This document shows positions 1 through 64,000 of a stretch of 64,000 bases of DNA, piece by piece. Position numbers and translations under genes: made by a program. Below the pieces are notes generated by a model. The model did not search any database and was not told the DNA's origin. It worked only from the letters and a program-made list of their open reading frames with translations. Numbering within the stretch: position 1 is the first letter of the stretch; the number at the start of each line of letters is the position of its first letter. Origin of the DNA: Candidatus Saccharimonadales bacterium. GTDB taxonomy: Bacteria; Patescibacteriota; Saccharimonadia; Saccharimonadales; UBA7683. The stretch is taken from the NCBI GenBank assembly GCA_046350615.1, contig JAXMAA010000001.1, positions 268,263 to 332,262 of the forward strand. The letters run 5' to 3'.

Positions 1-1290
1 TTCTTGTTCATATACGCCTATTCGGAGGTTCTTTTCATGTTCAATGGTACCCGAAAAAACAATTGATTGGGGCTTACTACCAGAGGTCGTACTGCGAACC
101 GCCTTCACTAGCGTTGTTTTACCGGCTCCGTTTCTTCCCTTCAACTCCACCCTGCCGTGCACCCGAAGATCAAATGAAACTGGCTGAAATAACGGGGCCT
201 CACTGTAGCCAAGTGCGAGGCTCTCCACCCCTAAGAGCACTCTATCGCTTTTATCACTCCCCGCTTTAGTGCGAACGCGAATATTGCGAGCTTTATGCTC
301 TTGGTAGCTTTCGCTCATCTTAGTACCAAGATCCGCCGCTGATTCTCGGTCAATCCAAACGGTCGGCTTCTCGGTTGCCTCGCTGAGCTGCGCAAGTTCC
401 TTAACGGCACGCTGTTCTTGGCCCTTAAAGCGTTTAATGGTATCAGGATCTCTCGCTTTCTCCTTGAGGCGGCGAAAGCGTACCACGTCAGCTTGCAGGT
501 TCGCAATTTTACGCTGAGCAACCTCGTACTCATTCACCTCGGAGCTAATATTCATCACATTGAGCTTTAAATATGCATCGTAATTTCCTTTAAAACTGTG
601 GGCCTTGCCATCGCGAATTTCAATAATCCGATCGACACTGCGAAGCACATCACGGTCGTGAGTAATAACAACCACCGCCTCTTGAGCAGCGTTTAACCAG
701 GCGACGAATGATGCTTTAGCGACAAAATCCATATGATTGGTTGGCTCGTCTATCAGGGCAATGTCGGCCCGCGAACGCTGGATCTTCACAAGTTCCACCA
801 GACGTTTTTGCCCGCCTGAAAGCTCGCCAATTTTTTTATGAATCACCTCGCTACTCATTTGGTAATCGCTCAGAATCTTCTCGACATCGTTTTCAACATC
901 GTAGTAGCCAAGATCACCGAAACGTTCTAGCGCATCGCTGTAAGTTTGCATTTTATGCGTGCTTTCACTCATATGTTCGGGATAGGTTTCAATGATGTGT
1001 TTCAGTTTTGTATACTCGGGCAAATCCGCCAAAATGTACTCTAAAACATGCGTCTCTTCAAAACCATGATGCTCTTGGCGGCTAAAAACGAGCGATGCGC
1101 CCTTTCGCAGAGCTACGGCCCCATCAAAATCGGTATCTAACCCTGTAATGAGGTTAAATAATGTTGATTTGCCGGTGCCGTTACGCCCAATCAAGCCGAT
1201 TTTTTCACCAGCTTGTATTTTTATCTCTAAATTTTTGTAGAGCTCTTTGGCACCGAAGCCTTTGGATGCCACTGTTATCTGTGCAATCAT
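1..1290 (-). CDS. ABC-F family ATPase (partial; the N-terminal ~430 aa are in the window and the gene runs off the left edge)
   Basis: Reverse-strand translation from ATG (rc of 1288-1290) gives MIAQITVASKGFGAKELYKNLEIKIQAGEKIGLIGRNGTGKSTL. It has Walker A, an LSGGQKRL signature, an ALIDEPTNHMD Walker B, a linker, then a second P-loop GRNGAGKTTL. This is the two-cassette ABC-F architecture. The ORF is absent from the ORF track only because it has no stop inside the window. Confidence 0.85.
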   Translation of the reverse strand, partial: MIAQITVASKGFGAKELYKNLEIKIQAGEKIGLIGRNGTGKSTLFNLITGLDTDFDGAVALRKGASLVFSRQEHHGFEETHVLEYILADLPEYTKLKHIIETYPEHMSESTHKMQTYSDALERFGDLGYYDVENDVEKILSDYQMSSEVIHKKIGELSGGQKRLVELVKIQRSRADIALIDEPTNHMDFVAKASFVAWLNAAQEAVVVITHDRDVLRSVDRIIEIRDGKAHSFKGNYDAYLKLNVMNISSEVNEYEVAQRKIANLQADVVRFRRLKEKARDPDTIKRFKGQEQRAVKELAQLSEATEKPTVWIDRESAADLGTKMSESYQEHKARNIRVRTKAGSDKSDRVLLGVESLALGYSEAPLFQPVSFDLRVHGRVELKGRNGAGKTTLVKAVRSTTSGSKPQSIVFSGTIEHEKNLRIGVYEQE

Positions 1291-1445
1291 ACAATCCTGT
1301 TCTTATGCACTCTGCCAAACCTTAGCAAAGATGCTATTTACATGCTCAGTGTAACAGATGTGATATACTAGTGTCACCAAGCTATATTTTGCGGTAGTGG
1401 CAAAATCTCTAGCATAACTCAAAATCTAAGTACCAGGAGGTGTGC

Positions 1446-1895
1446 ATGTACAAACGAAGGTTAACGGTTCGTGGCGTTATTATTGATGGCGAAAAAGTGT
1501 TCGCGCAGCAACTCAAAAAGACTGTGGCGAAAGGCGGTGATTGGTGGTGCACTCCTGGTGGAGGTGTTGATGACGGCGAAAGTCTGCACGATGCACTAAA
1601 CCGAGAAATGGTTGAGGAAACTGGGGTAAAACCAGTAATTGGCGAGCTTCTTTTTGTGCAGCAATATACTGACGGTGATAATTCGGAGCAGCTGGAGTTC
1701 TTCTTTCATATTACCAACACCAGTGATTACCACGCAGTTGATCTCAGCAAAACCACCCATGGAGAGATAGAAATCGCCAACTATGGATTTATCAATCCCA
1801 AAGAATTCAATTTACTTCCTGCCGAGCTGCAAGAGATCGATATTGCGAACCACATTAGCAATAATACACCAGTCATGTTCTTTACTCACCTCTGA
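1446..1895 (+). CDS. NUDIX hydrolase
   Basis: Nudix box GGGVDDGESLHDALNREMVEETGV (GX5EX7REUXEEXGU). AGGAGG sits at 1435-1440, 5 nt before ATG 1446. Confidence 0.8.
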   Translation: MYKRRLTVRGVIIDGEKVFAQQLKKTVAKGGDWWCTPGGGVDDGESLHDALNREMVEETGVKPVIGELLFVQQYTDGDNSEQLEFFFHITNTSDYHAVDLSKTTHGEIEIANYGFINPKEFNLLPAELQEIDIANHISNNTPVMFFTHL

Positions 1896-1902
1896 GAATT
1901 GT

Positions 1903-2127
1903 CTACTGATACGCTTGGGCATGCGTACCGACATCAAGGAATATAATCTGATTCTCGGTTTCCTCATAAACCACGCGGATATCCGAAGTTATCGAAAACG
2001 CAAGCTTGCCGGATAGATTACCGGTAAGCGCATGGTCATTGAGTGGGTAGCCCTTTGCATCCTGAAGAAACAGCCCATACCGTTGGTCGAAAGCGTAAGT
2101 TAACTCTCAAAACCTCCCGTTCGTCAT
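1903..2127 (-). pseudogene. RelE/YoeB-family toxin remnant
   Basis: Reverse frame reads MTNGRF*ELTYAFDQRYGLFLQDAKGYPLNDHALTGNLSGKLAFSITSDIRVVYEETENQIIFLDVGTHAQAYQ*. The C-terminal half matches the YoeB/Txe/RelE pattern (PLxxxLxGxxSxRI...RVVYxxxxxxIxxLxxGxHxxxY). There is an in-frame TGA at codon 7 (rc of 2107-2109). The ATG lies inside hairpin repeat copy 2123-2146. It is directly downstream of a DinJ-like antitoxin gene. Confidence 0.45.
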
Positions 2128-2185
2128 TCCCGCGAACGCAGGAATCCAGTTTAAATACTAGATCCCGGATCAAGTCCGGGATGAC
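2123..2185. repeat. Two tandem hairpin mini-repeats (intergenic copies of family 1)
   Basis: gtcattcccgcgaacgcaggaatc (2123-2146) and gatcccggatcaagtccgggatgac (2161-2185). The second has a perfect 8-bp stem, a TCAAG loop and a GGGATGAC right end. Confidence 0.7.
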
Positions 2186-2222
2186 ACAAGATGAGTTTTG
2201 AGAGTCAGGTACTTCCGACCTC

Positions 2223-2540
2223 TCACGAATAATCTGTTTTGTTATTGCTGCCCCGCAAGCCTTTCATAAACCCTTCAACCGTGTTAAACGGACCTTCTAT
2301 ATCAATGCCGTGCTCAACATCACGTGCAGCTTTTTGAAGCCGTGCCGCTGCTTCTGGTGTTGGCTGGCCCCAAACATCGTCAAAATCAATCTCACGACCA
2401 TCAGCCTTCGCCTTAGCCCACACGCGAATATACGCCTGAATAGAATCAAATCCTAAGTTCTTCACATACGCCTCAAACCGATCACGCACATCCGCCTCAA
2501 TCGGCACCTGAATCTTAACCATATTCGATGTTTTACTCAT
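2223..2540 (-). CDS. DinJ/RelB-family antitoxin (ribbon-helix-helix), paralog 1
   Basis: MSKTSNMVKIQVPIEADVRDRFEAYVKNLGFDSIQAYIRVWAKA follows the same pattern as the two other DinJ-like ORFs in this window (TLSIRTDEKTKAAIKAFADSLGLSVSALV and TLSIKTDPKVKAQAQKLAADLGLPLGSLI). Confidence 0.55.
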   Translation of the reverse strand: MSKTSNMVKIQVPIEADVRDRFEAYVKNLGFDSIQAYIRVWAKAKADGREIDFDDVWGQPTPEAAARLQKAARDVEHGIDIEGPFNTVEGFMKGLRGSNNKTDYS

Positions 2541-2685
2541 ACCAAAAGAGTATCAAAACAGTATAATTATGTCAATATAATGAATCCTAACACATCACAT
2601 TCGTTTCCGCGACACAGCACAGTACACAAGCATTACTATGATAATGATTCATCGACTTACCTCTTATGAAGCGTGGGTTCACGTT

Positions 2686-3498
2686 TCAATCATCTGCTAG
2701 AGGGTTGTCCTCAACTGTTTTCAAAGATGGTTTTCGGACAACACGATACCTCTCAATGCCTTCTCCGCCAAGGACTCCCCAATATAATCTTGAATTACCT
2801 CTAGCTGGGTTAATTAATCCACGTATTACAGGTGCAGTGTCTCCTGTGCTAGAAAGCCGCACGACTCTTTGCACTAAAAGGTTGAATGGACTAACACCGT
2901 ATGCATCTCGAAATTTTTCAATCTTTTCTCGACCGTCTGGAATCCCTTGTATATTGACTATCGAGAGTACCTTTGATTCGCGCTCACGATGCACATTCAA
3001 GCCCAATCGGGCAAGATACTGTCCATGATGATACAGCCTGGCCTGATACAAAGCTTCTGGACAGGGCGTTTCGAATTGCGGCCGATCATGTTGATGGGCA
3101 GCAATTCTGTCTGTAAGAACAAACTGTATATCTATGCCATCATCACACTTTTCGTCGCCGTACATTTCAACAAGATATTCCTGCGCATCTAAGTTGTCCA
3201 ACGCCCTATCAAGCTGCAAGCTGTTCTCAGGGTTAATAGTGGTTACGTGCCCACTACGGAAGCTTGTGTCAGCAGATAAGTACACAGCACCGAACGCATT
3301 CTCGAAGTTTATTGGGCGAAAACCAGTCCGCCTCTTGACTTCTTCATATCTCGCTAAAAATGGCCATCGTGGGTCATCATCTGTAGGCAAAAACCCATAC
3401 AAGCTAAAGGCTGTATCGAGAAGAACGGAAGGCTTCTGCATAAATGGCAGTTCACAGCCGTTTTTAGGTAACGGTAAGGTCCCCAGTACTCTAGACAT
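2686..3498 (-). CDS. Hypothetical protein (270 aa), directly upstream of and co-oriented with the antitoxin-like gene
   Basis: Long ORF with no recognisable motif. The ORF end at 2686 and the next start at 2540 leave a 145-nt AT-rich spacer. Confidence 0.5.
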   Translation of the reverse strand: MSRVLGTLPLPKNGCELPFMQKPSVLLDTAFSLYGFLPTDDDPRWPFLARYEEVKRRTGFRPINFENAFGAVYLSADTSFRSGHVTTINPENSLQLDRALDNLDAQEYLVEMYGDEKCDDGIDIQFVLTDRIAAHQHDRPQFETPCPEALYQARLYHHGQYLARLGLNVHRERESKVLSIVNIQGIPDGREKIEKFRDAYGVSPFNLLVQRVVRLSSTGDTAPVIRGLINPARGNSRLYWGVLGGEGIERYRVVRKPSLKTVEDNPLADD

Positions 3499-3525
3499 TA
3501 ATGCATTATAACATACTTTATGCAG

Positions 3526-4374
3526 TTATGTCAATATTTGGGCATCTTCAATCTGGTGATTGCCGATTCTGGTGCGGCGGAGTTCGGTGCAGTAGGCGCC
3601 GGTTTTGAGGGTTTTGCCGATATCTTCTACCAAGGAACGGATGTAGGTGCCGCTGCTGACGTCGCAGATGCATTTGAGGTAGGGGTATTCGTAGCTTACT
3701 AGTTGTAATCTGCTGATTGTCACCTTTCGGGATGGAATCTCGAAACTCTTGCCCTCTCGGGCCAGTTTATAGGCCCGTTTGCCGTTAATTTTGATCGCAG
3801 AATAGGCCGGTGGGGTTTGGGTAATCTCTCCCGTGAACTGACGAAGTGCTTGTTGCACTTCTTCGGGAGTTGGATTATTGATAAGTGATTTTTGAAGGGA
3901 AGATAACTCGCGTTGCTCAGGACTTTCTACTGGATTCCCGATCAGGTCGGGAATGACAGAGTCGTCAGATCCTCCGTTTTCCATATTCCATATTCCGTAT
4001 TCCAAAATCTCACCTTCCGGATCGCCCGTGCTACTCACCTCACCGAGCTTTGCGGTGAACTCGTAGGTTTTATCTAGTTTTAGGTATGATGAGGCGTCTT
4101 TGCAGGCATCGCCAACTAAGATAATAAGCAGTCCGGTAGCAAATGGGTCAAGCGTGCCGGCATGACCAACTTTAATTTTTTTGGGTTTTTGGGTGGAAGG
4201 TAACTCGCTTCGCTCAGGTTCATTAAACTGGATTCCCGTCTTCACGGGAATGACGGGTCTATTTGCTATTTGCTGGTATCTGTTATCTGTGTTCCGAAGC
4301 AAGCTTCGGATGCGGGCAACCACATCAAAACTCGTCCATCCGGCTGGTTTATCAATCAGTATTACATCTTTCAT
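3526..4374 (-). CDS. truB: tRNA pseudouridine(55) synthase TruB, carrying two in-frame hairpin-repeat insertions
   Basis: ILIDKPAGWTSFDVV and KVGHAGTLDPFATGLLIILVGDA are the TruB motifs. Extra segments ...RPVIPVKTGIQF... and ...DSVIPDLIGNPVES... are encoded by repeat copies at 4230-4254 and 3932-3957. Confidence 0.9.
   Translation of the reverse strand: MKDVILIDKPAGWTSFDVVARIRSLLRNTDNRYQQIANRPVIPVKTGIQFNEPERSELPSTQKPKKIKVGHAGTLDPFATGLLIILVGDACKDASSYLKLDKTYEFTAKLGEVSSTGDPEGEILEYGIWNMENGGSDDSVIPDLIGNPVESPEQRELSSLQKSLINNPTPEEVQQALRQFTGEITQTPPAYSAIKINGKRAYKLAREGKSFEIPSRKVTISRLQLVSYEYPYLKCICDVSSGTYIRSLVEDIGKTLKTGAYCTELRRTRIGNHQIEDAQILT
3932..3957. repeat. Hairpin mini-repeat, in frame within truB
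   Basis: ggattcccgatcaggtcgggaatgac: stem attcccga/tcgggaat, loop tcagg, then GAC. On the coding strand it is translated as VIPDLIGNP. Confidence 0.75.
4230..4254. repeat. Hairpin mini-repeat, in frame within truB
   Basis: ggattcccgtcttcacgggaatgac: stem attcccgt/acgggaat. It is preceded by the shared module cgcttcgctcagg and translated as VIPVKTGIQ. Confidence 0.75.
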
Positions 4375-4390
4375 TATCTGTTAGTATACT
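4362..4390 (+). promoter_or_regulatory. Sigma-70-type promoter for the PIG-L gene
   Basis: TTACAT (4362-4367), 17-nt spacer, TATACT (4385-4390), ATG at 4398. It lies inside the 5' end of the divergent truB coding sequence. Confidence 0.5.
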
Positions 4391-4397
4391 AAACATC

Positions 4398-5108
4398 ATG
4401 AAGAAGTTATTATTTGGTATTTTTGCCCACCCCGATGATGAAGCATTCGGGCCATCGGCCTCCTTATATCAAGCTGCTCAGAGCGGTACAGATGTACATC
4501 TTATTTTGTTAACAGATGGCGAAAACGGCAATAATCCCGATGAAGTGAGCGGCCTCGCTCAAGTGCGGCTCAAAGAGTGGGAACAAAGCGGTGCGCTTAT
4601 TGGCGTGAAGAGCCAACACGCTTTGCATTACCCTGACGGTGGTATCAATAACAATTTGTATTTAGAAATTGCAGAAAAAATCTTCGCGGTTATACGTAAA
4701 GTTTTGAAAACATACAGCAACGAGGTGTCGGTAGATTTCATGACCTACGAACAGGGTGGCATTACCGGACATCTTGACCATATTGCCGCCAGCTACATCA
4801 CAACTTTCGTTTACCTGAAACTACACGAGGAACAGAGCACGCACCACCATATTCAAACACTGAAATACTATTGCCTACCCCAGTGTCTTGCACCCGAAAC
4901 AAACACCAGCTGGCTCTACATGACATGCGGCAAGGCAGATGCACACTGCGATGAGATTTTTGATTACATCGAACTAAAAGAGATTAAGCTGAAAATCATG
5001 AAAGCTCATCGCTCGCAGCGTGATGATATGCAAGCCATAGTGCGCCAGCAGACAGCAACCAACAATCCATGTCGCTATAAAGATCACTTTTGTTATTTTA
5101 AATCTTAG
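4398..5108 (+). CDS. PIG-L/LmbE family N-acetylglucosaminyl deacetylase
   Basis: MKKLLFGIFAHPDDEAFGPSA contains the HPDDE zinc-binding motif of LmbE/PIG-L. The ORF-track start at 4263 runs through truB and is unlikely; ATG 4398 is preferred. Confidence 0.8.
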   Translation: MKKLLFGIFAHPDDEAFGPSASLYQAAQSGTDVHLILLTDGENGNNPDEVSGLAQVRLKEWEQSGALIGVKSQHALHYPDGGINNNLYLEIAEKIFAVIRKVLKTYSNEVSVDFMTYEQGGITGHLDHIAASYITTFVYLKLHEEQSTHHHIQTLKYYCLPQCLAPETNTSWLYMTCGKADAHCDEIFDYIELKEIKLKIMKAHRSQRDDMQAIVRQQTATNNPCRYKDHFCYFKS

Positions 5109-5197
5109 TTTGTAGTTGATGGTTTGTAGTTTGTGGTTGGCAGTTGGCAGCTCTTAGGTCGGCTGCGCGAGGATGAAAGCAAATGGGAAGTTTTTTC

Positions 5198-5257
5198 TAA
5201 GCTCTAAGTTCTAAGAACTAAGATCCATCTCTCTATTTGCTGCTATCTGTTATCTAC
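5198..5257. repeat. Family-2 dispersed intergenic repeat
   Basis: ctaagctctaagttctaagaactaagatccatctctctatttgctgctatctgttatctacc. The core ctatttgctgNtatctgttatct recurs at 4259-4290, 7750-7784, 33455-33482, 34271-34298 and, as a variant, 42985-43015. Confidence 0.6.
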
Positions 5258-7480
5258 CTAAACTGGTGGCAGCGGAGGCAACCCCGAACCATTCGGATTA
5301 TTGAGTGGTGATTGCCCTTGAAGCTCACGGTTACGATCTACTGCCTGCTCGTAATCAGCAACTTTCGCATCAATTTTTGCCTGGCGATCAACATCGGCCT
5401 GATTCTGCTGCGCAGCAAGATCATCGCCAGCTTGTGTCCACGTGTTTTGAGATTGTGGCATATTCTGCATAAACTCTGGGTTTGTTTGCGGCTGGAACCC
5501 GGTAGCAATATCCGTTATTGGCTGACTGCCCGGAAGGGGTGGCAGTGGCGGAAGACCTTGTTGATCTGCGCTAGCGCCGGGCAGTGGTGGCAATGGCGGC
5601 AACCCTGCCGTCTGATCTTGCGGTGGCAGCGGTGGCGTTATGGGTGGTGCAAACGAGGCTGCGGTGGCTGGCGCTGGACCAAGTGGCGGCGGGCTGAAAT
5701 CGCCCACTGGTGCCGGGGGTAGCATTGGTTCTGGCTGAGATGGTAAAGCTACGTCTGTAATGGTTGGTGCTGGAAAGGCTTCGGGAACAACCGGCTCAGG
5801 ACTCGGCGGTGTAATTGGTGCTACTACCGGAGGTGTTTCTGGGCTAGCCTCGAGAGGAGCCACCTCTGGAAGTGGCGTACTACCGATAGATTCAAGCCGT
5901 TTGTGAGGTGGATCAACAGCCGCATCTTCAACCGCCTTACGTGCCGCCTCAATCGTCTCTTCCGAACCAATGACACCATCATTAGTATGTTCAAGTGTTG
6001 GCGGGGTATTAGATTCAGATTCTAGAGCAGTCGTGCTTGAAGCCGCCTCATCACCTGCTTGTGTTGCATTCAGCGTTCCCCCAAATTGCGGTGGCGTCAG
6101 AGCGTCTCGCGCTGGAGGCGGCGTAATGCTTGGCAAACCATCAGGGGCGGCAGCTTCGGCTACAGGAGGTGCTACTGGCACTGGAATCTCCACGGGTGCC
6201 GGAGGATTTGCAGCTGCCGTATCTTTTACAGTTTCCTCACGCTTTGCTGTGGGTTTTTGAGGCTGGGTTGCTGGCGATTCGGAATTTTTCTGCTTATCGA
6301 GCGCTAGTTTTAAGCTTACATCTGTTTGAGCCGGCTTATTATCTTGGTCTTGCTGCTTAACCTTAGCTGGCTGTTGTTGGTCTTTTGAACTCTGATTTTG
6401 TTGCCCGCCATTATTACCCTGTGCGTTTTTACCAGGTTGGTTATTTTTGGCACCCTTTCTGCTATCCCGGCCATCTTTTTTCGAATCCTTTTGTTCGTTG
6501 TGTTCGAGTACCATCTCGCCACTGTCATCTTGCGGCTGGTCTTTTGGTTTATTCCGAATTGATTCGCTCAACACACCCTCTTGGCGAAGATTACTGGCTA
6601 TCAGCTGCTGATTTGCTCCAGCTGCCATCAACTGGGCTGCGAGCGTCATCACTTTTGGACTGGTTTTTTCGTTCGAGAATCGGCTAGTTTCGGCAACAAT
6701 ACCAGTTAAGAACGCTGTGGCCGATTGAGCATCGAGTAATTGCGCATCAAGTTGGTCTACTAAACTCAGTAGCATCTCGGCAACCGAGCTTGCCTCGCCA
6801 TCATTCCAGTTGATACTGCCAAGATTGCTCTTCTGAACCCCTGCATTGATAGAAACAACCGTTGCATCGTGCAAAATGCGACCATGCGCAGTAATTGCCC
6901 TATCGAGCTCATCCCGGTTGAGCGCGCCGAGCGCCAAGACAACATCAACATTAAAATCACCTTGGCTAAATTGGAGGTCCTTTTGGGTGATAACTGTCTT
7001 ATATGGGGTGATGAAGATTTTCACAACATCATCTTCCACCTTGTAGCGCAGCTTATCTGCTTTTTCTCTATCAAGCGCAATTATGAAATCACGCAGGCTA
7101 TCCACAGTATTCTCAAAGGTTTTTTCTGGATCCAGAAACTCCATTGCAGCTGGAATCTTGCCACTAAATACCGCCGTAGCGTGTTTGCCGATCTTTCCGA
7201 GTATGATAGTCAGCCCGAGTGCTGAAGCAAGCTCATCAACAGATGGGTTACCGCCCACCGTAACAAGCATGTTTTTTCCGTTATTAATTGCTGTGACTAT
7301 TTGTGAAACCAGACCTTCAACCGGTTCGGCCGATGCGGGTTGCGGCTGTTCCTCTGGTTGCGATTGCTGTGGCACCTCGGGTACTAGCGGCTCAGCCGGC
7401 AATGCCGGAAGATTTGGTAGTGGCGGTGCTTGCGGCTGCGTACTATCGGGAACTTGTGAAACAGGCGTTTGTGGATCCAT
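5258..7480 (-). CDS. Degenerate DHH-family (NrnA-like) domain protein with a long proline-rich C-terminal region
   Basis: N-terminal domain LVTVGGNPSVDELASALGLTIIL...VDVVLALGALNRDELD...DGEASSVAEMLLSLV...FLTGIVAETSRF is collinear with NrnA/DHH motifs (HxxPDGDAxGS, DxxN, DHH, DTSASSxSEM, GIxGDTGRF). The catalytic residues are replaced (NPSVDE, no DHH). The C-terminal ~400 aa are Pro/Gln/Ala-rich with LPPLPPLPG repeats. The preferred start is ATG 7480 (MDPQTPV); the upstream 27 codons are read-through of the intergenic region. Confidence 0.6.
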   Translation of the reverse strand: MDPQTPVSQVPDSTQPQAPPLPNLPALPAEPLVPEVPQQSQPEEQPQPASAEPVEGLVSQIVTAINNGKNMLVTVGGNPSVDELASALGLTIILGKIGKHATAVFSGKIPAAMEFLDPEKTFENTVDSLRDFIIALDREKADKLRYKVEDDVVKIFITPYKTVITQKDLQFSQGDFNVDVVLALGALNRDELDRAITAHGRILHDATVVSINAGVQKSNLGSINWNDGEASSVAEMLLSLVDQLDAQLLDAQSATAFLTGIVAETSRFSNEKTSPKVMTLAAQLMAAGANQQLIASNLRQEGVLSESIRNKPKDQPQDDSGEMVLEHNEQKDSKKDGRDSRKGAKNNQPGKNAQGNNGGQQNQSSKDQQQPAKVKQQDQDNKPAQTDVSLKLALDKQKNSESPATQPQKPTAKREETVKDTAAANPPAPVEIPVPVAPPVAEAAAPDGLPSITPPPARDALTPPQFGGTLNATQAGDEAASSTTALESESNTPPTLEHTNDGVIGSEETIEAARKAVEDAAVDPPHKRLESIGSTPLPEVAPLEASPETPPVVAPITPPSPEPVVPEAFPAPTITDVALPSQPEPMLPPAPVGDFSPPPLGPAPATAASFAPPITPPLPPQDQTAGLPPLPPLPGASADQQGLPPLPPLPGSQPITDIATGFQPQTNPEFMQNMPQSQNTWTQAGDDLAAQQNQADVDRQAKIDAKVADYEQAVDRNRELQGQSPLNNPNGSGLPPLPPV

Positions 7481-7579
7481 TTTCTTACCTATTTTTATTT
7501 TAGCTTTTATACATAAACAGTATCGGATTTTAACAGTGATGTCAAGAGAGAAATACTTCAATCACGAATTACCGACCTT

Positions 7580-7605
7580 GTCATCCTGAGCGAAGCCGAA
7601 GGATC
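7580..7605. repeat. Hairpin mini-repeat (AGGATGAC subtype, reverse orientation)
   Basis: gtcatcctgagcgaagccgaaggatc is near-identical to 63152-63177 and to the reverse complement of 42924-42949. Confidence 0.7.
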
Positions 7606-7787
7606 GAGCAATGAATAACGGTTTAGATCAGATCTTCCCTCCTTTGCTAAAACTCTGGTGAACAGGTCGATAGGCTCAAGATGGCATACTGCTGATGGCT
7701 TCATTCGTGGTTGGGGTAAAAACAGATAACAGAAAGCGCATGTGCCACCTCTATTTGCTACCATCTATTATCTCTTATCTGACTCAC

Positions 7788-7816
7788 TTTACAATCACCT
7801 CTGTTTACGGTATACT
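7788..7816 (+). promoter_or_regulatory. Sigma-70-type promoter of rpsT
   Basis: TTTACA (7788-7793), 17-nt spacer, TATACT (7811-7816). RBS AGGAGA at 7850-7855, ATG at 7867. Confidence 0.55.
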
Positions 7817-7866
7817 CTTCCCTTGACTATAAAGAAAAGTTAAATCCATTCAGGAGAATAATCTAG

Positions 7867-8268
7867 ATGCCAATTATCAAATCTGCAAAAAAGCGCATGA
7901 AGCAAACTGCTGTTCGACGTGCTCGCAATCAAACAACGAAACGAAGCCTACGAAGTGAAGTAAAAATACTCGCAGCAGCAATTGAGGCCAAGGATGGCAA
8001 AAAAGCCGCAGAAGCATTGAAGAAAGTTCAGAGCAATCTCGATAAAACAGTCAAGAAGAACATCTTAAAAAAGAACACCGCAGCCCGAAAGCTCGCCCGC
8101 CTTTCAGAACAAGTAAAAGCCCTCGGCGCCAAGCCAGCTACAACTACCAAAGCCAAAGCAGCCCCAAAAGCGACAAAACCAACAGAGAAGAAAGCCCCGG
8201 CAAAGAAACCCGCAGCCAAAAAACCAGCTGCTAGAGCTACGGTAAAAAAAGCTTCAACTAAAAAATAA
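7867..8268 (+). CDS. rpsT: 30S ribosomal protein S20 with a Lys/Ala-rich C-terminal extension
   Basis: MPIIKSAKKRMKQTAVRRARNQTTKRSLRSEVK is the S20 N-terminus (compare MANIKSAKKRAIQSEKAR...). The 133-aa length includes a KKPAAKKPAARATVKK histone-H1-like tail. Confidence 0.85.
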   Translation: MPIIKSAKKRMKQTAVRRARNQTTKRSLRSEVKILAAAIEAKDGKKAAEALKKVQSNLDKTVKKNILKKNTAARKLARLSEQVKALGAKPATTTKAKAAPKATKPTEKKAPAKKPAAKKPAARATVKKASTKK

Positions 8269-8283
8269 CCGAGCAAGTGATAT

Positions 8284-8322
8284 AGGACCCTCATTATGCT
8301 ATGCATGCGAGGGCCTTTTTTT
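8284..8322 (+). terminator. Rho-independent terminator after rpsT
   Basis: aggaccctc...gagggcct stem followed by a T7 run. Confidence 0.7.
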
Positions 8323-8388
8323 GATATACCAAAATTATCCAACTATTGCTTTGTTAACTTCTGTTGGTGGACACCCATAAACCTATGG

Positions 8389-8721
8389 CTAGTATGGGCC
8401 TTCTGTGAGATCAATAAGTGCGCCCTGTGCATCTAACTCATCAAAGAACGCCCGCTCCCATAGGTCTTGATTGCCCCAATTGCCATCTGATGCCTGGAAG
8501 TATCTTTCTCTATCATTTCTGGTCATTCCTGCAAGCGCTTCAAGCGCCACAATGTAGCTTTCAAACAGAACAGGCCTCCTTGTTTCATCTTTAAAAACAA
8601 CCCTCGTCTCCATTTGACCATACACCGGGTCGGTGCAACGTAATTTTGCTTCGGCCGCAACCGCTCGAGCCATATCACGTCCATCTTTTTCGTACAATCT
8701 CGCGCCTGTCTTCTCAATCAT
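8389..8721 (-). CDS. Hypothetical protein (110 aa)
   Basis: ORF only; no recognisable motif. Confidence 0.4.
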   Translation of the reverse strand: MIEKTGARLYEKDGRDMARAVAAEAKLRCTDPVYGQMETRVVFKDETRRPVLFESYIVALEALAGMTRNDRERYFQASDGNWGNQDLWERAFFDELDAQGALIDLTEGPY

Positions 8722-8832
8722 AAAACTCCTTCGTTTATATCACAGCTCCACTCTAGAGTTTCTAAGTAGTATTTGAAATATTGTCTATAGTTGTTTATAG
8801 ACAATATTAAATAATATGGGCATACTTATGAC

Positions 8833-9606
8833 ATGCAACCAGTTATCAAGTGGCTCCATGAGTACGGATTGAATCAAACTGAAGTAAAGGTTTACTTGTG
8901 TGTGCTGCAGAATCCGGCGGTTAAAGTTTCGGATATTCAGAGACTTACAGCTCTTGTCCGGACAACTCTCTACTACACCCTTGCCGAATTAAAGACAAGG
9001 GGTCTTATTTCAGAGAATTTACAGAATAACGTGAAGTCGTATCGAGCCGCCGACCCGGACGTTTTAAAGAATGATATAGAGGCACAGATTGCCACAAACA
9101 AGAAACAATTGAACGAACTTGAGAACCTCGAGACTATCTTCAACTCACTCGCTGAAAAAAAGGTGGCACCAGAATCATACGTAGCACGTTTTGAAGGTAT
9201 CGCCCCAATTAAGGGAGCGATTGAGCAGGCGTTTCGCTGTCATTCAAAACGATGGCATATCATTGCAGCTCGTAAAAATTTTCTCTACTTCATGAGCAAG
9301 CAGTACCAGCAATACTATCTGGCCGAAAGGAGACGGCGAGGCATCACTGCCAAAACACTTTGGGAGCCAACTGAAGATTTTAGAGAGCCCACGCTTGAAG
9401 ATGTGCTCTACAGAAATCAACGGAGATTACCTGAAAACTTTCGTGGTAGATTCAAATCACTTGTAATTATCTATGATGATACGACTCTTATTATTGATCC
9501 GTACGAGTACAAAACAGCACATGCAATCCACAATGCTACCACCGCCCGATTACTCAGTATGCTACACGAATCTATCTGGCACCATGCAGGAAAGAATCGA
9601 GCTTAG
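8833..9606 (+). CDS. TrmB-family HTH transcriptional regulator
   Basis: N-terminus KWLHEYGLNQTEVKVYLCVLQNPAVKVSDIQRLTALVRTTLYYTLAELKTRGLI matches the TrmB winged-helix pattern. Confidence 0.6.
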   Translation: MQPVIKWLHEYGLNQTEVKVYLCVLQNPAVKVSDIQRLTALVRTTLYYTLAELKTRGLISENLQNNVKSYRAADPDVLKNDIEAQIATNKKQLNELENLETIFNSLAEKKVAPESYVARFEGIAPIKGAIEQAFRCHSKRWHIIAARKNFLYFMSKQYQQYYLAERRRRGITAKTLWEPTEDFREPTLEDVLYRNQRRLPENFRGRFKSLVIIYDDTTLIIDPYEYKTAHAIHNATTARLLSMLHESIWHHAGKNRA

Positions 9607-9765
9607 AATCCGCTCCTACTATTCAATATCGCCGAAATTGCTCAATTTCGAGACAGAATTTGTTCAAGATGACAAGAAATAGCCGAAGCTACGTCGCGGA
9701 GACTGGAACGGATTTTGACCGGAATTCGGGTGATTTTTAGGCAGAATTGTGAGAGTAGGAGCGGG
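9607..9765. repeat. ~160-bp element bounded by 15-bp imperfect terminal inverted repeats (MITE-like)
   Basis: gaatccgctcctact (9607-9621) and agtaggagcgggttc (9754-9768, its reverse complement with one mismatch). Internal sub-palindromes are also present. It lies between convergent genes. Confidence 0.4.
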
Positions 9766-9768
9766 TTC

Positions 9769-10686
9769 TTAACCTAGTTTTACAACGGCTAGTTCCAAAA
9801 CACGCCACGGCTCAACTGATGATGACTTCAATTGTATGTCGGCGTTGGTAACAACATCAACTATGGCTCGAACACTTGTTGGACGTAAGTTTCTGGCAAG
9901 ATTGCGGGTTTTTTGGACCACGTAGGGGCTGAGTTTGGCCTCTTTCGCCACCTGACTATCACTCGCTGAACTTGCACTTGCTACCACTGCAAGAACATGA
10001 GTCTGCCAGATGAGCATGTTTACTAGCTGGAACGGGTCTTCGTGCGCTCGCTCCATGTCAGAAAGAAGCTGCAAGGCCTGTTGTTGGCGACCACTAAAGG
10101 CATATTCAAGCAATTGAAAAACGGCTTGTTGTGGTGTTTTTTCAACCAACAAGTCAACAGTTTCTTGTGTAATTTTTGGATCGTATGAGAGTAGCTTCTC
10201 TAACTCTTGCTTCAGACGAAGTTGATCAAGGCCGACTCGTTGCACAAAGTAGCTTGCTGCCGAAGTGGTAATCACTCCGCCGTTATCTTTCACAAAAGAT
10301 TCCGCCCACCGCTGCATCGTCATCTCGTCCGGCTCGGTGAACTCTTCCAGCACCGCTGACTTCTTAAGTGTTTTGTAAAACGACGTGCGTTTATCGAGCT
10401 GATTTTCAACCAAAATTACCTGCACCCCATCGGAGGATTTGGTGAGCATTAGAGAAAATTGTTCCGTCAGCTCCTTTTGCTGTGTGAGATTATTAATAAT
10501 TACCAGCCGATGTGTTGAAAAGAGCGTGGCACCTACGAGAAGCGAGGGCAGCTGATTTGGTTCAATGTGCTCGGCGGAAAAAGTCTCCACACCCTCTGGC
10601 CCATACTGAGCAACAAAGTCATCACGAATCTGCGCTAGCCGCTGCTGCAAAGTAAATCTATTTGCGCCAAATAATACGGTTATCAA
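9769..10686 (-). CDS. holA: DNA polymerase III delta subunit-like protein
   Basis: Size (~305 aa), an N-terminal RFC-box-like region and a C-terminal helical domain with the holA-like pattern. It overlaps the upstream gene by 4 nt, suggesting an operon. Confidence 0.6.
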   Translation of the reverse strand: MITVLFGANRFTLQQRLAQIRDDFVAQYGPEGVETFSAEHIEPNQLPSLLVGATLFSTHRLVIINNLTQQKELTEQFSLMLTKSSDGVQVILVENQLDKRTSFYKTLKKSAVLEEFTEPDEMTMQRWAESFVKDNGGVITTSAASYFVQRVGLDQLRLKQELEKLLSYDPKITQETVDLLVEKTPQQAVFQLLEYAFSGRQQQALQLLSDMERAHEDPFQLVNMLIWQTHVLAVVASASSASDSQVAKEAKLSPYVVQKTRNLARNLRPTSVRAIVDVVTNADIQLKSSSVEPWRVLELAVVKLG

Positions 10687-11522
10687 CGGAGTAGCCCCTT
10701 CTTGAGATCAACAACTACCATTGAGCCATCAGTGAAGAACGCATCGCCGCCGCCATTGCGATGTGAATATTTTGGGAAAAACCCTTCTATCTTCTGTACT
10801 TGCTTGGTTCGATGCACCCGCTTAATTGTTTGCACCACAAAATCACGTTCGGCGTCGACATCGCCATCAATGCTATGCGTAATTTGGAGTGTAAATCTTG
10901 AAAGTCCCACGGCATCATCGTAAGTTGCTGCTGCCACCCAGTCAACGTTGTGACCACCGGGCAGATAAATATCTTTCGGAATTCGCCAAAAACGCACATG
11001 ATGACGCTTTGCAGGGTTACCATCTACTTCTTTTTGAAACGCCAGATCTTGCTTTTTGCCAAATACGTACAGATCGCTCACTGGAGCGTTCTCGTAACTA
11101 CGCTTGAGTAGCGTTGCACGTATGGTAGTAAGCGCTGTTTTTATCGTTATTGGATCGGCCAGATCCCAACCTGCTTTACGCATGGTTTTGAGGAGTGTTT
11201 TTTCGGTACCCCGCAGTGCAAGGTTAACAGGATCCGCAAGCAAACCATCAGCTGTTCGCGCGCGCCCGATAAAGTAATCTGGCACATAAATACGACTTAA
11301 AAAACGATGGATACGTGGCAGCAAAATATATGAGGTAACCACCCAGAGCAACAATAAACTGATGAGCACATGCTTATCTGTACGAAGATTATTGATGGCA
11401 ATATAATAAGCCGCAACAACAAAAAGCAAACCACCGAGTAGAATGCCGACTCGTTTAAGCGGTACCACCAGCCGCCATGATTGTCGCATGTACCGCCCTA
11501 CATTCCTGATGAACTTCTGCAC
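10683..11522 (-). CDS. LssY C-terminal-domain-like membrane protein
   Basis: N-terminal transmembrane helices, then a conserved GxxxDPVNLAL..GWxxADPIT pattern typical of the LssY_C family. Confidence 0.45.
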   Translation of the reverse strand: MQKFIRNVGRYMRQSWRLVVPLKRVGILLGGLLFVVAAYYIAINNLRTDKHVLISLLLLWVVTSYILLPRIHRFLSRIYVPDYFIGRARTADGLLADPVNLALRGTEKTLLKTMRKAGWDLADPITIKTALTTIRATLLKRSYENAPVSDLYVFGKKQDLAFQKEVDGNPAKRHHVRFWRIPKDIYLPGGHNVDWVAAATYDDAVGLSRFTLQITHSIDGDVDAERDFVVQTIKRVHRTKQVQKIEGFFPKYSHRNGGGDAFFTDGSMVVVDLKKGLLR

Positions 11523-11554
11523 TTTTGCTCCTTGCTAGGAACTAGTATAGCGAC

Positions 11555-14233
11555 TTATCTGGTTTCAGAAAATGATACACGATTTTGAGAGAACGTAGCG
11601 ATAATCTTTTGGCCGTCTTTTACTTTGCCCTCGATAATTTCAAGTGCGAGCGGGTCTAACAGATCAGTTTGGATGAGACGCTTGAGTGGACGAGCGCCGT
11701 AATTTGGGTCGTAGCCAACTTCGGCCAGGTGTTTTTTGACGCTTTCATCAATGGTGAGCGTAATATTTTTACTCGTTTTGAGGTGTTTGATTACTCGCTC
11801 AAGCTGAACGCCTACAATGTTGTTCATTAATGCTTCACTGAGCCGCTCGAATACCACAATGTCATCAATACGATTAAGAAATTCTGGACGGAAGTGCGCG
11901 CGCAAACGATCGTTGAGGGCAATCTCAAGTGCTTCGTCAGTCAGCCCAATAGGGCTGTCATCCTCGGACTTGATCCGAGGATCCAGTTTATTTTGTATGC
12001 CCTTGGCATTCTTTGTTTGACTGGATTCCAAATCAAGTTTGGAATGACGGGAAGGAAAGTTGGTGTTCAAAATTAAATCGGAGCCAAGATTGCTGGTCAT
12101 GATAATCACCGTGTTGGTGAAGTTGACGGTTCTCCCTTGCCCATCAGTCAAACGCCCATCATCTAAAATCTGCAGTAGTGCATTAAAGACATCTGGATGT
12201 GCTTTTTCAACCTCATCAAACAACACTACAGCATATGGGCGGCGGCGCACAGCCTCGGTCAGCTGTCCGCCCTGCTCGTAACCAACGTAGCCCGGAGGCG
12301 AGCCAATCAGGCGAGCCACGGCGTGCTGCTCCATGTATTCGCTCATGTCAATGCGCACCATGGCATCTTCATCATCAAATAACTGTTCGGCTAGAGCTTT
12401 GGCAGTTTCGGTTTTACCCACACCGGTTGGACCCAAGAATAAGAACGAGCCGATTGGCCGACCCTCATCGGAAATACCGGCGCGTGAACGGCGAATGGCA
12501 TTGGCCACTGCGGTGATAGCCCGATCTTGCCCAATCACCCGCTTTTCCAACTCCTTTTCAAGATGCACCAGCTTCTCAGATTCGCTCTCTAATAAGCGCG
12601 AAACCGGAATGCCGGTCCAGCGTGCTACCACTCTAGCAATATCTTCGCTCGTCACCTCCTCTTTCAAAAGGCGCTTGTCGCCATCAAGCTTTGCAAGCTC
12701 ACTCTTAGCTTTGGCAATGGCTTTCTCGGCTTCCGGAATTTTGCCGTACTGTAATTCACCAGCTTTTGCGAGATCGTTCTCGCGCTGGGCAGCCTCAAGC
12801 TCCGATTTGTACTGATCGAGATTCTCACTAGCTTGGTTTAAATTATCAATCAGTTCTTTTTCACGCAGCCACTGCGTTTCCAGCCCGCTCGAAGATTCCT
12901 TTAAATCTGCGATCTGCTGCTCAAGCTCTTTTTTGCGCGCCTTAGCACTCTCGGACTTATCTTTTTTGAGCGTGGTAAGCTCAATCTCGAGCTGCATTTG
13001 CTTGCGTTTTGCTCTATCAAGCTCGGTTGGCATGCTTTCTATCTCAATTTTGAGTGCCGAGGTGGCTTCATCTATTAAATCCACCGCTTTGTCGGGCAAG
13101 AATCTATCAGCAATGTAGCGGTCACTCAGCCGCGCCGCCGCAATTAACGCATCGTCAGTAATCTTCACGCCGTGGTGAATTTCGTACTTTTCTTGCAAAC
13201 CCCTGAGAATGGCGATTGAATCTTCTACGCTCGGCTCATTCACATACACCGGCTGAAAACGCCGCTCTAAGGCTGCGTCTTTTTCAACGTACTGCCGGTA
13301 TTCATCGAGCGTTGTTGCTCCAATTAGGTGCATTTTGCCGCGCGCGAGTGAAGGCTTAATCATATTACCGGCGTCAACCGAACCCTCTGATTTTCCCGCG
13401 CCAACAATGGTGTGCAGCTCATCAACAAACAAAATAATTTCGCCATCAGATTTTTCTACCTCGTCAATCACCGCCTTAAAACGCTCTTCAAATTCGCCTC
13501 GATATTTTGCGCCAGCCAGAAGACTGCCGATACTCAGCTCAATCAGCTTCTTATTTTTTAGACTACTCGGCACGTCGCCATTCACAATGCGCTGCGCCAA
13601 ACCTTCAGCAATAGCTGTTTTACCCACGCCTGGCTCGCCAATCAGCACCGGATTATTTTTAGTACGGCGAGAAAGTACCTGCATCACGCGCCGAATTTCT
13701 TCATCACGGCCAATAACCGGATCTAACTTGCCACTCCGAGCCAGCTCGGTGAAATCCTGCCCATATTTTTCCAGCACATTTTGCTTATTTTCAGGAGATT
13801 GATCCATAACCTTCCGCCCTCCTCGCACACTTTCAATATTATTTTTAAGCTCATTGTAATCTACGTTAATCAACTTTTGTTCCGCCGCCGCCAAAAGCAC
13901 ATGCTCAGTACTCACGTGCGTGTCGCCGAGATTCTTCGCCTCTTTTTCGGCCCGCTCAATCAGCTTAATGAATTCTCTGTTTGGTCTGATATCAACACTC
14001 GAGACCTCCGCACTACTCTTAGCTACAGCATCGAGACCGTTATTCACAATCCGCACCACCTCATCGCGCACATTCGCCCGATCAATCAAAATCGTAAACG
14101 TCGTATCCGCTTGCTCAAGTAGTGCCTTTAGTAAGTGCCACTGAGAAAACTCCAGATTTTGATGCTCACGAGCCAACTCCACCGCTCGCTGCAGCGCCTC
14201 AATCATCTTATGAGTCAATGAATCCGTATTCAT
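11555..14233 (-). CDS. clpB: ATP-dependent chaperone ClpB, with two in-frame hairpin-repeat insertions near the C-terminus
   Basis: Two AAA+ modules ([10 protein letters not shown] and GPTGVGKTE), a coiled-coil middle domain and a Clp N-domain. The extra segment ...[42 protein letters not shown]... lies between MTSNLGS and [10 protein letters not shown]. Confidence 0.95.
11957..11983. repeat. Hairpin mini-repeat, in frame within clpB
   Basis: gtcatcctcggacttgatccgaggatc (reverse orientation): stem atcctcgga/tccgaggat, loop TCAAG. Translated as DPRIKSEDD. Confidence 0.75.
12023..12048. repeat. Hairpin mini-repeat, in frame within clpB
   Basis: ggattccaaatcaagtttggaatgac: stem attccaaa/tttggaat, loop TCAAG. 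Translated as HSKLDLESS. Confidence 0.75.
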
Positions 14234-14251
14234 AACCAGAATTATACAAAA

Positions 14252-14278
14252 TTGGCACTCTCAATACAAGAGTGCTAA
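14252..14278. promoter_or_regulatory. CIRCE-like HrcA operator upstream of clpB
   Basis: TTGGCACTC-N9-GAGTGCTAA versus the consensus TTAGCACTC-N9-GAGTGCTAA. It lies 19 nt upstream of the clpB start. Confidence 0.6.
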
Positions 14279-14283
14279 TTTAC

Positions 14284-14874
14284 TTAATCTGGCAGCCAGA
14301 GTTCTATATTGCCGCTACTGATGCCTGGTTTCGGAACAGCACCATATACCGTCAGCGCATCCTCAAACGTCACGGCAGCCACATCAGCGGCGTCCACCAT
14401 GAGCTGCTCGGCTCTCACAAGTTCCGGTAACCTGAACTTTTGCGCGAGTCCATGACGGCGAATGTATGATTCTAGATAACTAGAGCCTATCCCTATTGGT
14501 GTTTCCCAGAAATCATCCTTGCCAATAAACTGTTTTGCATCACGAAACCCGTCCTCACCTAAATGATGCTGGATAATATCTAAGCTTCCTTTGTTTGCTA
14601 TGCCATCGTGTGCCCAATCTAATGCTCGCACAGAGACCCAAAGCATCCGCATAGAACTTGCCACTTTCGCAGCAGCCTGTGCACGCTGAAGAACGGCATT
14701 CCCATCCTCAAAAGTACGCATACGTCGCCAGTAAGTAGCGGCTTGACCAGCAAACGATTCACTCCTACTGATCGGCAATATTCTAAGTTTGTCACTCTGG
14801 TGATCGCCAAACTTCGAAACTACATGCTGATATTCAGCATCCAGCCATTCGGTAACGATTTTCTGAGTGTTCAT
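14284..14874 (-). CDS. Hypothetical protein (196 aa)
   Basis: ORF only. Confidence 0.4.
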   Translation of the reverse strand: MNTQKIVTEWLDAEYQHVVSKFGDHQSDKLRILPISRSESFAGQAATYWRRMRTFEDGNAVLQRAQAAAKVASSMRMLWVSVRALDWAHDGIANKGSLDIIQHHLGEDGFRDAKQFIGKDDFWETPIGIGSSYLESYIRRHGLAQKFRLPELVRAEQLMVDAADVAAVTFEDALTVYGAVPKPGISSGNIELWLPD

Positions 14875-15007
14875 ACTTAATATTGTATCAGAAAATTTAT
14901 ATTTGTCAATGTGCTACATCCGAACATGCAAGTATCCGATCTGTTAGCGTACCACTCCGGGGTCGGACCTCGGAAAAGGTGAAATTATGGTATGATATTA
15001 ATTTGTA

Positions 15008-15036
15008 TTGCATTTGTGTTACTTTTGCTATACAAT
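15008..15036 (+). promoter_or_regulatory. Sigma-70-type promoter of the dinJ-yafQ module
   Basis: TTGCAT (15008-15013), 17-nt spacer, TACAAT (15031-15036). ATG at 15044, so the transcript is nearly leaderless. Confidence 0.5.
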
Positions 15037-15043
15037 GTTGCAC

Positions 15044-15349
15044 ATGAATACGACTACACTCAGTATTAGAACAGATGAGAAGACGAAGGCGGCTATTAAA
15101 GCATTCGCGGATTCGCTCGGTCTTTCAGTCAGCGCGCTTGTGACCACCACCATGCGTCAAACTATCAAAAACGGAAGTGTCACGCTCACGCCACTTGAAC
15201 CCACACCATATCTTGAGGAAATCATGCGGGAGGCTGAAGAAGATCTGAAGGCGGGCCGAGAAGTCACGACTATTCATAATGAAGAAGAACTAAATAGTCT
15301 TTTTGAGGATCTGGGGCATAATGATCTTAAAACTCAGCAAAAAATGTAA
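15044..15349 (+). CDS. DinJ/RelB-family antitoxin, paralog 2
   Basis: MNTTTLSIRTDEKTKAAIKAFADSLGLSVSALVTTTMRQTI is a DinJ-like ribbon-helix-helix fold. Confidence 0.7.
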   Translation: MNTTTLSIRTDEKTKAAIKAFADSLGLSVSALVTTTMRQTIKNGSVTLTPLEPTPYLEEIMREAEEDLKAGREVTTIHNEEELNSLFEDLGHNDLKTQQKM

Positions 15350-15581
15350 GAGACAAATTGAAAACTTACCTCTCGCACAATAAAAACGCCTCCACACGGT
15401 ATTTTTGCTCTTTATGCGCGAGCCACACCACAAATCACTTTATAACCACCCCCTAACAGGTAACTGGAAGGGCTACCGTTCTATCAGCTTTGGTGGCAAC
15501 TGGCGAGCACACTATAAGGTTATTGATGAAAACACCGCCTATTTTGTAACACTTGGCAGTCATAGCCAGCTATACAAGTAG
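15321..15581 (+). pseudogene. YafQ/RelE-family toxin gene interrupted by an in-frame TAA
   Basis: Single frame MILKLSKKCKRQIENLPLAQ*KRLHTVFLLFMREPHHKSLYNHPLTGNWKGYRSISFGGNWRAHYKVIDENTAYFVTLGSHSQLYK*. TAA at 15381-15383. The C-terminus matches the YafQ pattern HPLxGxWKGYRxxHxxxDxxLIYK...G.H..L. It overlaps the antitoxin 3' end by 29 nt, a typical arrangement. Confidence 0.6.
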
Positions 15582-15595
15582 CGACGCCGAACAGC

Positions 15596-16114
15596 TTACA
15601 CGTCATGTCTGTGTGCCAGTGCTTTGATATTATCGATATCCGGCTTCAAAACGTACACCGTATCTGTTGTTTCCCGCTTTTTTGTCGAGATGTATGTAAT
15701 ACGATGACGCGAAACATCTTCAAAGAATTCTCGTGGATAGTCGGTATTATCTATTGTTAAAATATGACAATCTGGCTGCGCGATTGCATAGGCGGCATTC
15801 ACTGTGTCGCATATACTAATACCGTTGACGCGCCCTTTGTGTTCTTTCGAATACAGATAGCGAATCTTTGCCGCGAAATCAAGGAGAACCTCAGATAGAA
15901 CAATGTACCTCGCATTATCTGATATGTACCGTTTGATTTTTAACCGATGTTCTTTGTCGGAACTACAGAGTAGCTCATACTGAGTCAAGCCCGTCACCAC
16001 GAATGTATACCTATCCTCAAACTGTGTAAATAGGTCTCTATAAACGTCAATCTGGCTATCTGTGAGTGCGTGCGATAAAATATTGGCATCGATAACCAAC
16101 AGCCCCTTCATCAT
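15596..16114 (-). CDS. PIN-domain protein (VapC-like)
   Basis: LLVIDANIL (Asp1) ... TQYE ... ICDTVNAAYA ... ILTIDNTDY, i.e. four conserved acidic positions of the PIN fold. A 34-codon Lys-rich ORF (16119-16223, minus strand) lies immediately upstream and is a weak antitoxin candidate. Confidence 0.6.
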   Translation of the reverse strand: MMKGLLVIDANILSHALTDSQIDVYRDLFTQFEDRYTFVVTGLTQYELLCSSDKEHRLKIKRYISDNARYIVLSEVLLDFAAKIRYLYSKEHKGRVNGISICDTVNAAYAIAQPDCHILTIDNTDYPREFFEDVSRHRITYISTKKRETTDTVYVLKPDIDNIKALAHRHDV

Positions 16115-16260
16115 AGCGTCCTTATTTTTTCTTTTTAAACTTCAATAATCCCTTTGATGGGCTTGGGTTGGCCAATTTTGGCTCTCTAACCGAACTCTTT
16201 GGTATTTTTGGTATCTTCATGCTCATAACATACCCCCTTTAAGATACTTTGATGATGTAT

Positions 16261-17142
16261 TTATTGTAGCACAGCAGGGGCGACCTGGCATTTTGGGCAA
16301 ATGTGGGTGCCGCGGCCAGCAACGCGGGTTTTTATGATGGTGGTGCCGCAGCGCTGGCATGGGGTGCCCTCTTTTCTGAAGACGCGGGCGAAGGAGATGT
16401 AACTGCCTTTTTTGCCCTCGGCATTGACGTAATTTTTATCGGTTGAGCCGCCTTTTTCTATCGAGAGCCCAAGAACTGCTCGCAGTTCGGTGTAGAGGTT
16501 GTTAATTTTAGATTTTGGGATGTCTATCACCTTGGTTTCGGGGTGAATCTTGGCCGCCCAAAGACTTTCATCGGCGTAGATGTTGCCTACCCCGGCAATC
16601 ACGGTTTGATCTAAAAGTACTGCTTTAATGCCCGAGTTTTTTCGCCGCAGCAACCTATCTTCAAAAATCGATAATCTAAAATCTGCCTCGAGCGGCTCTG
16701 GGCCCACCTTCTTCATAAAATCAATATTCGGTACTTCAATTGTTGGATATAATCTCACCCAACCAAACTTGCGCTGATCATTGAAAAATAATCTTGCACC
16801 GTTATCGAGGTCAAATATCACCCGGGTAGAGCGATCTGGTAGTTCACCAACCAGCGAATCGTTTGGGTGCCCTGCCCCAAATACAGCCTCTCCCCTATAG
16901 ACAATCTGGCCCGTCATTTTTAAGTGAATGACCAGCGTGTGCTCAGTGGAAAGATCGATTAATAGCAGCTTCGCGCGACGACGAATATCAATTACCGTTG
17001 CGCCAACAAGAAACTCATCTACATCGGCTCGGGCATTTGGAAAGCTTTTTTCGGTATCTGAAGAAACAGCAACGACCTTGTGGCCAATCAATAGCCTCTG
17101 TAAACCGCGTCGAACTGTTTCAACCTCAGGAAGTTCTGGCAT
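16261..17142 (-). CDS. mutM: Formamidopyrimidine-DNA glycosylase
   Basis: MPELPEVETVRRGL N-terminus, an H2TH region and a C-terminal zinc finger CQRCGTTIIKTRVAGRGTHICPKCQ. Confidence 0.95.
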   Translation of the reverse strand: MPELPEVETVRRGLQRLLIGHKVVAVSSDTEKSFPNARADVDEFLVGATVIDIRRRAKLLLIDLSTEHTLVIHLKMTGQIVYRGEAVFGAGHPNDSLVGELPDRSTRVIFDLDNGARLFFNDQRKFGWVRLYPTIEVPNIDFMKKVGPEPLEADFRLSIFEDRLLRRKNSGIKAVLLDQTVIAGVGNIYADESLWAAKIHPETKVIDIPKSKINNLYTELRAVLGLSIEKGGSTDKNYVNAEGKKGSYISFARVFRKEGTPCQRCGTTIIKTRVAGRGTHICPKCQVAPAVLQ

Positions 17143-17571
17143 GTAGCTTATTGTACACTAACGAGTACGAGGCATAAGATGCACTGGCACCGCACCTTCG
17201 CCTGCATCGATAGCCGCCGCAACAACCCAGTCGCCACCGAATCCATCTTTATGACGGGTGCGCATGAAACCTTCTTGTTGCTGTTGTTGCTCCTGCTGCT
17301 GATAGCCGCCACTGGGCACAACTTGCGCCCCTTCCTCGTCCAACCCCGTAGCGCCAGCTAGCGCTGCTGCGCCCTCACCAACAACAGTTATATCATTACC
17401 AGAAAACTCAATGTGTGCCATCTAGACCCTTTTTGTTTTAAAGTTGATATTCCTCACCTTCTAGTGAAAGGCTTATGCACTCGGAGTGCAACCGTTTGTT
17501 GTGAAAAAGAAACGCATTAATGAAATCTTCACTAATTCTCCATCTGTTAAATATGGTTGTGGTGATAAAAA

Positions 17572-18138
17572 TCACTCAACACCAAGTGCTACTAAATCGG
17601 TTTTTACCTGTTCAATATTTGTGTACGCAACAGCCTGCATACCCACGGCTTGAGCACCAACCACATTCACCTCCCGATCGTCAATAAATACGCAGGCCTC
17701 TGCCGGTAGCTCAAGCTCGGCAAGATGTTTAAGGTAGATTACCGCATCTGGCTTGATGACACCCACATGATACGAAAGCGTTACTGCATCAAACAGATCA
17801 ACGTACTCTTGAGGTAAAAAGTTATTGAGCTCACTACCAACATTTGAGATCATCCCCAATTTGTATCCTGCAGCCTTTAACTCCTGAGCGTAAGTAAATA
17901 GCGCTGTATTTGGGTGATGATTAGTTGTGATCATCTCATGGGCGACCCCCCTTGAAGCACCAGTCAGCTTGCAAACTGTGTCTAGAAAATCTTCGTAAGA
18001 AACCCGGCCCCGATCTGCTTGGTGATTAATGTAGCGCAGTTCTTCAGCGATATCATCAGTGCCGTATTGGCGACAAAAAGCCAACCAGCCATCTTCAGTA
18101 AAAACCCCAAAACAATCAAAAATTACCGCCTTAATCAT
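17572..18138 (-). CDS. HAD-superfamily hydrolase
   Basis: MIKAVIFDCFGV motif I (DxD-type), then downstream S/T and K...DD motifs. Confidence 0.75.
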   Translation of the reverse strand: MIKAVIFDCFGVFTEDGWLAFCRQYGTDDIAEELRYINHQADRGRVSYEDFLDTVCKLTGASRGVAHEMITTNHHPNTALFTYAQELKAAGYKLGMISNVGSELNNFLPQEYVDLFDAVTLSYHVGVIKPDAVIYLKHLAELELPAEACVFIDDREVNVVGAQAVGMQAVAYTNIEQVKTDLVALGVE

Positions 18139-18576
18139 CTAGGCTCCAGTGCTGCCAAACTTACCTTGACCCCGCATGGTTGCAGTATTAATCTCATGCG
18201 CTTCCTGCCACTCAATTTTTTCGTAGCGAGCAACAACAAGCTGTGCAATACGCATACCAGGTTCAATCACAAAGTCCGTATCACTCCAGTTTATCAATAT
18301 AACTGATATCTCTCCGCGGTAATCAGAATCGATGGTGCCAACGCCGTTTGCCAGTCCGATAGCGTGTTTGGCGGCCAAGCCGCTGCGTGCACGGACCTGA
18401 GCCTCGTAGCCATCTGGCAATTCAATCGCAACACCAGTGGGAATAATTGCTGTTTTGCTAGCCTGCAAGGTAACGGGGCCATCTAGGCAGGCGTGGAGAT
18501 CAACGGCGGCAGCTCCGTCGGTTTGATAAGCTGGTAATTGCGCATCATCACGAACTTTTTGTATCTTAACCTGCAT
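18139..18576 (-). CDS. dut: dUTP diphosphatase
   Basis: AAAVDLHA, PTGVAIELPDGYE, RSGLA.KH, GTIDSDYRGE and a C-terminal RGQGKFGSTG are the five dUTPase motifs. Confidence 0.95.
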   Translation of the reverse strand: MQVKIQKVRDDAQLPAYQTDGAAAVDLHACLDGPVTLQASKTAIIPTGVAIELPDGYEAQVRARSGLAAKHAIGLANGVGTIDSDYRGEISVILINWSDTDFVIEPGMRIAQLVVARYEKIEWQEAHEINTATMRGQGKFGSTGA

Positions 18577-18606
18577 AATGTTCTAGTTTATCATGAGAGG
18601 CATCGC

Positions 18607-19101
18607 TCACGCATAGATACCACTTAGCTCATTGCGAACACGCATCAATATAAGGCCAAGATGATTCTCGCCGTCAGTACTACCTATTGGGTCTACACCC
18701 CAGAACCGATCACCCCAATCATTACCTTCAACTAGCTCTTCGACACCGGTCTGAGCAAGTAATAATGCGATGTCGTGATTGGCTGCGAATTTCCGCTTCA
18801 CCGCCTCGTACATTAAATCAAGCTTTGCGTTTGGCCAGTCTGGGAGCTGCTCTTCACCGGAATCTACGAGCTTTCGTGCGAAACTTTTAACTGCCTTTCC
18901 ATTCGCATACCAAGAGGCATCGCTCGGCTCGGCACGAATCTCAGCGACTTCACGTTGGACATCAGGATCAACAAATCGGCCCGACATATACACATGCTCA
19001 GAAGTAGGAACTTGAATACCGCAAAGTGCCAAGATTGGTACCTTCAGTGGGTACATATTACTGAGGTAAAAATGCTCACCCCGAAAACGTTCGATTGTCA
19101 T
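18607..19101 (-). CDS. NADAR (YbiA-like) domain protein
   Basis: N-terminal FRGEHFYLSNMYP matches the DUF1768/NADAR signature (FxGxYxFLSNF). Confidence 0.65.
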   Translation of the reverse strand: MTIERFRGEHFYLSNMYPLKVPILALCGIQVPTSEHVYMSGRFVDPDVQREVAEIRAEPSDASWYANGKAVKSFARKLVDSGEEQLPDWPNAKLDLMYEAVKRKFAANHDIALLLAQTGVEELVEGNDWGDRFWGVDPIGSTDGENHLGLILMRVRNELSGIYA

Positions 19102-21899
19102 AAATCACCCCAAGTTTTGCCGGATTTTACATCTACTTTTAATTTTACAGGGAGTTTGGTGTAAATATTTTCCATGATTTCAATTAGAAGCTTCTCTACT
19201 TCTTCAGTTTGTGATTCTTTGCACTCAACAATGATTGAATCGTGAATCTGCAGCAACTGACGCGGAGCGTCATCCTCAGCTTGACTGGGGATCTCGTTAG
19301 TATTGGCACGAGATCCCCGATCAAGCCGGGAATGACGGCTACCCATACCCATCAGTTTTTTATCTACTTCGATCATTGCTAGCTTCATTAAGTCCGCCTC
19401 TGTACCCTGAATTGGCATGTTCATAGCTGCCCGTTCTGCACTTGAGCGAACAATAAAATTACTCGATGTAATATCTGGCATCGGTCGCCGCCTACCAAAT
19501 AACGTCTCGACATAGCCTTTACTCTTGGCTGTTTCAATCAATTCAGCCGTGTAGTCAAACAGGGGTTTTCGTAGTTCTTTGTACCGAGTGAGAAACTCTT
19601 TGGCTTCATTTAAATTCATGCCGGTAGCCACACTTAAGCCGTGAGTGCTCATACCGTATAAAATGCCGAAGTTAATTACCTTGGCGTGTCGGCGTTGATC
19701 TGGAGTGACCTCGTGCGGCTTGATACCGTATACCTGCGCAGCTGTGGCGGTGTGAATATCGGCATCTTGATTGAACAGCTCAATAAGTTCTGTATCACCA
19801 GCCATAGCCGCCGCAAGTCGCAGTTCAAATTGGCTGTAATCGGCACTAACCAGCACATTGCCCTCCCCAGCTCTGAAGGCCTTGCGAATTTTTTTACCGA
19901 TTTCAGTGCGCACCGGGATGTTTTGTAGGTTTGGCTCGGCAGATGAAAGCCGACCGGTTTGTGCAATAGTCAGACGAAAATCGGTATGCAAACGTGAATG
20001 TTGATCAATCAGCTTCGGCAAGGCATCAACATAGGTAGACTTCAGCTTGGTATATTCACGGTACTGTGTAATCAAATTAATGATGGGATGCGACCAACGC
20101 AGTTTATCAAGCTCATTGGCAGCCGTAGAATAGCCAGTCTTGCCCTTCTTCACGCCTTGAGTTGGTAGCTTCAGATCTTCAAACAATACTTTCGCAAGTT
20201 GCGAAGGCGAGCTGATGTTAAATTCTTGGTTAGCATGGCCATACACCTCTTGTTCAATGTCAGAGATGATACCCTCAAACTCTTCACTCATTTTGGCCAA
20301 GTATGGAGCATCGAGCTCAATGCCCGCCACCTCCATACGAGCCAAAACTGAAATAATTGGCCACTCAACTTCTTCAGCCAATTTAATCAGACCGGTCAGT
20401 TCGCTCATTTGTTCACCTTGTTGATGAGCGAGGTGCGAAATAACCGCACTCAACGTGGCAGCCTTGGCGATTAACTCCTGCGAATCGATATTATCAAGTT
20501 CGGTTTCCACCCCAAGATCTCGTGCCGCCATCTCAGTTAAACTAGTCTCTCGCTGCAAGCTGTTGATTAAAAAACCGCCAATGAGCGTATCGTGTGCAAT
20601 CTGCGGTAGCACGCTGTCATCCTGAACTTGTTTCAGGATCCGTTTTGAGTCGTTGGTAGATTCTGAAACAAGTTCAGGATGACGTGCCAAGAGCAGCATT
20701 TTGAACACGTGTTTAAGGTCGTGGCCGATAACACTTTTTGGCTTGAAGTGACTGAGAACAGCCGGTAAATCATTGCCGAGCTGCTCGGCATCAAGCACGA
20801 AAACCGCCTTCTCATGCGCCAGAATAAACAGTTGTGGCTGGCTGCCAAGTGCATCGCTTGAGCGACCATACAACACAACCTCTGCTTTACCGTTCAGAGC
20901 TGCTAACTTCTCGGCATCCGAGACTGACGTAATATGTTGCACACTGCCAAGCTTCAGATCAGAAAAACCGGCCGCCGCCTGCTCCTCCTCGCCATCATCA
21001 TGATTCTGCATATGTTCTGGCAAGTTACGCAGCAAGCTTCTAAATTCAAATTTTTTAAGAAGAGTCTTGAGCTTGGCAGTATCGAGATCGTTCACGTCCA
21101 TATCCGGGAGATCAAGCTCAACTGGTGCGTCATCATAGAGCTCGGCCACCTCTTTGCTCATATATGCCGAGGCACGGCCGGCTTCCAGTTTTTTTGCAAG
21201 CGTTGGTTTAATGTGCTCGAGATTTTCGTAAACATGGGCAAGCGTGCCGTATTCTCGTAAAAGTTCGGCGGCAGTCTTCTCGCCAACCCCTGGTACACCA
21301 GGAATATTATCAGAACTATCGCCTTTCAAGCTTTTTAAATCCAGAAATTGCTCTTTTTTAATACCGTACTTGTCCTCGAACGCTGCGATATCAAACCGCT
21401 CGATGTTACTAAAACCCTTCTTGAGAGCGTAAACTTGCGTGTGCTCGCCAACACTCTGCAGGGCATCAAGATCTGAGGTAATAAGCATTGTTTCAAGCCC
21501 GGCTTTATCAGCCTTTAGGGCAAGGGTGTGCATGATATCATCAGCCTCGTAATCGTCAAACTCATAGAGCGGCCAGCTGAAAGCATCAAGCAGCTCATAG
21601 AGCAACGGAATTTGTTTATAAAAATCCTCTGGTGCTGCCTTTCGCCCAGCTTTGTACTCTGGGTGTACCGCCAAACGTCGGCGAATATTCGTTTTTGGTT
21701 TGTCCCACGCCACACAGACGTAATCTGGCTTAAGCTTCTTCAGAAGCTCTAAACTCATAGCAGCAAAGCCATACACTCCACCCGTAGGTGTACCATCTGC
21801 CATGCTTAAATTACCCATGGCATAGTAGCCACGATAAAAAACCGACTTCCCATCAATAATCGCCAGCTTCTTACGTACTTCCGTCATCATCATTGCCAA
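19098..21899 (-). CDS. polA: DNA polymerase I, with an in-frame ~30-aa insertion made of two hairpin repeats before motif C
   Basis: 5'-3' exonuclease N-terminus, 3'-5' exonuclease-like domain, polymerase motifs A (DYSQFELR) and B (RRHAKVINFGILYG), and LLQIHDSIIVE (motif C). The segment MGMGSRHSRLDRGSRANTNEIPSQAEDDAPRQ is encoded by repeat copies 19269-19336. Confidence 0.95.
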   Translation of the reverse strand: MAMMMTEVRKKLAIIDGKSVFYRGYYAMGNLSMADGTPTGGVYGFAAMSLELLKKLKPDYVCVAWDKPKTNIRRRLAVHPEYKAGRKAAPEDFYKQIPLLYELLDAFSWPLYEFDDYEADDIMHTLALKADKAGLETMLITSDLDALQSVGEHTQVYALKKGFSNIERFDIAAFEDKYGIKKEQFLDLKSLKGDSSDNIPGVPGVGEKTAAELLREYGTLAHVYENLEHIKPTLAKKLEAGRASAYMSKEVAELYDDAPVELDLPDMDVNDLDTAKLKTLLKKFEFRSLLRNLPEHMQNHDDGEEEQAAAGFSDLKLGSVQHITSVSDAEKLAALNGKAEVVLYGRSSDALGSQPQLFILAHEKAVFVLDAEQLGNDLPAVLSHFKPKSVIGHDLKHVFKMLLLARHPELVSESTNDSKRILKQVQDDSVLPQIAHDTLIGGFLINSLQRETSLTEMAARDLGVETELDNIDSQELIAKAATLSAVISHLAHQQGEQMSELTGLIKLAEEVEWPIISVLARMEVAGIELDAPYLAKMSEEFEGIISDIEQEVYGHANQEFNISSPSQLAKVLFEDLKLPTQGVKKGKTGYSTAANELDKLRWSHPIINLITQYREYTKLKSTYVDALPKLIDQHSRLHTDFRLTIAQTGRLSSAEPNLQNIPVRTEIGKKIRKAFRAGEGNVLVSADYSQFELRLAAAMAGDTELIELFNQDADIHTATAAQVYGIKPHEVTPDQRRHAKVINFGILYGMSTHGLSVATGMNLNEAKEFLTRYKELRKPLFDYTAELIETAKSKGYVETLFGRRRPMPDITSSNFIVRSSAERAAMNMPIQGTEADLMKLAMIEVDKKLMGMGSRHSRLDRGSRANTNEIPSQAEDDAPRQLLQIHDSIIVECKESQTEEVEKLLIEIMENIYTKLPVKLKVDVKSGKTWGDL
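19269..19336. repeat. Two adjacent hairpin mini-repeats in frame within polA
   Basis: gtcatcctcagcttgactggggatc (19269-19293, reverse orientation, TCAAG loop on the other strand) and gagatccccgatcaagccgggaatgac (19310-19336), followed by the conserved GG. Confidence 0.7.
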
Positions 21900-21935
21900 T
21901 CTATGGATATACTACAACATCCACCACTGCCCTCA

Positions 21936-22760
21936 TTATAACTCATCGGCTTCAAGACCAAGCCGAATAGCTGCTGACCGCATCTTACTCAGGGCAGCAT
22001 CTCTATGCCTGCGTATCATTTCACCTGTCAACCCCTCTCTTTCACCTATAGCTCGAAGCGAAGACGGTGCTTCGCCATCTAGCCCAAAAGATGCCACAAC
22101 GATCCGTTCTTGGCGTGGGTCAAGGCCAGCTCTACTCAAGAGCGACCTGGCAACCTCAGTAATTTCAGCCTTTTCGTAGCCCCTGTTAGACTGCGGATCA
22201 GATACAGTATCTAGTAACGACGCATCACCATCACTAATGGGGGAATCGTACGATACAACGCCAAGCGCAGCTTGAACACTGCGGTTGCCCGTTTGGCGAA
22301 TTCTATGAACGGGTACACGGATAAGACTACCTTTTGTGTCAATTGCCCGTCCTACTGCCTGTCGGATCCAGAAGGTAGCATAGGTCGAAAACTTAAAGCC
22401 CCTGCGCCAATCAAACTTCTCCACAGCATGTTCAAGACCAATATTACCCTCTTGTATAAGGTCGATCATCTCGAGTGACCGTTGCTTAGGATATTTTTTT
22501 GCAACACTTACAACTAATCTTAAATTTGCATTGATGAAATGTTTGCGCGCGGCAATCCCCTCAAGAAACATCTGATCATAGGCTTCTCTGTCCTGAATGT
22601 CAAGATCGGGGTCCTGAAGTGTCCGCCACGCATCGCGACCTATTTCAATTTTTTTCGCGAGTATTACTTCCTCATCAGCCGTCAGCAACTCATACCTACC
22701 GATGTCATCAAGATAGGTTCTCAGAGGATCAACAAAATTGGTTTGGTTTTCATGACCCAT
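21936..22760 (-). CDS. Sigma-70 family RNA polymerase sigma factor (alternative, group 2/3-like)
   Basis: Region 2 ([15 protein letters not shown]), region 3, and region 4 with an HTH ([28 protein letters not shown]). The preferred start is ATG 22760 (MGHENQ). Confidence 0.8.
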
Positions 22761-22841
22761 GAAGTACCAGCATAGATGCAGATCAAGCAAGTTGCAACCA
22801 CAAGCGTGTACAGACCGGCATCATCTGTCATAATAAGAGCA

Positions 22842-25607
22842 ATGGATAAGCACAAGCCAAATGGTTCGGCATCTTCTGTCGCATACCAGCGTGAGACCGC
22901 TGAGGTGTTGAGCGATTTTAAAAGTGCGCAAGCTGGTCTTTCGGAAGCAGCGGCCGGAAAGCGCCTTAATCAATACGGCACCAATACATTAGAAGTTGGC
23001 AAATCAGACCCTGCGTGGCTGAAATATCTTCGGCAATATAAAGATCTTATGATTGGTCTGCTTGTGATAAGTGCGGCCTTATCATTCTATCTTGGAGATC
23101 GGCGAACGAGCTATGTGCTGTTGGCCATTGTGCTATTTAATACAACTCTTGGGTTTTTGCAGGAGTTCAAGGCCGAACGAATCATGCAAGCACTCGAAAA
23201 GTTGGTCAAGCCAGAGGCTCAGGTGTATCGAGATGGAAAATTAACGCAAGCAGAATCGGCGCAACTGGTGCCTGGTGATATCGTACATATCGCCGAAGGA
23301 GATTGGGTACCTGCAGATCTGCGCCTACTAGAAGAGCAAGAACTCAGCACCAACGATTTTGCACTCACTGGCGAAAGTAACCCCAGCCGCAAATTTACGC
23401 ACGCAATAAAAGGAACCGTGGAACTTTCAGAACGCCACAATCTGGTATTTATGGGAACGACCGTCGCCACTGGCGAGGCACACGGCATTGTAATTGCCAC
23501 CGGTATGCATACCGAGCTTGGGCGCATTGCAAATCTAAGTAGTAATACTCCCCGAGAGGTAAGTCCTCTCCAGAGAGAAATGAATAATATTGCCACACGT
23601 ATTACCATTGGAGTGGTAATACTTTGTGCAGCACTACTGCCCCTGATTTTGAAGAGTGGTAACCTTACCTTCAAAGATGCCTTCTTGTTTGCTATCGGCT
23701 TTGCTAGTTCACTCATACCCCAAGGACTACCGGCGGAAATCAACACGGCACTTGCCCAAGCCGCCAACAAGTTAGCCCATGCTAAAGCACTGGTGAAGAA
23801 ACTCTCTGCTGTTGAAACACTTGGTGCTACGCACATTATTTGCACCGATAAAACTGGTACGCTTACCAAAAATCAGATGACAGTTGAACGAGTTAGTATT
23901 GGCCATGAGATCTTTTTAGTAGAAGGCAGCGGCTATGAGGCACACGGCAGAATTACCGACCCAAATGGCAAGGCGCTCAGCAACGAACAACTGAACCAGT
24001 TCGCATATTTTTTTCAATGCGGCGCATATGCTAGCAACGCTCGAGTTCTGCCGCCAGATAGTGAACACGCCAGCTGGTATTGTTTGGGAGATCCAACAGA
24101 AGGCGCTTTGATAACGCTTGCTCGTAAATCCGGGCTTGACCTTGAGCAGCTTGAGGCAGAGAGTCCCGAGCTAAGAGAGTTTACCTTTGATTCCGTACGC
24201 AAGCGCATGAGTTCTATCCGTAACGTAGATGGCCAACTAACCGTACACGTTAAAGGCGCACCTGAGAGCGTGCTCAAACGTTGCACCCATATTTTTGAAA
24301 ATGGCAAAACACGCAAACTCACTACAAGCGACCGTGCCTGGTACCAAAAACAGCATGAACAGCTTGCTGGTAGCGCCATGCGAAATCTTGTATACGCCAG
24401 CAAAATACTCAAAGAGGCAGCAGACCCACGCACAATTACCATGGATGAGGCAGAATCCGAACTTACCTTGCTTGGTATGGTCAGTATTGTCGATCCGCTA
24501 CGCGAGGAGGTTCCAGATGCCATGCAGGCCGCACATCAGGCGCACATTCGAGTAAACGTTATTACTGGTGATTTTGCCCTCACAGCCGAAGCAATCGCTC
24601 GAAAAGCTGGGCTTGCTGGTAAAGATGAACATCTAGTGGTTATTCCTGGTAATGAGCTAAAGAATATGGCCGATGCCGAAATCTTCAAGCACGTCCGCGC
24701 TGGCGGTACCATTTTTAGCCGAGTCAGTCCTGAAGATAAAATGCGTATTGTAGAGATCGTCCGGCAGGCGCAAGAAATTATCGCAGTCACCGGTGATGGC
24801 ATTAACGATGCGCCTGCCCTAAAACGCGCCGACATTGGCGTAGCCATGGGAGTAACCGGCACTGATGTTGCGAAACAATCGGCAGAAATTGTGCTGCTCG
24901 ATGACAGTTTCCACACCCTAGTGCGAGCCGTACAGGCTGGGCGTACCATCTTTGCAAATATTAAGAAAGGCACACTCAGTTGCTTCACCAGCAACACTGC
25001 CGAACTCTTTACTAATCTTGCCAGCCTCGGTGCACTCAGTCTCTTTGGTATTCCCCTTGCCATTGGCGTGATGCAAATTTTAGCAATTGATTTAGTAGCC
25101 GAGCTCTTCCCTATTGCGGCGCTTGGCTGGGACCCCGCAGAAGGCGAACTAATGAGCGAGAAACCGCGAGATCCCAAGCAGCATATCTTAAATCGGCGTT
25201 CCATTGTTGATTTATTATGGTGCGGCTTGATTATCGGCAGCCTGGCCTTCACTAACTATCTTTTGTTCTTCCATCGTGCTGGCATGCAACCACGCAGCGC
25301 TGATACAAACAGCCTCCCATACCTGCAAGCTACCACCGTAACGTATCTCACTATTGTGTGTTGTCAGCTCATTAATATCATGCAACGTCGCTCGATCAAA
25401 GGTTTCTTCTCACGCTACCAGTTCACCAATTGGCACTTTTGGGCAGCCATTGCTCTGTCACTCAGCTGTGTAATGGCCATCATCTATTCGCCCATCAACC
25501 AATACTTCAAAACAGGCCCACTTGGTATAGTCGACTGGCTCTATGCACTTGGCGCTGCAGCCATATTTTTAGCAATCCGAGAAGTACAACGGCTCATTAA
25601 AAAATAG
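22842..25607 (+). CDS. P-type cation-transporting ATPase (P2-type, Ca2+/Mg2+-like)
   Basis: ICTDKTGTLT phosphorylation motif, VTGDGINDAPALKRADIGVAMG hinge, TGES and ten predicted transmembrane segments. The preferred start is ATG 22842 (MDKHKPNG...ETAEVL); the 22776 start would overlap the divergent sigma gene. Confidence 0.9.
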   Translation: MDKHKPNGSASSVAYQRETAEVLSDFKSAQAGLSEAAAGKRLNQYGTNTLEVGKSDPAWLKYLRQYKDLMIGLLVISAALSFYLGDRRTSYVLLAIVLFNTTLGFLQEFKAERIMQALEKLVKPEAQVYRDGKLTQAESAQLVPGDIVHIAEGDWVPADLRLLEEQELSTNDFALTGESNPSRKFTHAIKGTVELSERHNLVFMGTTVATGEAHGIVIATGMHTELGRIANLSSNTPREVSPLQREMNNIATRITIGVVILCAALLPLILKSGNLTFKDAFLFAIGFASSLIPQGLPAEINTALAQAANKLAHAKALVKKLSAVETLGATHIICTDKTGTLTKNQMTVERVSIGHEIFLVEGSGYEAHGRITDPNGKALSNEQLNQFAYFFQCGAYASNARVLPPDSEHASWYCLGDPTEGALITLARKSGLDLEQLEAESPELREFTFDSVRKRMSSIRNVDGQLTVHVKGAPESVLKRCTHIFENGKTRKLTTSDRAWYQKQHEQLAGSAMRNLVYASKILKEAADPRTITMDEAESELTLLGMVSIVDPLREEVPDAMQAAHQAHIRVNVITGDFALTAEAIARKAGLAGKDEHLVVIPGNELKNMADAEIFKHVRAGGTIFSRVSPEDKMRIVEIVRQAQEIIAVTGDGINDAPALKRADIGVAMGVTGTDVAKQSAEIVLLDDSFHTLVRAVQAGRTIFANIKKGTLSCFTSNTAELFTNLASLGALSLFGIPLAIGVMQILAIDLVAELFPIAALGWDPAEGELMSEKPRDPKQHILNRRSIVDLLWCGLIIGSLAFTNYLLFFHRAGMQPRSADTNSLPYLQATTVTYLTIVCCQLINIMQRRSIKGFFSRYQFTNWHFWAAIALSLSCVMAIIYSPINQYFKTGPLGIVDWLYALGAAAIFLAIREVQRLIKK

Positions 25608-25683
25608 CTGGTAGAGTAGAGATCTTAATTCTCGGATCTTAGTTTGAATAAGTAAGGAATTCGAAAGAAGGGCTGTTTTTGTT

Positions 25684-26253
25684 TTACAGACCAAGTGCAG
25701 CAACTGCTTCTTCCAGAAAACTTTCCATATCTTTATCATTATCAAGAACCAAATCGGTTCGAGCCTTGATACCAGCAATGCTAAATTCGCTATTCACTTT
25801 ACCATTTTCGGCTGCTTCGCGCTCTAAAAATTCTTCAAACGTGTTGAGCTTTTCGTTATCTCGTGCACGGCTAATACTTCGTTCGTACCGCAGACGTTCG
25901 GGAGCATCAGTGAATACAATTAGCCCCCCCGCATTCTGCACCACCTCTGCTTCTGCCCATGCGCGAAAACCGCTTACACAAATACCTCCTGGATATTTTT
26001 CCCTATACGAGGCGTACCGCTCAAGCGCAATCTCACTGAGCACTCCCGCTCCGCGCGCCTCCCGTAGTTCGTTCGCAGTTTTGTATAAGATCGGCCGTTC
26101 AATTGAACCGTATTTTTCCTGAGCAAACTCACGAACAATATCGCTCGTCGAGATATGTTTAATCTGATACTTTTCTTCTAAAAATCTCGCGAGACTGTCT
26201 TTGCCGCTCGCAAATGTTCCTGCCAAACCAATAATTTTAGGAGAGGTACTCAT
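25684..26253 (-). CDS. P-loop nucleotide/nucleoside kinase-like protein (CoaE/adenylate-kinase fold)
   Basis: Walker [15 protein letters not shown] lies close to the N-terminus. It is the last gene of the dnaG-rpoD cluster and overlaps the rpoD stop by 17 nt. Confidence 0.55.
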
Positions 26254-27373
26254 AGAGTTTCTTCGCATCTTTATGTTTACGTAGTTTAGCCAAAGCTTTG
26301 GCTTCAATCTGGCGAATACGTTCGCGGGTCACGGCAAACTCATGGCCAACTTCTTCAAGCGTGTGGTTTTTGCCATCTTCTAGCCCAAAACGCATTTTAA
26401 TAATCTTCAGTTCTCGTTCAGAGAGTGCTGATTGTAAAATGCCCTGTACCTGCTCTTTCAAAAGTTGCTCTGTAGCCGCCTCGTCGGGGCTTTTTGTATC
26501 CTCGTCTTCAATAAAATCACCCAGCACAGAATCTTCTTCATCATCACGGACAGCAGCATCAAGCGAATTGACATCTTGCTTAATCTTCATAACGTATTCA
26601 ACCTTTTCCGGTTCCATCTCGAGCTCTTTAGCCAACTCATCAATGGTTGGCTCGCGGTTCAGCTCTTGAGTCATGCGGCGCTGGGTACGGAGTAACTTAT
26701 TGATAGTTTCTACCATGTGCACAGGAATACGAATCACACGGGCTTGATCAGCAATAGCTCGTGTAATAGCCTGACGGATCCACCAGGTAGCGTAGGTAGA
26801 AAATTTAAAGCCTTTTGAAGGATCAAACTTTTCTACGGCACGCAGCAAGCCAGTGTTGCCCTCTTGAATAAGATCTAAGAAATCCAGGCCACGGCCAGAA
26901 TATCTCTTAGCAATCGAGACAACCAGACGCATATTTGCCTCGGCCATTTGATCTTTGGCTCGTTTATCGCCAGACACAACTTTATTTGCCAGTGCCAGCT
27001 CTTCTTCAGCTGTTAGTAGTGGGATCTTACCGATCTCACGCAGATACAAACGCACTGAATCATCAGAGATATCGTCGAGGTAGCTGGTATCCTGCTCGGC
27101 CAAAAGAGCCTCTTCGTCTTCTTCGGTTGTTGCCCAAATGTCATCATCACCAGGCTCATCTTTAGTTGTCACAGCCACCTTTTCGGCCGCAAGCTTGGTA
27201 TAAATTGCCTCTAAGCTATCGTAGAGACCCGATTCTTCCACCGCATCTAGCACATCTTGTTGCTCGAGCATGCCTTGATTTGTGCCTGCCTTTTTTGTCA
27301 GCTGCGCCACAAGTTCAGTCACTTTTGTATCATTATCAGCCTGTTGAGCTGCAGTCAGTTCTTTTTTTGCCAC
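26237..27373 (-). CDS. rpoD: Primary RNA polymerase sigma factor
   Basis: [16 protein letters not shown] (region 1.2), [54 protein letters not shown] (region 2), and regions 3-4 with [24 protein letters not shown]. Confidence 0.92.
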
Positions 27374-27375
27374 AA

Positions 27376-29118
27376 TTAATCCCCTTTTAATAGTTCTTGA
27401 TACTGCTTGAGGAGCTCACCTGCCAAAACGCTATCACCTTTATCTTCAGCATCACGAATGGCGGCCGTCAGCTCATTTTTATCTTTTTCTTTGCTGTGTT
27501 TGCTAATGCGCCGTGCCAGGGCCATTACTTCAGCCATTAAATCGGCTGGGGTCCAACTGGCATATTTTTCCTCGGCGGTTAATAGCAGTATTTTACCATA
27601 GTCCTCATCTGTTTTCAATATTGCGAGCTGCTCAGATGTTAAGCGTTCGTGTTCAGGAAGTTGTTGCAGCACTTGGTAAATCGCTTGACGCTGTTCGCCC
27701 ACTAGCGCTGAAACGGAAAATTGCCTTAAACTATCACGCACCTCCGGAAACTGTGCATTGAGCGCCAAAAAGTCATCTTGATACGAGGTTTGATCGGGTG
27801 CAACAAGCTGCGTATGTGTAGTTTTTTTTGCCCGTACCTTTGGTTGAGTCTGGCGCAGTTTCACCATCAAAGATTGCACCGACACATCAAGTTGCCGGGC
27901 AAGCCGTTTCAGGTGATGCTCCTGCTCAACCGGATCATGCAGACCGTGAATGACAGCCAAGGCCTTAGTTGAAAGATGGCGCTTACCTTCAGCAGTTGTT
28001 GCGTCATGGGCACTCTCGTAACGCTTGAGCGTCCAACTCACTGCATCGGTAGCAGCCTCAATACACTGCCGCCAAAGTGCTGAATCATGCTGAATAAGCT
28101 CATCTGGATCTTTCGCATCACCTGGCAACACCACTACCCGAAGATCAACGCCAACTTCTTGGGCAATACCAATTGCCCGTTCCGTCGCCTTCAAGCCCGC
28201 CGCATCACCATCAAATGCCAGCGTTATATTCATTGTTAAACGACTCAGACTCCTCAGATGATCAGTAGTCATAGCAGTACCCGCAGCCGCCACCACATTC
28301 TTTACACCCGCTTGATGAGAAGCAATCACATCAAGATTGCCCTCCACCAGAACCACTCTGTCTTCAGTACGAATAGCTGGTTTGGCATGATGCAAGCCAA
28401 ACACTTGCCGACCCTTATCGTAGATCGGCGTCTGCGGCGTATTCAAATATTTCGGCCCTGCTGCGGGTCCGTCCTCCAGCACTCTCGAGGTGAAGCCAAC
28501 AATGTTTCCTTGGCCGTCTGCAAGCGGGATCATAATTCTCCCCCGAAACATATCGCCGATCCCGCCACGTCGTCGTGTTGTTAAACCAGCTTTGAGCAGT
28601 TCAGCATCGCTAAAGCCCCTCTTTTTCAAAAACGCATACAGTGCCGTACCATCCTCAGGTGAATAACCCAGCTGCCAGGTGCGAATTGTTTCAACGGTAA
28701 AACCACGAGCGTTCTTTATGTAGTCTAACGCTTTGGGTGTACGCGAAAGGCAGAGATGATAAAACTGCGCTGCCGCGATGTGCGCCGCCAAAAGCCGCTT
28801 TTTGAGTGCCGCAAGCGAGCCATCGCCTTTTTTTTGGTATTGACTGAGGTCAACATTAGCCTTGCGCGCCAGAATCTCCAGCGATTCGCGAAATTCCACA
28901 CCCTCAACTTCCATAATAAAGCTGAACATATCGCCGCCCTTATTAGATGAAAAATCATGCCAAATCTGCTTTTCAGGGCTAACCATAAAGCTCGGTGTCT
29001 TCTCGCTACTAAAGGGCGAGAGCGCTTTAAAATTGCGCCCGGCACGCTTCAGCTCAAGGTAATCACTAATCACCTCCTCAATACTCAGCCGTTGCTTAAT
29101 CTCGTCTTTAGCGTCCAT
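27376..29118 (-). CDS. dnaG: DNA primase with a degenerate (cysteine-less) zinc-binding domain
   Basis: [33 protein letters not shown] aligns to E. coli [36 protein letters not shown] with all four zinc ligands replaced. The Toprim domain ([13 protein letters not shown] ... DGDAAG) is intact. It is immediately upstream of rpoD, the conserved dnaG-rpoD order. Confidence 0.9.
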
Positions 29119-29201
29119 AAGGTAGATTATAGATTATGGAACTCAGATTATAGAAATACCCCTCATCATTAACCGCCAAATAACGTATAATAAAGCGTAA
29201 T

Positions 29202-29783
29202 ATGAACCTGCCAAATATCTCAAAGCAATCACAACTTGGCACAAATGACTATTTGGTGCAAGCAGACCCAGCGGCCGAAAAGAAGAAGCTCTACCTTATT
29301 GTTGGTGGCGTCATAGCATTGCTCTTGATCTTAAGTTTCTTGATCTTTGGCAACAAACCAACACCCGGCCTCACTGAAATGCGCAGTGGTTTACAGGCAA
29401 CATCTGACGCACTCGGTATTGTTGATGAATATCAAGATAAACTCAGCTACGCACCTACTAAAAACGACATAGCCCTCACCAAAACTCTCCTACGCGGCAA
29501 CTTCCAGAATCTCAACGAAATCTACAATACATTTAAGCCCAAAAAACGGTTTACCGGCACACCCAAGCCAGACAAAAAGTCTGCCGAGAGCCTGGATGAG
29601 GCCGTTCGCAACAACACTATTGATAACAATATCGTTGAAGTTCTGAAGCCAAAAATTACAAAAGCTGAAAGCGAATTAAAAAAAGCCAAGCCAAACTTTA
29701 CCAAAAAAGAATCTTCAAACAAAATTCAGACCGCCATTGACGATCTGCAATCAATTCAAGAACTCCTCAACCGCGCCCGGTAA
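29202..29783 (+). CDS. Hypothetical single-pass membrane protein
   Basis: N-terminal transmembrane helix LYLIVGGVIALLLILSFLIFG. The rest is a hydrophilic Lys-rich region. Confidence 0.5.
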   Translation: MNLPNISKQSQLGTNDYLVQADPAAEKKKLYLIVGGVIALLLILSFLIFGNKPTPGLTEMRSGLQATSDALGIVDEYQDKLSYAPTKNDIALTKTLLRGNFQNLNEIYNTFKPKKRFTGTPKPDKKSAESLDEAVRNNTIDNNIVEVLKPKITKAESELKKAKPNFTKKESSNKIQTAIDDLQSIQELLNRAR

Positions 29784-29880
29784 ATAATCCTCATTTCTTA
29801 GATTTTAGCAAACCTCCCTTTCGCCTTCATCCTCGTGCATGCCACCAACGTAACGAACTACGAAAACTACCAACTATGAA

Positions 29881-30252
29881 CTATTCATTAGCCAAAAGTG
29901 CCTGCTCGTCTTTCGTTAAACCCTCAACCACTAAGTGGTACGAAAGATCAACAAGGCTCAGAAGATATTCTTGCTCCATCTCGCCACTGACAATAATTGT
30001 GTTCCAGAGTTTCTTATTCAGATGATATCCCGGCATCACCGTCGTATATTGCTCGCGCAGCTTCTCAGCCAAGACTGGATCACACTTTAAGCTAACCTGC
30101 ACAGGCTTCTTGCCTTCTTGAATTAAAGCAAACATCTTGGCCGTTTTTTTCGAGCCCACTTTATACACTACAACACCATCACCGAACGGATAATCAAGCC
30201 AACTCCCTGGCTTGCTCAAAATATATTCCTCTAGTTCCTTATGTGACAACAT
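29881..30252 (-). CDS. MmcQ/YjbR family DNA-binding protein
   Basis: LSKPGSWLDYPFGDGVVVYKVGSKKTAKMFALI matches the YjbR/MmcQ pattern. Confidence 0.65.
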   Translation of the reverse strand: MLSHKELEEYILSKPGSWLDYPFGDGVVVYKVGSKKTAKMFALIQEGKKPVQVSLKCDPVLAEKLREQYTTVMPGYHLNKKLWNTIIVSGEMEQEYLLSLVDLSYHLVVEGLTKDEQALLANE

Positions 30253-30889
30253 CGTTCATCTCCTTAACGATACCGATGACATCCGACAGCGTATCAATAA
30301 GATAATCAGCACCAGCCTCTTTCAACATTTCAGAGGTTCCGAACCCATGAGTGATGCCTATTGTAGCAAACAGCTTCGCCGATCGAGCAGCTTGTATATC
30401 AGCTGGTAAGTCGCCTACCATAATTGCCCGCCCTGCCGCCACACCTAACCGAGCTAGCGCCGTCAAAACTGGCTCAGGATGTGGCTTGTGGTGCCTAGTG
30501 TCATTGCCGCCAACAATGACAGAGAACTGATCGAGAATGCCCGCCTGCGCGAGAAGCTCCTCGCTCGATGTCGCAGTGGTGACAAGGCCAATCAAAAGGC
30601 CGCTTTTTACAAGCTCGTCGACCACCTTTCCGACCCCCTCATACAGATGCACGTCTTCTTTCAGTTCACTAAACTTTTGATAGAATTTTTCACTTAAATC
30701 ATCTCTCGAGATATGAGGCACAAATCTATCATGTACTGCATTAATATGATGAATGTGTGGGCGCAGATCATCTTGACTTACTTCAACACCATACGAATTA
30801 AGAGCGTGTACGTTAGCTGCCCATAGAGCATCTCGACTATCCCTTAAAACACCGTCGAAATCAAAAAAAACCGCCTCAATCTTAACCAT
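30239..30889 (-). CDS. HAD-superfamily phosphatase (phosphoglycolate-phosphatase-like)
   Basis: FFDFDGVL motif I, and later VGDLPADIQAARSA motif IV. Confidence 0.75.
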   Translation of the reverse strand: MVKIEAVFFDFDGVLRDSRDALWAANVHALNSYGVEVSQDDLRPHIHHINAVHDRFVPHISRDDLSEKFYQKFSELKEDVHLYEGVGKVVDELVKSGLLIGLVTTATSSEELLAQAGILDQFSVIVGGNDTRHHKPHPEPVLTALARLGVAAGRAIMVGDLPADIQAARSAKLFATIGITHGFGTSEMLKEAGADYLIDTLSDVIGIVKEMNDVVT

Positions 30890-31440
30890 TACTGTTTTAG
30901 CTTCTCTAAGTAAAATTGTAGCTCTACAATTGAGGCTTGAATGTCGTCAAAGGCGCGATGAATATCTTTCTTTGCATACTCACCTCTTCCTTGACCCTGC
31001 ATCAGCACTTTTAGGCTCGATACATCAAGCATCCGATAGTGAAGTTTCAGGTCCAATCCTGGCCACCACTTTTCAATAAACTTTTTATCGTTATGGATCG
31101 AGTTACCAGCCAAAACCGCTGGCTCGTTACCAAAATGTTCTTCCACAAAACGTATCAGATCTTGCTCAACCTGTTCAGCACTTGGCGCATTCGGTACATT
31201 TTTTAAGAAGTTATCACGATTTTCCGGATAATCCTTCCACCACACGTTTGCCTGCATACGCTCTGCAAGCACCTTCTTTGGCTGACCAACTAAAGATTCG
31301 TAGCTACCAAGTGTTTTAAAATCAAAATCAGTCACCTCCGCAGCTATTTCAATAATTACATCTTTTTGCGGATCCAGGCCTGTCATCTCTAGGTCTATCC
31401 AGAGAAGCTTGGTTGGTATAATCTTTTTCAAATTCGTCAT
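30889..31440 (-). CDS. orn: Oligoribonuclease (DEDDh 3'-5' exonuclease)
   Basis: LLWIDLEMTGLDPQKDVIIEIAAEVTD, AGNSIHNDKKFI and HYRMLDVSSLK are the Exo I/II/III motifs. Confidence 0.9.
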   Translation of the reverse strand: MTNLKKIIPTKLLWIDLEMTGLDPQKDVIIEIAAEVTDFDFKTLGSYESLVGQPKKVLAERMQANVWWKDYPENRDNFLKNVPNAPSAEQVEQDLIRFVEEHFGNEPAVLAGNSIHNDKKFIEKWWPGLDLKLHYRMLDVSSLKVLMQGQGRGEYAKKDIHRAFDDIQASIVELQFYLEKLKQ

Positions 31441-31496
31441 GCCTGTTTGTATATTCCTATGGTTACATTATAGCATATTTAAAACAAAAACTCAAC

Positions 31497-32750
31497 TTAC
31501 CGTTTGTCTTGTAGGAGCTCCTGAAGTGCCAGAATTGTGGCAGCATCTTTGAATGATATGTGCTCTTTTTTGGCAAGTTCTAACATACGCTGTGTAGCTG
31601 AACTCAAAATTTCATTCAATTTTGTATTCACCTTGCGCTCACTCCAAGCTTCGCCTGCCAAATTCTGAAGCCACTCTAAATAACTCACCACCACACCACC
31701 GGCATTAGAAACCACATCTGGTAAAATTTCTCTTCCTCTTTGCAAAAAATTCTCGTGAGCTGCATCTGTTACCGGTCCATTTGCGAGTTCTAAAATTATT
31801 TTGGCCTGCACTGTACTAACATTGTCTTCAACCACTACATCACCAAGCGCGGCGAGTACTAAAATATCAACCGGCAACGAGAGCACTGCATCTCGCTCTA
31901 AAAATTCAGTGTGCGTATTATCAAGATCCTCTATCAAGCCATGCTTGTGCCCGTTATATTCTTCTAGGCTTAAGCCATCGCGGTTGTGAGTAAAGTTTTT
32001 AATAACCAACGTTCGCTTTGAGTCCGAAACAGCCACTACACGTACGCCAAGCTTTTCTTCAGCCAGTTTTGCAAACCAAAAACCAACATTCCCAACTCCT
32101 TGCACGGCAACCGTAATTGTTTTTGGATCGACTTGTTTGCTCTTAAGATACTCTCTGAGCACAATCATACCTCCGCGACCCGTAGCTTGCTCTCGCCCCA
32201 AACTTCCGCCCTTACCAACAGTTTTTCCCGTAAATGCAGCTTTGCTCGTATCGCCAGTATGCTTTTCAAACTCATCAGCCATCCAATCTAAAACTTCAGA
32301 GGGAGTGCCCACATCTGGGCCAGGGACATCTTTATGTGGACCAATATGCGGCAGCAAATGCTGAGCGTATGCGCGTGACACTGCTTCAATATGAGCCTGG
32401 TCATGCTCGCGCGGATCAAACGCGACCCCACCCTTGCCACCACCCATCGGAATACCGGCCGCCGCCGTTTTCAAGCTCATTAAAAGCGCCAAGGCGCGCA
32501 CTTCCTCTTCATCCACCGCTCCGTGAAACCGAATACCACCCTTATATGGCCCGCGCTTACTACTGTGTTGCACACGGTACGCTCTATGTGTTTTACCATT
32601 CACAGAAAGCTCAAAACTATGCACCATCTCCGGAGTCAAGAGCTGTGCAGTTTGCGCCTCACTGAGCTTTAGTCGCTGCGCTGCCCGCTTTACCGTTGCC
32701 TCAGCCGACCTAAGCATACTTCCCATAGTTACTCCTTGTGTGTTAAACAA
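31497..32750 (-). CDS. Glu/Leu/Phe/Val-family (glutamate) dehydrogenase
   Basis: KGGIRFHGAVDEEEV...GIPMGGGKGGV and the Rossmann motif GVGNVGF. Confidence 0.9.
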   Translation of the reverse strand: MFNTQGVTMGSMLRSAEATVKRAAQRLKLSEAQTAQLLTPEMVHSFELSVNGKTHRAYRVQHSSKRGPYKGGIRFHGAVDEEEVRALALLMSLKTAAAGIPMGGGKGGVAFDPREHDQAHIEAVSRAYAQHLLPHIGPHKDVPGPDVGTPSEVLDWMADEFEKHTGDTSKAAFTGKTVGKGGSLGREQATGRGGMIVLREYLKSKQVDPKTITVAVQGVGNVGFWFAKLAEEKLGVRVVAVSDSKRTLVIKNFTHNRDGLSLEEYNGHKHGLIEDLDNTHTEFLERDAVLSLPVDILVLAALGDVVVEDNVSTVQAKIILELANGPVTDAAHENFLQRGREILPDVVSNAGGVVVSYLEWLQNLAGEAWSERKVNTKLNEILSSATQRMLELAKKEHISFKDAATILALQELLQDKR

Positions 32751-33184
32751 ACCGAGTTAATACAATAATGTTTACCAGTTGGCGTCATAGGATCATCAAA
32801 CAAATGCCCGAGGTGCGAGCCACAGTTTGCGCAGACCACCTCAGTTCGTACCATCCCATTTGAGGCATCTGGCCTCAGCTCAACCGCACCATCCTCGGCC
32901 GCAGCCTCAAAACTCGGCCAACCCACCAATCCAGGCATTTCAGAAAGATGCTGCTGCTTAGCACGAAACAGATGCGCCCCGCAGGCTGCGCAGTAATATT
33001 CTCCCGATTCCCGCGGTTGCACAAACTCGCCAGAAAATGGCATCTCCGTCCCCTTTTTACGCAAAACCCTATACTGCTCCTCCGTCAACTGATCTCGCCA
33101 TTCATTATCGGTTTTCTTAATCATCACGACCCCATCGCCAACGAGCTGGCTCGCCTTTTTTATAACAGAGGGAGACCAACGCAA
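32729..33184 (-). CDS. msrB: Peptide-methionine (R)-S-oxide reductase
   Basis: Two CxxC zinc motifs (CAACGAHLF and CANCGSHLGHLFDD) and the RxEVxC catalytic region. Confidence 0.9.
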   Translation of the reverse strand: MRWSPSVIKKASQLVGDGVVMIKKTDNEWRDQLTEEQYRVLRKKGTEMPFSGEFVQPRESGEYYCAACGAHLFRAKQQHLSEMPGLVGWPSFEAAAEDGAVELRPDASNGMVRTEVVCANCGSHLGHLFDDPMTPTGKHYCINSVCLTHKE

Positions 33185-33383
33185 TTAACCATGTACACGA
33201 AGTCCCGAACAGTAAAAGTCCCTGATAGTTACTCCTCTCTACAAACCGAGCCGCAAGAGCTGTATGTCCAATAAATCCAGCGAGGCAAATCGCATATGCA
33301 AGCCAACCTTGCCACGTCAGCGGGTAGCTCCAACCATATCCATACCGTTTTGCCTTAAACCAATACTGCACCTTCTTCGTCAT
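33117..33383 (-). CDS. Small membrane protein (about 89 aa from MTKK)
   Basis: Two hydrophobic helices. The upstream part of the listed ORF overlaps the family-2 repeat, so the shorter start is preferred. Confidence 0.35.
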   Translation of the reverse strand: MTKKVQYWFKAKRYGYGWSYPLTWQGWLAYAICLAGFIGHTALAARFVERSNYQGLLLFGTSCTWLIALVSLCYKKGEPARWRWGRDD

Positions 33384-33404
33384 ATTTCCAGTATACGCCC
33401 TTAC

Positions 33405-33482
33405 GCAAAAACTGGCGCCCAAACGCCAGTCTTCAACTCTAAGCTCTACGAACTGCAATCTATTTGCTGCGATCTGTTGTCC
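33405..33482. repeat. ~80-bp composite repeat (terminator hairpin plus family-2 motif), left copy flanking the relBE cassette
   Basis: gcaaaaactggcgcccaaacgccagtcttcaactctaagctctacgaactgcaatctatttgctgcgatctgttgtcc is about 85% identical to 34213-34298. Its reverse complement gives a ctggcg/cgccag hairpin plus TTTTGC, a minus-strand terminator. Confidence 0.65.
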
Positions 33483-33543
33483 GCCCCTTTAAGGGCCTGT
33501 GCTATCTTTATCAGACATCAGGCAGGGTCAAGCCGTCACAACC

Positions 33544-33756
33544 TCATCCATACAGCTGGCCATGAGTGCCCAAAAACGCAAAAATAACAATCCGGCCATC
33601 CTCCTTTTCGTAATAAAGCGCCCTAATATCCCCGGTTATATTGATGCTGCGGTACCCGCGGTATTTACCGGTTAATGCATGATCGCGAAGTTGCTTCTGA
33701 CGTTTATCAGCACAGAAAGCAAGAATTCTTTCTTTAGCTTTTATCTGTACTTTCAC
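33544..33756 (-). CDS. RelE/ParE-family toxin (intact)
   Basis: LTGKYRGYRSINITGDIRALYYEKEDGRIVIFAFLGTHGQLY is a classic RelE/ParE C-terminal pattern. GTG start. Confidence 0.8.
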   Translation of the reverse strand: MKVQIKAKERILAFCADKRQKQLRDHALTGKYRGYRSINITGDIRALYYEKEDGRIVIFAFLGTHGQLYG

Positions 33757-33837
33757 CGACTGCTTTTTGAGCTGATTAGTGAATTACTTTGAGTATTCAA
33801 CCGTAAAACTTTGCCCCTTCATACCAAACTACCCCTC

Positions 33838-34140
33838 TTATCTACTGTCCTCAATCGATGCATCAATCTCTCTCATAAATGTTTCGTGGTCAACCGTCTC
33901 CAGTGTTCCATTCAGCCGCTCCCGCTCAAACTCGCCAATAATCTTCTCCATCTGCGGCGTCATCTCCTCGGCCGGGAAGTGCTCTACACGGGCGCTAAAA
34001 GTAACACTTTGCGTTCGAACCGCCTCTTTAATAAGGCCATTGATTAAAGACCCCAGAGGCAGACCAAGATCAGCCGCTAACTTCTGCGCCTGTGCTTTTA
34101 CCTTGGGATCAGTTTTAATTGAAAGTGTAGCCGTTTTCAT
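33838..34140 (-). CDS. DinJ/RelB-family antitoxin, paralog 3
   Basis: MKTATLSIKTDPKVKAQAQKLAADLGLPLGSLINGLIKEAV. It is upstream of the RelE-like toxin in the same orientation. Confidence 0.75.
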   Translation of the reverse strand: MKTATLSIKTDPKVKAQAQKLAADLGLPLGSLINGLIKEAVRTQSVTFSARVEHFPAEEMTPQMEKIIGEFERERLNGTLETVDHETFMREIDASIEDSR

Positions 34141-34212
34141 ACCTAAAGTATAGCAAAAGTATACATAAATACAATACTTCTACGAACTTTTTGTAAAAGA
34201 ACCAACCCTAAA

Positions 34213-34298
34213 GCAAAACTGGCGCCAAAGCGCCAGCTTCTCACCCTAAGCTCTCAGAACTAAGATCTGCAATCTATTTGCTGTTATCTGTTAACTAG
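34213..34298. repeat. ~85-bp composite repeat, right copy flanking the relBE cassette; it also acts as the mscL terminator
   Basis: gcaaaactggcgccaaagcgccagcttctcaccctaagctctcagaactaagatctgcaatctatttgctgttatctgttaactag. On the minus strand the ctggcgctttggcgccag hairpin is followed by TTTTGC. Confidence 0.65.
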
Positions 34299-34621
34299 CT
34301 CTTCTTGTCTATTCGATCAAGCTTCGCCAGATGCACAATCTGGTAAATTACAAAAGCCGTGGCCAAAAGTGTAATCACTGCACCTAAAATAGCGCCCCAA
34401 CCAATAGTTAAAACTCTATCATCGCCGATTTTTACTACTGTCCAACTATACTTACTCAAATCCGTGCCGCCCAAAATGAAGCCAACAATTGGGTTAATAA
34501 AGTTCTCCACCAAAGATTTCACCGCTTCACCAGCAGCAGAACCAATCGCCAAACCAACAGCCAGCCCAACTACACCCTGTTCACGAACATAATCCAAAAA
34601 CCCCTTAGCATGTTTTTTCAT
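34295..34621 (-). CDS. mscL: Large-conductance mechanosensitive channel
   Basis: GFLDYVREQGVVGLAVGLAIGSAAGEAVKSLVENFINPIVGFILGG is collinear with E. coli MscL ([40 protein letters not shown]). Confidence 0.9.
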   Translation of the reverse strand: MKKHAKGFLDYVREQGVVGLAVGLAIGSAAGEAVKSLVENFINPIVGFILGGTDLSKYSWTVVKIGDDRVLTIGWGAILGAVITLLATAFVIYQIVHLAKLDRIDKKS

Positions 34622-34732
34622 ACAACCTCCCTAAGTTACGATACTGTTAGATCAAATTATACACTAATAATACAGTAAATGGGTCAATGAATAGAATGTT
34701 ATTGATTTAAAATCTATTTTATACTAGAATAT

Positions 34733-35389
34733 ATGCTTATGGCACAATTAGAATTAGATATTGTCACCCATGCCCAAGGATACGGAGATCGAGAAAAAAC
34801 TCGGTTAGTTGCTGAGGCCGCAAGATTAACACACCACGCAATCACTGTTGTCGCCCCCCACGTATGCGTAGCTCAAAGATCATTTGATCATAACGAGCAG
34901 AGGAATCTTGTTACCGCCCGGTATGATACGCCCGGCAGGTCTCAAACCGACATCCTGGACTATCTGGTAGCGCAAAATATACAGCGTAACAGGTTTCGCG
35001 TAGACCCATCGTTAAAGGTGATCTCTTTCATACCCGGACCAACACGACTTAAAGAAACCGATAGAGATGGTGGCGAGATTAAATATCCATATGGCTTCAG
35101 TCTCGAAGAATACAGTGAGGGCGCGGTAGCTGTTGATAAAATACTCGACCTTGTCCCTCAAAGAAGAGCCCGTGCGGCAGCTGCAATACTTGCCTATACA
35201 GCAGTCCACGAGGTTGGCCACCTGCTAGGCTTGGTGCGACCACCCAGAGGTGATAGAAAGAAACATTGCAGGAAACTCTGCGTAATGAAAAGTACTCCTA
35301 CCCCTGAAGATACCGGAAGGGCTGTTGGGGAAATGGGCGGTAGAATTCTATTTTGCGCAGATTGTCGCCTAGACCTCAGAAAAGCTTAA
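34733..35389 (+). CDS. Archaemetzincin-like zinc metallopeptidase (M54 family)
   Basis: HEVGHLLGL...HCRKLCVM...FCADC fits the archaemetzincin signature HExxHxxGx3CxxxxCxMx17CxxC (catalytic zinc plus a structural Cys4 zinc). Confidence 0.75.
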   Translation: MLMAQLELDIVTHAQGYGDREKTRLVAEAARLTHHAITVVAPHVCVAQRSFDHNEQRNLVTARYDTPGRSQTDILDYLVAQNIQRNRFRVDPSLKVISFIPGPTRLKETDRDGGEIKYPYGFSLEEYSEGAVAVDKILDLVPQRRARAAAAILAYTAVHEVGHLLGLVRPPRGDRKKHCRKLCVMKSTPTPEDTGRAVGEMGGRILFCADCRLDLRKA

Positions 35390-35476
35390 TCTAAAAGATA
35401 GTAGCGCTTCGTGGTTACGATACTACTATCTTTTTACGAGAAGACTTCTGCCGTAGCACGATCTTCAAAACTACGT

Positions 35477-35761
35477 TTAGCTGGTTACTTGCTGCGTCTT
35501 TTCTTCAAGGTAATCACTCAGGGCAGCAGCATAGAGCTTGTCAACATCCGCAAACTCCTCTTTTAGCCACTGCCACACCGCATCACTACCCTCTTTAGTC
35601 TTCACTTCCAAGGCTGTACGTTGATCATCGCTCATCAGGTCGTCTAACAACCCCATGACACGAAGCTCAACAACATGGTTTACGGTTCTTAAGGTTTCGT
35701 CTTGGATCTCTTTCGGTAGATTACCAATTCCGAGCTTTTCTATTATCTGTTGATCATTCAT
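35477..35761 (-). CDS. Hypothetical protein (94 aa, acidic)
   Basis: ORF only. Confidence 0.4.
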   Translation of the reverse strand: MNDQQIIEKLGIGNLPKEIQDETLRTVNHVVELRVMGLLDDLMSDDQRTALEVKTKEGSDAVWQWLKEEFADVDKLYAAALSDYLEEKTQQVTS

Positions 35762-35831
35762 ATTCTTATTCCTTATTCAATTATTTGTTTTATTTCTACT
35801 CTAAACGTATTGTATCATTAATTATTTCTGA

Positions 35832-37679
35832 CTACATACCGCTTAATAAGTACTTGAGAACTTCCTGGGCTTCAGGTGTCCACTCAGCAGATCCAGGCGC
35901 ACTAATTCCGTAGTCACCGGCAGTTCGCGCATAGCTACCCATTGGGCGGATAATATTATCGGGACCAAGCTGCGTCTCAAGTGTTTTGTAAAGATCGTGA
36001 GCATGCTGACCGCTAATTGAGTGTCCGTTAGCCTCAAAGAACTGTCGGAGCTCTCGCTCGTAGCCACTTCCTGGCTCTACCTCAAACTGTAAACCTTTTG
36101 GTGCCTCTGGGGTTGGTGGCTTTGGTGCCTCTGGGGTTGGTTGTTTCGGAGGTGTAGGCTCTTTAGGGACATCTTTAGGAGTGTCTGGGGCAGGGTCTTT
36201 ACGCAAAGCCTCTTTCAGCTTGAATGCGCCCTTCCCGGCCATAGCACCAAGTGCTGTTGCGGTACGCACACGCTTACGGTTACGCATCATCTCTTTATCG
36301 GTACTAGCCTCGGTTGCGCTAGTTATATCCTCAACCGAGCCCTTACCATCAATTGCATGCGCCGCTTGAATGTCTGCTGCTTTTACAGCACGGTCTTCGA
36401 GTGACTGCTCTGCTGCCACAGTTAAGCCATTTGCCTTGTTGACACCGTTGGCACGACGAGCTGTTACGTGCTTAGCCATCCCGAACCCTGCGGCACCACC
36501 AGTAACGTAAGCTGCTGTTGCGCCAGCGAAGATGCCTCCGGTTAAGCCTGTTACGGCACCAGCTGCTAATACTACACCAGCTTTTTTAAGTTTGCCCTTA
36601 AAGCCTTGTTGGCTAACCCACCAGTTTACAAACTTATTGGTTGATTTACCCTGCGCCTGACGCTGGTGAAGGATTTCATCCTCCAGCTTGCCATCTTGAG
36701 CAATATTACCAATCAGACTCAGCTGGCGCACAACGTCCTCTTCCCAGCCAACACGCTGCAGTTCAGCCGCTGTTGCTTCAGAAAGGGCTGTATACGCCTC
36801 CTCGTACTCTTGTTTGGCTTGTTCGGTTTCAGCATTAAAAGCACGTGTTGAACTCAACTTGTTGGCAAGACCTTGCACTGGCTTGCTAGCCTTAACAGTG
36901 TTCCACTTCTCTACTATCTTGGTAACGCCGGGAATCTTAGCAAGAATACCACCAACTTGGGTATCTGGGCGGAAGAACCGGCCGAGGTATGATTTACGGC
37001 TTTTGGCAGTCATCTCGGCATAACGGCTACGAGCAACGTCAAGGCGCTCAATCATTGCTGGATCTACTTCGGGCAGCTGCACCAACTCACCCGGCTTTTC
37101 TACCGGTACAAGTGCTCCAGGCTTTGGAGCAAGTTCAATCTCGCTACCGGGTTCTACTGGTCCATCGTACTCTGGGTGCCAATCTGAGGGACGATCTTCG
37201 TCGTTTTCCTCTACATGAACAATGCTGGTGCTACCTTCATTCTCGCGCTGATCGTCACCACTGGTAGAAGTGGTTGCTGCTTCGGTATCGAAAGTCCAGG
37301 GCTCGTGGGCCATAGCTCCAATAGGTAGATAGTCTGGGTCCTCCGGATCTGCGTTCTCAGAACGGGTTAAGTAATCATCACCATATTCACCATCGCGTAC
37401 CGGACGAATGTTTAAGTCATCACGTCCGCCATTAAAGAGGTTAGCACCCTCAATACTATATGTAGCACTCGAGTCTTCCTGTTGTTCACTTTGGTCTGAA
37501 ATGCCAGCCGATTTATATTCGGCAAGACTATCCCGAATTTTATCCTGATGTGCGGCTATGACATCCATGTTCTGTTGAGACAGAAATTTGCCATCTGGTC
37601 GGTGACCTTTCCCGCTTTTGTCAACAGTTACAATGTCTGCTATTTCCTGATTACTTGATTGTGGTGCTTTTTCACTCAT
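35832..37679 (-). CDS. Large acidic hypothetical protein (615 aa) with a Pro/Thr/Lys-rich (PTPPKQPTPEAPKPPTPEAPK) C-proximal segment
   Basis: Long ORF with coding-like composition. It has a central hydrophobic/Gly-rich segment (VVLAAGAVTGLTGGIFAGATAAYVTGGAAGFGMA). Its promoter is found on the minus strand at 37725-37753. Confidence 0.6.
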   Translation of the reverse strand: MSEKAPQSSNQEIADIVTVDKSGKGHRPDGKFLSQQNMDVIAAHQDKIRDSLAEYKSAGISDQSEQQEDSSATYSIEGANLFNGGRDDLNIRPVRDGEYGDDYLTRSENADPEDPDYLPIGAMAHEPWTFDTEAATTSTSGDDQRENEGSTSIVHVEENDEDRPSDWHPEYDGPVEPGSEIELAPKPGALVPVEKPGELVQLPEVDPAMIERLDVARSRYAEMTAKSRKSYLGRFFRPDTQVGGILAKIPGVTKIVEKWNTVKASKPVQGLANKLSSTRAFNAETEQAKQEYEEAYTALSEATAAELQRVGWEEDVVRQLSLIGNIAQDGKLEDEILHQRQAQGKSTNKFVNWWVSQQGFKGKLKKAGVVLAAGAVTGLTGGIFAGATAAYVTGGAAGFGMAKHVTARRANGVNKANGLTVAAEQSLEDRAVKAADIQAAHAIDGKGSVEDITSATEASTDKEMMRNRKRVRTATALGAMAGKGAFKLKEALRKDPAPDTPKDVPKEPTPPKQPTPEAPKPPTPEAPKGLQFEVEPGSGYERELRQFFEANGHSISGQHAHDLYKTLETQLGPDNIIRPMGSYARTAGDYGISAPGSAEWTPEAQEVLKYLLSGM

Positions 37680-37724
37680 TATTTTGTTTCCTTTTTGTTT
37701 GATTTAATGTTGTGATGATACTAT

Positions 37725-37753
37725 ATTAGCAAATCATAAGCTTTTTGTCAAGT
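37725..37753 (-). promoter_or_regulatory. Near-consensus sigma-70 promoter for the 615-aa gene
   Basis: Minus strand: TTGACA, 17 nt, TAATAT (rc of 37748-37753 and 37725-37730), then AAAAGGAAAC RBS and ATG. Confidence 0.55.
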
Positions 37754-37885
37754 ACTATGACATCATTTTGTGTGTTATGTTATTTTCCGTTATAAAGTGT
37801 TCTGCTGAATTCTATCTGTTATTGCTTATGATTTTTAATATAAATTGCTTATTCTTGACAAAATTGTGGTATAAAGTATTGACAT

Positions 37886-38440
37886 AAATAATATTTTGTG
37901 ATAAACTGTATTCATCATCGTTTTGCGGCAACTGTGAGGTGGAGAACTCTCAGCTAACCAGCAAAGGATAGCGATGAGTACTTATAACAAGAGACGTACA
38001 GGCTATCAGAGTAATCTGATGGTTTTTGGCGCCTTAAAGTAACTCATAGGTAAAACGAGATCGCCTATAAAGTGGTCATGTGAGGTACATTAACAAGCTA
38101 CGGTACATAACTTTTGTTATGTATTAGTCAAATCATTACAGTGTATAAACCTGTTGCAACAAAGGCTTCGGGGCAGAGTTGTGTTTAGCTGAATTAACTT
38201 TTGATCCGCCGCAAACGAACCAAAGGCTAATTCGCCGCTAAGCACTACTCTGCTCCTGAGGCAGTTCGGCCTTACAGCTTGAACACTTTAGTTGCAGCAG
38301 ACCGTTTACTTTGTGCGCTTATAGTTACTATAAGATGCACTCGAACACACTAACGCAACAAGCGCATTGATAGCCTTCCAGTTGGGCAGGAGGTATGCCG
38401 CCAAGTACATAATTATGAAAAAATTGTGTGCTGCGCGGCA
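37886..38440 (+). ncRNA. ORF-free ~0.55-kb region with its own promoter-like element; candidate structured ncRNA, not classified
   Basis: TTGACA(taaataatattttgtga)TAAACT at 37886-37914 is followed by ~500 nt that lack ORFs of 60 aa or more on either strand and contain many local stem-loops (e.g. ggcttcggggc; gcgccttaaag...). No motif of tmRNA, RNase P, SRP or 6S RNA could be confirmed by eye. Confidence 0.25.
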
Positions 38441-38468
38441 TATCCCCAACCCGACCCAGGAGGTCATT

Positions 38469-39332
38469 ATGCCACGTCCCACCACGCACGATGACCTCGT
38501 GCGCAAGAGCCGAGGGATCACCTCGGCCCACAAGGGCTTGGCCGGTCACACGGCCGAGCTCACCGAGCTCAAGACCCGGCTGCGGCAGGCGCAGGACCGC
38601 ATCGCCCAGATGCAGCCCACCGTCAGCCACGTGCCGGGTCACCAGCGCGGGCTGATCCGCCTCAGCGGGCGGATCAAGGCCCTCGACGCCCAGCTCAACG
38701 AGCTGCTGCACCGCGAGGCCACCGGCACCACCGGTGGCAAGGAGCCCAGCCCCACGCTGACGGCTGCCTGGCAGAAGGAGTTCGACCGCCTCCAGCAGGA
38801 GGTGCGCGGCTACTTCACGGACCTCGACAGCCAGATGGCTGCGATCCGCGATCGGCTCGACGAGCACGACCTCAAGTTCGCCAACCACGGCGAGCGGATC
38901 GAGGCCGTGGAGGTGCAGAGCAACGCGAACGCCACGGCGATCGCCAGCCTGCGCAGCCGCGTCGACGAGCGGGTCCACCCCGCGCTCTGGATCGCCTCCT
39001 TCGTGGGGGCCATCTTGGGCGGCCTGTTCATGGCCGTCTACGACTGGAGCAGGGTCATCAAGGTCAGCGAGACCACGACGACGGTCGGTAACCCGGCCCT
39101 CGACTCGTGGTTCGGCATCACGCTGGGCGCCCTCGTGGGGTTCTTCGTGGTGTTGGCGATCGGCATGCTCTTCAGCGCCCTCGCGGGCAACGATGAGCAG
39201 GAGGTGACCACCGCTTCGGCGGCGTCCGCCTCGAGCCGCATCGCGATGCGTGATGTGGCAGCTCCGCCGACGGCGGTGCAGCCGGTGATCCCGCAGCCAG
39301 CTTCGGTCGACCGGCCTCAGCCGGTCGCCTAG
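38469..39332 (+). CDS. Hypothetical coiled-coil membrane protein (island gene 1)
   Basis: ATG 38469 lies 5 nt after AGGAGG. The N-terminal ~170 aa are Gln/Leu/Arg-rich coiled-coil-like. There are two transmembrane helices (ALWIASFVGAILGGLFMAVYDW and WFGITLGALVGFFVVLAIGMLF) and an Ala/Pro-rich tail. Confidence 0.7.
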   Translation: MPRPTTHDDLVRKSRGITSAHKGLAGHTAELTELKTRLRQAQDRIAQMQPTVSHVPGHQRGLIRLSGRIKALDAQLNELLHREATGTTGGKEPSPTLTAAWQKEFDRLQQEVRGYFTDLDSQMAAIRDRLDEHDLKFANHGERIEAVEVQSNANATAIASLRSRVDERVHPALWIASFVGAILGGLFMAVYDWSRVIKVSETTTTVGNPALDSWFGITLGALVGFFVVLAIGMLFSALAGNDEQEVTTASAASASSRIAMRDVAAPPTAVQPVIPQPASVDRPQPVA

Positions 39333-39470
39333 CTGGCGCTGCCGAGCTCCCCATGAGGAGAAGGTTATGTGCACCTGGGTACTCGGGATACTAAATCCTG
39401 CCCAAAGCGCCGGGGGCAACAGCTACCCACAGTCCAACACGCTTCAACCACAATAGGAGGTAGCTCTCAA

Positions 39471-40529
39471 ATGAGCAGGCGTACCGCAAGTGCAGCGGGG
39501 GCGGTGGTGGCTTTGGCCCTACTGCTCCTGGCTGGGCTCATCATCACGGTGAGTTCCAGCAATGCCAAGGGCGACGGGGGTCCCCCCATCGACCCGAAGG
39601 CGAAGTGCGGAACCAAGACCGGTTTCCTGGCGGACTACGCCACTGGAAACCGGTTCGGTCCCGCGGTGACCGAGACCAACGTCGACAAGGTCAAGGAGCA
39701 GCTCCACACGGAGCGGTGTCTTGACCCGATGAAGGTCGTAGCTCACCTCGAGTACCAGGCCCGTGCCTACTCCTCTCCGGAGGAGCGGGCCGAGCACACG
39801 CGTCGGCTGCGGGACACCCCCAACGCCCGCGTGAGCGCGATCGCCAAGCTCGAGGCTCGGGAGCGTTCGGCCGTCAAGGTCGAGATCACCGAGATGAGCA
39901 ACGAGTACCAGACCATGTACGCGGTCAGCAAGGGGCACGACGTTCCGTACGTCTACGCCACCACCGCCGACCGTCCGCGGTTCAAGGTGCTCAAGTTCAG
40001 CTACTCGGACGGGTCGTGGGACGCGTACAAGCTGGATTGCGATTTCCAGCCCGTCGCGACCCGGTTCCCCGGGCTGCCGCAGTCGCCACCGCCTCCGGGC
40101 ACGACGACCACGGTTCCCGGGACCACCCCAGGCACCACTCCCGGAACGACCCCGGGCACTACGCCCGGTACGGTTCCTCCAGGCACGGTGCCGCCGGGGG
40201 TCACCACGACCACCAGGCCGGGGGTCACCACGACCACCAGGCCGGGTAGTACCACGACCACGACGGTCCCCCGGTGCACCCACAAGTGCTCCGAGGACAG
40301 CCCTGTGAGTTCGAACCCGAACGATCCCAACGAGAACGTTCGTCCGAACGGCACGGAGCCGCAGCGGCCGCCGACGACGGCTCCGGCTCCGCCGACGACC
40401 GTGGCCCCGCCGACGACGGTTGCGCCTCCCGCGCCCCCGCCGCCGACGACGGCTCCGGCTCCGCCGCCTGACGACAGCTGTGTCGACCCTCATGAGGTCG
40501 GCCTCTGCGAAAGGGCAAGGGCAGCCTAG
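39471..40529 (+). CDS. Hypothetical secreted/anchored protein with Thr/Pro-rich linkers (island gene 2)
   Basis: ATG 39471 lies 10 nt after AGGAGG. It has an N-terminal signal/anchor (AAGAVVALALLLLAGLIITVSS), a ~200-aa Cys-containing domain, (TTPG)n and PPTTVAPP repeats and a Cys-containing C-terminus. Confidence 0.7.
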   Translation: MSRRTASAAGAVVALALLLLAGLIITVSSSNAKGDGGPPIDPKAKCGTKTGFLADYATGNRFGPAVTETNVDKVKEQLHTERCLDPMKVVAHLEYQARAYSSPEERAEHTRRLRDTPNARVSAIAKLEARERSAVKVEITEMSNEYQTMYAVSKGHDVPYVYATTADRPRFKVLKFSYSDGSWDAYKLDCDFQPVATRFPGLPQSPPPPGTTTTVPGTTPGTTPGTTPGTTPGTVPPGTVPPGVTTTTRPGVTTTTRPGSTTTTTVPRCTHKCSEDSPVSSNPNDPNENVRPNGTEPQRPPTTAPAPPTTVAPPTTVAPPAPPPPTTAPAPPPDDSCVDPHEVGLCERARAA

Positions 40530-40673
40530 ACCGCGTGGCGGTCATCGGTACTTCACGGTACCGGCTGCGTGTAACACATAAGTTACTCGTAAGTTAACAA
40601 GGCCGTGAACAGGGTATGGGGAACCCGTGATGTCAGATCACAAAACCTTCGCGTTAGTTCGAATAGTAGACGG

Positions 40674-40720
40674 GAACGGATATACTCAAACCTTGCTTGC
40701 AAGCAAGAGTATATCCGTTC
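40674..40720. repeat. Long perfect palindrome at the right edge of the high-GC island
   Basis: gaacggatatactc-aaaccttgcttgcaagcaa-gagtatatccgttc: a 14-bp stem whose loop is itself palindromic (cttgcttgcaagcaag). No T-run follows. Confidence 0.6.
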
Positions 40721-40882
40721 ACAACACCTTATAACCTGTAATGATTTGACTATCTTCCGTGGCTTTTTGTACTTCATCCCTTTTAGGTATGATGAACTTT
40801 AAAAATTTGGTACCGAAGTGTGTTTATTTTTTAAAGTTCATCAATTTATTTAATTTCGAGTAATCGAAGGAAAGGAAGGCTT

Positions 40883-42841
40883 ATGAAGAAATTTATAAAC
40901 TTTCTGAAACGCCACGGCAAGAAGATTGCAGCAATTGTTGCAACCGCTTCTGCGGTAGGTCTCGCCGGAGCCGCAATTGCTGGCTTTGGGCCAGATCGCC
41001 CAACCAAAGCCTATTACAATAACGTACCCGGCTTTGACTATGTTACTTTTAACTCATTCACCGGTGTTCCTAACATCGGTGATGAAAGAAACTTCTTGAC
41101 TGGTAAAATTGCCGGTGCAGATGGTGGTTTTTACGACCCAATGACGAAACTCCGAGCAAACGACGAGGTTCTGATGCGGGTTTACGTTCACAACAACGCC
41201 GACCCAAGCTTAAATGCAAGTGGTCAAGGTGTTGCTAAAAACACGAAAGTTCGCGTTGAATTACCAAATGCTGAAACAATTGCCCAAAACCAGAGCGCTA
41301 AAGCGTTTATTTCGGCCGACAATGCTCAGCCACAAGAAATTTACGACACGCTCGATATGAAAGCTGAAGATAGCAGTGCATTTGCAATTCAGTATGTGCC
41401 CGGTTCAGCAACAGTTACCAGCAACGAAGGTACACAACCAGTAAGCGATGCTATTGTAGCTGGTGGTGTAAATTTTGGTGACGAAAAGGGTTGTTTCGAG
41501 TATGTAAAACTTGTTACCTTTAAGGTAAAAGTAACTGCTCCAAACTATACGCTTGAAAAAACTGTTCGTCCTGATGGTTCAACTTCAGTCAACGACTGGA
41601 AAGAAACCATGCAAGTACAGCCAGGTGCAACGGTTGAGTGGCGCCTGAACTTCAAGAACACCGGTTCTATGCAGCTCAAAGATACCAAACTGGTAGATAA
41701 CGTTCCTGCAAAAACTACTGTTGTTCCTGGAAGCGTAAAACTGTACGACACCAACTTCCCTACTGGATACCAGTATCCTGATACTGCAATTCAGGCGAAT
41801 GGCAAGCAAATTAATCTTAGTGTTGGCAATACCAACCCAGGTGTACGAGCAATCGTTACCTTTAAGACTAAAGTTGCTGCTGCAAAGGACCTTGAATGTG
41901 GTCTTAATACGCTCAAGAACGTTGCTTACGCAACTCCAACCAATGGATTTGGTACCATCACTGATGATGCTACCGTAACCGTTAACGGAAAAGAGTGTGA
42001 GCCTGAGAAGCCTAATTTTGAGATCGTGAAAGATGTTCGAAAGAAGGGCGATACTACGTGGCAGCAAGATGTGACGGTTGAGTATGGCAATACAGTTGAA
42101 TACCGTGTTGTCGTAAAAAACACTGGCACAACCGACCTTAAGAACGTAGTTGTAAAAGACAAGCGACCAACTGGCGTAGACTATGTTGCTGGCAGCCTGA
42201 AGGTAAATGGTCAAACAAACAGCGGTGATCTCTTTGGTGCAGGCGTTACTATCGCCGAAATCAAGAAGGGTGCACAAGCTGAAATTACCTTTGACGCAAA
42301 GGTAACAAAAGGCCAGACTGACAAATGTGAAGTGAAGAAATTCCGTAACATTGCCAGTGCAAAGCCTGAAGGTCTCACCGAAAAAGAAGATGATGCTAAC
42401 GTCACTACCAAATGTGATGTTCCTGCTAAATACGAATGTAAGGCAGTAAACATTGTAGCCCTTGGTAACAACAACTACCGCATTAGCGTAGCTGTTAATA
42501 CTGAAGGTGGTGTAACTGTTAATAAGTACATCTACAATTACGGCGACGGCTCTGCTGAATTCAACACTGATAAAAACACTGTTGATCATCAGTACAGCAA
42601 ACCTGGCGAATACAACATCGCTGTTCGTGTCATCTTCAACGTTGGCAACGAACAAAAAGATGCTCGTTGTACTGCCAAGGTAGTTGTTCCGGCAACTCCT
42701 GAGAAACCAACAACTCCAGTAACCAACATCCCGAAGACTGGTGCTGGTAATGTTGTTGCAGGACTCTTCGGTACCAGCGCAACGGCATATGTAGCATATG
42801 CCTGGGTCGTAAGCCGACGTAACCTAAAGAGCAATCTTTAG
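40883..42841 (+). CDS. Sortase-anchored surface protein with DUF11-like repeat domains and a PKD domain
   Basis: It has a signal peptide, repeated ~100-aa beta-rich modules (pattern VxYxxxVxNxGxxxxxNVxVxD), a PKD-like segment (YNYGDGS...HQYSKPGEYNIAVRV) and a C-terminal IPKTG motif followed by a hydrophobic stretch and an SRRNLK positive tail (LPXTG-type sorting signal). RBS GGAAAGGAAGG. Confidence 0.8.
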   Translation: MKKFINFLKRHGKKIAAIVATASAVGLAGAAIAGFGPDRPTKAYYNNVPGFDYVTFNSFTGVPNIGDERNFLTGKIAGADGGFYDPMTKLRANDEVLMRVYVHNNADPSLNASGQGVAKNTKVRVELPNAETIAQNQSAKAFISADNAQPQEIYDTLDMKAEDSSAFAIQYVPGSATVTSNEGTQPVSDAIVAGGVNFGDEKGCFEYVKLVTFKVKVTAPNYTLEKTVRPDGSTSVNDWKETMQVQPGATVEWRLNFKNTGSMQLKDTKLVDNVPAKTTVVPGSVKLYDTNFPTGYQYPDTAIQANGKQINLSVGNTNPGVRAIVTFKTKVAAAKDLECGLNTLKNVAYATPTNGFGTITDDATVTVNGKECEPEKPNFEIVKDVRKKGDTTWQQDVTVEYGNTVEYRVVVKNTGTTDLKNVVVKDKRPTGVDYVAGSLKVNGQTNSGDLFGAGVTIAEIKKGAQAEITFDAKVTKGQTDKCEVKKFRNIASAKPEGLTEKEDDANVTTKCDVPAKYECKAVNIVALGNNNYRISVAVNTEGGVTVNKYIYNYGDGSAEFNTDKNTVDHQYSKPGEYNIAVRVIFNVGNEQKDARCTAKVVVPATPEKPTTPVTNIPKTGAGNVVAGLFGTSATAYVAYAWVVSRRNLKSNL

Positions 42842-42868
42842 ACATACTGACCGCTCTCGGCCAAGCAC

Positions 42869-42904
42869 AAAACTCCCGCTTATTTTAGGCGGGAGTTTTT
42901 GTTT
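42869..42904 (+). terminator. Rho-independent terminator after the surface-protein gene
   Basis: aaactcccgc-ttatttta-ggcgggagttt followed by a T-run. Confidence 0.75.
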
Positions 42905-42923
42905 GTGTAAAAAACTTAAGCTA

Positions 42924-43015
42924 GATCCTTCGACTGCGCTCAGGATGACACCTGCATCACCGGCCCTTTCTAAGAACTAAACTCTGAGATCTACTTGCTA
43001 TCTGCTCAGGGCTTC
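42924..43015. repeat. Composite repeat: hairpin mini-repeat (AGGATGAC subtype) plus family-2-like motif
   Basis: gatccttcgactgcgctcaggatgac is the reverse complement of the 7580/63152 copies. It is followed by ctaagaactaaactctgagatctacttgctatctgctcagg (compare 5211-5250). Confidence 0.6.
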
Positions 43016-43633
43016 CCCTACTTTAAGGTAGGTAAATTTCGCATTCATCTCCTCAAGCGCCAGTTTGATGTAGTGGTAATTTACCTGCTCGCCAAATTCA
43101 CTGAGGGTACCGTTATGTGCTGGGAATGCCTGTTTTGGCTTTACGGCTTTTAAAAATTCAATTACTTCGCTCACTTTAAGCCACGGTGCGGCTGCGGGAA
43201 AGGCCACAATTTCTACCGGTTTGTTTGGTAGGGCATAGGAATCTCCTGGATAGTAAAGCGTGTTATTCACTAGCACACCAACGTTTTTACAGGGCACCTG
43301 CTGGTAAATTATTTCGTGCTCGCCGCCAAAGAATTCGAGCGTCAATAAACTGTTGGTAACAGTTTCGCCTGGTTGAATGGTAACTTTCGTAACCTCAAGT
43401 TCGTCTAGCTCTGCCAATACCTCATCGGTTGCATACAGTGTGAGACCAGGATTGCTGGCCGCTAGTTTTTGCAGATTTGGTACATGCAAGTGGTCTGCAT
43501 GAATATGCGTAATCAACACCGCCGAAACCGCACTCAGCTCCGGCAATTCGGCCAGTACTCCCGGATCAATCACCAGCTGCTCGCCAGCCTCCTCAACAAC
43601 CAAACACGCGTGTTGATATTTTGTAATCTGCAT
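42998..43633 (-). CDS. MBL-fold metallo-hydrolase
   Basis: LITHIHADHLH (HxHxDH motif). The preferred start is MQITKYQ at 43633. Confidence 0.75.
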   Translation of the reverse strand: MQITKYQHACLVVEEAGEQLVIDPGVLAELPELSAVSAVLITHIHADHLHVPNLQKLAASNPGLTLYATDEVLAELDELEVTKVTIQPGETVTNSLLTLEFFGGEHEIIYQQVPCKNVGVLVNNTLYYPGDSYALPNKPVEIVAFPAAAPWLKVSEVIEFLKAVKPKQAFPAHNGTLSEFGEQVNYHYIKLALEEMNAKFTYLKVGEALSR

Positions 43634-43655
43634 CTTCCCTCCTTTATAAAGCTGC

Positions 43656-45383
43656 CTACATTTTTTCAGGTGTACCAATGCCAAGCAACTTCAGGCCTTC
43701 TTCAAGCGTCTTTGCATAATAAGCCACGAGCCTTAGACGAATAGGCTCTCGGTCATCACCTATCACTTTACTGCCCTCGTAAAAACGGTTGAACTCCTGA
43801 GCCAGCTCGTATAAATAGGTACAGATATGATGGGACATGAGCTCGTTTGTAGCTCGTTCAATAACCTCTTCGTATTCTCCCAACTTTCTAACCAAGGTAC
43901 GCTCGGCTGGCTCGAGGCTTCCCGTCGCGCCATCTTGAGCGTATTGAGATATCTTGCCAGATCCTTCAACTTCACTGGCGTTTCGTTCAGGATGACCCGC
44001 TACGCTGGCTTTGTTAAGAATTGAGCCTGCTCTTGCAAGCGCATATTGAAGATATGGTCCGCTGTTACCCTGCAGACTTACTGACTCTTTTGGATCGTAT
44101 ATGATGTCGCCGCCCATACGCTGCCTCAGAAAGGCATACTTTACGGCCCCAAGACTTACATCTTCCCTACCTTCTCCTGCGTTTGCCTCGGCATTAGCTC
44201 GATTAGCAACATCAAGCACATCTACTGCGCGAAGAAAGTTTCCTTTACGGCTACTCATTTTAACACCGCCGGCCAACTTTACTTGCCCATGTGTCAGATG
44301 CGTGGTTCGAGAGGTGGCTTCTGGCAAGAAAGCTTCAAGGCTTTTCATGACAACTTTCATGTATTCAATAATGTCGTTGCCAGTAATGATGACGCTCTTA
44401 TCAAACTGGTAATCTTGCCATTTTTTCAGCGCTAAGCCGACATCTTTAGCCTCATATGTTGGAAGCCCATTGGCATTAATAAACACACGTGTATGTAGCC
44501 CATATGGCTCACCTTTAAAAACAACTGCACCGTTAGACTCTTCGTATACATTCCCTGTGTGTTCTTTTACTGTTTGCAAACCAATTGGTGCTGTTTGGCT
44601 TTCTGGATAGTACTTTTCAAAGGTAGTGCCTATTCGTGCGTAAAATGCATCGAAGTACGCATAGCTCCATTCACGGCACATCCAGTAAATTTGTGCGAGA
44701 GGTGTAGTTTTATCTTGCTGCGTATGAAAATTGTAGATTTGCTTGTTGATAGCAGTGATGGCATCTTTAGCCGACCCACCATCTTCATAGGCCGTATTTC
44801 CTGCCTGATAACACTGTGCCATCCAGTCAGCTCGCTCGGTCTGGGCAATCTCGGCAAGCTGCTCGGGCTTCTCTCCGCCTAACGCTTGCTTTATCCCCCA
44901 AAGCGCTTTGGCAACATGCAGTCCAACGTCGCCACCAAAGTTAACCCGGTGTACCGTAGCGCCCGCATTTTCAAGAAGGTTCGCAATGGCATCTCCCATG
45001 ACAGATGTATATAAGTGACCTGCGTGAAGTACCTTAAACGGATTCGGATCTGAATACTCCGCCACGATTATCTGGCCAGCAAGTGGCTTTGCGGCAGTTT
45101 TGTCGAGCATTGCCAACAAAGTGTTATCGGTAAGTGTAATATTAATAAAACCAGGGCCAGCCACCTCTACCTTCTCTACCAGTTCGCTTTTGATATTTTC
45201 AGCAATCTGCTTCGCGATCTCGCGTGGATTTTGGCCAAGTTTTTTACCAAGACGTAAGGCTATGTTAGTTGCAAAATCACCAAATTGCTCATCAGTACGA
45301 GTAAGCTCAACTGTCTCCTCAACACCAAACAAATCAGTAACTACCTTTTCTACTAACTCAGAAATCTCATACATTAAACTCAT
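43656..45383 (-). CDS. argS: Arginine--tRNA ligase
   Basis: N-terminal Arg-tRNA-synthetase add-on domain, HAGHLYTSVMGD (HIGH-like), the catalytic core, KMSSRKGN (KMSK) and a DALR anticodon-binding region. Confidence 0.95.
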   Translation of the reverse strand: MSLMYEISELVEKVVTDLFGVEETVELTRTDEQFGDFATNIALRLGKKLGQNPREIAKQIAENIKSELVEKVEVAGPGFINITLTDNTLLAMLDKTAAKPLAGQIIVAEYSDPNPFKVLHAGHLYTSVMGDAIANLLENAGATVHRVNFGGDVGLHVAKALWGIKQALGGEKPEQLAEIAQTERADWMAQCYQAGNTAYEDGGSAKDAITAINKQIYNFHTQQDKTTPLAQIYWMCREWSYAYFDAFYARIGTTFEKYYPESQTAPIGLQTVKEHTGNVYEESNGAVVFKGEPYGLHTRVFINANGLPTYEAKDVGLALKKWQDYQFDKSVIITGNDIIEYMKVVMKSLEAFLPEATSRTTHLTHGQVKLAGGVKMSSRKGNFLRAVDVLDVANRANAEANAGEGREDVSLGAVKYAFLRQRMGGDIIYDPKESVSLQGNSGPYLQYALARAGSILNKASVAGHPERNASEVEGSGKISQYAQDGATGSLEPAERTLVRKLGEYEEVIERATNELMSHHICTYLYELAQEFNRFYEGSKVIGDDREPIRLRLVAYYAKTLEEGLKLLGIGTPEKM

Positions 45384-45435
45384 TATACCACTTTCACATC
45401 TGTAAAATTAAAAAGAACCCTTTAACAGGCTCTTT

Positions 45436-45530
45436 TGGCGGAGGAGGGGAGATTCGAACTCCCGCGCCGGATTTCTCCAACCTAACGATTTAGCAAACCG
45501 TCCCCTTCAGCCACTTGGGTACTCCTCCGC
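45436..45530 (-). tRNA. tRNA-Ser (anticodon GCU) with long variable arm; CCA encoded
   Basis: rc: GCGGAGGAGTACCCAAGTGGCTGAAGGGGACGGTTTGCTAAATCGTTAGGTTGGAGAAATCCGGCGCGGGAGTTCGAATCTCCCCTCCTCCGCCA. Anticodon stem ACGGT/ATCGT, loop TTGCTAA, T-arm GGGAGTTCGAATCTCCC. Confidence 0.9.
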
Positions 45531-45617
45531 GTCTTGCGCGGTCACAATCGATGCGACTTGTCGATTATAGCGCATATCCCCTCTGTTGTCAGCAAAACAT
45601 GGTATGCTTTTAATTAA

Positions 45618-46232
45618 ATGGCTGGTCATACAACTCTCCTAAATATCTGCATGATTCCATCTAGTGCTGTTGCGGTACAATGCGTTTCACTCAGCCAGAG
45701 TTTTGATGATGCGATAGTTCGCTTTAGGCTTGGTGATGGGCTCTTCCCGCACGCAACGATCTACATGGCACGTTTTGAATACAGTTCTTTGCCGGCAGTT
45801 AGAAACACTTTGCAAGAAACTATATCTAAGCTTCAACCCATAAAGCTTATTCATAGCGGATATTATCAAACACCTGGTCAGTATATTGAGGTTTCGTACC
45901 AAAGAACCGAGGAGCTCCTTATGCTGCACCATCAAGTAGTACAGGCCGTTAAACGGTACCGCTACAAGCCCAAAGCGCCTGAGTACGAGAGCTTCTGGGG
46001 TGCATATGAGGATCAGCAACAAAAATACGCCAAGCAAACGGGCTACGACCTTGCATACGACCTGTATCGACCGCACATTACACTCACCCGCTATAAGGAG
46101 GGTAGAACTCCGGCTGAATTTCCAGCATTTCCTCAAGCAGATCTTTCTTTCATGTTACCAAAGATTGCGTTGTATAAAGCTGATGCAAATGGCGCGATTT
46201 ATGAGGAAGTCGCCACTTTTGAAATTACTTAG
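45618..46232 (+). CDS. 2H phosphoesterase superfamily protein (LigT/2'-5' RNA ligase-like)
   Basis: Two H-x-T/S-x motifs: PHATIYMARF and PHITLTRY. Confidence 0.65.
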   Translation: MAGHTTLLNICMIPSSAVAVQCVSLSQSFDDAIVRFRLGDGLFPHATIYMARFEYSSLPAVRNTLQETISKLQPIKLIHSGYYQTPGQYIEVSYQRTEELLMLHHQVVQAVKRYRYKPKAPEYESFWGAYEDQQQKYAKQTGYDLAYDLYRPHITLTRYKEGRTPAEFPAFPQADLSFMLPKIALYKADANGAIYEEVATFEIT

Positions 46233-46933
46233 ATCTCGAGATATTTTCTGCGCGTTTGCTGGTCAAAATGTTCGATAGCATAGCGTAGTGTTGTGCGAGG
46301 CATTTCGTGAGCATGTTGATTAAGAAAATCTATCAGTAGCTGCCTATCGCACCGCTTGCCCATCTCACGCAACATCCAGCCGACAGCTTTGTGCATTAAG
46401 TCTTGGTCATCATGCAGTAAGGTTTTGGCGAGTTTTATGGTGACATCTGGCTCGCCTTTCATTAAAAAATAGTATGTGGCGATAATAGCGATACGCCTCT
46501 CCCACAGTATTTTTGAACCCGCAAGTTGGTCGAGCACCGGAAGCGATTCTTGGTGATGGTACACATAGCCTCCCACGATATCACGGGCCGACGTATCTAC
46601 CAGATCCCAGTTGTTGACATGTTTTGTGTGCGATAAATAAAACTGATACAGCTCGCGCTGAGCATCTGGCCAGGCTTTTTTGAACTGATTAACCATAATT
46701 ATGAGGGCAAGAAACCGCTCTTCATGCCACTCACTTCTTAAGAGCTGTTCAATATCTGCAAGCGGCAACGCGGCAAACTTTTTAGCAACAATCCGTGTAT
46801 TCGGAACAGTAATTCCCATGAACTCATCACCCTCACCATACTCCCCTACCCCCGTTTTAAAAAACCTCGGGAAGAAGGCTGCTTTTTCAGGATCAACATA
46901 CTTTTTCAGCTCAACACGCAGTTCTTCTACCAT
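46229..46933 (-). CDS. DNA alkylation repair protein (AlkC/AlkD HEAT-like repeat family)
   Basis: FFKTGVGEYGEGDEFMGITVPNTR..., ...WDLVDTSA... and ...KAVGWMLRE... are collinear with AlkD-family proteins. Confidence 0.75.
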   Translation of the reverse strand: MVEELRVELKKYVDPEKAAFFPRFFKTGVGEYGEGDEFMGITVPNTRIVAKKFAALPLADIEQLLRSEWHEERFLALIIMVNQFKKAWPDAQRELYQFYLSHTKHVNNWDLVDTSARDIVGGYVYHHQESLPVLDQLAGSKILWERRIAIIATYYFLMKGEPDVTIKLAKTLLHDDQDLMHKAVGWMLREMGKRCDRQLLIDFLNQHAHEMPRTTLRYAIEHFDQQTRRKYLEI

Positions 46934-46957
46934 TACTGGTAGTGTACACTAACAGAT

Positions 46958-47425
46958 ATGAGAATTACCATTTTGGCCATAGGCAAGAAGCATGAGCCAA
47001 AGCTTGAGGCGGCTATCTTAGATTACACGAAGCGGCTCGGCCACTACACGCAAGCTACATGGAAGTTGGTTGAGATGAAGCTCGGCAACTCGTCCGCCGA
47101 AGAAATCAAAAGAGCTGAAACAAAGCTACTGATAGCCCAGATCAAACCAGAAGATAAAGTAATATTGCTCGATGAAACTGGCGTACAGCTCAGTTCACCA
47201 GAAAACGCCGAAAAGCTCCAAAAGCACCTCAACAAAGGTACGAAACACTTAGTTTTTATTATTGGCGGAGCTTATGGAGTAACTGACGAGCTCAAAACAC
47301 GAGCTGATTTCATCTGGTCGCTCTCCCCGCTTGTCTTCCCTCACCAATTAGTTCGTTTAATCTTAGTCGAGCAACTCTACCGCGCCCACACCATCTTAGC
47401 CAGCGAAAAGTACCACCACGCCTAG
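46958..47425 (+). CDS. rlmH: 23S rRNA (pseudouridine1915-N3)-methyltransferase
   Basis: MRITILAIGKKHEPKLEAAILDYTKRL (SPOUT RlmH N-terminus) and LDETGVQLSS...FIIGGAYGV. Confidence 0.9.
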   Translation: MRITILAIGKKHEPKLEAAILDYTKRLGHYTQATWKLVEMKLGNSSAEEIKRAETKLLIAQIKPEDKVILLDETGVQLSSPENAEKLQKHLNKGTKHLVFIIGGAYGVTDELKTRADFIWSLSPLVFPHQLVRLILVEQLYRAHTILASEKYHHA

Positions 47426-47464
47426 AAGAATACCTCGGACATAGTATTTCCTGGCTTAGTTTAG

Positions 47465-47863
47465 TTACCAATTTTTAACAAGAATCGATATCTGCAAAAG
47501 AGTGGCAAAGCTGACCCATAGTAGATATGGAATCTGAGCAAAGCTGACCCATCGGGCTTTGCGCCACATCAAACAGATGATCCATATGATTGTCGTAAGT
47601 ACTACTAAAATATCGAACGTTGCTAGCAGTGGTCGCTGCCAATTGAAAAATAGCGAGGAGTAGAGCGCGTTAGAAATAAGGTTGATTACAAACGGTATTA
47701 GCAGTTGCTTGCCCCATCGTTTTTTGATCAACGTTTGGTAAATTACCCAGCCAAAGCTAATTGTAATAATGATATATAAAAACGGCCAGACAATGCCAAA
47801 AATATTACTCGGCAGTGCAAAGAATGGTTTCGCGAGAGAATTGTAATATTGTTGATAGTTCAT
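47465..47863 (-). CDS. TspO/MBR family tryptophan-rich sensory protein
   Basis: Five transmembrane helices. PSNIFGIVWPFLY and a Trp-rich C-terminal part are typical of TspO. Confidence 0.75.
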   Translation of the reverse strand: MNYQQYYNSLAKPFFALPSNIFGIVWPFLYIIITISFGWVIYQTLIKKRWGKQLLIPFVINLISNALYSSLFFNWQRPLLATFDILVVLTTIIWIICLMWRKARWVSFAQIPYLLWVSFATLLQISILVKNW

Positions 47864-47907
47864 AGCCTTAAGTGTAGCAGTTTCGTGCGCATGCTACACT
47901 TAAGGCT

Positions 47908-48687
47908 ATGCAGAAATTTACGTTAATTACTGGTGCTACCAGTGGTATTGGACTGGAACTTGCTAAGATTGCGGCTCGTGAAAAACGCAATCTTGTATTG
48001 ATAGCAAGGAGTAAGTCTAAACTTGAAGAGCTGCGGGATCAGATTCTTCGACAGGCCCAGAACGACACACAGCGGGTAGAGATCATGGCACTTGATCTCT
48101 CCAAATCTACCAGCGTCCAGAAGCTGTTTGCATTTTGTGAAAAGAGTAAGATTTTCATAGATGAACTTATTAACAATGCTGGTTTCGGCGATTACGGAAC
48201 GTTTGCTCAGAGCGATGTAAAACGCCAGCTTACTATGATTGATCTCAACATCCGCAGCCTTACCGAGCTCACCCATCTGCTGCTCCCTGCCATGATGGAG
48301 CAAAAAACGGGCAGGATCATGAACCTTGGCTCCGTTGCCAGCTTCCTGCCTGGACCGCTCATGAGCGTTTACTTTGCCAGCAAGAACTACGTGCTCAGTT
48401 TTTCAAGAGCCCTTCACGAAGAGCTGCGTGGCTGCGGCGTAAGTGTTACCTGCCTGTGCCCCGGCGCCACTCAAACCAATTTTGGCAAAAACGCCCAGGT
48501 AAGCGAAACTCATTCCACTGCCAACCCGAAAGTAACCGCACGCGAAGTTGCCGAGTTCGGTTGGTATCACATGCAAGCCGGCGACCCAATTGCAATCTAT
48601 GGCCGCGGCAACCGCACACTTCTACAAATAGTTAAATTCATCCCGAGAAACCTCCTCACAAGGCTGATAAAGCATATTCAAAAGTAA
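47908..48687 (+). CDS. SDR-family short-chain dehydrogenase/reductase
   Basis: TGATSGIGLELAK cofactor motif, NNAG, and a catalytic S...YxxxK (SVASFLPGPLMSVYFASK). Confidence 0.9.
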   Translation: MQKFTLITGATSGIGLELAKIAAREKRNLVLIARSKSKLEELRDQILRQAQNDTQRVEIMALDLSKSTSVQKLFAFCEKSKIFIDELINNAGFGDYGTFAQSDVKRQLTMIDLNIRSLTELTHLLLPAMMEQKTGRIMNLGSVASFLPGPLMSVYFASKNYVLSFSRALHEELRGCGVSVTCLCPGATQTNFGKNAQVSETHSTANPKVTAREVAEFGWYHMQAGDPIAIYGRGNRTLLQIVKFIPRNLLTRLIKHIQK

Positions 48688-48701
48688 GCCTTAGCGGCCA
48701 C

Positions 48702-49445
48702 TCACTTATTGATCTTGTCGTCCAGGTGCCGAATAGCATCCTTGAACTTTTCATTTACATCTTGGGCAAAAGGGTTTTCATGCATAATAGACATAAATAA
48801 ATCCCAACTGTCTTGCCCTTGAATATTTTTCATATCAAGGAGATCGTCATAGGCTAGCGTACTGAGCTCGCTATTTGGTATCTCCATAACATCCATTAAG
48901 CGCCCGACGTAATGGCTCAGCCCTTGTACGTAGGCCATCTCCTTATCATGCTGTTCTGGGGTTCGGCGTAAAACTTGAAGCTTCAGCTTAGATTGTAAGA
49001 ACTGTTCAAGTTCGGCAATCACCGCATCAGAAGCACGTACAGAGCTAACGACACAACGCAAGCCCTTGATGCCTCCGTTCTTGGCAATACTGGCAGGGCC
49101 AAACATCGGATGCGTACCAATAATCTGACAGGTATTCGGGAGGTGGTGCTCGAGAGCCTTTAGCGGCAACACTTTGACAGATGATACATCTATCACAGTT
49201 GCCTCAGGGTTTACAAGTTTGCGGTGCTGAGAAAAGAACAAATCAAAGAACTGAGCGGGGATAGAGGGAACGATTATCGGGCACGACAGAACATCCTCCA
49301 CGGGTGCGAAAGAAGCGCCGAAACCAGCCGCACCCGTTTGAGATGAACGAGAGCTCACGAGAATATCTGCGAAAGGAGCAAGGTACTCCAGCATCACTTT
49401 TGTGAAATCACCGTAACCAACAATACCTATTTGAAACTTACTCAT
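48702..49445 (-). CDS. Prephenate/arogenate dehydrogenase-like protein
   Basis: IGIVGYGDFTKVM (Rossmann) and the THPMFGP motif conserved in TyrA. Confidence 0.7.
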   Translation of the reverse strand: MSKFQIGIVGYGDFTKVMLEYLAPFADILVSSRSSQTGAAGFGASFAPVEDVLSCPIIVPSIPAQFFDLFFSQHRKLVNPEATVIDVSSVKVLPLKALEHHLPNTCQIIGTHPMFGPASIAKNGGIKGLRCVVSSVRASDAVIAELEQFLQSKLKLQVLRRTPEQHDKEMAYVQGLSHYVGRLMDVMEIPNSELSTLAYDDLLDMKNIQGQDSWDLFMSIMHENPFAQDVNEKFKDAIRHLDDKINK

Positions 49446-49699
49446 ACGAAACCTTTTGGTATATCGTTATCTTTCTGGCGGAACACACGGGTCTGGAACT
49501 TGTCCGCTGTCTCATATTCTAGCAGTTTTAAGATGAAAGTGAGACAAATGAGACACAGGACACCACATACAACAGTGTCTCATTTTTGATAAACTAACAG
49601 GGTGATAATATTGCTCATGAAAATTGCTAGAATCTATAGTATATGCTGTTGATACTCAAATATTCGAACTTGCCTTATATTAAGTGGCTGTGAGAAGTA

Positions 49700-50149
49700 T
49701 TATTCGGAAAGTGTTGCATGCTTGTTCCTGTGAAGCTGAGCAAGCATCAACCCTGTTATCACCATAAACGATACGAATGACATAAACGGGATTGTAATGA
49801 AGCCAAACCAGTTGATCTGTGGTACAGCACAAGAGCTATCTATGGAACATGTCGTGATTACTTCCTTGATAATACCCCACTGTAACAATGAGTGATAGAA
49901 AGCAATCAGAGATCCGATGATACTCATAGGCAGTACGTAATAAGCGGTATTGCTATCTTTTCGATATACCCCAACACCTAGAACAAAAGCTAGCGGGAAC
50001 ATGAAGATTCTTTGATACCAACACAGTGCGCACGGAGTCAAATGCATGGCTTCACTTAGTATCATACTACCGAATGTTGCTCCCAGAGCTACTAACCAAG
50101 TGAGTAGCGTTATGTCACTAAAAATCCACTTGGTAATTTTGCGTATCAT
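49700..50149 (-). CDS. Disulfide bond formation protein B (DsbB/BdbC family)
   Basis: Four transmembrane segments with a CALCWYQR first Cys pair and a second periplasmic Cys pair (CSIDSSC). Confidence 0.8.
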   Translation of the reverse strand: MIRKITKWIFSDITLLTWLVALGATFGSMILSEAMHLTPCALCWYQRIFMFPLAFVLGVGVYRKDSNTAYYVLPMSIIGSLIAFYHSLLQWGIIKEVITTCSIDSSCAVPQINWFGFITIPFMSFVSFMVITGLMLAQLHRNKHATLSE

Positions 50150-50167
50150 GTTAACCCCATTCTACTA

Positions 50168-51340
50168 TTATTTACAGATTGAACAAACTTCTTCATCAAC
50201 AAACCCATATCGCCACACCGTTACGGCTTTTAAAAAAGGTAGAAAAGTTAGATACAGCTTTAGGTCGGCTAGTCGGCGTAAAAGCCAGCCTAGCCGTCCA
50301 TAAATACGTACTCTACCCCAAAGCACGGCTGCCCAACGTGCTCCCACCGGAATGGCGTATATAGGTTGCCTAGGCTTATAGGCATGCAGAGACTTCCCTT
50401 TTTCTTGTCGTATCAAGTTTCTAACCACAAATCTGGCATCATAAAGAGCGGTTTGAGCCATGCCACTATATTCGGTTACAGCGCTGTCACCAATTACGTA
50501 AATATCAGGGTCTGATTGAAGGTATTCATCTACTACCACACGGTTGGCTTTGCCTAGTTTAAATATTGCAGGAAATTGACTGAAGAACGAATTATTGGCA
50601 ACCCCAGCCGTCCATATAACAGTGTGGGAAAGAATCGGACCTTTAGGTAGTTGAATGCTATCGAGAGTCTCAGATTTTACTGGTGTGTTAAATAAAGTCT
50701 TCACACCAAGTTTATTAAGACGTTTTGTAACAATTTTTGAAAAATCTTTGGGCATTGCCACTAATGCTCGCGGACTAGCTTCTACCAGGTCTACCGTAAA
50801 CGAGGTTGTAATGTTATGTTTGCGGCGAATAGTCTGTAAATATGCTGTTAGCTCGGCACTGAGCTCCACGCCAGTTGCTCCTGCACCAATGACCACATAA
50901 TTGCGTTCAGACTCAGCTGAAAGGAGCTGTTCGTGTAGGTGACGCTTTAGCTTTAAGGCTTCGTGGATAGTTTTAACACCGTAGGCAAAATCTTTTAGCC
51001 CACCAATTGCGTAATACTCTGTTACGTTACCGAGTGCAAAAATCAGAAAATCATATTCGTATTTTGAGCCAGATTCACCAATTAACCTTCGTTCGTTTTT
51101 GATTATACCACTGATAGTGTCTTCAATTACTTCAATGTTACGTGCGTATCTAAAAAAGTCGTGCAATGGAATAGCAACTTCAAGTGGTGAGCGTCCTGTT
51201 GCCGAACGATATAAGGCGGCGTGGTACTCAAAATAACTTTGCTTGGAAATGAGTTTAACCTCAAAACCCTTCTTATTAGCAAGTAATAATGCAGCACGAA
51301 CTCCCCCGAACCCACCACCAACTACAACCACTCTCGTCAT
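50168..51340 (-). CDS. NAD(P)/FAD-dependent oxidoreductase (type II NADH dehydrogenase-like)
   Basis: VVVVGGGFGGV (FAD-binding GxGxxG) and a second dinucleotide motif VVIGAGATGVE. Confidence 0.8.
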   Translation of the reverse strand: MTRVVVVGGGFGGVRAALLLANKKGFEVKLISKQSYFEYHAALYRSATGRSPLEVAIPLHDFFRYARNIEVIEDTISGIIKNERRLIGESGSKYEYDFLIFALGNVTEYYAIGGLKDFAYGVKTIHEALKLKRHLHEQLLSAESERNYVVIGAGATGVELSAELTAYLQTIRRKHNITTSFTVDLVEASPRALVAMPKDFSKIVTKRLNKLGVKTLFNTPVKSETLDSIQLPKGPILSHTVIWTAGVANNSFFSQFPAIFKLGKANRVVVDEYLQSDPDIYVIGDSAVTEYSGMAQTALYDARFVVRNLIRQEKGKSLHAYKPRQPIYAIPVGARWAAVLWGRVRIYGRLGWLLRRLADLKLYLTFLPFLKAVTVWRYGFVDEEVCSICK

Positions 51341-52999
51341 CTAGAATTTCTTTCTCATATGTTTTTTCGAAAACTCAAAATCCGCATCGGTTTTTTTATG
51401 CGGGTTAAATATGTTATCTGGATCAAATAGGCTTTTTAGTTGTTTAAAAATATCTATCATGGCAGAGCTATACATACGTTCAAGCATTGGACCGCGAATT
51501 AAGCCATCATTATGTTCTCCGGATAATGAGCCGTTATGCTCTAGTACCAAATCAGTCACTTCTTCCAAAACAGGGTATATTTTTTTCCGCTCTGATAAAT
51601 CTTGTAAATTCATCAACGGAATAATATGAAAATTGCCATCACCCATATGCCCTGCAACGGTATAGGTCAATTTATTGCGTTCTAAAATTTCGGTTAACTT
51701 TGGCAAAAACTCTGGTAATGTTTCTGGCGGCACAATCAAATCATCAATAAATGGTGCCGTATGCTTACGATTAACGTTTTTTCTTAGTAAATTAAAGCTC
51801 TCTCGGCGCATGACCCAAAACTTTTCTTCTTGGTGTTTGTTTTCAGCCAGTTGAGTCTCAATATTTCTGCCCTGCATCGTTTCTTGCAAATGGTGAATTT
51901 TGATATCGATATCAGATTGTTTTTCATCCTCAAATTCGCAGAGCATAATGATCTTAGGGAAGTTCGGTAAAAAGCGAAGTAAGTGTTTTAAAACCGGGAT
52001 AAAGCTTAGCCCGAGCAATATGAATCGCTTCCAGCCCAGTGTTTGACGAAAACTAAAGAAGAATCTAAATGCAAATTTTAAGGTGTGATCATCGAACGAC
52101 TCCAGGCTAGTTGGTTTAAGGGGCAAGATATCATTAATGATCTCCCCGAGGTTGTCTAGACTCTTCAGAAAAACAACAACCATGCCAGATAATGGCAGAG
52201 CTGGTACAAGTTTAAAAGTAACTTCAGTTACAAGACCTAACGTACCTTGAGACCCAACTATAACTTTGGTTATATCAAATACTTGCCCATCCCAAACGTC
52301 CCACAGGTTATAAGCGGTTGAGTTTTTACTAACCTTTGGTTTTGAATCCTTAAGAATCACTCCATTTTCTGTCACTAACTTATACACTCCTCGATATAGA
52401 TCACCCTCAAAGCCTTGTTGTTTCAATTTTATCTTTAGAGCCTCTTTGCTGATCGGATTAAATGTGTGTTCTTTGCCGTCGCTAAGTACGACTTTAAGCT
52501 GTTCTATGTACCTGTCGGTCTTTCCGTAGACCAGTGATTTTTCACCTCCAGCATTGTTGGCCACCATGCCCCCAACCATACAGAGTTCTCTTGAGGCTGG
52601 GTATGACGGCATCAGTAATCCTTCGCTGAGAGTTTTTGGTTCAAGATCACGATAATACACACCTGGCTGAGACTTTATTTGATTCTTTTCAACTTGTCCT
52701 ACGTCTGTAAAGTAGCGCTCAAAAGCAACAATAATAGAGTCGTTGATAGCCCCTCCGGACATATCCGTGCCACCGCTACGACCAGTTAAGGATAGACCCG
52801 CTGAAGTCTTTTTATGTCTAACCACATACTCAACCAGCTTACAGACATCGGTAGCATCTTTAGGGAAGACAACTAGCTCTGGTTTTATTTCAAACAAACT
52901 GGCGTCATGACTGTAAAAAGCACGGGTCTCAGTACCAGTTACGACATCCCCATCAATGAGCTCTTTTAAGTCGTGGGCGGTATCGGTTGCGGCATTCAT
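51341..52999 (-). CDS. FAD-linked oxidase (GlcD/D-lactate-dehydrogenase-like)
   Basis: N-terminal FAD-binding PCMH-type domain (TGRSGGTDMSGGA) and a C-terminal FAD-oxidase domain ending HGDGNFH...GSLSGEHNDG. Confidence 0.8.
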   Translation of the reverse strand: MNAATDTAHDLKELIDGDVVTGTETRAFYSHDASLFEIKPELVVFPKDATDVCKLVEYVVRHKKTSAGLSLTGRSGGTDMSGGAINDSIIVAFERYFTDVGQVEKNQIKSQPGVYYRDLEPKTLSEGLLMPSYPASRELCMVGGMVANNAGGEKSLVYGKTDRYIEQLKVVLSDGKEHTFNPISKEALKIKLKQQGFEGDLYRGVYKLVTENGVILKDSKPKVSKNSTAYNLWDVWDGQVFDITKVIVGSQGTLGLVTEVTFKLVPALPLSGMVVVFLKSLDNLGEIINDILPLKPTSLESFDDHTLKFAFRFFFSFRQTLGWKRFILLGLSFIPVLKHLLRFLPNFPKIIMLCEFEDEKQSDIDIKIHHLQETMQGRNIETQLAENKHQEEKFWVMRRESFNLLRKNVNRKHTAPFIDDLIVPPETLPEFLPKLTEILERNKLTYTVAGHMGDGNFHIIPLMNLQDLSERKKIYPVLEEVTDLVLEHNGSLSGEHNDGLIRGPMLERMYSSAMIDIFKQLKSLFDPDNIFNPHKKTDADFEFSKKHMRKKF

Positions 53000-53009
53000 A
53001 AAGTTAAGC

Positions 53010-53549
53010 TTATTCTAGTATAGGTAGCCGTTTAACGAGAGGCTGTTTGATCCACCAGTTACGCAAGCCCCAAACCTGATCTTTGTTTGAAGCCAATAAT
53101 CCAAGCAAAATAATCGAGTAGATTATATGCTCGTCAATAATAGGGTTATTTTCTGGCAACAACATTGAGGACCACATCATGATCATTAACAGTACACCAG
53201 AAATTATCGCCAAACGCATACCAATTCCTGCCACTAAAGCAACGCCAATAAGAAGTAGTCCGGCCATAAAAAGCACGTCTACAAATGAATTGCCGGCCAA
53301 ACCCTGATAAAAATCTGCCAGAGGTCCTTTAGTTGCGAATTTTAAAAACCCGGCCGTAGGTGACCCGCCCTGGTACCAGGATTGTTCGCACATCACAGTG
53401 ACTACATTTGTTGAAGCATCTCTACAGGTAGAAAATCCAAGACCAAATAATTTATCAAAAAAAGCCCACAAAAAAGTAAGACCCAAGGCAATCCGCACAC
53501 CTGCCCAAGCATATATTGATTTGTCACTTTTTGATTTTAATATTGTCAT
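53010..53549 (-). CDS. DoxX-family membrane protein
   Basis: Four hydrophobic helices. The N-terminal AWAGVRIALGLTFLWAFFDKLFG pattern is typical of DoxX. Confidence 0.65.
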   Translation of the reverse strand: MTILKSKSDKSIYAWAGVRIALGLTFLWAFFDKLFGLGFSTCRDASTNVVTVMCEQSWYQGGSPTAGFLKFATKGPLADFYQGLAGNSFVDVLFMAGLLLIGVALVAGIGMRLAIISGVLLMIMMWSSMLLPENNPIIDEHIIYSIILLGLLASNKDQVWGLRNWWIKQPLVKRLPILE

Positions 53550-53766
53550 CGTTGAAGCCCTCCTTTTATTCCTTATACTTATAAATATACTCTCTTGGGC
53601 GCAATAACGACAGTAAGGAGGTGCAACATGAACAGCCTCGGGTTGCAGTTTTTATACCTTCATCTTCACTTTGAGCTCTCTAGCAATAGACGAGTCATAT
53701 AATGTAATCAAAATCAACCTGTTGTAATGTACATTAGTTTCAGCGACCCACGATTAATGAGATGAT

Positions 53767-54075
53767 GTGTATATGCCAACACCCAAAGTCCAGCGAATGC
53801 TAAAGCGGCTCTTGCTTGATCCTGAGTTTCAAAAACTATGTGCCAAAACACAGGCGGATCAGAAGCTCTTCAACGCAGCTGGTCAGGAATACTCAGCTGA
53901 TGATACGGCAACAATGTATAACTCTACCGACACAGCAAGCACCTGGTACAACGATATCAATCCAGGCAACAGCGTGAGCGGTGTGATCGTCTTCGACCTA
54001 CCAAAAGATCAAACACCAGTGAGTGCGGAACTACATGATAGCGCCTTCTCAAACGGCGTAAAAGTAAACCTGTAA
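53767..54075 (+). CDS. Hypothetical protein; the C-terminal part resembles a truncated DUF4352-type secreted domain
   Basis: The C-terminal GNSVSGVIVFDLPKDQTPVSAELHDS pattern suggests a possible fragment of a larger gene next to the recombinase. Confidence 0.35.
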   Translation: MYMPTPKVQRMLKRLLLDPEFQKLCAKTQADQKLFNAAGQEYSADDTATMYNSTDTASTWYNDINPGNSVSGVIVFDLPKDQTPVSAELHDSAFSNGVKVNL

Positions 54076-54118
54076 TAGGGCTAGACTTACAGGTCACTTG
54101 GCGGTACCTTGTTGATGC

Positions 54119-55453
54119 ATGGAGCAAACCCTCTCTCAACAGGTATCGCAAACACCAAAAACAGCGACTATTCGGTGGTGCCTGTATGCACGTAAATCTT
54201 CCGAGCAAGACGAGCGCCAAGCGCTATCTATCGAACAACAGCTCAAAGAGATGCAACTGCTTGCAGACCACTGGGGCATTGAAATTAGTGAGATACGCCA
54301 AGAAAGCCATTCATCTAAAGTTGCTGGGGCACGACCAATTTTCAACCGGCTTATTAAAGATATTCAACTAGGCTACTTTAATGGAATAATTTCGTGGGCA
54401 CCGGATCGCCTTAGCAGATCAGCGGGTGATCTGGGGGTCTTAGTTGATTTAATGGATCAAGGCAAGCTGGTGGAAATCAGAACCCACAGCCAGACGTTCA
54501 CGAATAATCCGAACGAAAAATTCCTCCTTATGATCCTTGGTTCTCAGGCCAAACTAGAGAACGATAACAGAGGCCTAAACGTAATACGAGGTCTCCACAA
54601 CAAGGCCGCCAATGGCTGGAGGCCAGGACAAGCACCAATTGGCTATCTTAATAATGGGCATGGTGAGGAGAAAATCATTGTAGACGAAGAACGGTCGACA
54701 GTTATTGCAGAAATGTTCGAGCGGGTTGGCAAGCAAGCTCACACAGGGAGAGACATCAAACGTTGGCTAAATGATATAAACTTCCGTAGTCGACAGGGTA
54801 AGCGACTGGCACTAAGCCACATTTACCGAACGTTGCAAAACCCTTTTTACTACGGTAGATTCCAATACCCGAAAACAAATCCTGAGCTATATAACGGCAA
54901 GCATATGCCAATTATTAGCAAAGCTCTGTGGGATGAAGTGCAGATTCAGCTAACGGTAGCACCAAAAGCACCGGCAGGCACCAAAGAATTCAGTTTTACC
55001 AAAATCCTAAAGTGCGGTGTATGCAGAACTGGCATTACCGCTGAAGAAAAACTCAAACGTATTAAGTCAACTGGTGAGATTAGACGCTATGTCTACTACC
55101 ATTGTGGGCGTGCCAATGACCTGGACTGTATTCAGCCCTACATTCGAGAGGGTGAACTGATGAGTGAGCTTCTAAAGCTCGTAGATAGACTCAATTTGGA
55201 TGAAATTGGGGCTCAAGAGCAATTTAAAGATGAACTAGAGCGCTACCAACGGTTTAATGGAGTCCTCGGTTATACAGGCGATGAGTTGATCCAAAAACCA
55301 GCCATAGACCTGAAGGCTTATGCAAAATACGTACTTGAAAACGGAACCAGAGAAGAAAAACGGGAAATCTTAAAGTATGTTGATGGCGAATTACTTCTCA
55401 AAGATCGACAGGTTTATGTCGAGCGAAAACCAAGGCCTAAAATGTTTGACTAA
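54119..55453 (+). CDS. Large serine recombinase (serine integrase/resolvase family)
   Basis: N-terminal catalytic domain (YARKSSEQDERQALSIEQQ...SWAPDRLSRS), a recombinase domain and a zinc-ribbon CGVCRTG...YYHCGR. Confidence 0.85.
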   Translation: MEQTLSQQVSQTPKTATIRWCLYARKSSEQDERQALSIEQQLKEMQLLADHWGIEISEIRQESHSSKVAGARPIFNRLIKDIQLGYFNGIISWAPDRLSRSAGDLGVLVDLMDQGKLVEIRTHSQTFTNNPNEKFLLMILGSQAKLENDNRGLNVIRGLHNKAANGWRPGQAPIGYLNNGHGEEKIIVDEERSTVIAEMFERVGKQAHTGRDIKRWLNDINFRSRQGKRLALSHIYRTLQNPFYYGRFQYPKTNPELYNGKHMPIISKALWDEVQIQLTVAPKAPAGTKEFSFTKILKCGVCRTGITAEEKLKRIKSTGEIRRYVYYHCGRANDLDCIQPYIREGELMSELLKLVDRLNLDEIGAQEQFKDELERYQRFNGVLGYTGDELIQKPAIDLKAYAKYVLENGTREEKREILKYVDGELLLKDRQVYVERKPRPKMFD

Positions 55454-55589
55454 AGAAGTTCGAATTCTACTCCCCTAAAGAGCGGGAATGGTAATATCCT
55501 GGCCTTTTCATCGTATTTTGGCATAAATTAAAACAACGCCCTCCTATAGTATGCATTTAGGGGAACAGGTCGTTTTAGAACTTTATTCT

Positions 55590-55681
55590 TGGCGGAGAGA
55601 GCGGGATTCGAACCCGCGATTGCGTTGCCACAATACACGCTTTCCAAGCGTGCTCCTTCAACCACTCGGACACCTCTCCGC
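55590..55681 (-). tRNA. tRNA-Ser (anticodon GGA) with long variable arm; CCA encoded
   Basis: rc: GCGGAGAGGTGTCCGAGTGGTTGAAGGAGCACGCTTGGAAAGCGTGTATTGTGGCAACGCAATCGCGGGTTCGAATCCCGCTCTCTCCGCCA. Anticodon loop TTGGAAA, T-arm CGGGTTCGAATCCCG. Confidence 0.9.
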
Positions 55682-55899
55682 GTCAGCGTTCACTTCAAGT
55701 TTCAGTTTCAGACTAAAGCCTAGAAGCCTTCGCATTCCGTTACGCCTCCTTTCAAATTGAAAAAGTCGCCCTTGGCTTTGTTTTTCAATTTGGTGGTTTT
55801 ACTATACACGATTCACCACTCACGAACAACGAAACTAACAGATGAAAACCGGTACGCTTATGGTTGGTTTATGCTTTTTACTGCGCTACAATAAAGGCA

Positions 55900-56754
55900 A
55901 TGAATGTTATTGAACTCACCGAAATCAGCCGCGTTTTTGGACTGGGGAATGGCGCCACTCGAGCGCTCAAAGGGGTGAATTTGAGCGTGCCAAAGGGTGA
56001 GTTTTTGGTAATCATGGGGCCAAGCGGATCTGGTAAAAGCACGCTGCTCAATATTATTGGCCTGCTTGATCAGCCGGATGACGGCGAATACAAGCTCGAC
56101 GGCCGCGATGTAGCCTTTTTAAGCCAACGCCGCCGCGCCAAAATTCGCCGCAATCATATTGGCTTTATTTTTCAGAACTTCAACCTGATCGGCCGGATGA
56201 ATATTTTAGAGAACGTCAGCCTGCCGCTCCTCTACAAAGGCATCGCTACCATCAAACGATATGAACGCGCCAGTGAAATTTTGAGATATCTTGGCATTCA
56301 AGAAAAAGAGTATTACCTGCCAAACCAGCTTTCTGGCGGCCAGCTGCAACGCGCAGCCATCGCCCGTGCCATGGTTAATCGCCCAAGTATTGTGCTAGCT
56401 GATGAGCCAACTGGCAATCTCGACACCAAGGCTACGAAAATTATCATGGCAGCCCTAAGAGAGATTCACGAAGCCGGCAACACTATCGTCATGGTCACGC
56501 ATAATCCAGATCTTGCCGCGTATGGTGATCGTGTTATAAAAATGCTCGATGGCCGCATTACCGAAGAGCTAACGGGTAGCTCAATCACTAAGGACTTACA
56601 GGAGCAGAAGAAAGAGGCGGAAGAGATTGTGAAAGCCGCAACTAGCCTGGCAGTCAGAAAGCCAAGAAGGAAGAAGGCTGCACACAGTAAGCAGATAAGG
56701 GATAAGAAGAAAGCCAAGAAGACAGGTTCGCGCAGAAAAGGGGCCAAGAAATGA
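55900..56754 (+). CDS. ABC transporter ATP-binding protein (MacB/LolD-like) with a Lys-rich C-terminal tail
   Basis: [12 protein letters not shown] Walker [15 protein letters not shown] signature, ADEPTGNLD Walker B and H-loop TIVMVTHN. Confidence 0.9.
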
Positions 56755-57965
56755 TCAAACAACACGCTCGAATGGCCGTTAATTCTCTTCGCAGTAATAA
56801 AGTTCGCACCTTTTTGACTTTACTCGGTATTATCATTGGTGTCACCTCAGTTACCACCGTAATTGGGCTTGGCGAGGGTGTCAAACGGCAAGTGAACCAA
56901 CAGATTAATGATCTTGGAAGCGACTTGATTACTATTGTACCTGGCCGAAATGCAACCATTAGTGGCTTTGATTCGCTCAGCGGCATACTCGGAAGTAATA
57001 CTTCGAGCGCGCGTCTCAGTGAAGCCGACCTTACTAGCGTCTCAAAACTACAGAACATTGATGCCGCCGGTGGTGTTATGCAGCTTGATAGCTCAATCGC
57101 CAGGGGTGAGAAGAAGCGTAACATTAAAGTCCTGGCTGTTGGTGAGGACTACCTTGAACTTACCCGCCAGAAGCTCACTAGCGGCCAATTTTTTGGGGGT
57201 AATTTAGAAAACAATAACACTGTTATTCTTGCCAGTAATGTGGCTCAAGAACTTTTTGGCAGCGACGACCCTATCGGCAGCAGCGTGACCATCCGCGGTA
57301 CTAACTTTGTCATCATTGGCGTGCTTGATGCCTCCAAGGGCTTCAATCTTGGCAGACCAATCAACGACCTAGTCTTGATCCCCCTCCCTACTGGCAAAAT
57401 GCTCAATCAAGATACCGCTCAGCTGCAACAGATCACCGTTAAAGTAAAAGATATCAATCAAAGCAAAGCCACTGCAGAAGCAATTAACGATGCTCTTCTG
57501 AAAAATCACAGCGGCGAAGAGGATTTCACCGTTACCACCCAAGATCAGTTGGTTAATACCACCGATTACGTGTTTCGGGTTCTCACCGGCTTTACTGCCG
57601 CCGTGGCCTCTATTTCACTGCTCGTGGGCGGGATTGGCGTCATGAACATTATGCTGGTAACTGTTACAGAGCGAACCCGTGAGATCGGCGTTCGGAAAGC
57701 TGTTGGCGCAACCAAGCTTCAGATTATGATGCAATTCCTGGTTGAAGCGCTCGCTATCACGCTTGCAGGCGGCCTAATTGGTATTTTAACGAGCTTGCTT
57801 GCTGGTTACATCATTCGCACCCAAACCGCCGTCAAACCCGCCATGGATCTCTGGATCATCCTTCTCGCCACCGGCGTATCTTTAATGGTCGGTATCATCT
57901 TCGGCACCTGGCCCGCCATTCGTGCCGCCCGCAAAGACCCCATCGAAGCCCTCCGCCACGATTAA
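56751..57965 (+). CDS. ABC transporter permease (FtsX/MacB-type)
   Basis: N-terminal transmembrane helix, a large extracytoplasmic MacB-like domain and a C-terminal FtsX four-helix bundle. It overlaps the ATPase stop by 4 nt, suggesting an operon. Confidence 0.9.
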   Translation: MIKQHARMAVNSLRSNKVRTFLTLLGIIIGVTSVTTVIGLGEGVKRQVNQQINDLGSDLITIVPGRNATISGFDSLSGILGSNTSSARLSEADLTSVSKLQNIDAAGGVMQLDSSIARGEKKRNIKVLAVGEDYLELTRQKLTSGQFFGGNLENNNTVILASNVAQELFGSDDPIGSSVTIRGTNFVIIGVLDASKGFNLGRPINDLVLIPLPTGKMLNQDTAQLQQITVKVKDINQSKATAEAINDALLKNHSGEEDFTVTTQDQLVNTTDYVFRVLTGFTAAVASISLLVGGIGVMNIMLVTVTERTREIGVRKAVGATKLQIMMQFLVEALAITLAGGLIGILTSLLAGYIIRTQTAVKPAMDLWIILLATGVSLMVGIIFGTWPAIRAARKDPIEALRHD

Positions 57966-58034
57966 CCTTCCGTCACTCCTGCGCAGGTGGGAATGCAGGG
58001 GGAGGATATTCAGGAACAGGCCCAGAATGACGGC

Positions 58035-58466
58035 TTAGGTTCGTTCTTTTACTCGTTGCTCCGGGGTTTCGTTTGGACGCGAGTAATCATCTTCAAGGCG
58101 CCAGGTAGTACCCTTTTCTGGGGTAGATACTTCAATAATATCGCAATTCGTTATGCCAACTAGTCGGTGTTTTTGGCCAAGCTTGGTACTGTAACCAACC
58201 TGTTTTTCAAGCTTGGTCTCTACCATCTGCCCTAATTCGTTCTCCCAAATAACCGATGCCTCACCTGAGGCAAGGAACCAGCTCTCCACTTTTTCGTCAT
58301 GCACCTGCAGTGAGAGCCGTGCACCTGCATTGATATGGATCAACTTGCCCATATATGGTGCGTCTTCTGGAACCCAATGTAACTCATAGCCCCACGGCTT
58401 TTCAATGCGTCGAATATACGAGCTTGTGGTGAAATCTTTAGGATCAAAAGTCGGCATTGTTTGCAT
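58035..58466 (-). CDS. Cupin-domain protein (type II mannose-6-phosphate-isomerase-like)
   Basis: KPWGYELHW...LHINAGARLSLQVHDEKVESWFLASGEA is the cupin motif pair G(X)5HXH...G(X)5PXG(X)2H. Confidence 0.75.
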   Translation of the reverse strand: MQTMPTFDPKDFTTSSYIRRIEKPWGYELHWVPEDAPYMGKLIHINAGARLSLQVHDEKVESWFLASGEASVIWENELGQMVETKLEKQVGYSTKLGQKHRLVGITNCDIIEVSTPEKGTTWRLEDDYSRPNETPEQRVKERT

Positions 58467-58468
58467 GG

Positions 58469-59530
58469 TTATTGCAGCTCCTTCTTAAATTTTTCGACCA
58501 GTTCCACTGGGCTTGGATCGACATTGTTGAGAATGCCAAGGTAAGCGGTGGCAAAATCACCCAGCAACACCAGATACAGTAGCTGCTCCACCACAGATTC
58601 ACCGACAGCCTCGACCCTGTGTGCCTTGGGACGCTTGCCGGAAAGCAGTCGATCGCTTACCTCAAAACGCTTCAAAACTCTTGGATGTTCGAACGAAGAG
58701 ATCAGATCAATAACCGCAAAGGGTTTTTCGATTGGATGCGAACTCCAGCCAATAAATTCATTGTGATTAAACTCCGGCAACTGATTACACCACGCCGTGT
58801 TCTTAGCGTTCTCGTTAACATTAATCTTCCACTTGTACGCCGCCGGGTACGTTAGTGCGCCGCCGTAGATAATCGGCGTTTTGCCTTCCATCTCGAGCGC
58901 CAGTTGTTTCGCAAGATTATCTTTAATCGACACATCAGCAGCCCAGCTCTTAGCGGCGGCTTCGAGCGGTGCTACAGCGGCTTCGAGCTCGGCAAGCACG
59001 GTATCAGGTGCAAGCCCGGCAGCGATAAACAGCTCCACAAGCGCACGATACATGTATAAAATACCCGTCCGCGGCTGCGTACACTCAGGGATCTCGGCAT
59101 ACGGCAACTGCTGACTGGCGGCATATTCAAGCAGCTTCCCGCCATGTGCAAAAATTACCACTAACGCATCTTTCTCCTGCGCTTGCTCAAATGTTGCCAA
59201 AGTTTCCTCGGTATTGCCCGAATAACTGGCGCAGATCACCAAAGTTTGCTCATCAACCCATGCCGGCAGTTCATACCCTTTTACTACAACAAATGGAACC
59301 GATAGTGCCGGCCAGGTATGTGCCAGCTCTGCCACCAGGCTACTGCCTCCCATGCCGCTAAAAACTACCTTGGTAACTTTTCGGTCCAGTTTGATATCCC
59401 CCAAACCAAATGCGTGTAGCAGCTGTCGAGGCTGCTTTTCAATAAAGCCAAGCGCATCGCTTTTGTCCACCTTTGCTACTAATTTGAGATCGTCCAGCAT
59501 ACTGTAAAAATACTCCCTCTTGCAAAACAC
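58469..59530 (-). CDS. Bifunctional phosphoglucose/phosphomannose isomerase (SIS domain)
   Basis: VVFSGMGGSSLVAELA and ICASYSGNTEET SIS motifs; archaeal-type PGI/PMI architecture. Confidence 0.75.
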   Translation of the reverse strand: MFCKREYFYSMLDDLKLVAKVDKSDALGFIEKQPRQLLHAFGLGDIKLDRKVTKVVFSGMGGSSLVAELAHTWPALSVPFVVVKGYELPAWVDEQTLVICASYSGNTEETLATFEQAQEKDALVVIFAHGGKLLEYAASQQLPYAEIPECTQPRTGILYMYRALVELFIAAGLAPDTVLAELEAAVAPLEAAAKSWAADVSIKDNLAKQLALEMEGKTPIIYGGALTYPAAYKWKINVNENAKNTAWCNQLPEFNHNEFIGWSSHPIEKPFAVIDLISSFEHPRVLKRFEVSDRLLSGKRPKAHRVEAVGESVVEQLLYLVLLGDFATAYLGILNNVDPSPVELVEKFKKELQ

Positions 59531-59591
59531 TTATGGTATCAGGTACTATTATACTTGAACAACTAGAAATATTAAGATCACGGGTGGGAAC

Positions 59592-60203
59592 ATGAACTTA
59601 AATCCGCTAAAAAAAGATGATAATACTGATGCATTAGTGCAGGCGCTAGAAGATGCCAACAACGTTGGTGCCATGCAGCCAGGCATCACACCAAGTGCCG
59701 CACCAGATGACGCCGCTATTGCCGCCGATCCTCAAGTGGTATCTGCCGGTGTAAGTGATGGTGCAGACACCAGCGATGCTCCAGCTGAGCCGCCAGTCCA
59801 AGAAGCTGTGGATACAGCTAATTCACCACTGCCTGCTGAGCCAGCCGACCCTGTTGCGGGTATTAATTTTGATGGCAACGACATTCCTGTTGGCCTCAGC
59901 TCAGATGCCGACGCGCACCTCAGCCCAGAGGATACGCCAACTGAAGGAACGGGCGACAACGGAGAGCTTGATGACGTTAAGAAATCTGCACTTGAACAGC
60001 TCCGCCCACTTATTGAAAAATTAGATCTCGAACCAGCAGATAAGTTTGATAAGTATCTCATGATGCTCCGCGCATCAGATGACCCAGCCCTAATCAAGCC
60101 AGCATTTGACGCTGCTCAAGGCATCCCTGGCGAAAAAGAGAAAGCCCAGGCACTCCTGGACATCATCAACGAGATCAACTACATCACCGCTAATCAACAG
60201 TAA
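59592..60203 (+). CDS. Acidic Pro/Ala/Asp-rich hypothetical protein
   Basis: ORF with a low-complexity acidic N-terminal half and a helical C-terminal ~70 aa. Confidence 0.45.
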   Translation: MNLNPLKKDDNTDALVQALEDANNVGAMQPGITPSAAPDDAAIAADPQVVSAGVSDGADTSDAPAEPPVQEAVDTANSPLPAEPADPVAGINFDGNDIPVGLSSDADAHLSPEDTPTEGTGDNGELDDVKKSALEQLRPLIEKLDLEPADKFDKYLMMLRASDDPALIKPAFDAAQGIPGEKEKAQALLDIINEINYITANQQ

Positions 60204-60218
60204 AGTTAATAAAATTTT

Positions 60219-60812
60219 CTAGACATTCTTGATGTCACCGCCAGGCCCGTCAGCCCTAGGATCATGCTCCGGCGGAAAGTCGATGTGAGCAAGATATATA
60301 TCCCTCAACGCCTCTATAAGGGTCTCGTAATAGTCATCACCGGTACCTTCAGGTAGCATCTGACGGAGTACATTAAGGTGATGATCAAACTCGCCCAATC
60401 GCTGCACGAGCTGCTCAATCGTATCCTCGGGATTCGTCACCTCATCGGTTAAATCTAAATGCCCAACAGCTTCCCCCAGGAAGTGCTTGAGCCAATCTTG
60501 ACCGTCTAGGAGTTTGTGAAACTCAATCGCGTCGTTATGCGTAATTGGCGCAGCAGCGTTCTCACCTTGCCACCTCTCTCTTATCTCATCCATCTCGGCT
60601 GCTCTATCATCCCATCGTTTATGTAGAACACCTGAGGCGATCAATAACTGGACGATCCGTGGCTCCGCATCTCTGAGTACGATCGTGTTGCACTTTGTGC
60701 AGGTAAAACGATAGAAGCTTTTATCATCCGATTCTTTAGTAATAACCTTCATATCGTTATCGGTGACTTCTATATCACCGCAATCCGGGCAACTACAAAG
60801 TATTGTAGACAT
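60219..60812 (-). CDS. Hypothetical protein with an N-terminal zinc-ribbon (CxxC...CxxC)
   Basis: CSCPDCGDIEV...CTKCNTIV. Confidence 0.5.
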   Translation of the reverse strand: MSTILCSCPDCGDIEVTDNDMKVITKESDDKSFYRFTCTKCNTIVLRDAEPRIVQLLIASGVLHKRWDDRAAEMDEIRERWQGENAAAPITHNDAIEFHKLLDGQDWLKHFLGEAVGHLDLTDEVTNPEDTIEQLVQRLGEFDHHLNVLRQMLPEGTGDDYYETLIEALRDIYLAHIDFPPEHDPRADGPGGDIKNV

Positions 60813-61122
60813 AAGACTTGACCTTTGAAGTACTGATCATAACACTGATTATACTTTATATTGGTTACTATGTAAATCATATGATATTCTATAATTTATA
60901 CACCTGTCGTCTGTTTTGCCCATGGGCCGCCAAAGCCAGTACTAAAAATTCGACTGCGATGAAGGTTTAAGATCCTATATTTCACGTGCTTGACCACTTA
61001 CCGTTGCCAATGTAAAACGGCAAGAAGCTCCGGTTTCCCAGAGCTTCTTAAGATGTGTACTGAATCCCAGCCGGAGTTTATGCTCAACTTGATTGAGTAC
61101 GGGAATGACGGATAGGAGTACC

Positions 61123-62769
61123 CTACATCCCCATCATTGATGGGTCCATGCCGCCGCCAGATGGAGCTGCGGGAGCTTTTTCTGGGATATCTACCACTAG
61201 TGCACCCATAGTCATAGCCGTGCCAGCAATTGACGCGGCGTTTAAAATCGCCTCTTTGGTTACACGGGCAGGATCCACCACGCCCGCCTTCTTCATATCT
61301 TGTAAGCCCGCATCTGGGTCGTTCACATTAATACCTTGACCAGCTTTACCAGCCTGCACCTGTGCAAGGAGCGCCTGAGCATTCAGACCAGCGTTCGTCA
61401 TGAGTTGTACAAACGGCTGCACCAAAGCATTCTTTAGGAGTACCGCTCCTGCTGAAGTTGAATCAGTGGCATCGTCAGTAATTGTCCCTGCAAGATTGAC
61501 CAGTGTTACACCACCGCCAGATACCACACCTTCGTCTAGGGCTGCTTTAACGGCTGCTACGGCATCGTCTACACGGAACTTCTTCTCTTCAATTTCAGTT
61601 TCAGTCGCACCACCAACCTTAATCACTGCAACTTTACCCTCTAAGGCTGCTCTGCGCTTCTCGAGGTTCTCTTTTTCGTACTCACTTGAGGCATTGCCAG
61701 CCTGAGCACTAATTTGCTCTACACGAGCTGCTACGGCCTTTGCAGAGCCTGCTCCTTCAATAATGGTGGAGTTATCTTTATCAACAATAATACGGCGAGC
61801 AGTACCAAGCATACTGATATCGGCATTCTCAAAGGTGTGGCCTTGATCTTCAGTAATCACCTGCCCACCTGTCAAAATTGCGATGTCTTCTAAAATCTCT
61901 TTACGCCGATCACCAAAAGCCGGAGCCTTAATGGCCAAGGTGTTAAACACTCCCTTCAATCTATTGAGAATCAAGGTGCCGAGTGCTTCGCCCTCGACAT
62001 CTTCGGCGATAATTACCAGATCTTTTTTACCTGTTTGCGCAACTTTTTCTAAAATTGGCAGAAATTCTTGAACTGAACTAATTTTTTTGTCGGTAATCAG
62101 TACCAACGGCTTATCGTACACCGCCTCCATACGAGCGGTATCAGTTACCATGTAGGGGCTCACAAAGCCACGGTCAAACGTAAAGCCCTCTACTACCTCT
62201 GATTCCATTACCAGGCCCTGGCCCTCTTCAACGGTAACAACACCGTCTTTGCCAACTTTTTCAATCACATCAGCGATTAGTGCGCCAATTGCCGCATCAC
62301 CAGCTGAAATGGTTGCTACTTCAGCTACTCGCTTTTTATCACCAGCGATATCTTCGCGCATGGTTCTCAGCTTCGCAATCACTCCTTCAGCAGCTTTTTC
62401 CAGACCTTTACGCAGCTGCATCGGGTTGTGGCCGGCAGCAATCAGCTTGTTTGCCTCATTCAAGATGTGGTATGTCAATACTGTAACAGTGGTAGTACCA
62501 TCACCCGCTACATCGTTCATCTTGCTGGCCGCTTGCTTAATCAGTTCAGCTCCAACTTTGTAGCCCAAAGTCTCGTCGTCTTCTGGCAACTCAATACCCT
62601 TGGCAACCGTTACGCCGTCGTGAGTAACAGTTGGGCTGCCGAAACTCTTAGAAATCACCACATTTCGGCCTTTTGGCCCCATAGTAGTTTTCACGGCGTT
62701 AAATAAAATCTCTGCCCCAGCCAGTAGGCGGCGGCGCGCGTCTTCATCGTAAAATACTTTTTTTGCCAT
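61123..62769 (-). CDS. groL: Chaperonin GroEL
   Basis: MAKKVFYDEDARRRLLAGAEILFNAVKTTMGPKGRNVV...GDGTTTVTVL...AVKAALDEGVVSGGGV and a C-terminal GGM repeat. Confidence 0.98.
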   Translation of the reverse strand: MAKKVFYDEDARRRLLAGAEILFNAVKTTMGPKGRNVVISKSFGSPTVTHDGVTVAKGIELPEDDETLGYKVGAELIKQAASKMNDVAGDGTTTVTVLTYHILNEANKLIAAGHNPMQLRKGLEKAAEGVIAKLRTMREDIAGDKKRVAEVATISAGDAAIGALIADVIEKVGKDGVVTVEEGQGLVMESEVVEGFTFDRGFVSPYMVTDTARMEAVYDKPLVLITDKKISSVQEFLPILEKVAQTGKKDLVIIAEDVEGEALGTLILNRLKGVFNTLAIKAPAFGDRRKEILEDIAILTGGQVITEDQGHTFENADISMLGTARRIIVDKDNSTIIEGAGSAKAVAARVEQISAQAGNASSEYEKENLEKRRAALEGKVAVIKVGGATETEIEEKKFRVDDAVAAVKAALDEGVVSGGGVTLVNLAGTITDDATDSTSAGAVLLKNALVQPFVQLMTNAGLNAQALLAQVQAGKAGQGINVNDPDAGLQDMKKAGVVDPARVTKEAILNAASIAGTAMTMGALVVDIPEKAPAAPSGGGMDPSMMGM

Positions 62770-62825
62770 ATACTTACTCCTTTTCTTGATATCATTTCTG
62801 CAAAAGCAGAAATCATTATGTAACT

Positions 62826-62851
62826 GGATCCCGTATCAGGTACGGGATGAC
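62826..62851. repeat. Hairpin mini-repeat in the groES-groEL spacer
   Basis: ggatcccgtatcaggtacgggatgac: stem atcccgta/tacgggat, loop TCAGG, then GAC. Confidence 0.7.
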
Positions 62852-62859
62852 GAGTCCCG

Positions 62860-63126
62860 CTACGCGAGCGTTGCCAAAATGTCTTCTTCTTTAATGATTA
62901 GATATTCGACACCATCAACCTTGACTTCAGTAGTTGAATACTCCTTGTAGACAATTCGGTCGTTAGTCTTCACAGTTTTCACATCGCTACCGGTTGCTAC
63001 AACTTTGGCAACTTTAGATTTTTCTTTGGCGCTATCTGGCAGATATAAGCCCGATGCAGTTTGGCTCTTTGCCTCTTCAACTTGGGCAACAACTCGGTCA
63101 GCCAGTGGTTTTAGCGGTACACTCAT
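62860..63126 (-). CDS. groS: Co-chaperonin GroES
   Basis: MSVPLKPLADRVVAQVEEAKSQTASGLYLPDSAKEKSKVAKVVATG, including the GroES mobile-loop region. Confidence 0.95.
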   Translation of the reverse strand: MSVPLKPLADRVVAQVEEAKSQTASGLYLPDSAKEKSKVAKVVATGSDVKTVKTNDRIVYKEYSTTEVKVDGVEYLIIKEEDILATLA

Positions 63127-63151
63127 GCACTTCCTCCTCTTTTACGTTGAT

Positions 63152-63177
63152 GTCATCCTGGGCGAAGTCGAAGGATC
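63152..63177. repeat. Hairpin mini-repeat (AGGATGAC subtype) in the groES leader
   Basis: gtcatcctgggcgaagtcgaaggatc matches the 7580-7605 copy at 24 of 26 positions. Confidence 0.7.
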
Positions 63178-63245
63178 TAATCAGATTTTCAACAAGCTCA
63201 AAACAACGAATTACAAAAATGGTACCTCTATGGTACCGCATAAAA

Positions 63246-63272
63246 TTAGCACTCGCAACCCCCAAGTGCTAA
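63246..63272. promoter_or_regulatory. CIRCE (HrcA operator) upstream of groES-groEL
   Basis: TTAGCACTC-gcaaccccc-AAGTGCTAA: 17 of 18 matches to the CIRCE consensus with a 9-nt spacer. Confidence 0.85.
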
Positions 63273-63980
63273 TTAAGCTACTGCTGTTAGATCCGTCACC
63301 TCGCCTGTTCTATTATTAAAGAGCCGCTGCGGAACAAGTGCCATATTTGCCATCTCTTCTCTCAGTAATGCTATAGCTCCAAGACGAGCCTCTACTCGAG
63401 CCGCAAATGCTCTCATTATCAATTTTTCTGCGAGTACACTTCTGGCGATATGCTCCTCAAGTGCCTCATCCCCAATCTCTACGTCCGGAAAATGCGGAGC
63501 AATGCCCTCCGCTGCAACTTGGTACCACGCTACTTCACCATCTTCATTAGTATGTTCCACAATTACATACTCTGGTTGAGCAGCTTCGTCGAGAGAAGGC
63601 CGACCAGCCTCCCTGTCGGCTGGATTACTCGGCACGAATATACGCATTGACTGCCCGACGTGGGCAGCTTCTTGCACACCTCTGCCACTTAAATAAATGC
63701 CGAGTGAATGTTGCGCTTCGTCTCCTATGAATGGTAAGTGGGTGGTATCATCGATAACATATATGCATGTCTCTGTAGGCGGCGCTTCTTGTTCGGCATA
63801 GGTAGCCTGGGCGGCATCTTGATGCTGAAATGCTACTAGAACCGCTTGGTAGGCATCGCGAATAAACTTGGCGCGCATATCGCGAGCTGTTTCTTCAAGC
63901 TCAAGTCTAATAGTTTCGTTTAATTCGGCTGCTTCCATAGCATGTAATTTATAACATTTTAAGATGCCTATTGTCAACAA
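63273..63980 (-). CDS. Hypothetical acidic protein (235 aa)
   Basis: ORF only. Its stop codon abuts the CIRCE element. Confidence 0.4.
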   Translation of the reverse strand: MLTIGILKCYKLHAMEAAELNETIRLELEETARDMRAKFIRDAYQAVLVAFQHQDAAQATYAEQEAPPTETCIYVIDDTTHLPFIGDEAQHSLGIYLSGRGVQEAAHVGQSMRIFVPSNPADREAGRPSLDEAAQPEYVIVEHTNEDGEVAWYQVAAEGIAPHFPDVEIGDEALEEHIARSVLAEKLIMRAFAARVEARLGAIALLREEMANMALVPQRLFNNRTGEVTDLTAVA

Positions 63981-64000
63981 TTTAAAATGATGGTAAGGTA

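Follow-up and report, generated by a model that had tools for sequence, protein, structure and literature searches.

GTAG REPs, among them the BIMEs of E. coli and the REPINs of Pseudomonas, are mobilised by RAYT transposases, and REPINs are, to our knowledge, essentially extragenic. The Neisseria repeat dRS3 forms large intergenic clusters that are targets for phage and IS integration; we know of no instance in which it occurs as an in-frame protein insert. Palindromic elements of Rickettsia (RPEs), including the longer RPE-1, are said to have been described by Ogata et al. in 2000 and 2002. The superfamily of CGTC-tagged REPs (Di Nocera, De Gregorio & Rocco 2013, BMC Genomics 14:522; PMC3733652) takes in Rickettsia RPE-4 and RPE-6 (CGTC-4 and CGTC-1, respectively) as well as dRS3 (CGTC-1). 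CGTC REPs are found mainly as HH dimers, some copies lie within genes such as polA, truB, dnaE and uvr, and neither a transposase nor a RAYT is known for them (PMC3733652). DNA polymerase theta requires two inserts in its palm, of 58 and 33 aa, for AP-site bypass (PMC9962433).

The window, the whole 64-kb stretch of Saccharibacteria DNA analysed here, contains a gene for DNA polymerase I, polA (Table 1). The product consists of a 5′-nuclease, a vestigial 3′-5′ exo-like domain and a family-A polymerase domain. The listed ORF opens with TTG, and translation probably begins at one of several ATGs 2–4 codons further downstream. PF02739, PF01367 and PF00476 are found in homologues of the product, its PDB matches include Bst, Taq and Klenow (E about 1e-97), and the residues of motifs A, B and C are present together with the Pol I fold. 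HMMER pairs PRQLLQIHDSIIVE of the window PolA with ARLLLQVHDELILE of Bst Pol I, which confirms the placement of motif C made in the first-pass annotation; the codon of the catalytic Asp is 19239–19241. Motif C has Ser in place of the usual Glu of HDE. Its H, D and S are invariant in the 77 aligned Saccharibacteria PolA sequences, HDS rather than HDE being clade-wide.

The minus-strand ORF encodes MGMGSRHSRLDRGSRANTNEIPSQAEDDAPRQ and then LLQIHDSIIVE. Both the ORF and an inverted repeat bear out the earlier description of an in-frame insertion, built from a pair of hairpin repeat units and placed directly before motif C (insert 1). The copies it had placed at 19269–19293 and 19310–19336 are correct, with covariance-model scores of 39.0 bits (E 3.6e-7) for unit 1a and 38.4 bits (E 5e-7) for unit 1b. 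The arms of the inverted repeat are 30 nt each, 83% complementary and separated by a 10-nt spacer, and the stem of unit 1b includes two G-T pairs; no match to an arm was found in any of 100 shuffled sequences. The expanded loop stands where the nearest orthologue, L009, has PKDA (within PKDAAQ), a net change of +78 nt. The original estimate of about 30 aa was slightly generous, because the loop is 26 codons longer than in L009 and, by HMMER alignment, about 23 aa longer than in Bst Pol I. The repeat-encoded peptide ends 4 residues upstream of LLQIHD and 10 residues upstream of the catalytic Asp. A few codons flanking the insert are also altered relative to L009 and L002, the junction is not clean, and codon comparison with these two defines neither a target-site duplication nor an exact empty site. 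An origin by tandem duplication or direct repeats was rejected, the nearby direct repeats of 11–12 nt being at chance level.

Table 1. Coordinates of polA, its motif C and the CGTC-type repeats in the window
Feature	Position	Strand	Context and remarks
Single CGTC unit in truB	3929-3958	-	in frame, encodes VIPDLIGNP, within second ~36-aa insert
Single unit in truB, CGTC-1-like	4227-4255	-	in frame in truB ORF 3526-4374 (minus), encodes VIPVKTGIQ
Intergenic HH dimer	2122-2186		between convergent ORFs 1440-1895 (+) and 2223-2540 (-)
REP dimer in clpB, CGTC-type, HH	11956-12049		in frame in clpB ORF 11555-14233 (minus)
polA (DNA polymerase I)	19098-21899	-	933-codon ORF
Motif C, LLQIHDSIIVE	19224-19256	-	aligned by HMMER with LLQVHDELILE in Bst Pol I
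Expanded polA loop, MGMGS-(REP dimer)-A	19266-19352	-	codon-level comparison with nearest orthologue
REP dimer 1, CGTC-type, HH (tags outside), 70 nt	19268-19337		in frame in polA, translation RHSRLDRGSRANTNEIPSQAEDD
REP unit 1a	19268-19297	+	CGTC tag, stem ATCCTCAG/CTGGGGAT, loop CTTGA, tail CTCG
REP unit 1b	19308-19337	-	CGTC tag, stem ATTCCCGG/TCGGGGAT, loop CTTGA, tail CTCG
REP dimer 2, CGTC-type, HH, 70 nt	20615-20684		in frame in polA, exo-like middle domain, translation RHPELVSESTNDSKRILKQVQDD
Intergenic HH dimer, partly degenerate	57971-58032		between convergent ORFs 56751-57965 (+) and 58035-58466 (-)
Single unit	62823-62852	-	spacer between groES (62860-63126) and groEL (61123-62769)

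The insert is no isolated oddity of polA. The window contains 12 REP units, against a mean of 1.8 (5 at most) in shuffled sequences, and the family is also found in clpB, truB, intergenic DNA and a second polA dimer. Eight of the 12 units lie in frame within genes, as two polA dimers, one clpB dimer and two single truB units, and five HH dimers are present in all. The tag is CGTC in eight units, including both of dimer 1, and TGTC in the remaining four. Stems are of 8 bp in 11 units and 9 bp in one, and every stem begins with AT. The loops are CTTGA, CTTGT, CCTGA and CCTGT (5 nt) or GAAC and GAAG (4 nt). The tail CCAG is found in 7 of the 12, while the four polA units end in CTCG, CTCG, CCGT and CTAC. 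Among 26 aligned copies, stem pair 1 is AU in 25 and pair 2 is UA in all 26; 96.5% of cells are paired, five of the eight pairs have changed on both sides, and none of 500 shuffles matches this covariation. The G-T and A-C stem mismatches, which touch on the question of an RNA or a DNA role, were counted by eye and amount to only 4 and 2 cases, respectively.

The arms of polA dimer 2, which the first-pass annotation had not mentioned, are 96% complementary, and the unit at 58003–58032 in the degenerate intergenic dimer still scores 22.3 bits. The three intragenic dimers all have a length of 1 mod 3 and are all read in the RH...DD frame, which has no stop; in each of them a TGA interrupts the third frame. 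A search for ClpB homologues gave matches from many phyla, most of them fragments. The loop that holds the dimer is 63 aa long in the window ClpB, against 24–27 aa in 104 of the 116 matches with a parsable loop, the next longest being 51 aa. The repeat peptide is absent from all 116 of these matches, and the alignment of the window protein to Thermus thermophilus ClpB breaks at the position of the dimer. In truB, the VIPVKTGIQ unit lies within an insert of about 38 aa directly upstream of the catalytic KVGHAGTLDP motif. Since the repeats also stand in frame in these other housekeeping genes, we regard the polA insert as an element of a type already known, here in a bacterial group and at a site that are new for it. 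Elements of this type are on record as CGTC-tagged REPs, including polA and truB copies in other bacteria (PMC3733652). With a probability of roughly 0.8, insert 1 is a lineage-acquired CGTC REP HH dimer, a selfish element that is read through and tolerated as a disordered loop.

The closest orthologue (L009/P0001, 88% identity) has neither polA insert, and the ortholog comparison proposed in the first-pass annotation shows the insert to be absent from the closest and from most orthologues. The short loop KLPxGAKQ of L009/P0001 is also found in 73 of the 93 Saccharibacteria PolA sequences whose loop could be parsed. About 20 of the 93 contain other inserts in the same pre-motif-C loop, some 8 of which are REP-like, and on account of these expansions we consider the loop a recurrent indel site. 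The statement that family-A polymerases normally have no spacer here holds for Bst, Taq, Klenow and the 73 short loops but not for the roughly 20 expanded ones. Insert-bearing alleles are scattered in the tree, different REP subtypes occupy the loop in different lineages, and a distant lineage shares the second PolA insert site.

Assemblies made independently from other samples (L020, L001/L023, L021 and L022) have homologous inserts at the same codon positions. The loci of insert-bearing L020–L023 and L001 contain REP units, which are absent from L009 and from 10 other Saccharibacteria loci. MDA or library chimeras can yield palindromes, and the hairpin could in principle be a fold-back chimera introduced during assembly or amplification. 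Such an artefact is effectively refuted by the independent assemblies, by the preserved reading frame and by the family to which the units belong, of which the window contains 12.

Comparison of the window and L020 inserts reveals 6 codon differences, all non-synonymous and none synonymous. For this reason a role of the peptide is disfavoured; judged from sequence, the peptide is a by-product and the conserved entity is the nucleic-acid hairpin. The 27-nt right arm is identical in the two inserts, and the same 27-mer is found, letter for letter, in non-polA contexts on 41 unrelated metagenome contigs. The arm is a family-wide sequence, and its identity is therefore no evidence of shared descent. 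A large recombination tract may have carried the insert, nucleotide identity between the window and L020 being higher over about 60 codons around the insert site. Insert-bearing alleles do not, however, cluster when 117 conserved C-terminal PolA columns are compared.

The AF2 model of the window PolA has a mean pLDDT of 89.8, and Foldseek superposes it on the Bst Pol I large fragment with a TM of 0.89–0.91 and an rmsd of about 2.7 Å. Values below 50 are confined to the inter-domain linker and the two inserts (model residues 411–425 for dimer 2), with flanks above 90. The model shows both inserts as surface loops of low confidence, the Pol I fold being otherwise normal. The insertion had been proposed to imply either structural tolerance or a function of the translated hairpin peptide. 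Tolerance is favoured by the low-confidence loops and the TM values, while the peptide role is weakened by the codon differences, and we infer that insert 1 is neutral for enzyme function. The short distance in sequence between the insert and the catalytic Asp, of only 10 residues, counts against neutrality.

An adaptive protein module would be the opposite case, in which the pre-motif-C loop has been recruited for lesion bypass, lower fidelity or partner binding; analogues would be the Pol theta palm inserts and the mutator idea for REP-tagged repair genes. The same loop has been filled repeatedly in scattered Saccharibacteria lineages, and long loops are perfectly linked to the residue at position −3 from LLQ, which is Pro in all 20 long-loop alleles and Ala in all 73 short-loop alleles. 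In addition, Fpg of L020 and of L023 contains REP units in one and the same loop, CGTC REPs are in excess in replication and repair genes (PMC3733652), and the Pol theta inserts are needed for AP-site bypass (PMC9962433). However, the insert peptide is unconserved, both in its codon differences from L020 and in the REP subtypes that vary by lineage, AF2 confidence is low at the insert, the sister lineage and most relatives are without it, and the same element is found in intergenic DNA and unrelated proteins. We consider a module of this kind quite unlikely.

As RNA, dimer 1 is predicted to fold at −53 kcal/mol, compared with −29.6 ± 3.4 kcal/mol for shuffles (z = −6.9; 0 of 200 as stable). 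This very stable hairpin could itself act in polA as mRNA or DNA, with the peptide incidental, for example as an RNase III or decay site, as a ribosome pause that aids folding, or as a site bound by a protein or gyrase. The arms are conserved in nucleotides and the stems co-vary, intergenic copies lie where convergent genes end and between groES and groEL, and a role as RNA or DNA elements has been suggested for REPs elsewhere (PMC3733652). Conservation of the hairpin is, however, general to the REP family and is therefore uninformative on polA specifically. The closest relative manages without the insert, and no U-run or other signal adjoining it was seen in the sequence. A scan of 19000–21000 by E-value against Rfam gave only generic hairpin matches far below gathering scores (for example RF02901, 33.5 against a gathering score of 97 bits), and nothing relevant. 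At gathering thresholds, the whole window yielded two tRNAs only. A role of the hairpin as nucleic acid within polA is unlikely, and a known RNA family, riboswitch or self-splicing intron was rejected, since the insert reached the threshold of no Rfam family.

Programmed ribosomal bypass is known from T4 gene 60 and from the yeast mitochondrial 'byps' elements, and these resemble insert 1 in being compact, stable hairpins within a coding region. The insert might likewise remain untranslated, through bypass, intron-like removal or as a mini-intein. Yet all five intragenic copies in the window are in frame and stop-free, a state that would be needless if they were skipped and that counts against skipping. 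There is no match to an intron family, the 26 aa lack intein blocks and are far below intein size, and a take-off/landing codon pair with an intervening stop is absent. We regard an untranslated insert as very improbable.

The favoured reading, a read-through selfish dimer, can be put as a sequence of events. A CGTC REP dimer would have been inserted into polA within the lineage leading to this Saccharibacteria genome, perhaps by a hairpin-dependent, single-strand route. The element measures 70 nt from tag to tag, and its net change relative to the orthologue is divisible by three. The frame (C)GT CAT ... GAT GAC gives RH...DD, which is stop-free and strongly hydrophilic. The site is a surface loop between the long palm helix and the β-strand of motif C, at the end of the strand remote from the catalytic Asp. 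Dimer 1 would survive in polA because these conditions of length, frame and loop all hold, and the ribosome would translate through it, adding to the polymerase a loop of 26 disordered residues that does it no harm. Selection for insertions into permissive loops, short-patch recombination via the highly conserved flanks, or both, may then have acted. Hairpin-dependent insertion followed by such filtering or recombination would account for the repeated filling of the same PolA loop.

A purely random, neutral process may be an unlikely source of this repeated occupancy. It is also observed, and counts against a random neutral origin, that about 8 lineages have REP-like sequences in the same loop and that site 2 is shared by a distant lineage. 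In some Saccharibacteria lineages, CGTC REP dimers could instead be directed to, or selectively kept in, a few loops of replication and repair enzymes, namely one in Fpg and, in PolA, the loop before motif C and one site in the exo-like domain. The insert before motif C would then perhaps alter the polymerase as a repeat-driven switch. By analogy with the palm inserts of Pol theta, the behaviours affected might be lesion bypass or fidelity. We hold this to be improbable.

In-frame palindromic selfish DNA, the RPE phenomenon of Rickettsia that equates with CGTC REPs, now extends to the Saccharibacteria. These, too, are host-dependent; they are ultra-small and have hardly any intergenic DNA, and most copies in the window lie inside essential genes. 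For annotation and structure prediction, peptides of the RH...DD, CHPELVEGS and VIPAKAGIQ types should be treated as repeat read-through, not as domains, and REP-derived peptides should be masked in alignments and phylogenies of polA, clpB, truB and fpg. Many metagenomic relatives have these two PolA loops in filled or in empty form and so provide a natural series for studying the tolerance of the palm to insertion. This series could also help to explain how CGTC REPs spread while having no known transposase, and the sharp presence or absence of REPs among close relatives could allow phylogenetic profiling to identify the enzyme that moves them.

The units in the window resemble REPINs in being dispersed and multi-copy, with paired inverted hairpin units that have a short spacer and can fold into one hairpin. 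They differ in the tag, which is CGTC or TGTC in all units rather than GTAG; a REPIN/RAYT identity was rejected, as none of the window units has the GTAG tag. With dRS3, the window units of 4-nt loop share their layout (e.g. CGTCATTCCCGCGAACGCAGGAATCCAG at 2122–2150). Pol theta is likewise a family-A polymerase with an extra palm loop, of about 33 aa (PMC9962433), and HMMER aligns it with the window PolA across this region unbroken and at equal length (query 137–400 against 596–859 of chain 8ef9_A). Insert 3 of Pol theta may occupy the same loop as insert 1. The palm inserts of Pol theta are, however, conserved functional protein loops and not repeats.

The closest resemblance in unit structure is to CGTC REPs, in particular to the families CGTC-1 and CGTC-2/4. 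As in the window, these have an unpaired C/TGTC tag, a stem of 8–9 bp starting with AT and a loop of 4–5 nt, with compensatory stem variants, HH dimers whose units stand tens of nt apart, locations at convergent gene ends, and occasional in-frame copies that encode 20–30 aa, including copies in polA, truB and repair genes. The published units have a CCA-like tail, to which the CCAG of 7 of the 12 window units may correspond; the tails of the polA copies deviate from it (CTCG, CCGT and CTAC). The host also differs, the Saccharibacteria (CPR/Patescibacteria) being absent from the published strain list (PMC3733652), and a search of the available literature for REPs or RPEs in Saccharibacteria or the CPR found nothing relevant. 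The intragenic share of the window units, at 8 of 12, is very high by comparison. The published polA REPs lie at aa 304–367, near the 5′-nuclease/exo junction (PMC3733652), while insert 1 precedes motif C.

Rickettsia RPEs are likewise in-frame palindromic repeats that lie in surface loops encoded by housekeeping genes of a reduced, host-dependent genome. Several marks of an in-frame RPE are found in the window PolA: the frame is kept, most orthologues are without the insert, and the insert forms a low-pLDDT loop on an intact fold. The two systems differ in phylum and in size, the units described here being about 30 nt long and arranged in dimers, compared with 100–150 bp for RPE-1. They have in common truB as a target and the peptide types VIPAKAGI, CHSRxxGNP and VIPxLDxGIQ.

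The window's polA encodes a DNA polymerase I that is most closely related to PolA from Candidatus Saccharibacteria MAGs (the top match, from locus L009, is 88% identical); the relatives are usually 880 aa long. The peptide that the first-pass annotation described as a two-hairpin insertion before motif C is present in this ORF; its coding DNA is an imperfect palindrome of 70 nt, here called insert 1. Its arm has zero chance matches in shuffled sequence, and RNA of the insert has a folding energy of -53 kcal/mol (z = -6.9 against dinucleotide shuffles). In a HMMER search against the PDB, the alignment to Bst Pol I is interrupted exactly at insert 1, positions 3-316 of the query fragment pairing with chain positions 205-518 and 346-399 with 525-577. 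The resulting loop is ~23 residues longer than in Bst, and at the same place the window exceeds L009 by exactly 78 nt (26 codons). Since the search pairs PRQLLQIHDSIIVE of the motif C region with ARLLLQVHDELILE of Bst Pol I, the annotated motif C, LLQIHDSIIVE, is correctly assigned. The motif (19233-19241) reads HDS instead of HDE, and because the serine is invariant in 77 of 77 aligned Saccharibacteria PolA sequences, the clade as a whole lacks the second carboxylate that motif C has in classical Pol I.

Both arms of insert 1 are small hairpins in their own right, and REP insertion is not peculiar to polA, as further copies are found in clpB, truB and intergenic DNA. A scan for hairpins with GTC and an AT stem found 12 units in the window, compared with a mean of 1.8 and a maximum of 5 in 100 shuffles, and a covariance model of the unit (R1) built from 11 of them regained all 11 and a twelfth (E < 0.01). 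The units share a C/TGTC tag, an 8–9 bp stem starting with AT, a loop of 4–5 nt (CTTGA, CCTGA, CTTGT, GAAG or GAAC) and, frequently, a CCAG tail. Inner stems vary among copies with complementarity kept: among 26 copies taken from the window and its relatives, in an alignment that had been fitted to the model, 96.5% of cells are paired and five of eight pairs have changed on both sides, a result matched by none of 500 shuffles. Ten of the units are arranged in inverted pairs, five in all, whose tags point outward (HH dimers). Eight of the 12 are intragenic, and each of these keeps the reading frame.

Positions in the window of the REP units and of the genes that contain them
Feature	Coordinates	Strand	Description
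polA ORF	19098-21899	minus	DNA polymerase I, 933 codons
Insert 1 (polA)	arms 19268-19297 and 19308-19337		arms of 30 nt, 83% complementary, 10-nt spacer
Insert 2 (polA)	20615-20684		second dimer; encodes RHPELVSESTNDSKRILKQVQDD; exo-like middle domain
clpB ORF	11555-14233	minus	
clpB dimer	11956-12049		HH, in frame; NBD2 loop before FRPEFLNR
truB ORF	3526-4374	minus	
truB single unit	3929-3958		in frame, VIPDLIGNP
truB single unit	4227-4255		in frame, VIPVKTGIQ
Intergenic HH dimer	2122-2186		exactly between convergent gene ends
Intergenic HH dimer	57971-58032		exactly between convergent gene ends
Intergenic single unit	62823-62852		groES-groEL spacer

The clpB loop holding the dimer is 63 aa long, compared with 24–27 aa in 104 of the 116 homologue matches with a parsable loop; the longest other loop has 51 aa. 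Relative to M. tuberculosis TruB, each truB unit sits within an insert of ~36–38 aa, one of them immediately preceding the catalytic KVGHAGTLDP motif. Because these inserts are homologous to each other outside the unit too (common CCTGAGCxAxGCGAGTTAxCTTCC), they suggest a larger composite repeat. The intergenic copies lie where terminator-like or mRNA-stabilising REPs would be expected. Insert 2 (20616-20683) also matches RF02901, Aggregatibacter sRNA 41, with 33.5 bits (E = 2e-5), below the gathering score of 97, and this “sRNA” family may include REP dimers of the insert 2 type. A separate feature of the window is a ~2.2-kb island (about 38300-40550) with a GC content of ~0.62, against 0.46 in the rest, which contains ORFs rich in Pro, Thr and Arg together with long, overlapping ORFs in antisense orientation; it is possibly foreign DNA (e.g. 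actinobacterial host-like) or an assembly chimera.

The loop before LLQIHD was parsable in 93 of the 120 best PolA homologues. It is 13–14 aa long with a terminal KLPxGAKQ in 73 and expanded in ~20, of which ~8 are clearly REP-like (RHSELDSES, CHPELVEGS...SRQARND, RHPRLDRESS...AEDD, VIPAEAGSQ, RHPGRDPGS and RHPESAEGS). Insert-bearing proteins are scattered in the neighbour-joining tree, where the window's sister lacks the insert. Despite this scatter of long alleles, position -3 is Pro in all 20 long loops (xP[KR]Q) and Ala in all 73 short ones (GA[KR]Q-like). Site 2 carries a REP dimer at the matching place in the PolA of locus L021 (P0061), which is only 61% identical. R1 units occur in the loci of insert-bearing relatives (nine in L020, others in L021–L023 and L001), and the model scan returned zero in L009, ten other Saccharibacteria loci and the non-Saccharibacteria loci. 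Units in fpg (formamidopyrimidine DNA glycosylase) of L020 (16436-16499, VIPAKAGIQ...SEPRMT) and L023 (12670-12698, CHSRVGGNP) occupy one loop, between LVY and FGAGHP, that is empty in the L021 orthologue. Fpg is a further repair enzyme in which one loop is occupied recurrently.

The three intragenic dimers measure 70, 70 and 94 nt, all 1 modulo 3, and all are read in the frame (C)GT CAT...GAT GAC, giving a stop-free, hydrophilic peptide of the form RH...DD; the third frame always runs into TGA, within GGATGAC. In insert 1, all six codons that differ between the window and L020 are non-synonymous, and the 27-nt right arm is identical. The homologous inserts of L001 and L023 show one synonymous and three non-synonymous differences, and site 2 of the window and L021 two and eight. 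The 27-mer arm GAGATCCCCAGTCAAGCTGAGGATGAC is found exactly in 41 metagenome contigs, mostly marine and with GC contents of 0.26–0.56, in none of them in a polA context and often within an HH dimer with the partner CGTCATTCCCAACTTGATTGGGAATC and the conserved spacer CTGTTCATCGTTTTCTAAATCAT. Very different organisms therefore share identical REP variants, and arm identity is unusable as evidence for common descent. Together with the non-synonymous pattern, this distribution outside polA indicates that the repeat family is conserved as DNA or RNA, and not the peptide. The first-pass annotation had offered structural tolerance or a functional peptide; the former stands, while a dedicated function of the peptide is unlikely.

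With a probability of about 0.8, we propose that polA acquired a selfish REP dimer in a permissive loop, where it is read through in translation and tolerated. An AlphaFold2 model of PolA, with a 77-sequence alignment as input, has a mean pLDDT of 89.8, and values fall below 50 in three segments only (model numbering, ORF numbering minus 3): the inter-domain linker (299–309), insert 2 (411–425) and insert 1 (866–871). The long helix ahead of insert 1 is predicted to extend into it with dropping confidence, followed by coil and then strand 877–882 (LLQIHD). The modelled large fragment matches Bst Pol I (target-normalised TM 0.89–0.91, rmsd ~2.7 Å), and the model thus shows the low-pLDDT inserts as excursions from a Pol I fold that is ordinary elsewhere. 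Insert 3 of Pol theta may lie in the same loop as insert 1. An effect of the insert on polymerase function is conceivable by analogy, since lesion bypass by Pol theta requires its palm inserts (PMC9962433).

The repeated occupancy of the same loops could reflect a selective filter, an option suggested by the confinement of indels of at least 6 aa to 3–4 positions in 120 PolA sequences. Insertion could also be targeted, or short-patch recombination could act via the extremely conserved flanks. polA is visibly mosaic: its nucleotide identity to L009 (3001-5634) drops from 92–98% in the first ~250 codons to ~80% (about 77–88%) in the remainder, a step that points to intragenic recombination. There is a local increase in identity to L020 around site 1, although the C-terminal core shows no grouping according to insert state.

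The anatomy of the window units matches that of the CGTC-tagged REPs (Di Nocera et al. 2013, PMC3733652). Those elements have a terminal CGTC, often TGTC, stems of 8–9 bp nearly always starting with AT, loops of 4–5 nt and tails near CCA; they occur chiefly as HH dimers and have no dedicated transposase. CGTC-1 is the same as dRS3 of Neisseria and RPE-6 of R. conorii, and CGTC-4 the same as RPE-4. Intragenic copies of CGTC-tagged REPs encode stretches of 20–30 aa (for example VIPAKAGI, CHSRESGNP and VIPWLDHGIQ peptides) in targets that include dnaE, uvr and rec genes, truB and DNA polymerase I (PMC3733652). The published polA cases, R. palustris RPE_4821 (aa 338–367) and M. aeruginosavorus MICA_2230 (aa 304–325), do not include the position ahead of motif C. 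The strain list of that survey contains no CPR or Saccharibacteria genomes, and our literature search found no paper linking REP or RPE elements to Saccharibacteria. The inserts are of a known kind, CGTC REP or RPE-type in-frame palindromes; what is new is the Saccharibacteria host and the polA site before motif C.

What the first reader, a model, noticed from the sequence alone, without database searches (positions are those of the whole stretch)
27376..29118. DnaG primase lacking all four zinc ligands of the zinc-binding domain
The alignment to the canonical CPFHxEKTPSFxV...HCFGCG block is unambiguous ([13 protein letters not shown]...HDFSSN), yet Cys/His become L/S, S, D and S.

The zinc-binding domain normally recognises the template initiation trinucleotide. 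A zinc-less version implies altered template recognition or dependence on a partner. The downstream Toprim and helicase-interaction regions look normal, and the dnaG-rpoD synteny is preserved.
Basis: partly seen in the sequence, partly recalled or inferred. Interest (0 to 1): 0.55.

Follow-up and report, generated by a model that had tools for sequence, protein, structure and literature searches.

The report
Zinc-free primase zinc-ribbon in Saccharibacteria
The replicative DNA primase of this Saccharibacteria (TM7) genome has replaced all four zinc-holding residues of its DNA-reading "zinc ribbon" with Ser/Ser/Asp/Ser, and this zinc-free version is strongly conserved across the group and arose repeatedly in related tiny bacteria, so it is a working metal-free variant of a domain thought always to need zinc.

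Summary
ORF 27376-29118 (-) is a full-length DnaG followed by rpoD. Three independent alignments place S34, S37, D55 and S58 at the Cys-His-Cys-Cys zinc positions. The domain has no Cys and only one His.

It is not a decaying domain:
- All 120 closest protein clusters and all 80 best species genomes, nearly all labelled Saccharibacteria and including oral TM7, carry S-x-D-[S/A/T] (one has S-T-C-T).
- The former ribbon is the most conserved part of the protein: 90% identity versus 74% for Toprim.
- Ser at the signature positions is encoded by both codon families.
- The catalytic acidic residues are intact.

Only five positions change systematically: the four ligands plus the Gly between ligands 3 and 4, which becomes Ser. 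The template-specificity pair (I52/W53) is unchanged.

A small set of close relatives with the same gene neighbourhood still has CHCC, and S-x-C-S intermediates exist. The same signature also appears to have arisen independently in Parcubacteria-type CPR lineages.

My best reading is a zinc-independent but still folded and functional ZBD. This is inferred, not shown. I found no nearby zinc-ribbon partner and no published description. Verdict: a new variant of a known kind, of moderately high interest.

The parts
27376..29118 (-). dnaG coding sequence (580 aa plus stop codon), the replicative primase
   Evidence: ORF. Pfam domain set. PDB DnaG matches, 2au3 at E 6e-58. A 100% identical protein is named 'DNA primase [Candidatus Saccharimonadales bacterium]'.
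28834..29118 (-). N-terminal 'zinc-binding' domain homolog (aa 1-95) with no Cys and one His
   Evidence: PF01807 matches aa 5-93. 1d0q matches at E 1e-24. The model superposes on 1d0q at TM 0.84 and 1.2 A rmsd with 50% identity.
28912..29037 (-). Former zinc-ribbon core (aa 28-69), the most conserved segment of the protein
   Evidence: Across 81 homologs it shows 90% mean identity and 21 of 42 invariant columns, versus 74% for Toprim.
29017..29019 (-). Codon TCG = S34, at zinc-ligand position 1 (E. coli C40)
   Evidence: Ser in 100% of zinc-less forms. Encoded by both AGY and TCN codons across species.
29008..29010 (-). Codon AGT = S37, at ligand position 2 (E. coli H43); this position is variable (T/S/N/G/K/Q/A)
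28954..28956 (-). Codon GAT = D55, at ligand position 3 (E. coli C61)
   Evidence: Asp in 79 of 80 species loci, with Cys kept in the S-x-C intermediates.
28948..28950 (-). Codon TCA = S57, the co-varying knuckle residue
   Evidence: Gly in 96% of CHCC forms and Ser in 98-100% of zinc-less forms. All six Ser codons are used across species.
28945..28947 (-). Codon TCT = S58, at ligand position 4 (E. coli C64)
   Evidence: S, T or A in zinc-less forms.
27844..28764 (-). RNA-polymerase domain (aa 119-425), including Toprim (aa 251-345, nt 28084-28368), with intact acidic catalytic residues
   Evidence: Pfam hits. Invariant E259, D263, D303, D305, D337 and D339. The model matches DnaG catalytic cores at TM 0.80-0.88.
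27379..27786 (-). C-terminal helical domain (aa 445-580), the presumed helicase-binding domain
   Evidence: pLDDT 82-92. Foldseek matches the DnaB N-terminal domain fold (2r5u_A, 2r6d_A) at probability 0.99-1.0. There is no Pfam hit for this part.
26237..27373 (-). rpoD (primary sigma-70), 2 nt downstream of dnaG, the conserved operon partner
   Evidence: Downstream on the same strand in 66 related loci.
29881..30252 (-). YjbR-family gene upstream of dnaG; context only, not a zinc protein
   Evidence: PF04237 at E 4.7e-23. Upstream on the same strand in 63 of 80 loci, and also in the zinc-keeping relatives.

Best explanation
This is the genuine, active replicative primase of a Saccharibacteria (TM7) bacterium. 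Its N-terminal template-reading domain keeps the DnaG zinc-ribbon fold and job but no longer uses zinc.

The Zn(Cys3His) centre that ties the two beta-hairpin 'knuckles' together has been replaced by a polar side-chain cluster. S34 comes from the first knuckle. D55, S57 and S58 come from the second, with the Asp carboxylate most likely accepting hydrogen bonds from the Ser hydroxyls and knuckle backbone amides. The second ligand position has become free to vary.

Template recognition, the hand-off to the Toprim active site and the DnaB interaction proceed as in canonical DnaG.

Shown here:
- All four ligands are absent.
- The fold-determining and specificity residues are retained.
- The catalytic residues are intact.
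- Purifying selection is strong.
- The change spreads across the clade.
- CHCC relatives and S-x-C-S intermediates exist.
- The same signature recurs convergently.

Inferred, not shown:
- The domain folds without metal.
- The Ser/Asp cluster is what stabilises it.
- Priming specificity is unchanged.
- The selective driver is freedom from zinc supply and/or from thiol-reactive stress on a Zn-thiolate site in an essential replication enzyme.
For: Register and ligand loss.

Clade-wide distribution:
- 120 of 120 closest 90%-identity clusters are S-[S/T/N/G]-D-[S/T].
- All 80 best GTDB species loci are zinc-less. They are nearly all labelled Saccharibacteria or Saccharimonadales and include Nanosynbacter TM7-087, Nanogingivalaceae and Nanosyncoccaceae.
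- About 72 of the 150 best 50%-identity representatives lack the ligands.

Selection:
- Residues 28-69 are the most conserved segment, at 90% identity with 21 of 42 columns invariant, versus 74% for Toprim.
- Ser at positions 34, 57 and 58 is encoded by both the AGY and TCN families across species, and Asp by both GAT and GAC.

Catalysis is intact: the Toprim acidic residues and the KY motif are invariant, and the RPD model matches solved DnaG cores.

The substitution set is minimal and specific. Only the four ligand columns plus Gly57-to-Ser differ systematically between 77 CHCC and 72 zinc-less representatives. P35, F36, E39, T41, S43, W53, F56, G61, G62, D63, F65 and F67 are unchanged.

Fold compatibility: the AF2 model with a mixed MSA has pLDDT 92-97 over the ribbon and five strands. 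It superposes on 1d0q at TM 0.84, 1.2 A and 50% identity.

Evolutionary series:
- CHCC proteins P0204, P0169, P0288 and P0293 are 44-47% identical to zinc-less proteins outside the ZBD, versus about 30% to other CHCC proteins.
- They sit in the same MsrB...orn-YjbR-dnaG-rpoD-sigma-polA neighbourhood.
- Their flanking genes are as similar to the window's as those of typical zinc-less Saccharibacteria.
- S-x-C-S/T intermediates occur in the clade (P0131, L060).

Convergence: zinc-less proteins labelled Moranbacteria, Nomurabacteria or Patescibacteria, and singletons such as P0183, have CHCC nearest neighbours both in the masked ZBD and in the rest of the protein.

The change is protein-specific. 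Fpg keeps its zinc finger (PF06827). MsrB has a SelR-domain hit and an intact CxxC...C pair.

Precedents and rationale:
- E. coli Topo I D8/D9 zinc-ribbon-like domains lost their Cys but keep ssDNA binding (PMC9369019).
- DnaG is listed among the zinc metalloproteins targeted by NO in Salmonella (PMC6094482 abstract).
- The window proteome is Cys-poor, at 0.57% Cys.
Against: - There is no experimental metal analysis or activity data for any of these proteins.
- With an MSA of zinc-less sequences only, AlphaFold2 left residues 22-62 unfolded (pLDDT 32-41, no strands) while modelling the rest at 82-97. The confident ribbon model appeared only after CHCC relatives were added to the MSA, so it is homology-driven and not an independent test of metal-free stability.
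- From my own knowledge of the T7 gp4 and E. coli primase literature (for example Kusakabe et al. 1999, listed as ref 26 of PMC5737085), Cys-to-Ser substitutions in canonical primase zinc motifs abolish template-directed priming. Real compensation is therefore required, and I identified only one candidate compensatory change (G57S).
- The proposed selective driver is weakly supported, because other zinc sites in the same genome are kept.
Confidence: 0.6

Rival explanations
1. The site still binds a metal, but a 'hard' one (Mg2+, Ca2+, Mn2+ or Fe2+) instead of zinc. The ligands would be the D55 carboxylate, the hydroxyls of S34, S57 and S58, and backbone carbonyls.
For: - Asp at ligand position 3 is invariant in the main clade, and Ser at positions 1 and 4 is nearly invariant.
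- The replacement residues are all oxygen donors rather than hydrophobic fillers.
- The same O-donor set arose convergently.
Against: - Position 2 varies freely, including Gly, Ala and Lys.
- Position 4 can be Ala.
- A whole sister set keeps Cys instead of Asp at position 3 alongside the same Ser residues.
- One carboxylate plus hydroxyls makes a weak, non-selective site.
- None of this rival was tested directly.
Confidence: 0.13
2. Without zinc the ribbon region is not stably folded on its own. It behaves as a conditionally ordered segment that folds only on ssDNA, on the RNA-polymerase domain, or on a DnaB-bound neighbouring primase. Priming would then be regulated differently.
For: - AF2 with a zinc-less-only MSA gives pLDDT 32-41 and no secondary structure for residues 22-62, while the rest of the protein is confident.
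- Small zinc ribbons have little hydrophobic core (general knowledge).
Against: - The low confidence can be explained by near-invariance of this segment in that MSA, which leaves no covariation signal. The region folds confidently once diverse relatives are included.
- Every core hydrophobic and turn residue of the canonical fold is retained.
- The sequence is 50% identical to a solved ZBD.
- Extreme conservation fits a defined structure at least as well as it fits disorder.
Confidence: 0.15
3. The ZBD has been repurposed. Template-triplet recognition is lost or altered, and the domain is kept for another role, such as an inter-subunit or helicase contact. This may involve a separate partner protein.
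For: - The zinc site is considered essential for sequence-specific initiation in studied primases (PMC5737085; PMC8928506).
- A YjbR-family putative DNA-binding gene is conserved just upstream in the same orientation.
Against: - The specificity pair I52/W53 and the whole DNA-facing sheet sequence are the same as in zinc-bearing relatives.
- The YjbR gene is equally present next to the CHCC versions, so it does not correlate with zinc loss.
- No Cys-rich neighbour recurs.
Confidence: 0.1
4. The finding is an artefact or a decaying gene. Possible causes would be a misalignment, a sequencing or assembly error, or a degenerating domain in a primase being replaced by another enzyme, as in metazoan TWINKLE.
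For: Metazoan TWINKLE shows that DnaG-type ZBDs can lose their cysteines when primase function is lost (PMC5737085).
Against: - Hundreds of independent assemblies show the same state.
- The register is confirmed three ways.
- The segment is the most conserved in the protein.
- The catalytic residues are intact, unlike in TWINKLE.
- No second primase lies in the 64-kb window. The only weak Toprim-like hit was rejected.
Confidence: 0.01

Closest known systems
Canonical bacterial DnaG primase (E. coli; B. stearothermophilus ZBD 1d0q; Aquifex 2au3)
   Same: - Same three-domain architecture: ZBD, then RPD with Toprim, then a DnaB-NTD-like C-terminal domain.
- Same dnaG-rpoD operon.
- 50% identity to the 1d0q ZBD, with a predicted 1.2 A superposition.
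- Catalytic acidic residues and the specificity pair are conserved.
   Different: All four Cys-His-Cys-Cys zinc ligands are replaced by S, S/T/x, D and S, and the intervening Gly is replaced by Ser. There is no Cys anywhere in the domain.
Zinc-ribbon-like domains D8/D9 of E. coli topoisomerase I (PF08272) and the Cys-free Topo_C_Rpt of mycobacterial Topo I
   Same: These are zinc ribbons in a DNA-replication or topology enzyme that lost their Zn-binding cysteines during evolution, yet keep the fold and the ssDNA-binding mode (PMC9369019). This is the best mechanistic analogy.
   Different: - They belong to a different protein family.
- They occur in tandem arrays where other repeats may still bind zinc.
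- They have no role in sequence-specific initiation.
- They do not share the S...D-F-S-S signature seen here.
Metazoan TWINKLE N-terminal primase-like region
   Same: It is a DnaG/T7-gp4-type ZBD homolog that lost its metal-coordinating cysteines (PMC5737085). It gives a weak structural hit to the window model (7t8c).
   Different: TWINKLE also lost the RPD catalytic residues and its primase activity. Here the catalytic residues are invariant and the ZBD is the most conserved segment.
Zinc-free (C-) paralogs of zinc-ribbon ribosomal proteins, and GluRS with a zinc-less pZBD
   Same: These are a general precedent that structural Zn(Cys)4 sites can be replaced by metal-free versions that keep their function. 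The GluRS case is PMC4381286 (abstract). The ribosomal C+/C- paralogs are from my own knowledge (Makarova et al. 2001).
   Different: The C- ribosomal proteins are usually extra paralogs switched on under zinc starvation. Here the zinc-free protein is the single, constitutive, essential copy.

Membership tests
Bacterial DnaG primase | N-terminal domain homologous to the DnaG zinc ribbon (PF01807) | tested here: met
   PF01807 at E 1.3e-27 over aa 5-93. 1d0q at E 1e-24. Model versus 1d0q gives TM 0.84.
Bacterial DnaG primase | CHC2 zinc ligands (Cys-x2-His ... Cys-x2-Cys) | tested here: not met
   S34, S37, D55 and S58 occupy the ligand positions. The domain has no Cys and only one His, H54, which is not at a ligand position.
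Bacterial DnaG primase | RNA-polymerase domain with Toprim acidic residues (ExxxD, DxD, DxD) | tested here: met
   PF08275 and the Toprim families hit. E259/D263, D303/D305 and D337/D339 are invariant in 81 homologs. The fold matches DnaG cores at TM 0.80-0.88.
[quoted passage not shown]
   No Pfam hit covers aa 445-580. The confident helical model matches the DnaB NTD (2r5u_A, 2r6d_A) at probability 0.99-1.0, but with E values of 0.3-0.5. Binding itself was not testable.
Bacterial DnaG primase | dnaG-rpoD operon context | tested here: met
   rpoD starts 2 nt after the dnaG stop codon. The same arrangement holds in 66 related loci.
Bacterial DnaG primase | Template-directed RNA primer synthesis | not testable with these tools
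   Requires enzyme assays.
Inactivated primase-like domain (metazoan TWINKLE type) | Loss of ZBD metal ligands together with loss of RPD catalytic residues | tested here: not met
   The ligands are lost but the catalytic residues are fully conserved. The TWINKLE description is from PMC5737085.
Zinc-ribbon-like (metal-free) domains, as in Topo I D8/D9 | Clear homology to a zinc ribbon, all metal ligands absent, fold retained | tested here: inconclusive
   Homology and ligand loss are met. Fold retention is only predicted, and the two predictions conflict: low confidence and high confidence.
Zinc-ribbon-like (metal-free) domains, as in Topo I D8/D9 | Retained ssDNA binding | not testable with these tools
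   The DNA-facing and specificity residues are conserved, but binding was not measured.

The most novel reading that the evidence does not exclude
CPR/Patescibacteria have repeatedly converted the primase zinc ribbon into a metal-free ribbon using one preferred five-residue code: C to S, H to any residue, C to D, G to S, C to S/T.

Saccharibacteria fixed this code early. They now run chromosome replication with a primase that is immune to zinc starvation and to thiol-reactive stress (NO, ROS) on the Zn-thiolate site. If the code is portable, it would be a recipe for making zinc-independent zinc ribbons. It would also show that zinc is not intrinsically required for DnaG template recognition.
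Probability: 0.4. Interest if true: 0.72.

Novelty: new variant of a known kind. Interest (0 to 1): 0.62.

Why it matters
The DnaG zinc site is treated as an invariant, essential feature of bacterial primases. The Pfam family is literally named 'CHC2 zinc finger', and PMC8928506 describes the ZBD as highly conserved with C, H, C and C ligands.

A large and medically relevant bacterial group, TM7/Saccharibacteria including human oral species, replicates with a primase that cannot bind zinc in the canonical way. This gives a natural experiment on what the metal actually contributes: structure only, or also DNA recognition. Close zinc-bearing relatives and single-Cys intermediates are available as controls.

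It also bears on metal economy and stress resistance in ultra-small epibiotic bacteria. It warns that DnaG-ZBD-directed inhibitors or zinc-ejecting agents would miss these organisms. And it offers a compact substitution set, testable by protein engineering, for turning a zinc ribbon into a metal-free one.

Tried and rejected
1. Separate zinc-ribbon partner near dnaG. I scanned all window ORFs for CxxC/H...CxxC/H pairs. The nearest real one is MsrB, 3.6 kb away. None recurs next to dnaG in 80 loci. Rejected.

2. Second primase or Toprim protein. tblastn gave a weak hit (E 0.04) in the 615-aa ORF at 35832-37679. It has no Pfam or PHROG family, and hhalign gives only 13% probability over 27 residues. 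Rejected.

3. YjbR-family gene as a compensating partner. It is conserved upstream, but it is equally present beside the zinc-bearing versions. It does not correlate with zinc loss.

4. Genome-wide zinc avoidance. Rejected, because Fpg keeps its zinc finger and MsrB keeps intact Cys pairs. The proteome is nevertheless Cys-poor.

5. Domain transfer of a zinc-less ZBD between lineages. Masked-ZBD nearest neighbours agree with nearest neighbours over the rest of the protein, which favours convergence.

6. Taxon names for the unnamed clades. Three cluster look-ups returned few names. The zinc-keeping sister clade remains unlabelled and was placed only by synteny and flanking-gene identity.

7. NJ tree of the non-ZBD region. 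It is star-like and its deep nodes are unreliable. I used it only together with the identity matrices.

8. AF2 with a zinc-less-only MSA. It produced no usable ZBD model. No coordinates were exposed, so side-chain geometry could not be examined.

9. Literature searches for a prior description found none. The library is incomplete, so absence is not proof.
Full report
**1. What is at the coordinates**

ORF 27376-29118 on the minus strand encodes 580 aa from the first possible start codon, an ATG. Pfam finds the complete DnaG domain set:
- Zn_ribbon_DnaG at aa 5-93, E 1.3e-27
- DNAG_N at aa 120-246
- the Toprim families at aa 254-342
- DnaB_bind at aa 363-414

The best PDB sequence matches are DnaG primases. 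They include Aquifex 2au3 (E 6e-58, aa 5-356), several catalytic cores, and the B. stearothermophilus ZBD 1d0q (E 1e-24). A sigma-70 with regions 1.2, 2, 3 and 4 begins 2 nt after the dnaG stop codon. An identical protein in the public collection is named 'DNA primase [Candidatus Saccharimonadales bacterium]'. The window therefore comes from a Saccharibacteria (TM7, Patescibacteria/CPR) genome.

**2.

Three independent methods fix the alignment register:
- the HMMER alignment to 2au3 and the equal-length match to 1d0q (window 5-95 against 1d0q 11-101)
- MAFFT alignments with E. coli DnaG
- the structural superposition

All three put S34, S37, D55 and S58 at the Cys-His-Cys-Cys ligand positions. 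The protein's only cysteines are C123 and C352, and the only His in aa 1-100 is H54, which is not at a ligand position. No alternative Cys/His site is possible. The codons are TCG, AGT, GAT and TCT, and nothing suggests recoding.

**3. It is clade-wide and under selection**

All 120 closest 90%-identity clusters, at 53-100% identity, have S-[S/T/N/G]-D-[S/T].

One of the two search patterns can also match zinc-bearing forms, so this total is not a count of zinc-less genomes. The best 80 loci, which I inspected, are all zinc-less: 79 are S-x-D-[S/A/T] and one is S-T-C-T. Nearly all are labelled Saccharibacteria, Saccharimonadales or Saccharimonadia. They include Candidatus Nanosynbacter sp. TM7-087, Nanogingivalaceae and Nanosyncoccaceae.

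Within 81 aligned homologs, the former ribbon (aa 28-69) is the most conserved part of the protein. It shows 90% mean identity to the query and 21 of 42 invariant columns. The comparison values are 74% for Toprim, 73% for the N-terminal RPD subdomain and 53% for the C-terminal domain.

Across the 80 species, Ser at positions 34, 57 and 58 is encoded by both the AGY and TCN codon families, and Asp55 by both GAT and GAC. This fits long-term selection for the amino acid itself. The catalytic residues E259/D263, D303/D305 and D337/D339 and the K223-Y224 motif are invariant. This is an active-looking essential enzyme, not a relic.

**4. What exactly changed**

I compared 77 CHCC, 12 S-x-C and 60 S-x-D proteins among the 150 best 50%-identity representatives from an exhaustive search. 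The only systematic differences fall at five positions:
- Ligand 1: Cys to Ser, 100%.
- Ligand 2: His to T, S, N, K, G or other residues.
- Ligand 3: Cys to Asp, or Cys retained.
- The Gly between ligands 3 and 4: 96% Gly in CHCC, 98-100% Ser in zinc-less forms.
- Ligand 4: Cys to S, T or A.

All other core residues are unchanged: P35, F36, E39, K40, T41, P42, S43, F44, V46, S47, P48, W53, H54, F56, G61, G62, D63, F65 and F67.

The two residues reported to determine the initiation triplet are B. stearothermophilus I58/F59 (PMC8928506). Here they are I52/W53, the same 'QIW' as in most zinc-bearing CPR relatives. This argues against a wholesale change in template recognition.

**5. Evolutionary path**

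A small set of CHCC proteins groups with the zinc-less Saccharibacteria proteins: P0204, P0169, P0286-P0294 and P0298.
- Over the non-ZBD region, P0204 and P0169 are 41-47% identical to their nearest neighbours, which are each other and zinc-less Saccharibacteria-type proteins, versus about 30% to other CHCC proteins.
- Their masked-ZBD nearest neighbours are also zinc-less Saccharibacteria proteins.
- Two of them, P0288 on a 650-kb contig and P0293, lie in the same neighbourhood as the window: MsrB ... orn - YjbR - (small opposite-strand gene) - dnaG - rpoD - sigma - polA.
- Their flanking RpoD, PolA, Orn and YjbR are as similar to the window's as those of typical zinc-less Saccharibacteria. 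RpoD is 69% against a median of 75%. PolA is 51-52% against a median of 51%.

The ligand state is therefore polymorphic within, or at the base of, this lineage. CHCC is most parsimoniously the ancestral state. Intermediates that keep only the third Cys occur in the same clade: P0131 (S-T-C-S) and L060 (S-T-C-T), the latter on a complete 1.26-Mb Saccharibacteria chromosome.

Separately, a clade of mostly S-x-C-[S/T] proteins and several singletons have CHCC proteins as nearest relatives, or group only with each other. This holds both in the masked ZBD and in the rest of the protein. Some of these carry the source labels Patescibacteria, Nomurabacteria or Moranbacteria. Examples of the singletons are P0183 (S-N-D-S) and P0219 (S-K-D-T). 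This points to convergent origin of the same signature rather than domain transfer. The NJ tree is star-like, so the exact number of independent events is not established.

**6. Structure**

With an MSA of 81 zinc-less sequences, AlphaFold2 modelled the protein at mean pLDDT 81.5. It left residues 22-62, exactly the former ribbon, at pLDDT 32-41 with no strands.

With a 30-sequence N-terminal MSA mixing 12 CHCC and 17 zinc-less relatives, the domain came out at pLDDT 89 overall and 92-97 across the ribbon. It has five strands flanked by helices. It superposes on 1d0q at TM 0.84 and 1.2 A with 50% identity, and on 2au3 at TM 0.81.

The sequence is therefore fully compatible with the canonical fold. 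The confident model borrows information from zinc-bearing homologs, so it is not proof of metal-free stability.

In the full-length model, the RPD matches solved DnaG cores at TM 0.80-0.88. The C-terminal domain matches the DnaB N-terminal-domain fold. By established knowledge, that is the fold of the DnaG helicase-binding domain.

**7. Context checks**

- The genome is not zinc-free. Fpg keeps its zinc finger (PF06827). MsrB has a SelR-domain hit and an intact CxxC...C pair.
- The window proteome is Cys-poor, at 0.57% Cys, and 15 of 44 genes have no Cys.
- No Cys-rich ORF recurs next to dnaG.
- The conserved upstream YjbR-family gene is also present beside the CHCC versions.
- There is no second primase in the window. 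A weak Toprim-like hit in ORF 35832-37679 was rejected.

**8. Mechanism and rivals**

I judge it most likely (about 0.6) that the ZBD is a zinc-independent, folded and functional ribbon. In this reading a polar S34/D55/S57/S58 cluster replaces the Zn(Cys3His) cross-link between the two knuckles, and priming proceeds as in canonical DnaG.

The rivals are:
- a hard-metal site (about 0.13), weakened by the free variation at position 2, Ala at position 4 and the Cys-retaining variants
- conditional folding on DNA or a partner (about 0.15), supported only
- repurposing or a changed specificity with a partner (about 0.1)
- an artefact or decay (about 0.01)

A plausible but untested selective rationale is independence from zinc supply and protection from thiol-reactive stress. 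DnaG is among the zinc metalloproteins reported as NO targets in Salmonella (PMC6094482 abstract). Similar arguments were made for Cys-free topoisomerase I domains (PMC9369019).

**9. Comparison with known systems and novelty**

The protein is a DnaG by every tested criterion except the defining CHC2 ligands.
- The closest mechanistic analogues are the zinc-ribbon-like D8/D9 domains of E. coli Topo I and the Cys-free Topo_C_Rpt domains, which lost zinc but keep ssDNA binding (PMC9369019).
- It differs from metazoan TWINKLE, which lost the ZBD cysteines together with its catalytic residues and activity (PMC5737085).
- It differs from the zinc-free ribosomal-protein paralogs, which are conditional extra copies (my own knowledge).

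Six full-text searches found no description of a zinc-less DnaG in Saccharibacteria, Patescibacteria or elsewhere. The library is incomplete.

I classify this as a new variant of a known kind. It would surprise primase specialists and is directly testable, though the general phenomenon of zinc loss from zinc ribbons has precedent. Interest: 0.62.

Noticed in passing
window 38000-40600: A compositionally foreign block with GC 0.62 against a background of about 0.46. It carries a 321-aa ORF (38367-39332, +) with weak XhlA/hemolysin-like similarity (phrog_1193 at 3e-7; Pfam PF10779 below its cut-off) and TM segments. It also carries a 386-aa ORF (39369-40529, +) with Pro/Thr-rich repeats and no family. 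This may be a horizontal acquisition from a high-GC organism or its phage.
   Followed up: partly
window 35832-37679 (-): A 615-aa ORF with no Pfam or PHROG family. A weak tblastn similarity to the DnaG Toprim region (E 0.04) was not supported by hhalign (13% probability). Its function is unknown.
   Followed up: yes
window 29881-30252 (-) and 30889-31440 (-); loci L001-L082: The gene order orn (RNase_T) - YjbR-family (PF04237) - dnaG - rpoD is conserved in 63-64 of 80 Saccharibacteria loci. It is also conserved in the zinc-keeping relatives L081 and L082, where a baeRF-family gene lies between YjbR and dnaG.
   Followed up: partly
window 21936-22790 (-): A second, shorter sigma-70 family gene (regions 1.2, 2 and 4) lies beside polA. 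A similar gene is found downstream of dnaG-rpoD in 65 of 80 related loci. Part of that tblastn count may be cross-matching to rpoD, given about 35% identity.
   Followed up: no
window, 44 confident genes: The proteome is Cys-poor: 0.57% Cys, and 15 of 44 genes have none. The zinc finger of Fpg (16261-17142) and the Cys pairs of MsrB (32729-33184) are nevertheless retained.
   Followed up: partly
window 60219-60812 (-): A 197-aa ORF with an N-terminal CPDCG...CTKC pair has only a sub-threshold DUF3797 hit. It may be a zinc-ribbon protein of unknown function. It lies 31 kb from dnaG and is not linked to it.
   Followed up: no
proteins P0167 and P0252 (representative search): Among otherwise canonical primase ZBDs, one representative has Cys-His-Cys-His and one has Cys-His-Arg-Cys. 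Further ligand variants therefore exist outside the main zinc-less clades.
   Followed up: no
locus L027: A zinc-less, Saccharibacteria-type dnaG locus sits in a MAG labelled 'Candidatus Dormiibacterota'. The likely cause is a mis-binned contig or a mislabelled MAG.
   Followed up: no
window 40883-42841 (+): A 652-aa predicted surface protein with DUF11/DUF7507 and PKD domains, an N-terminal signal-like segment and a C-terminal TM anchor. It lies directly after the GC-rich block.
   Followed up: no
window 45439-45528 (-) and 55593-55679 (-): Two long (87-90 nt) tRNA genes are the only Rfam matches in the window. There is no rRNA or other known RNA family.
   Followed up: no
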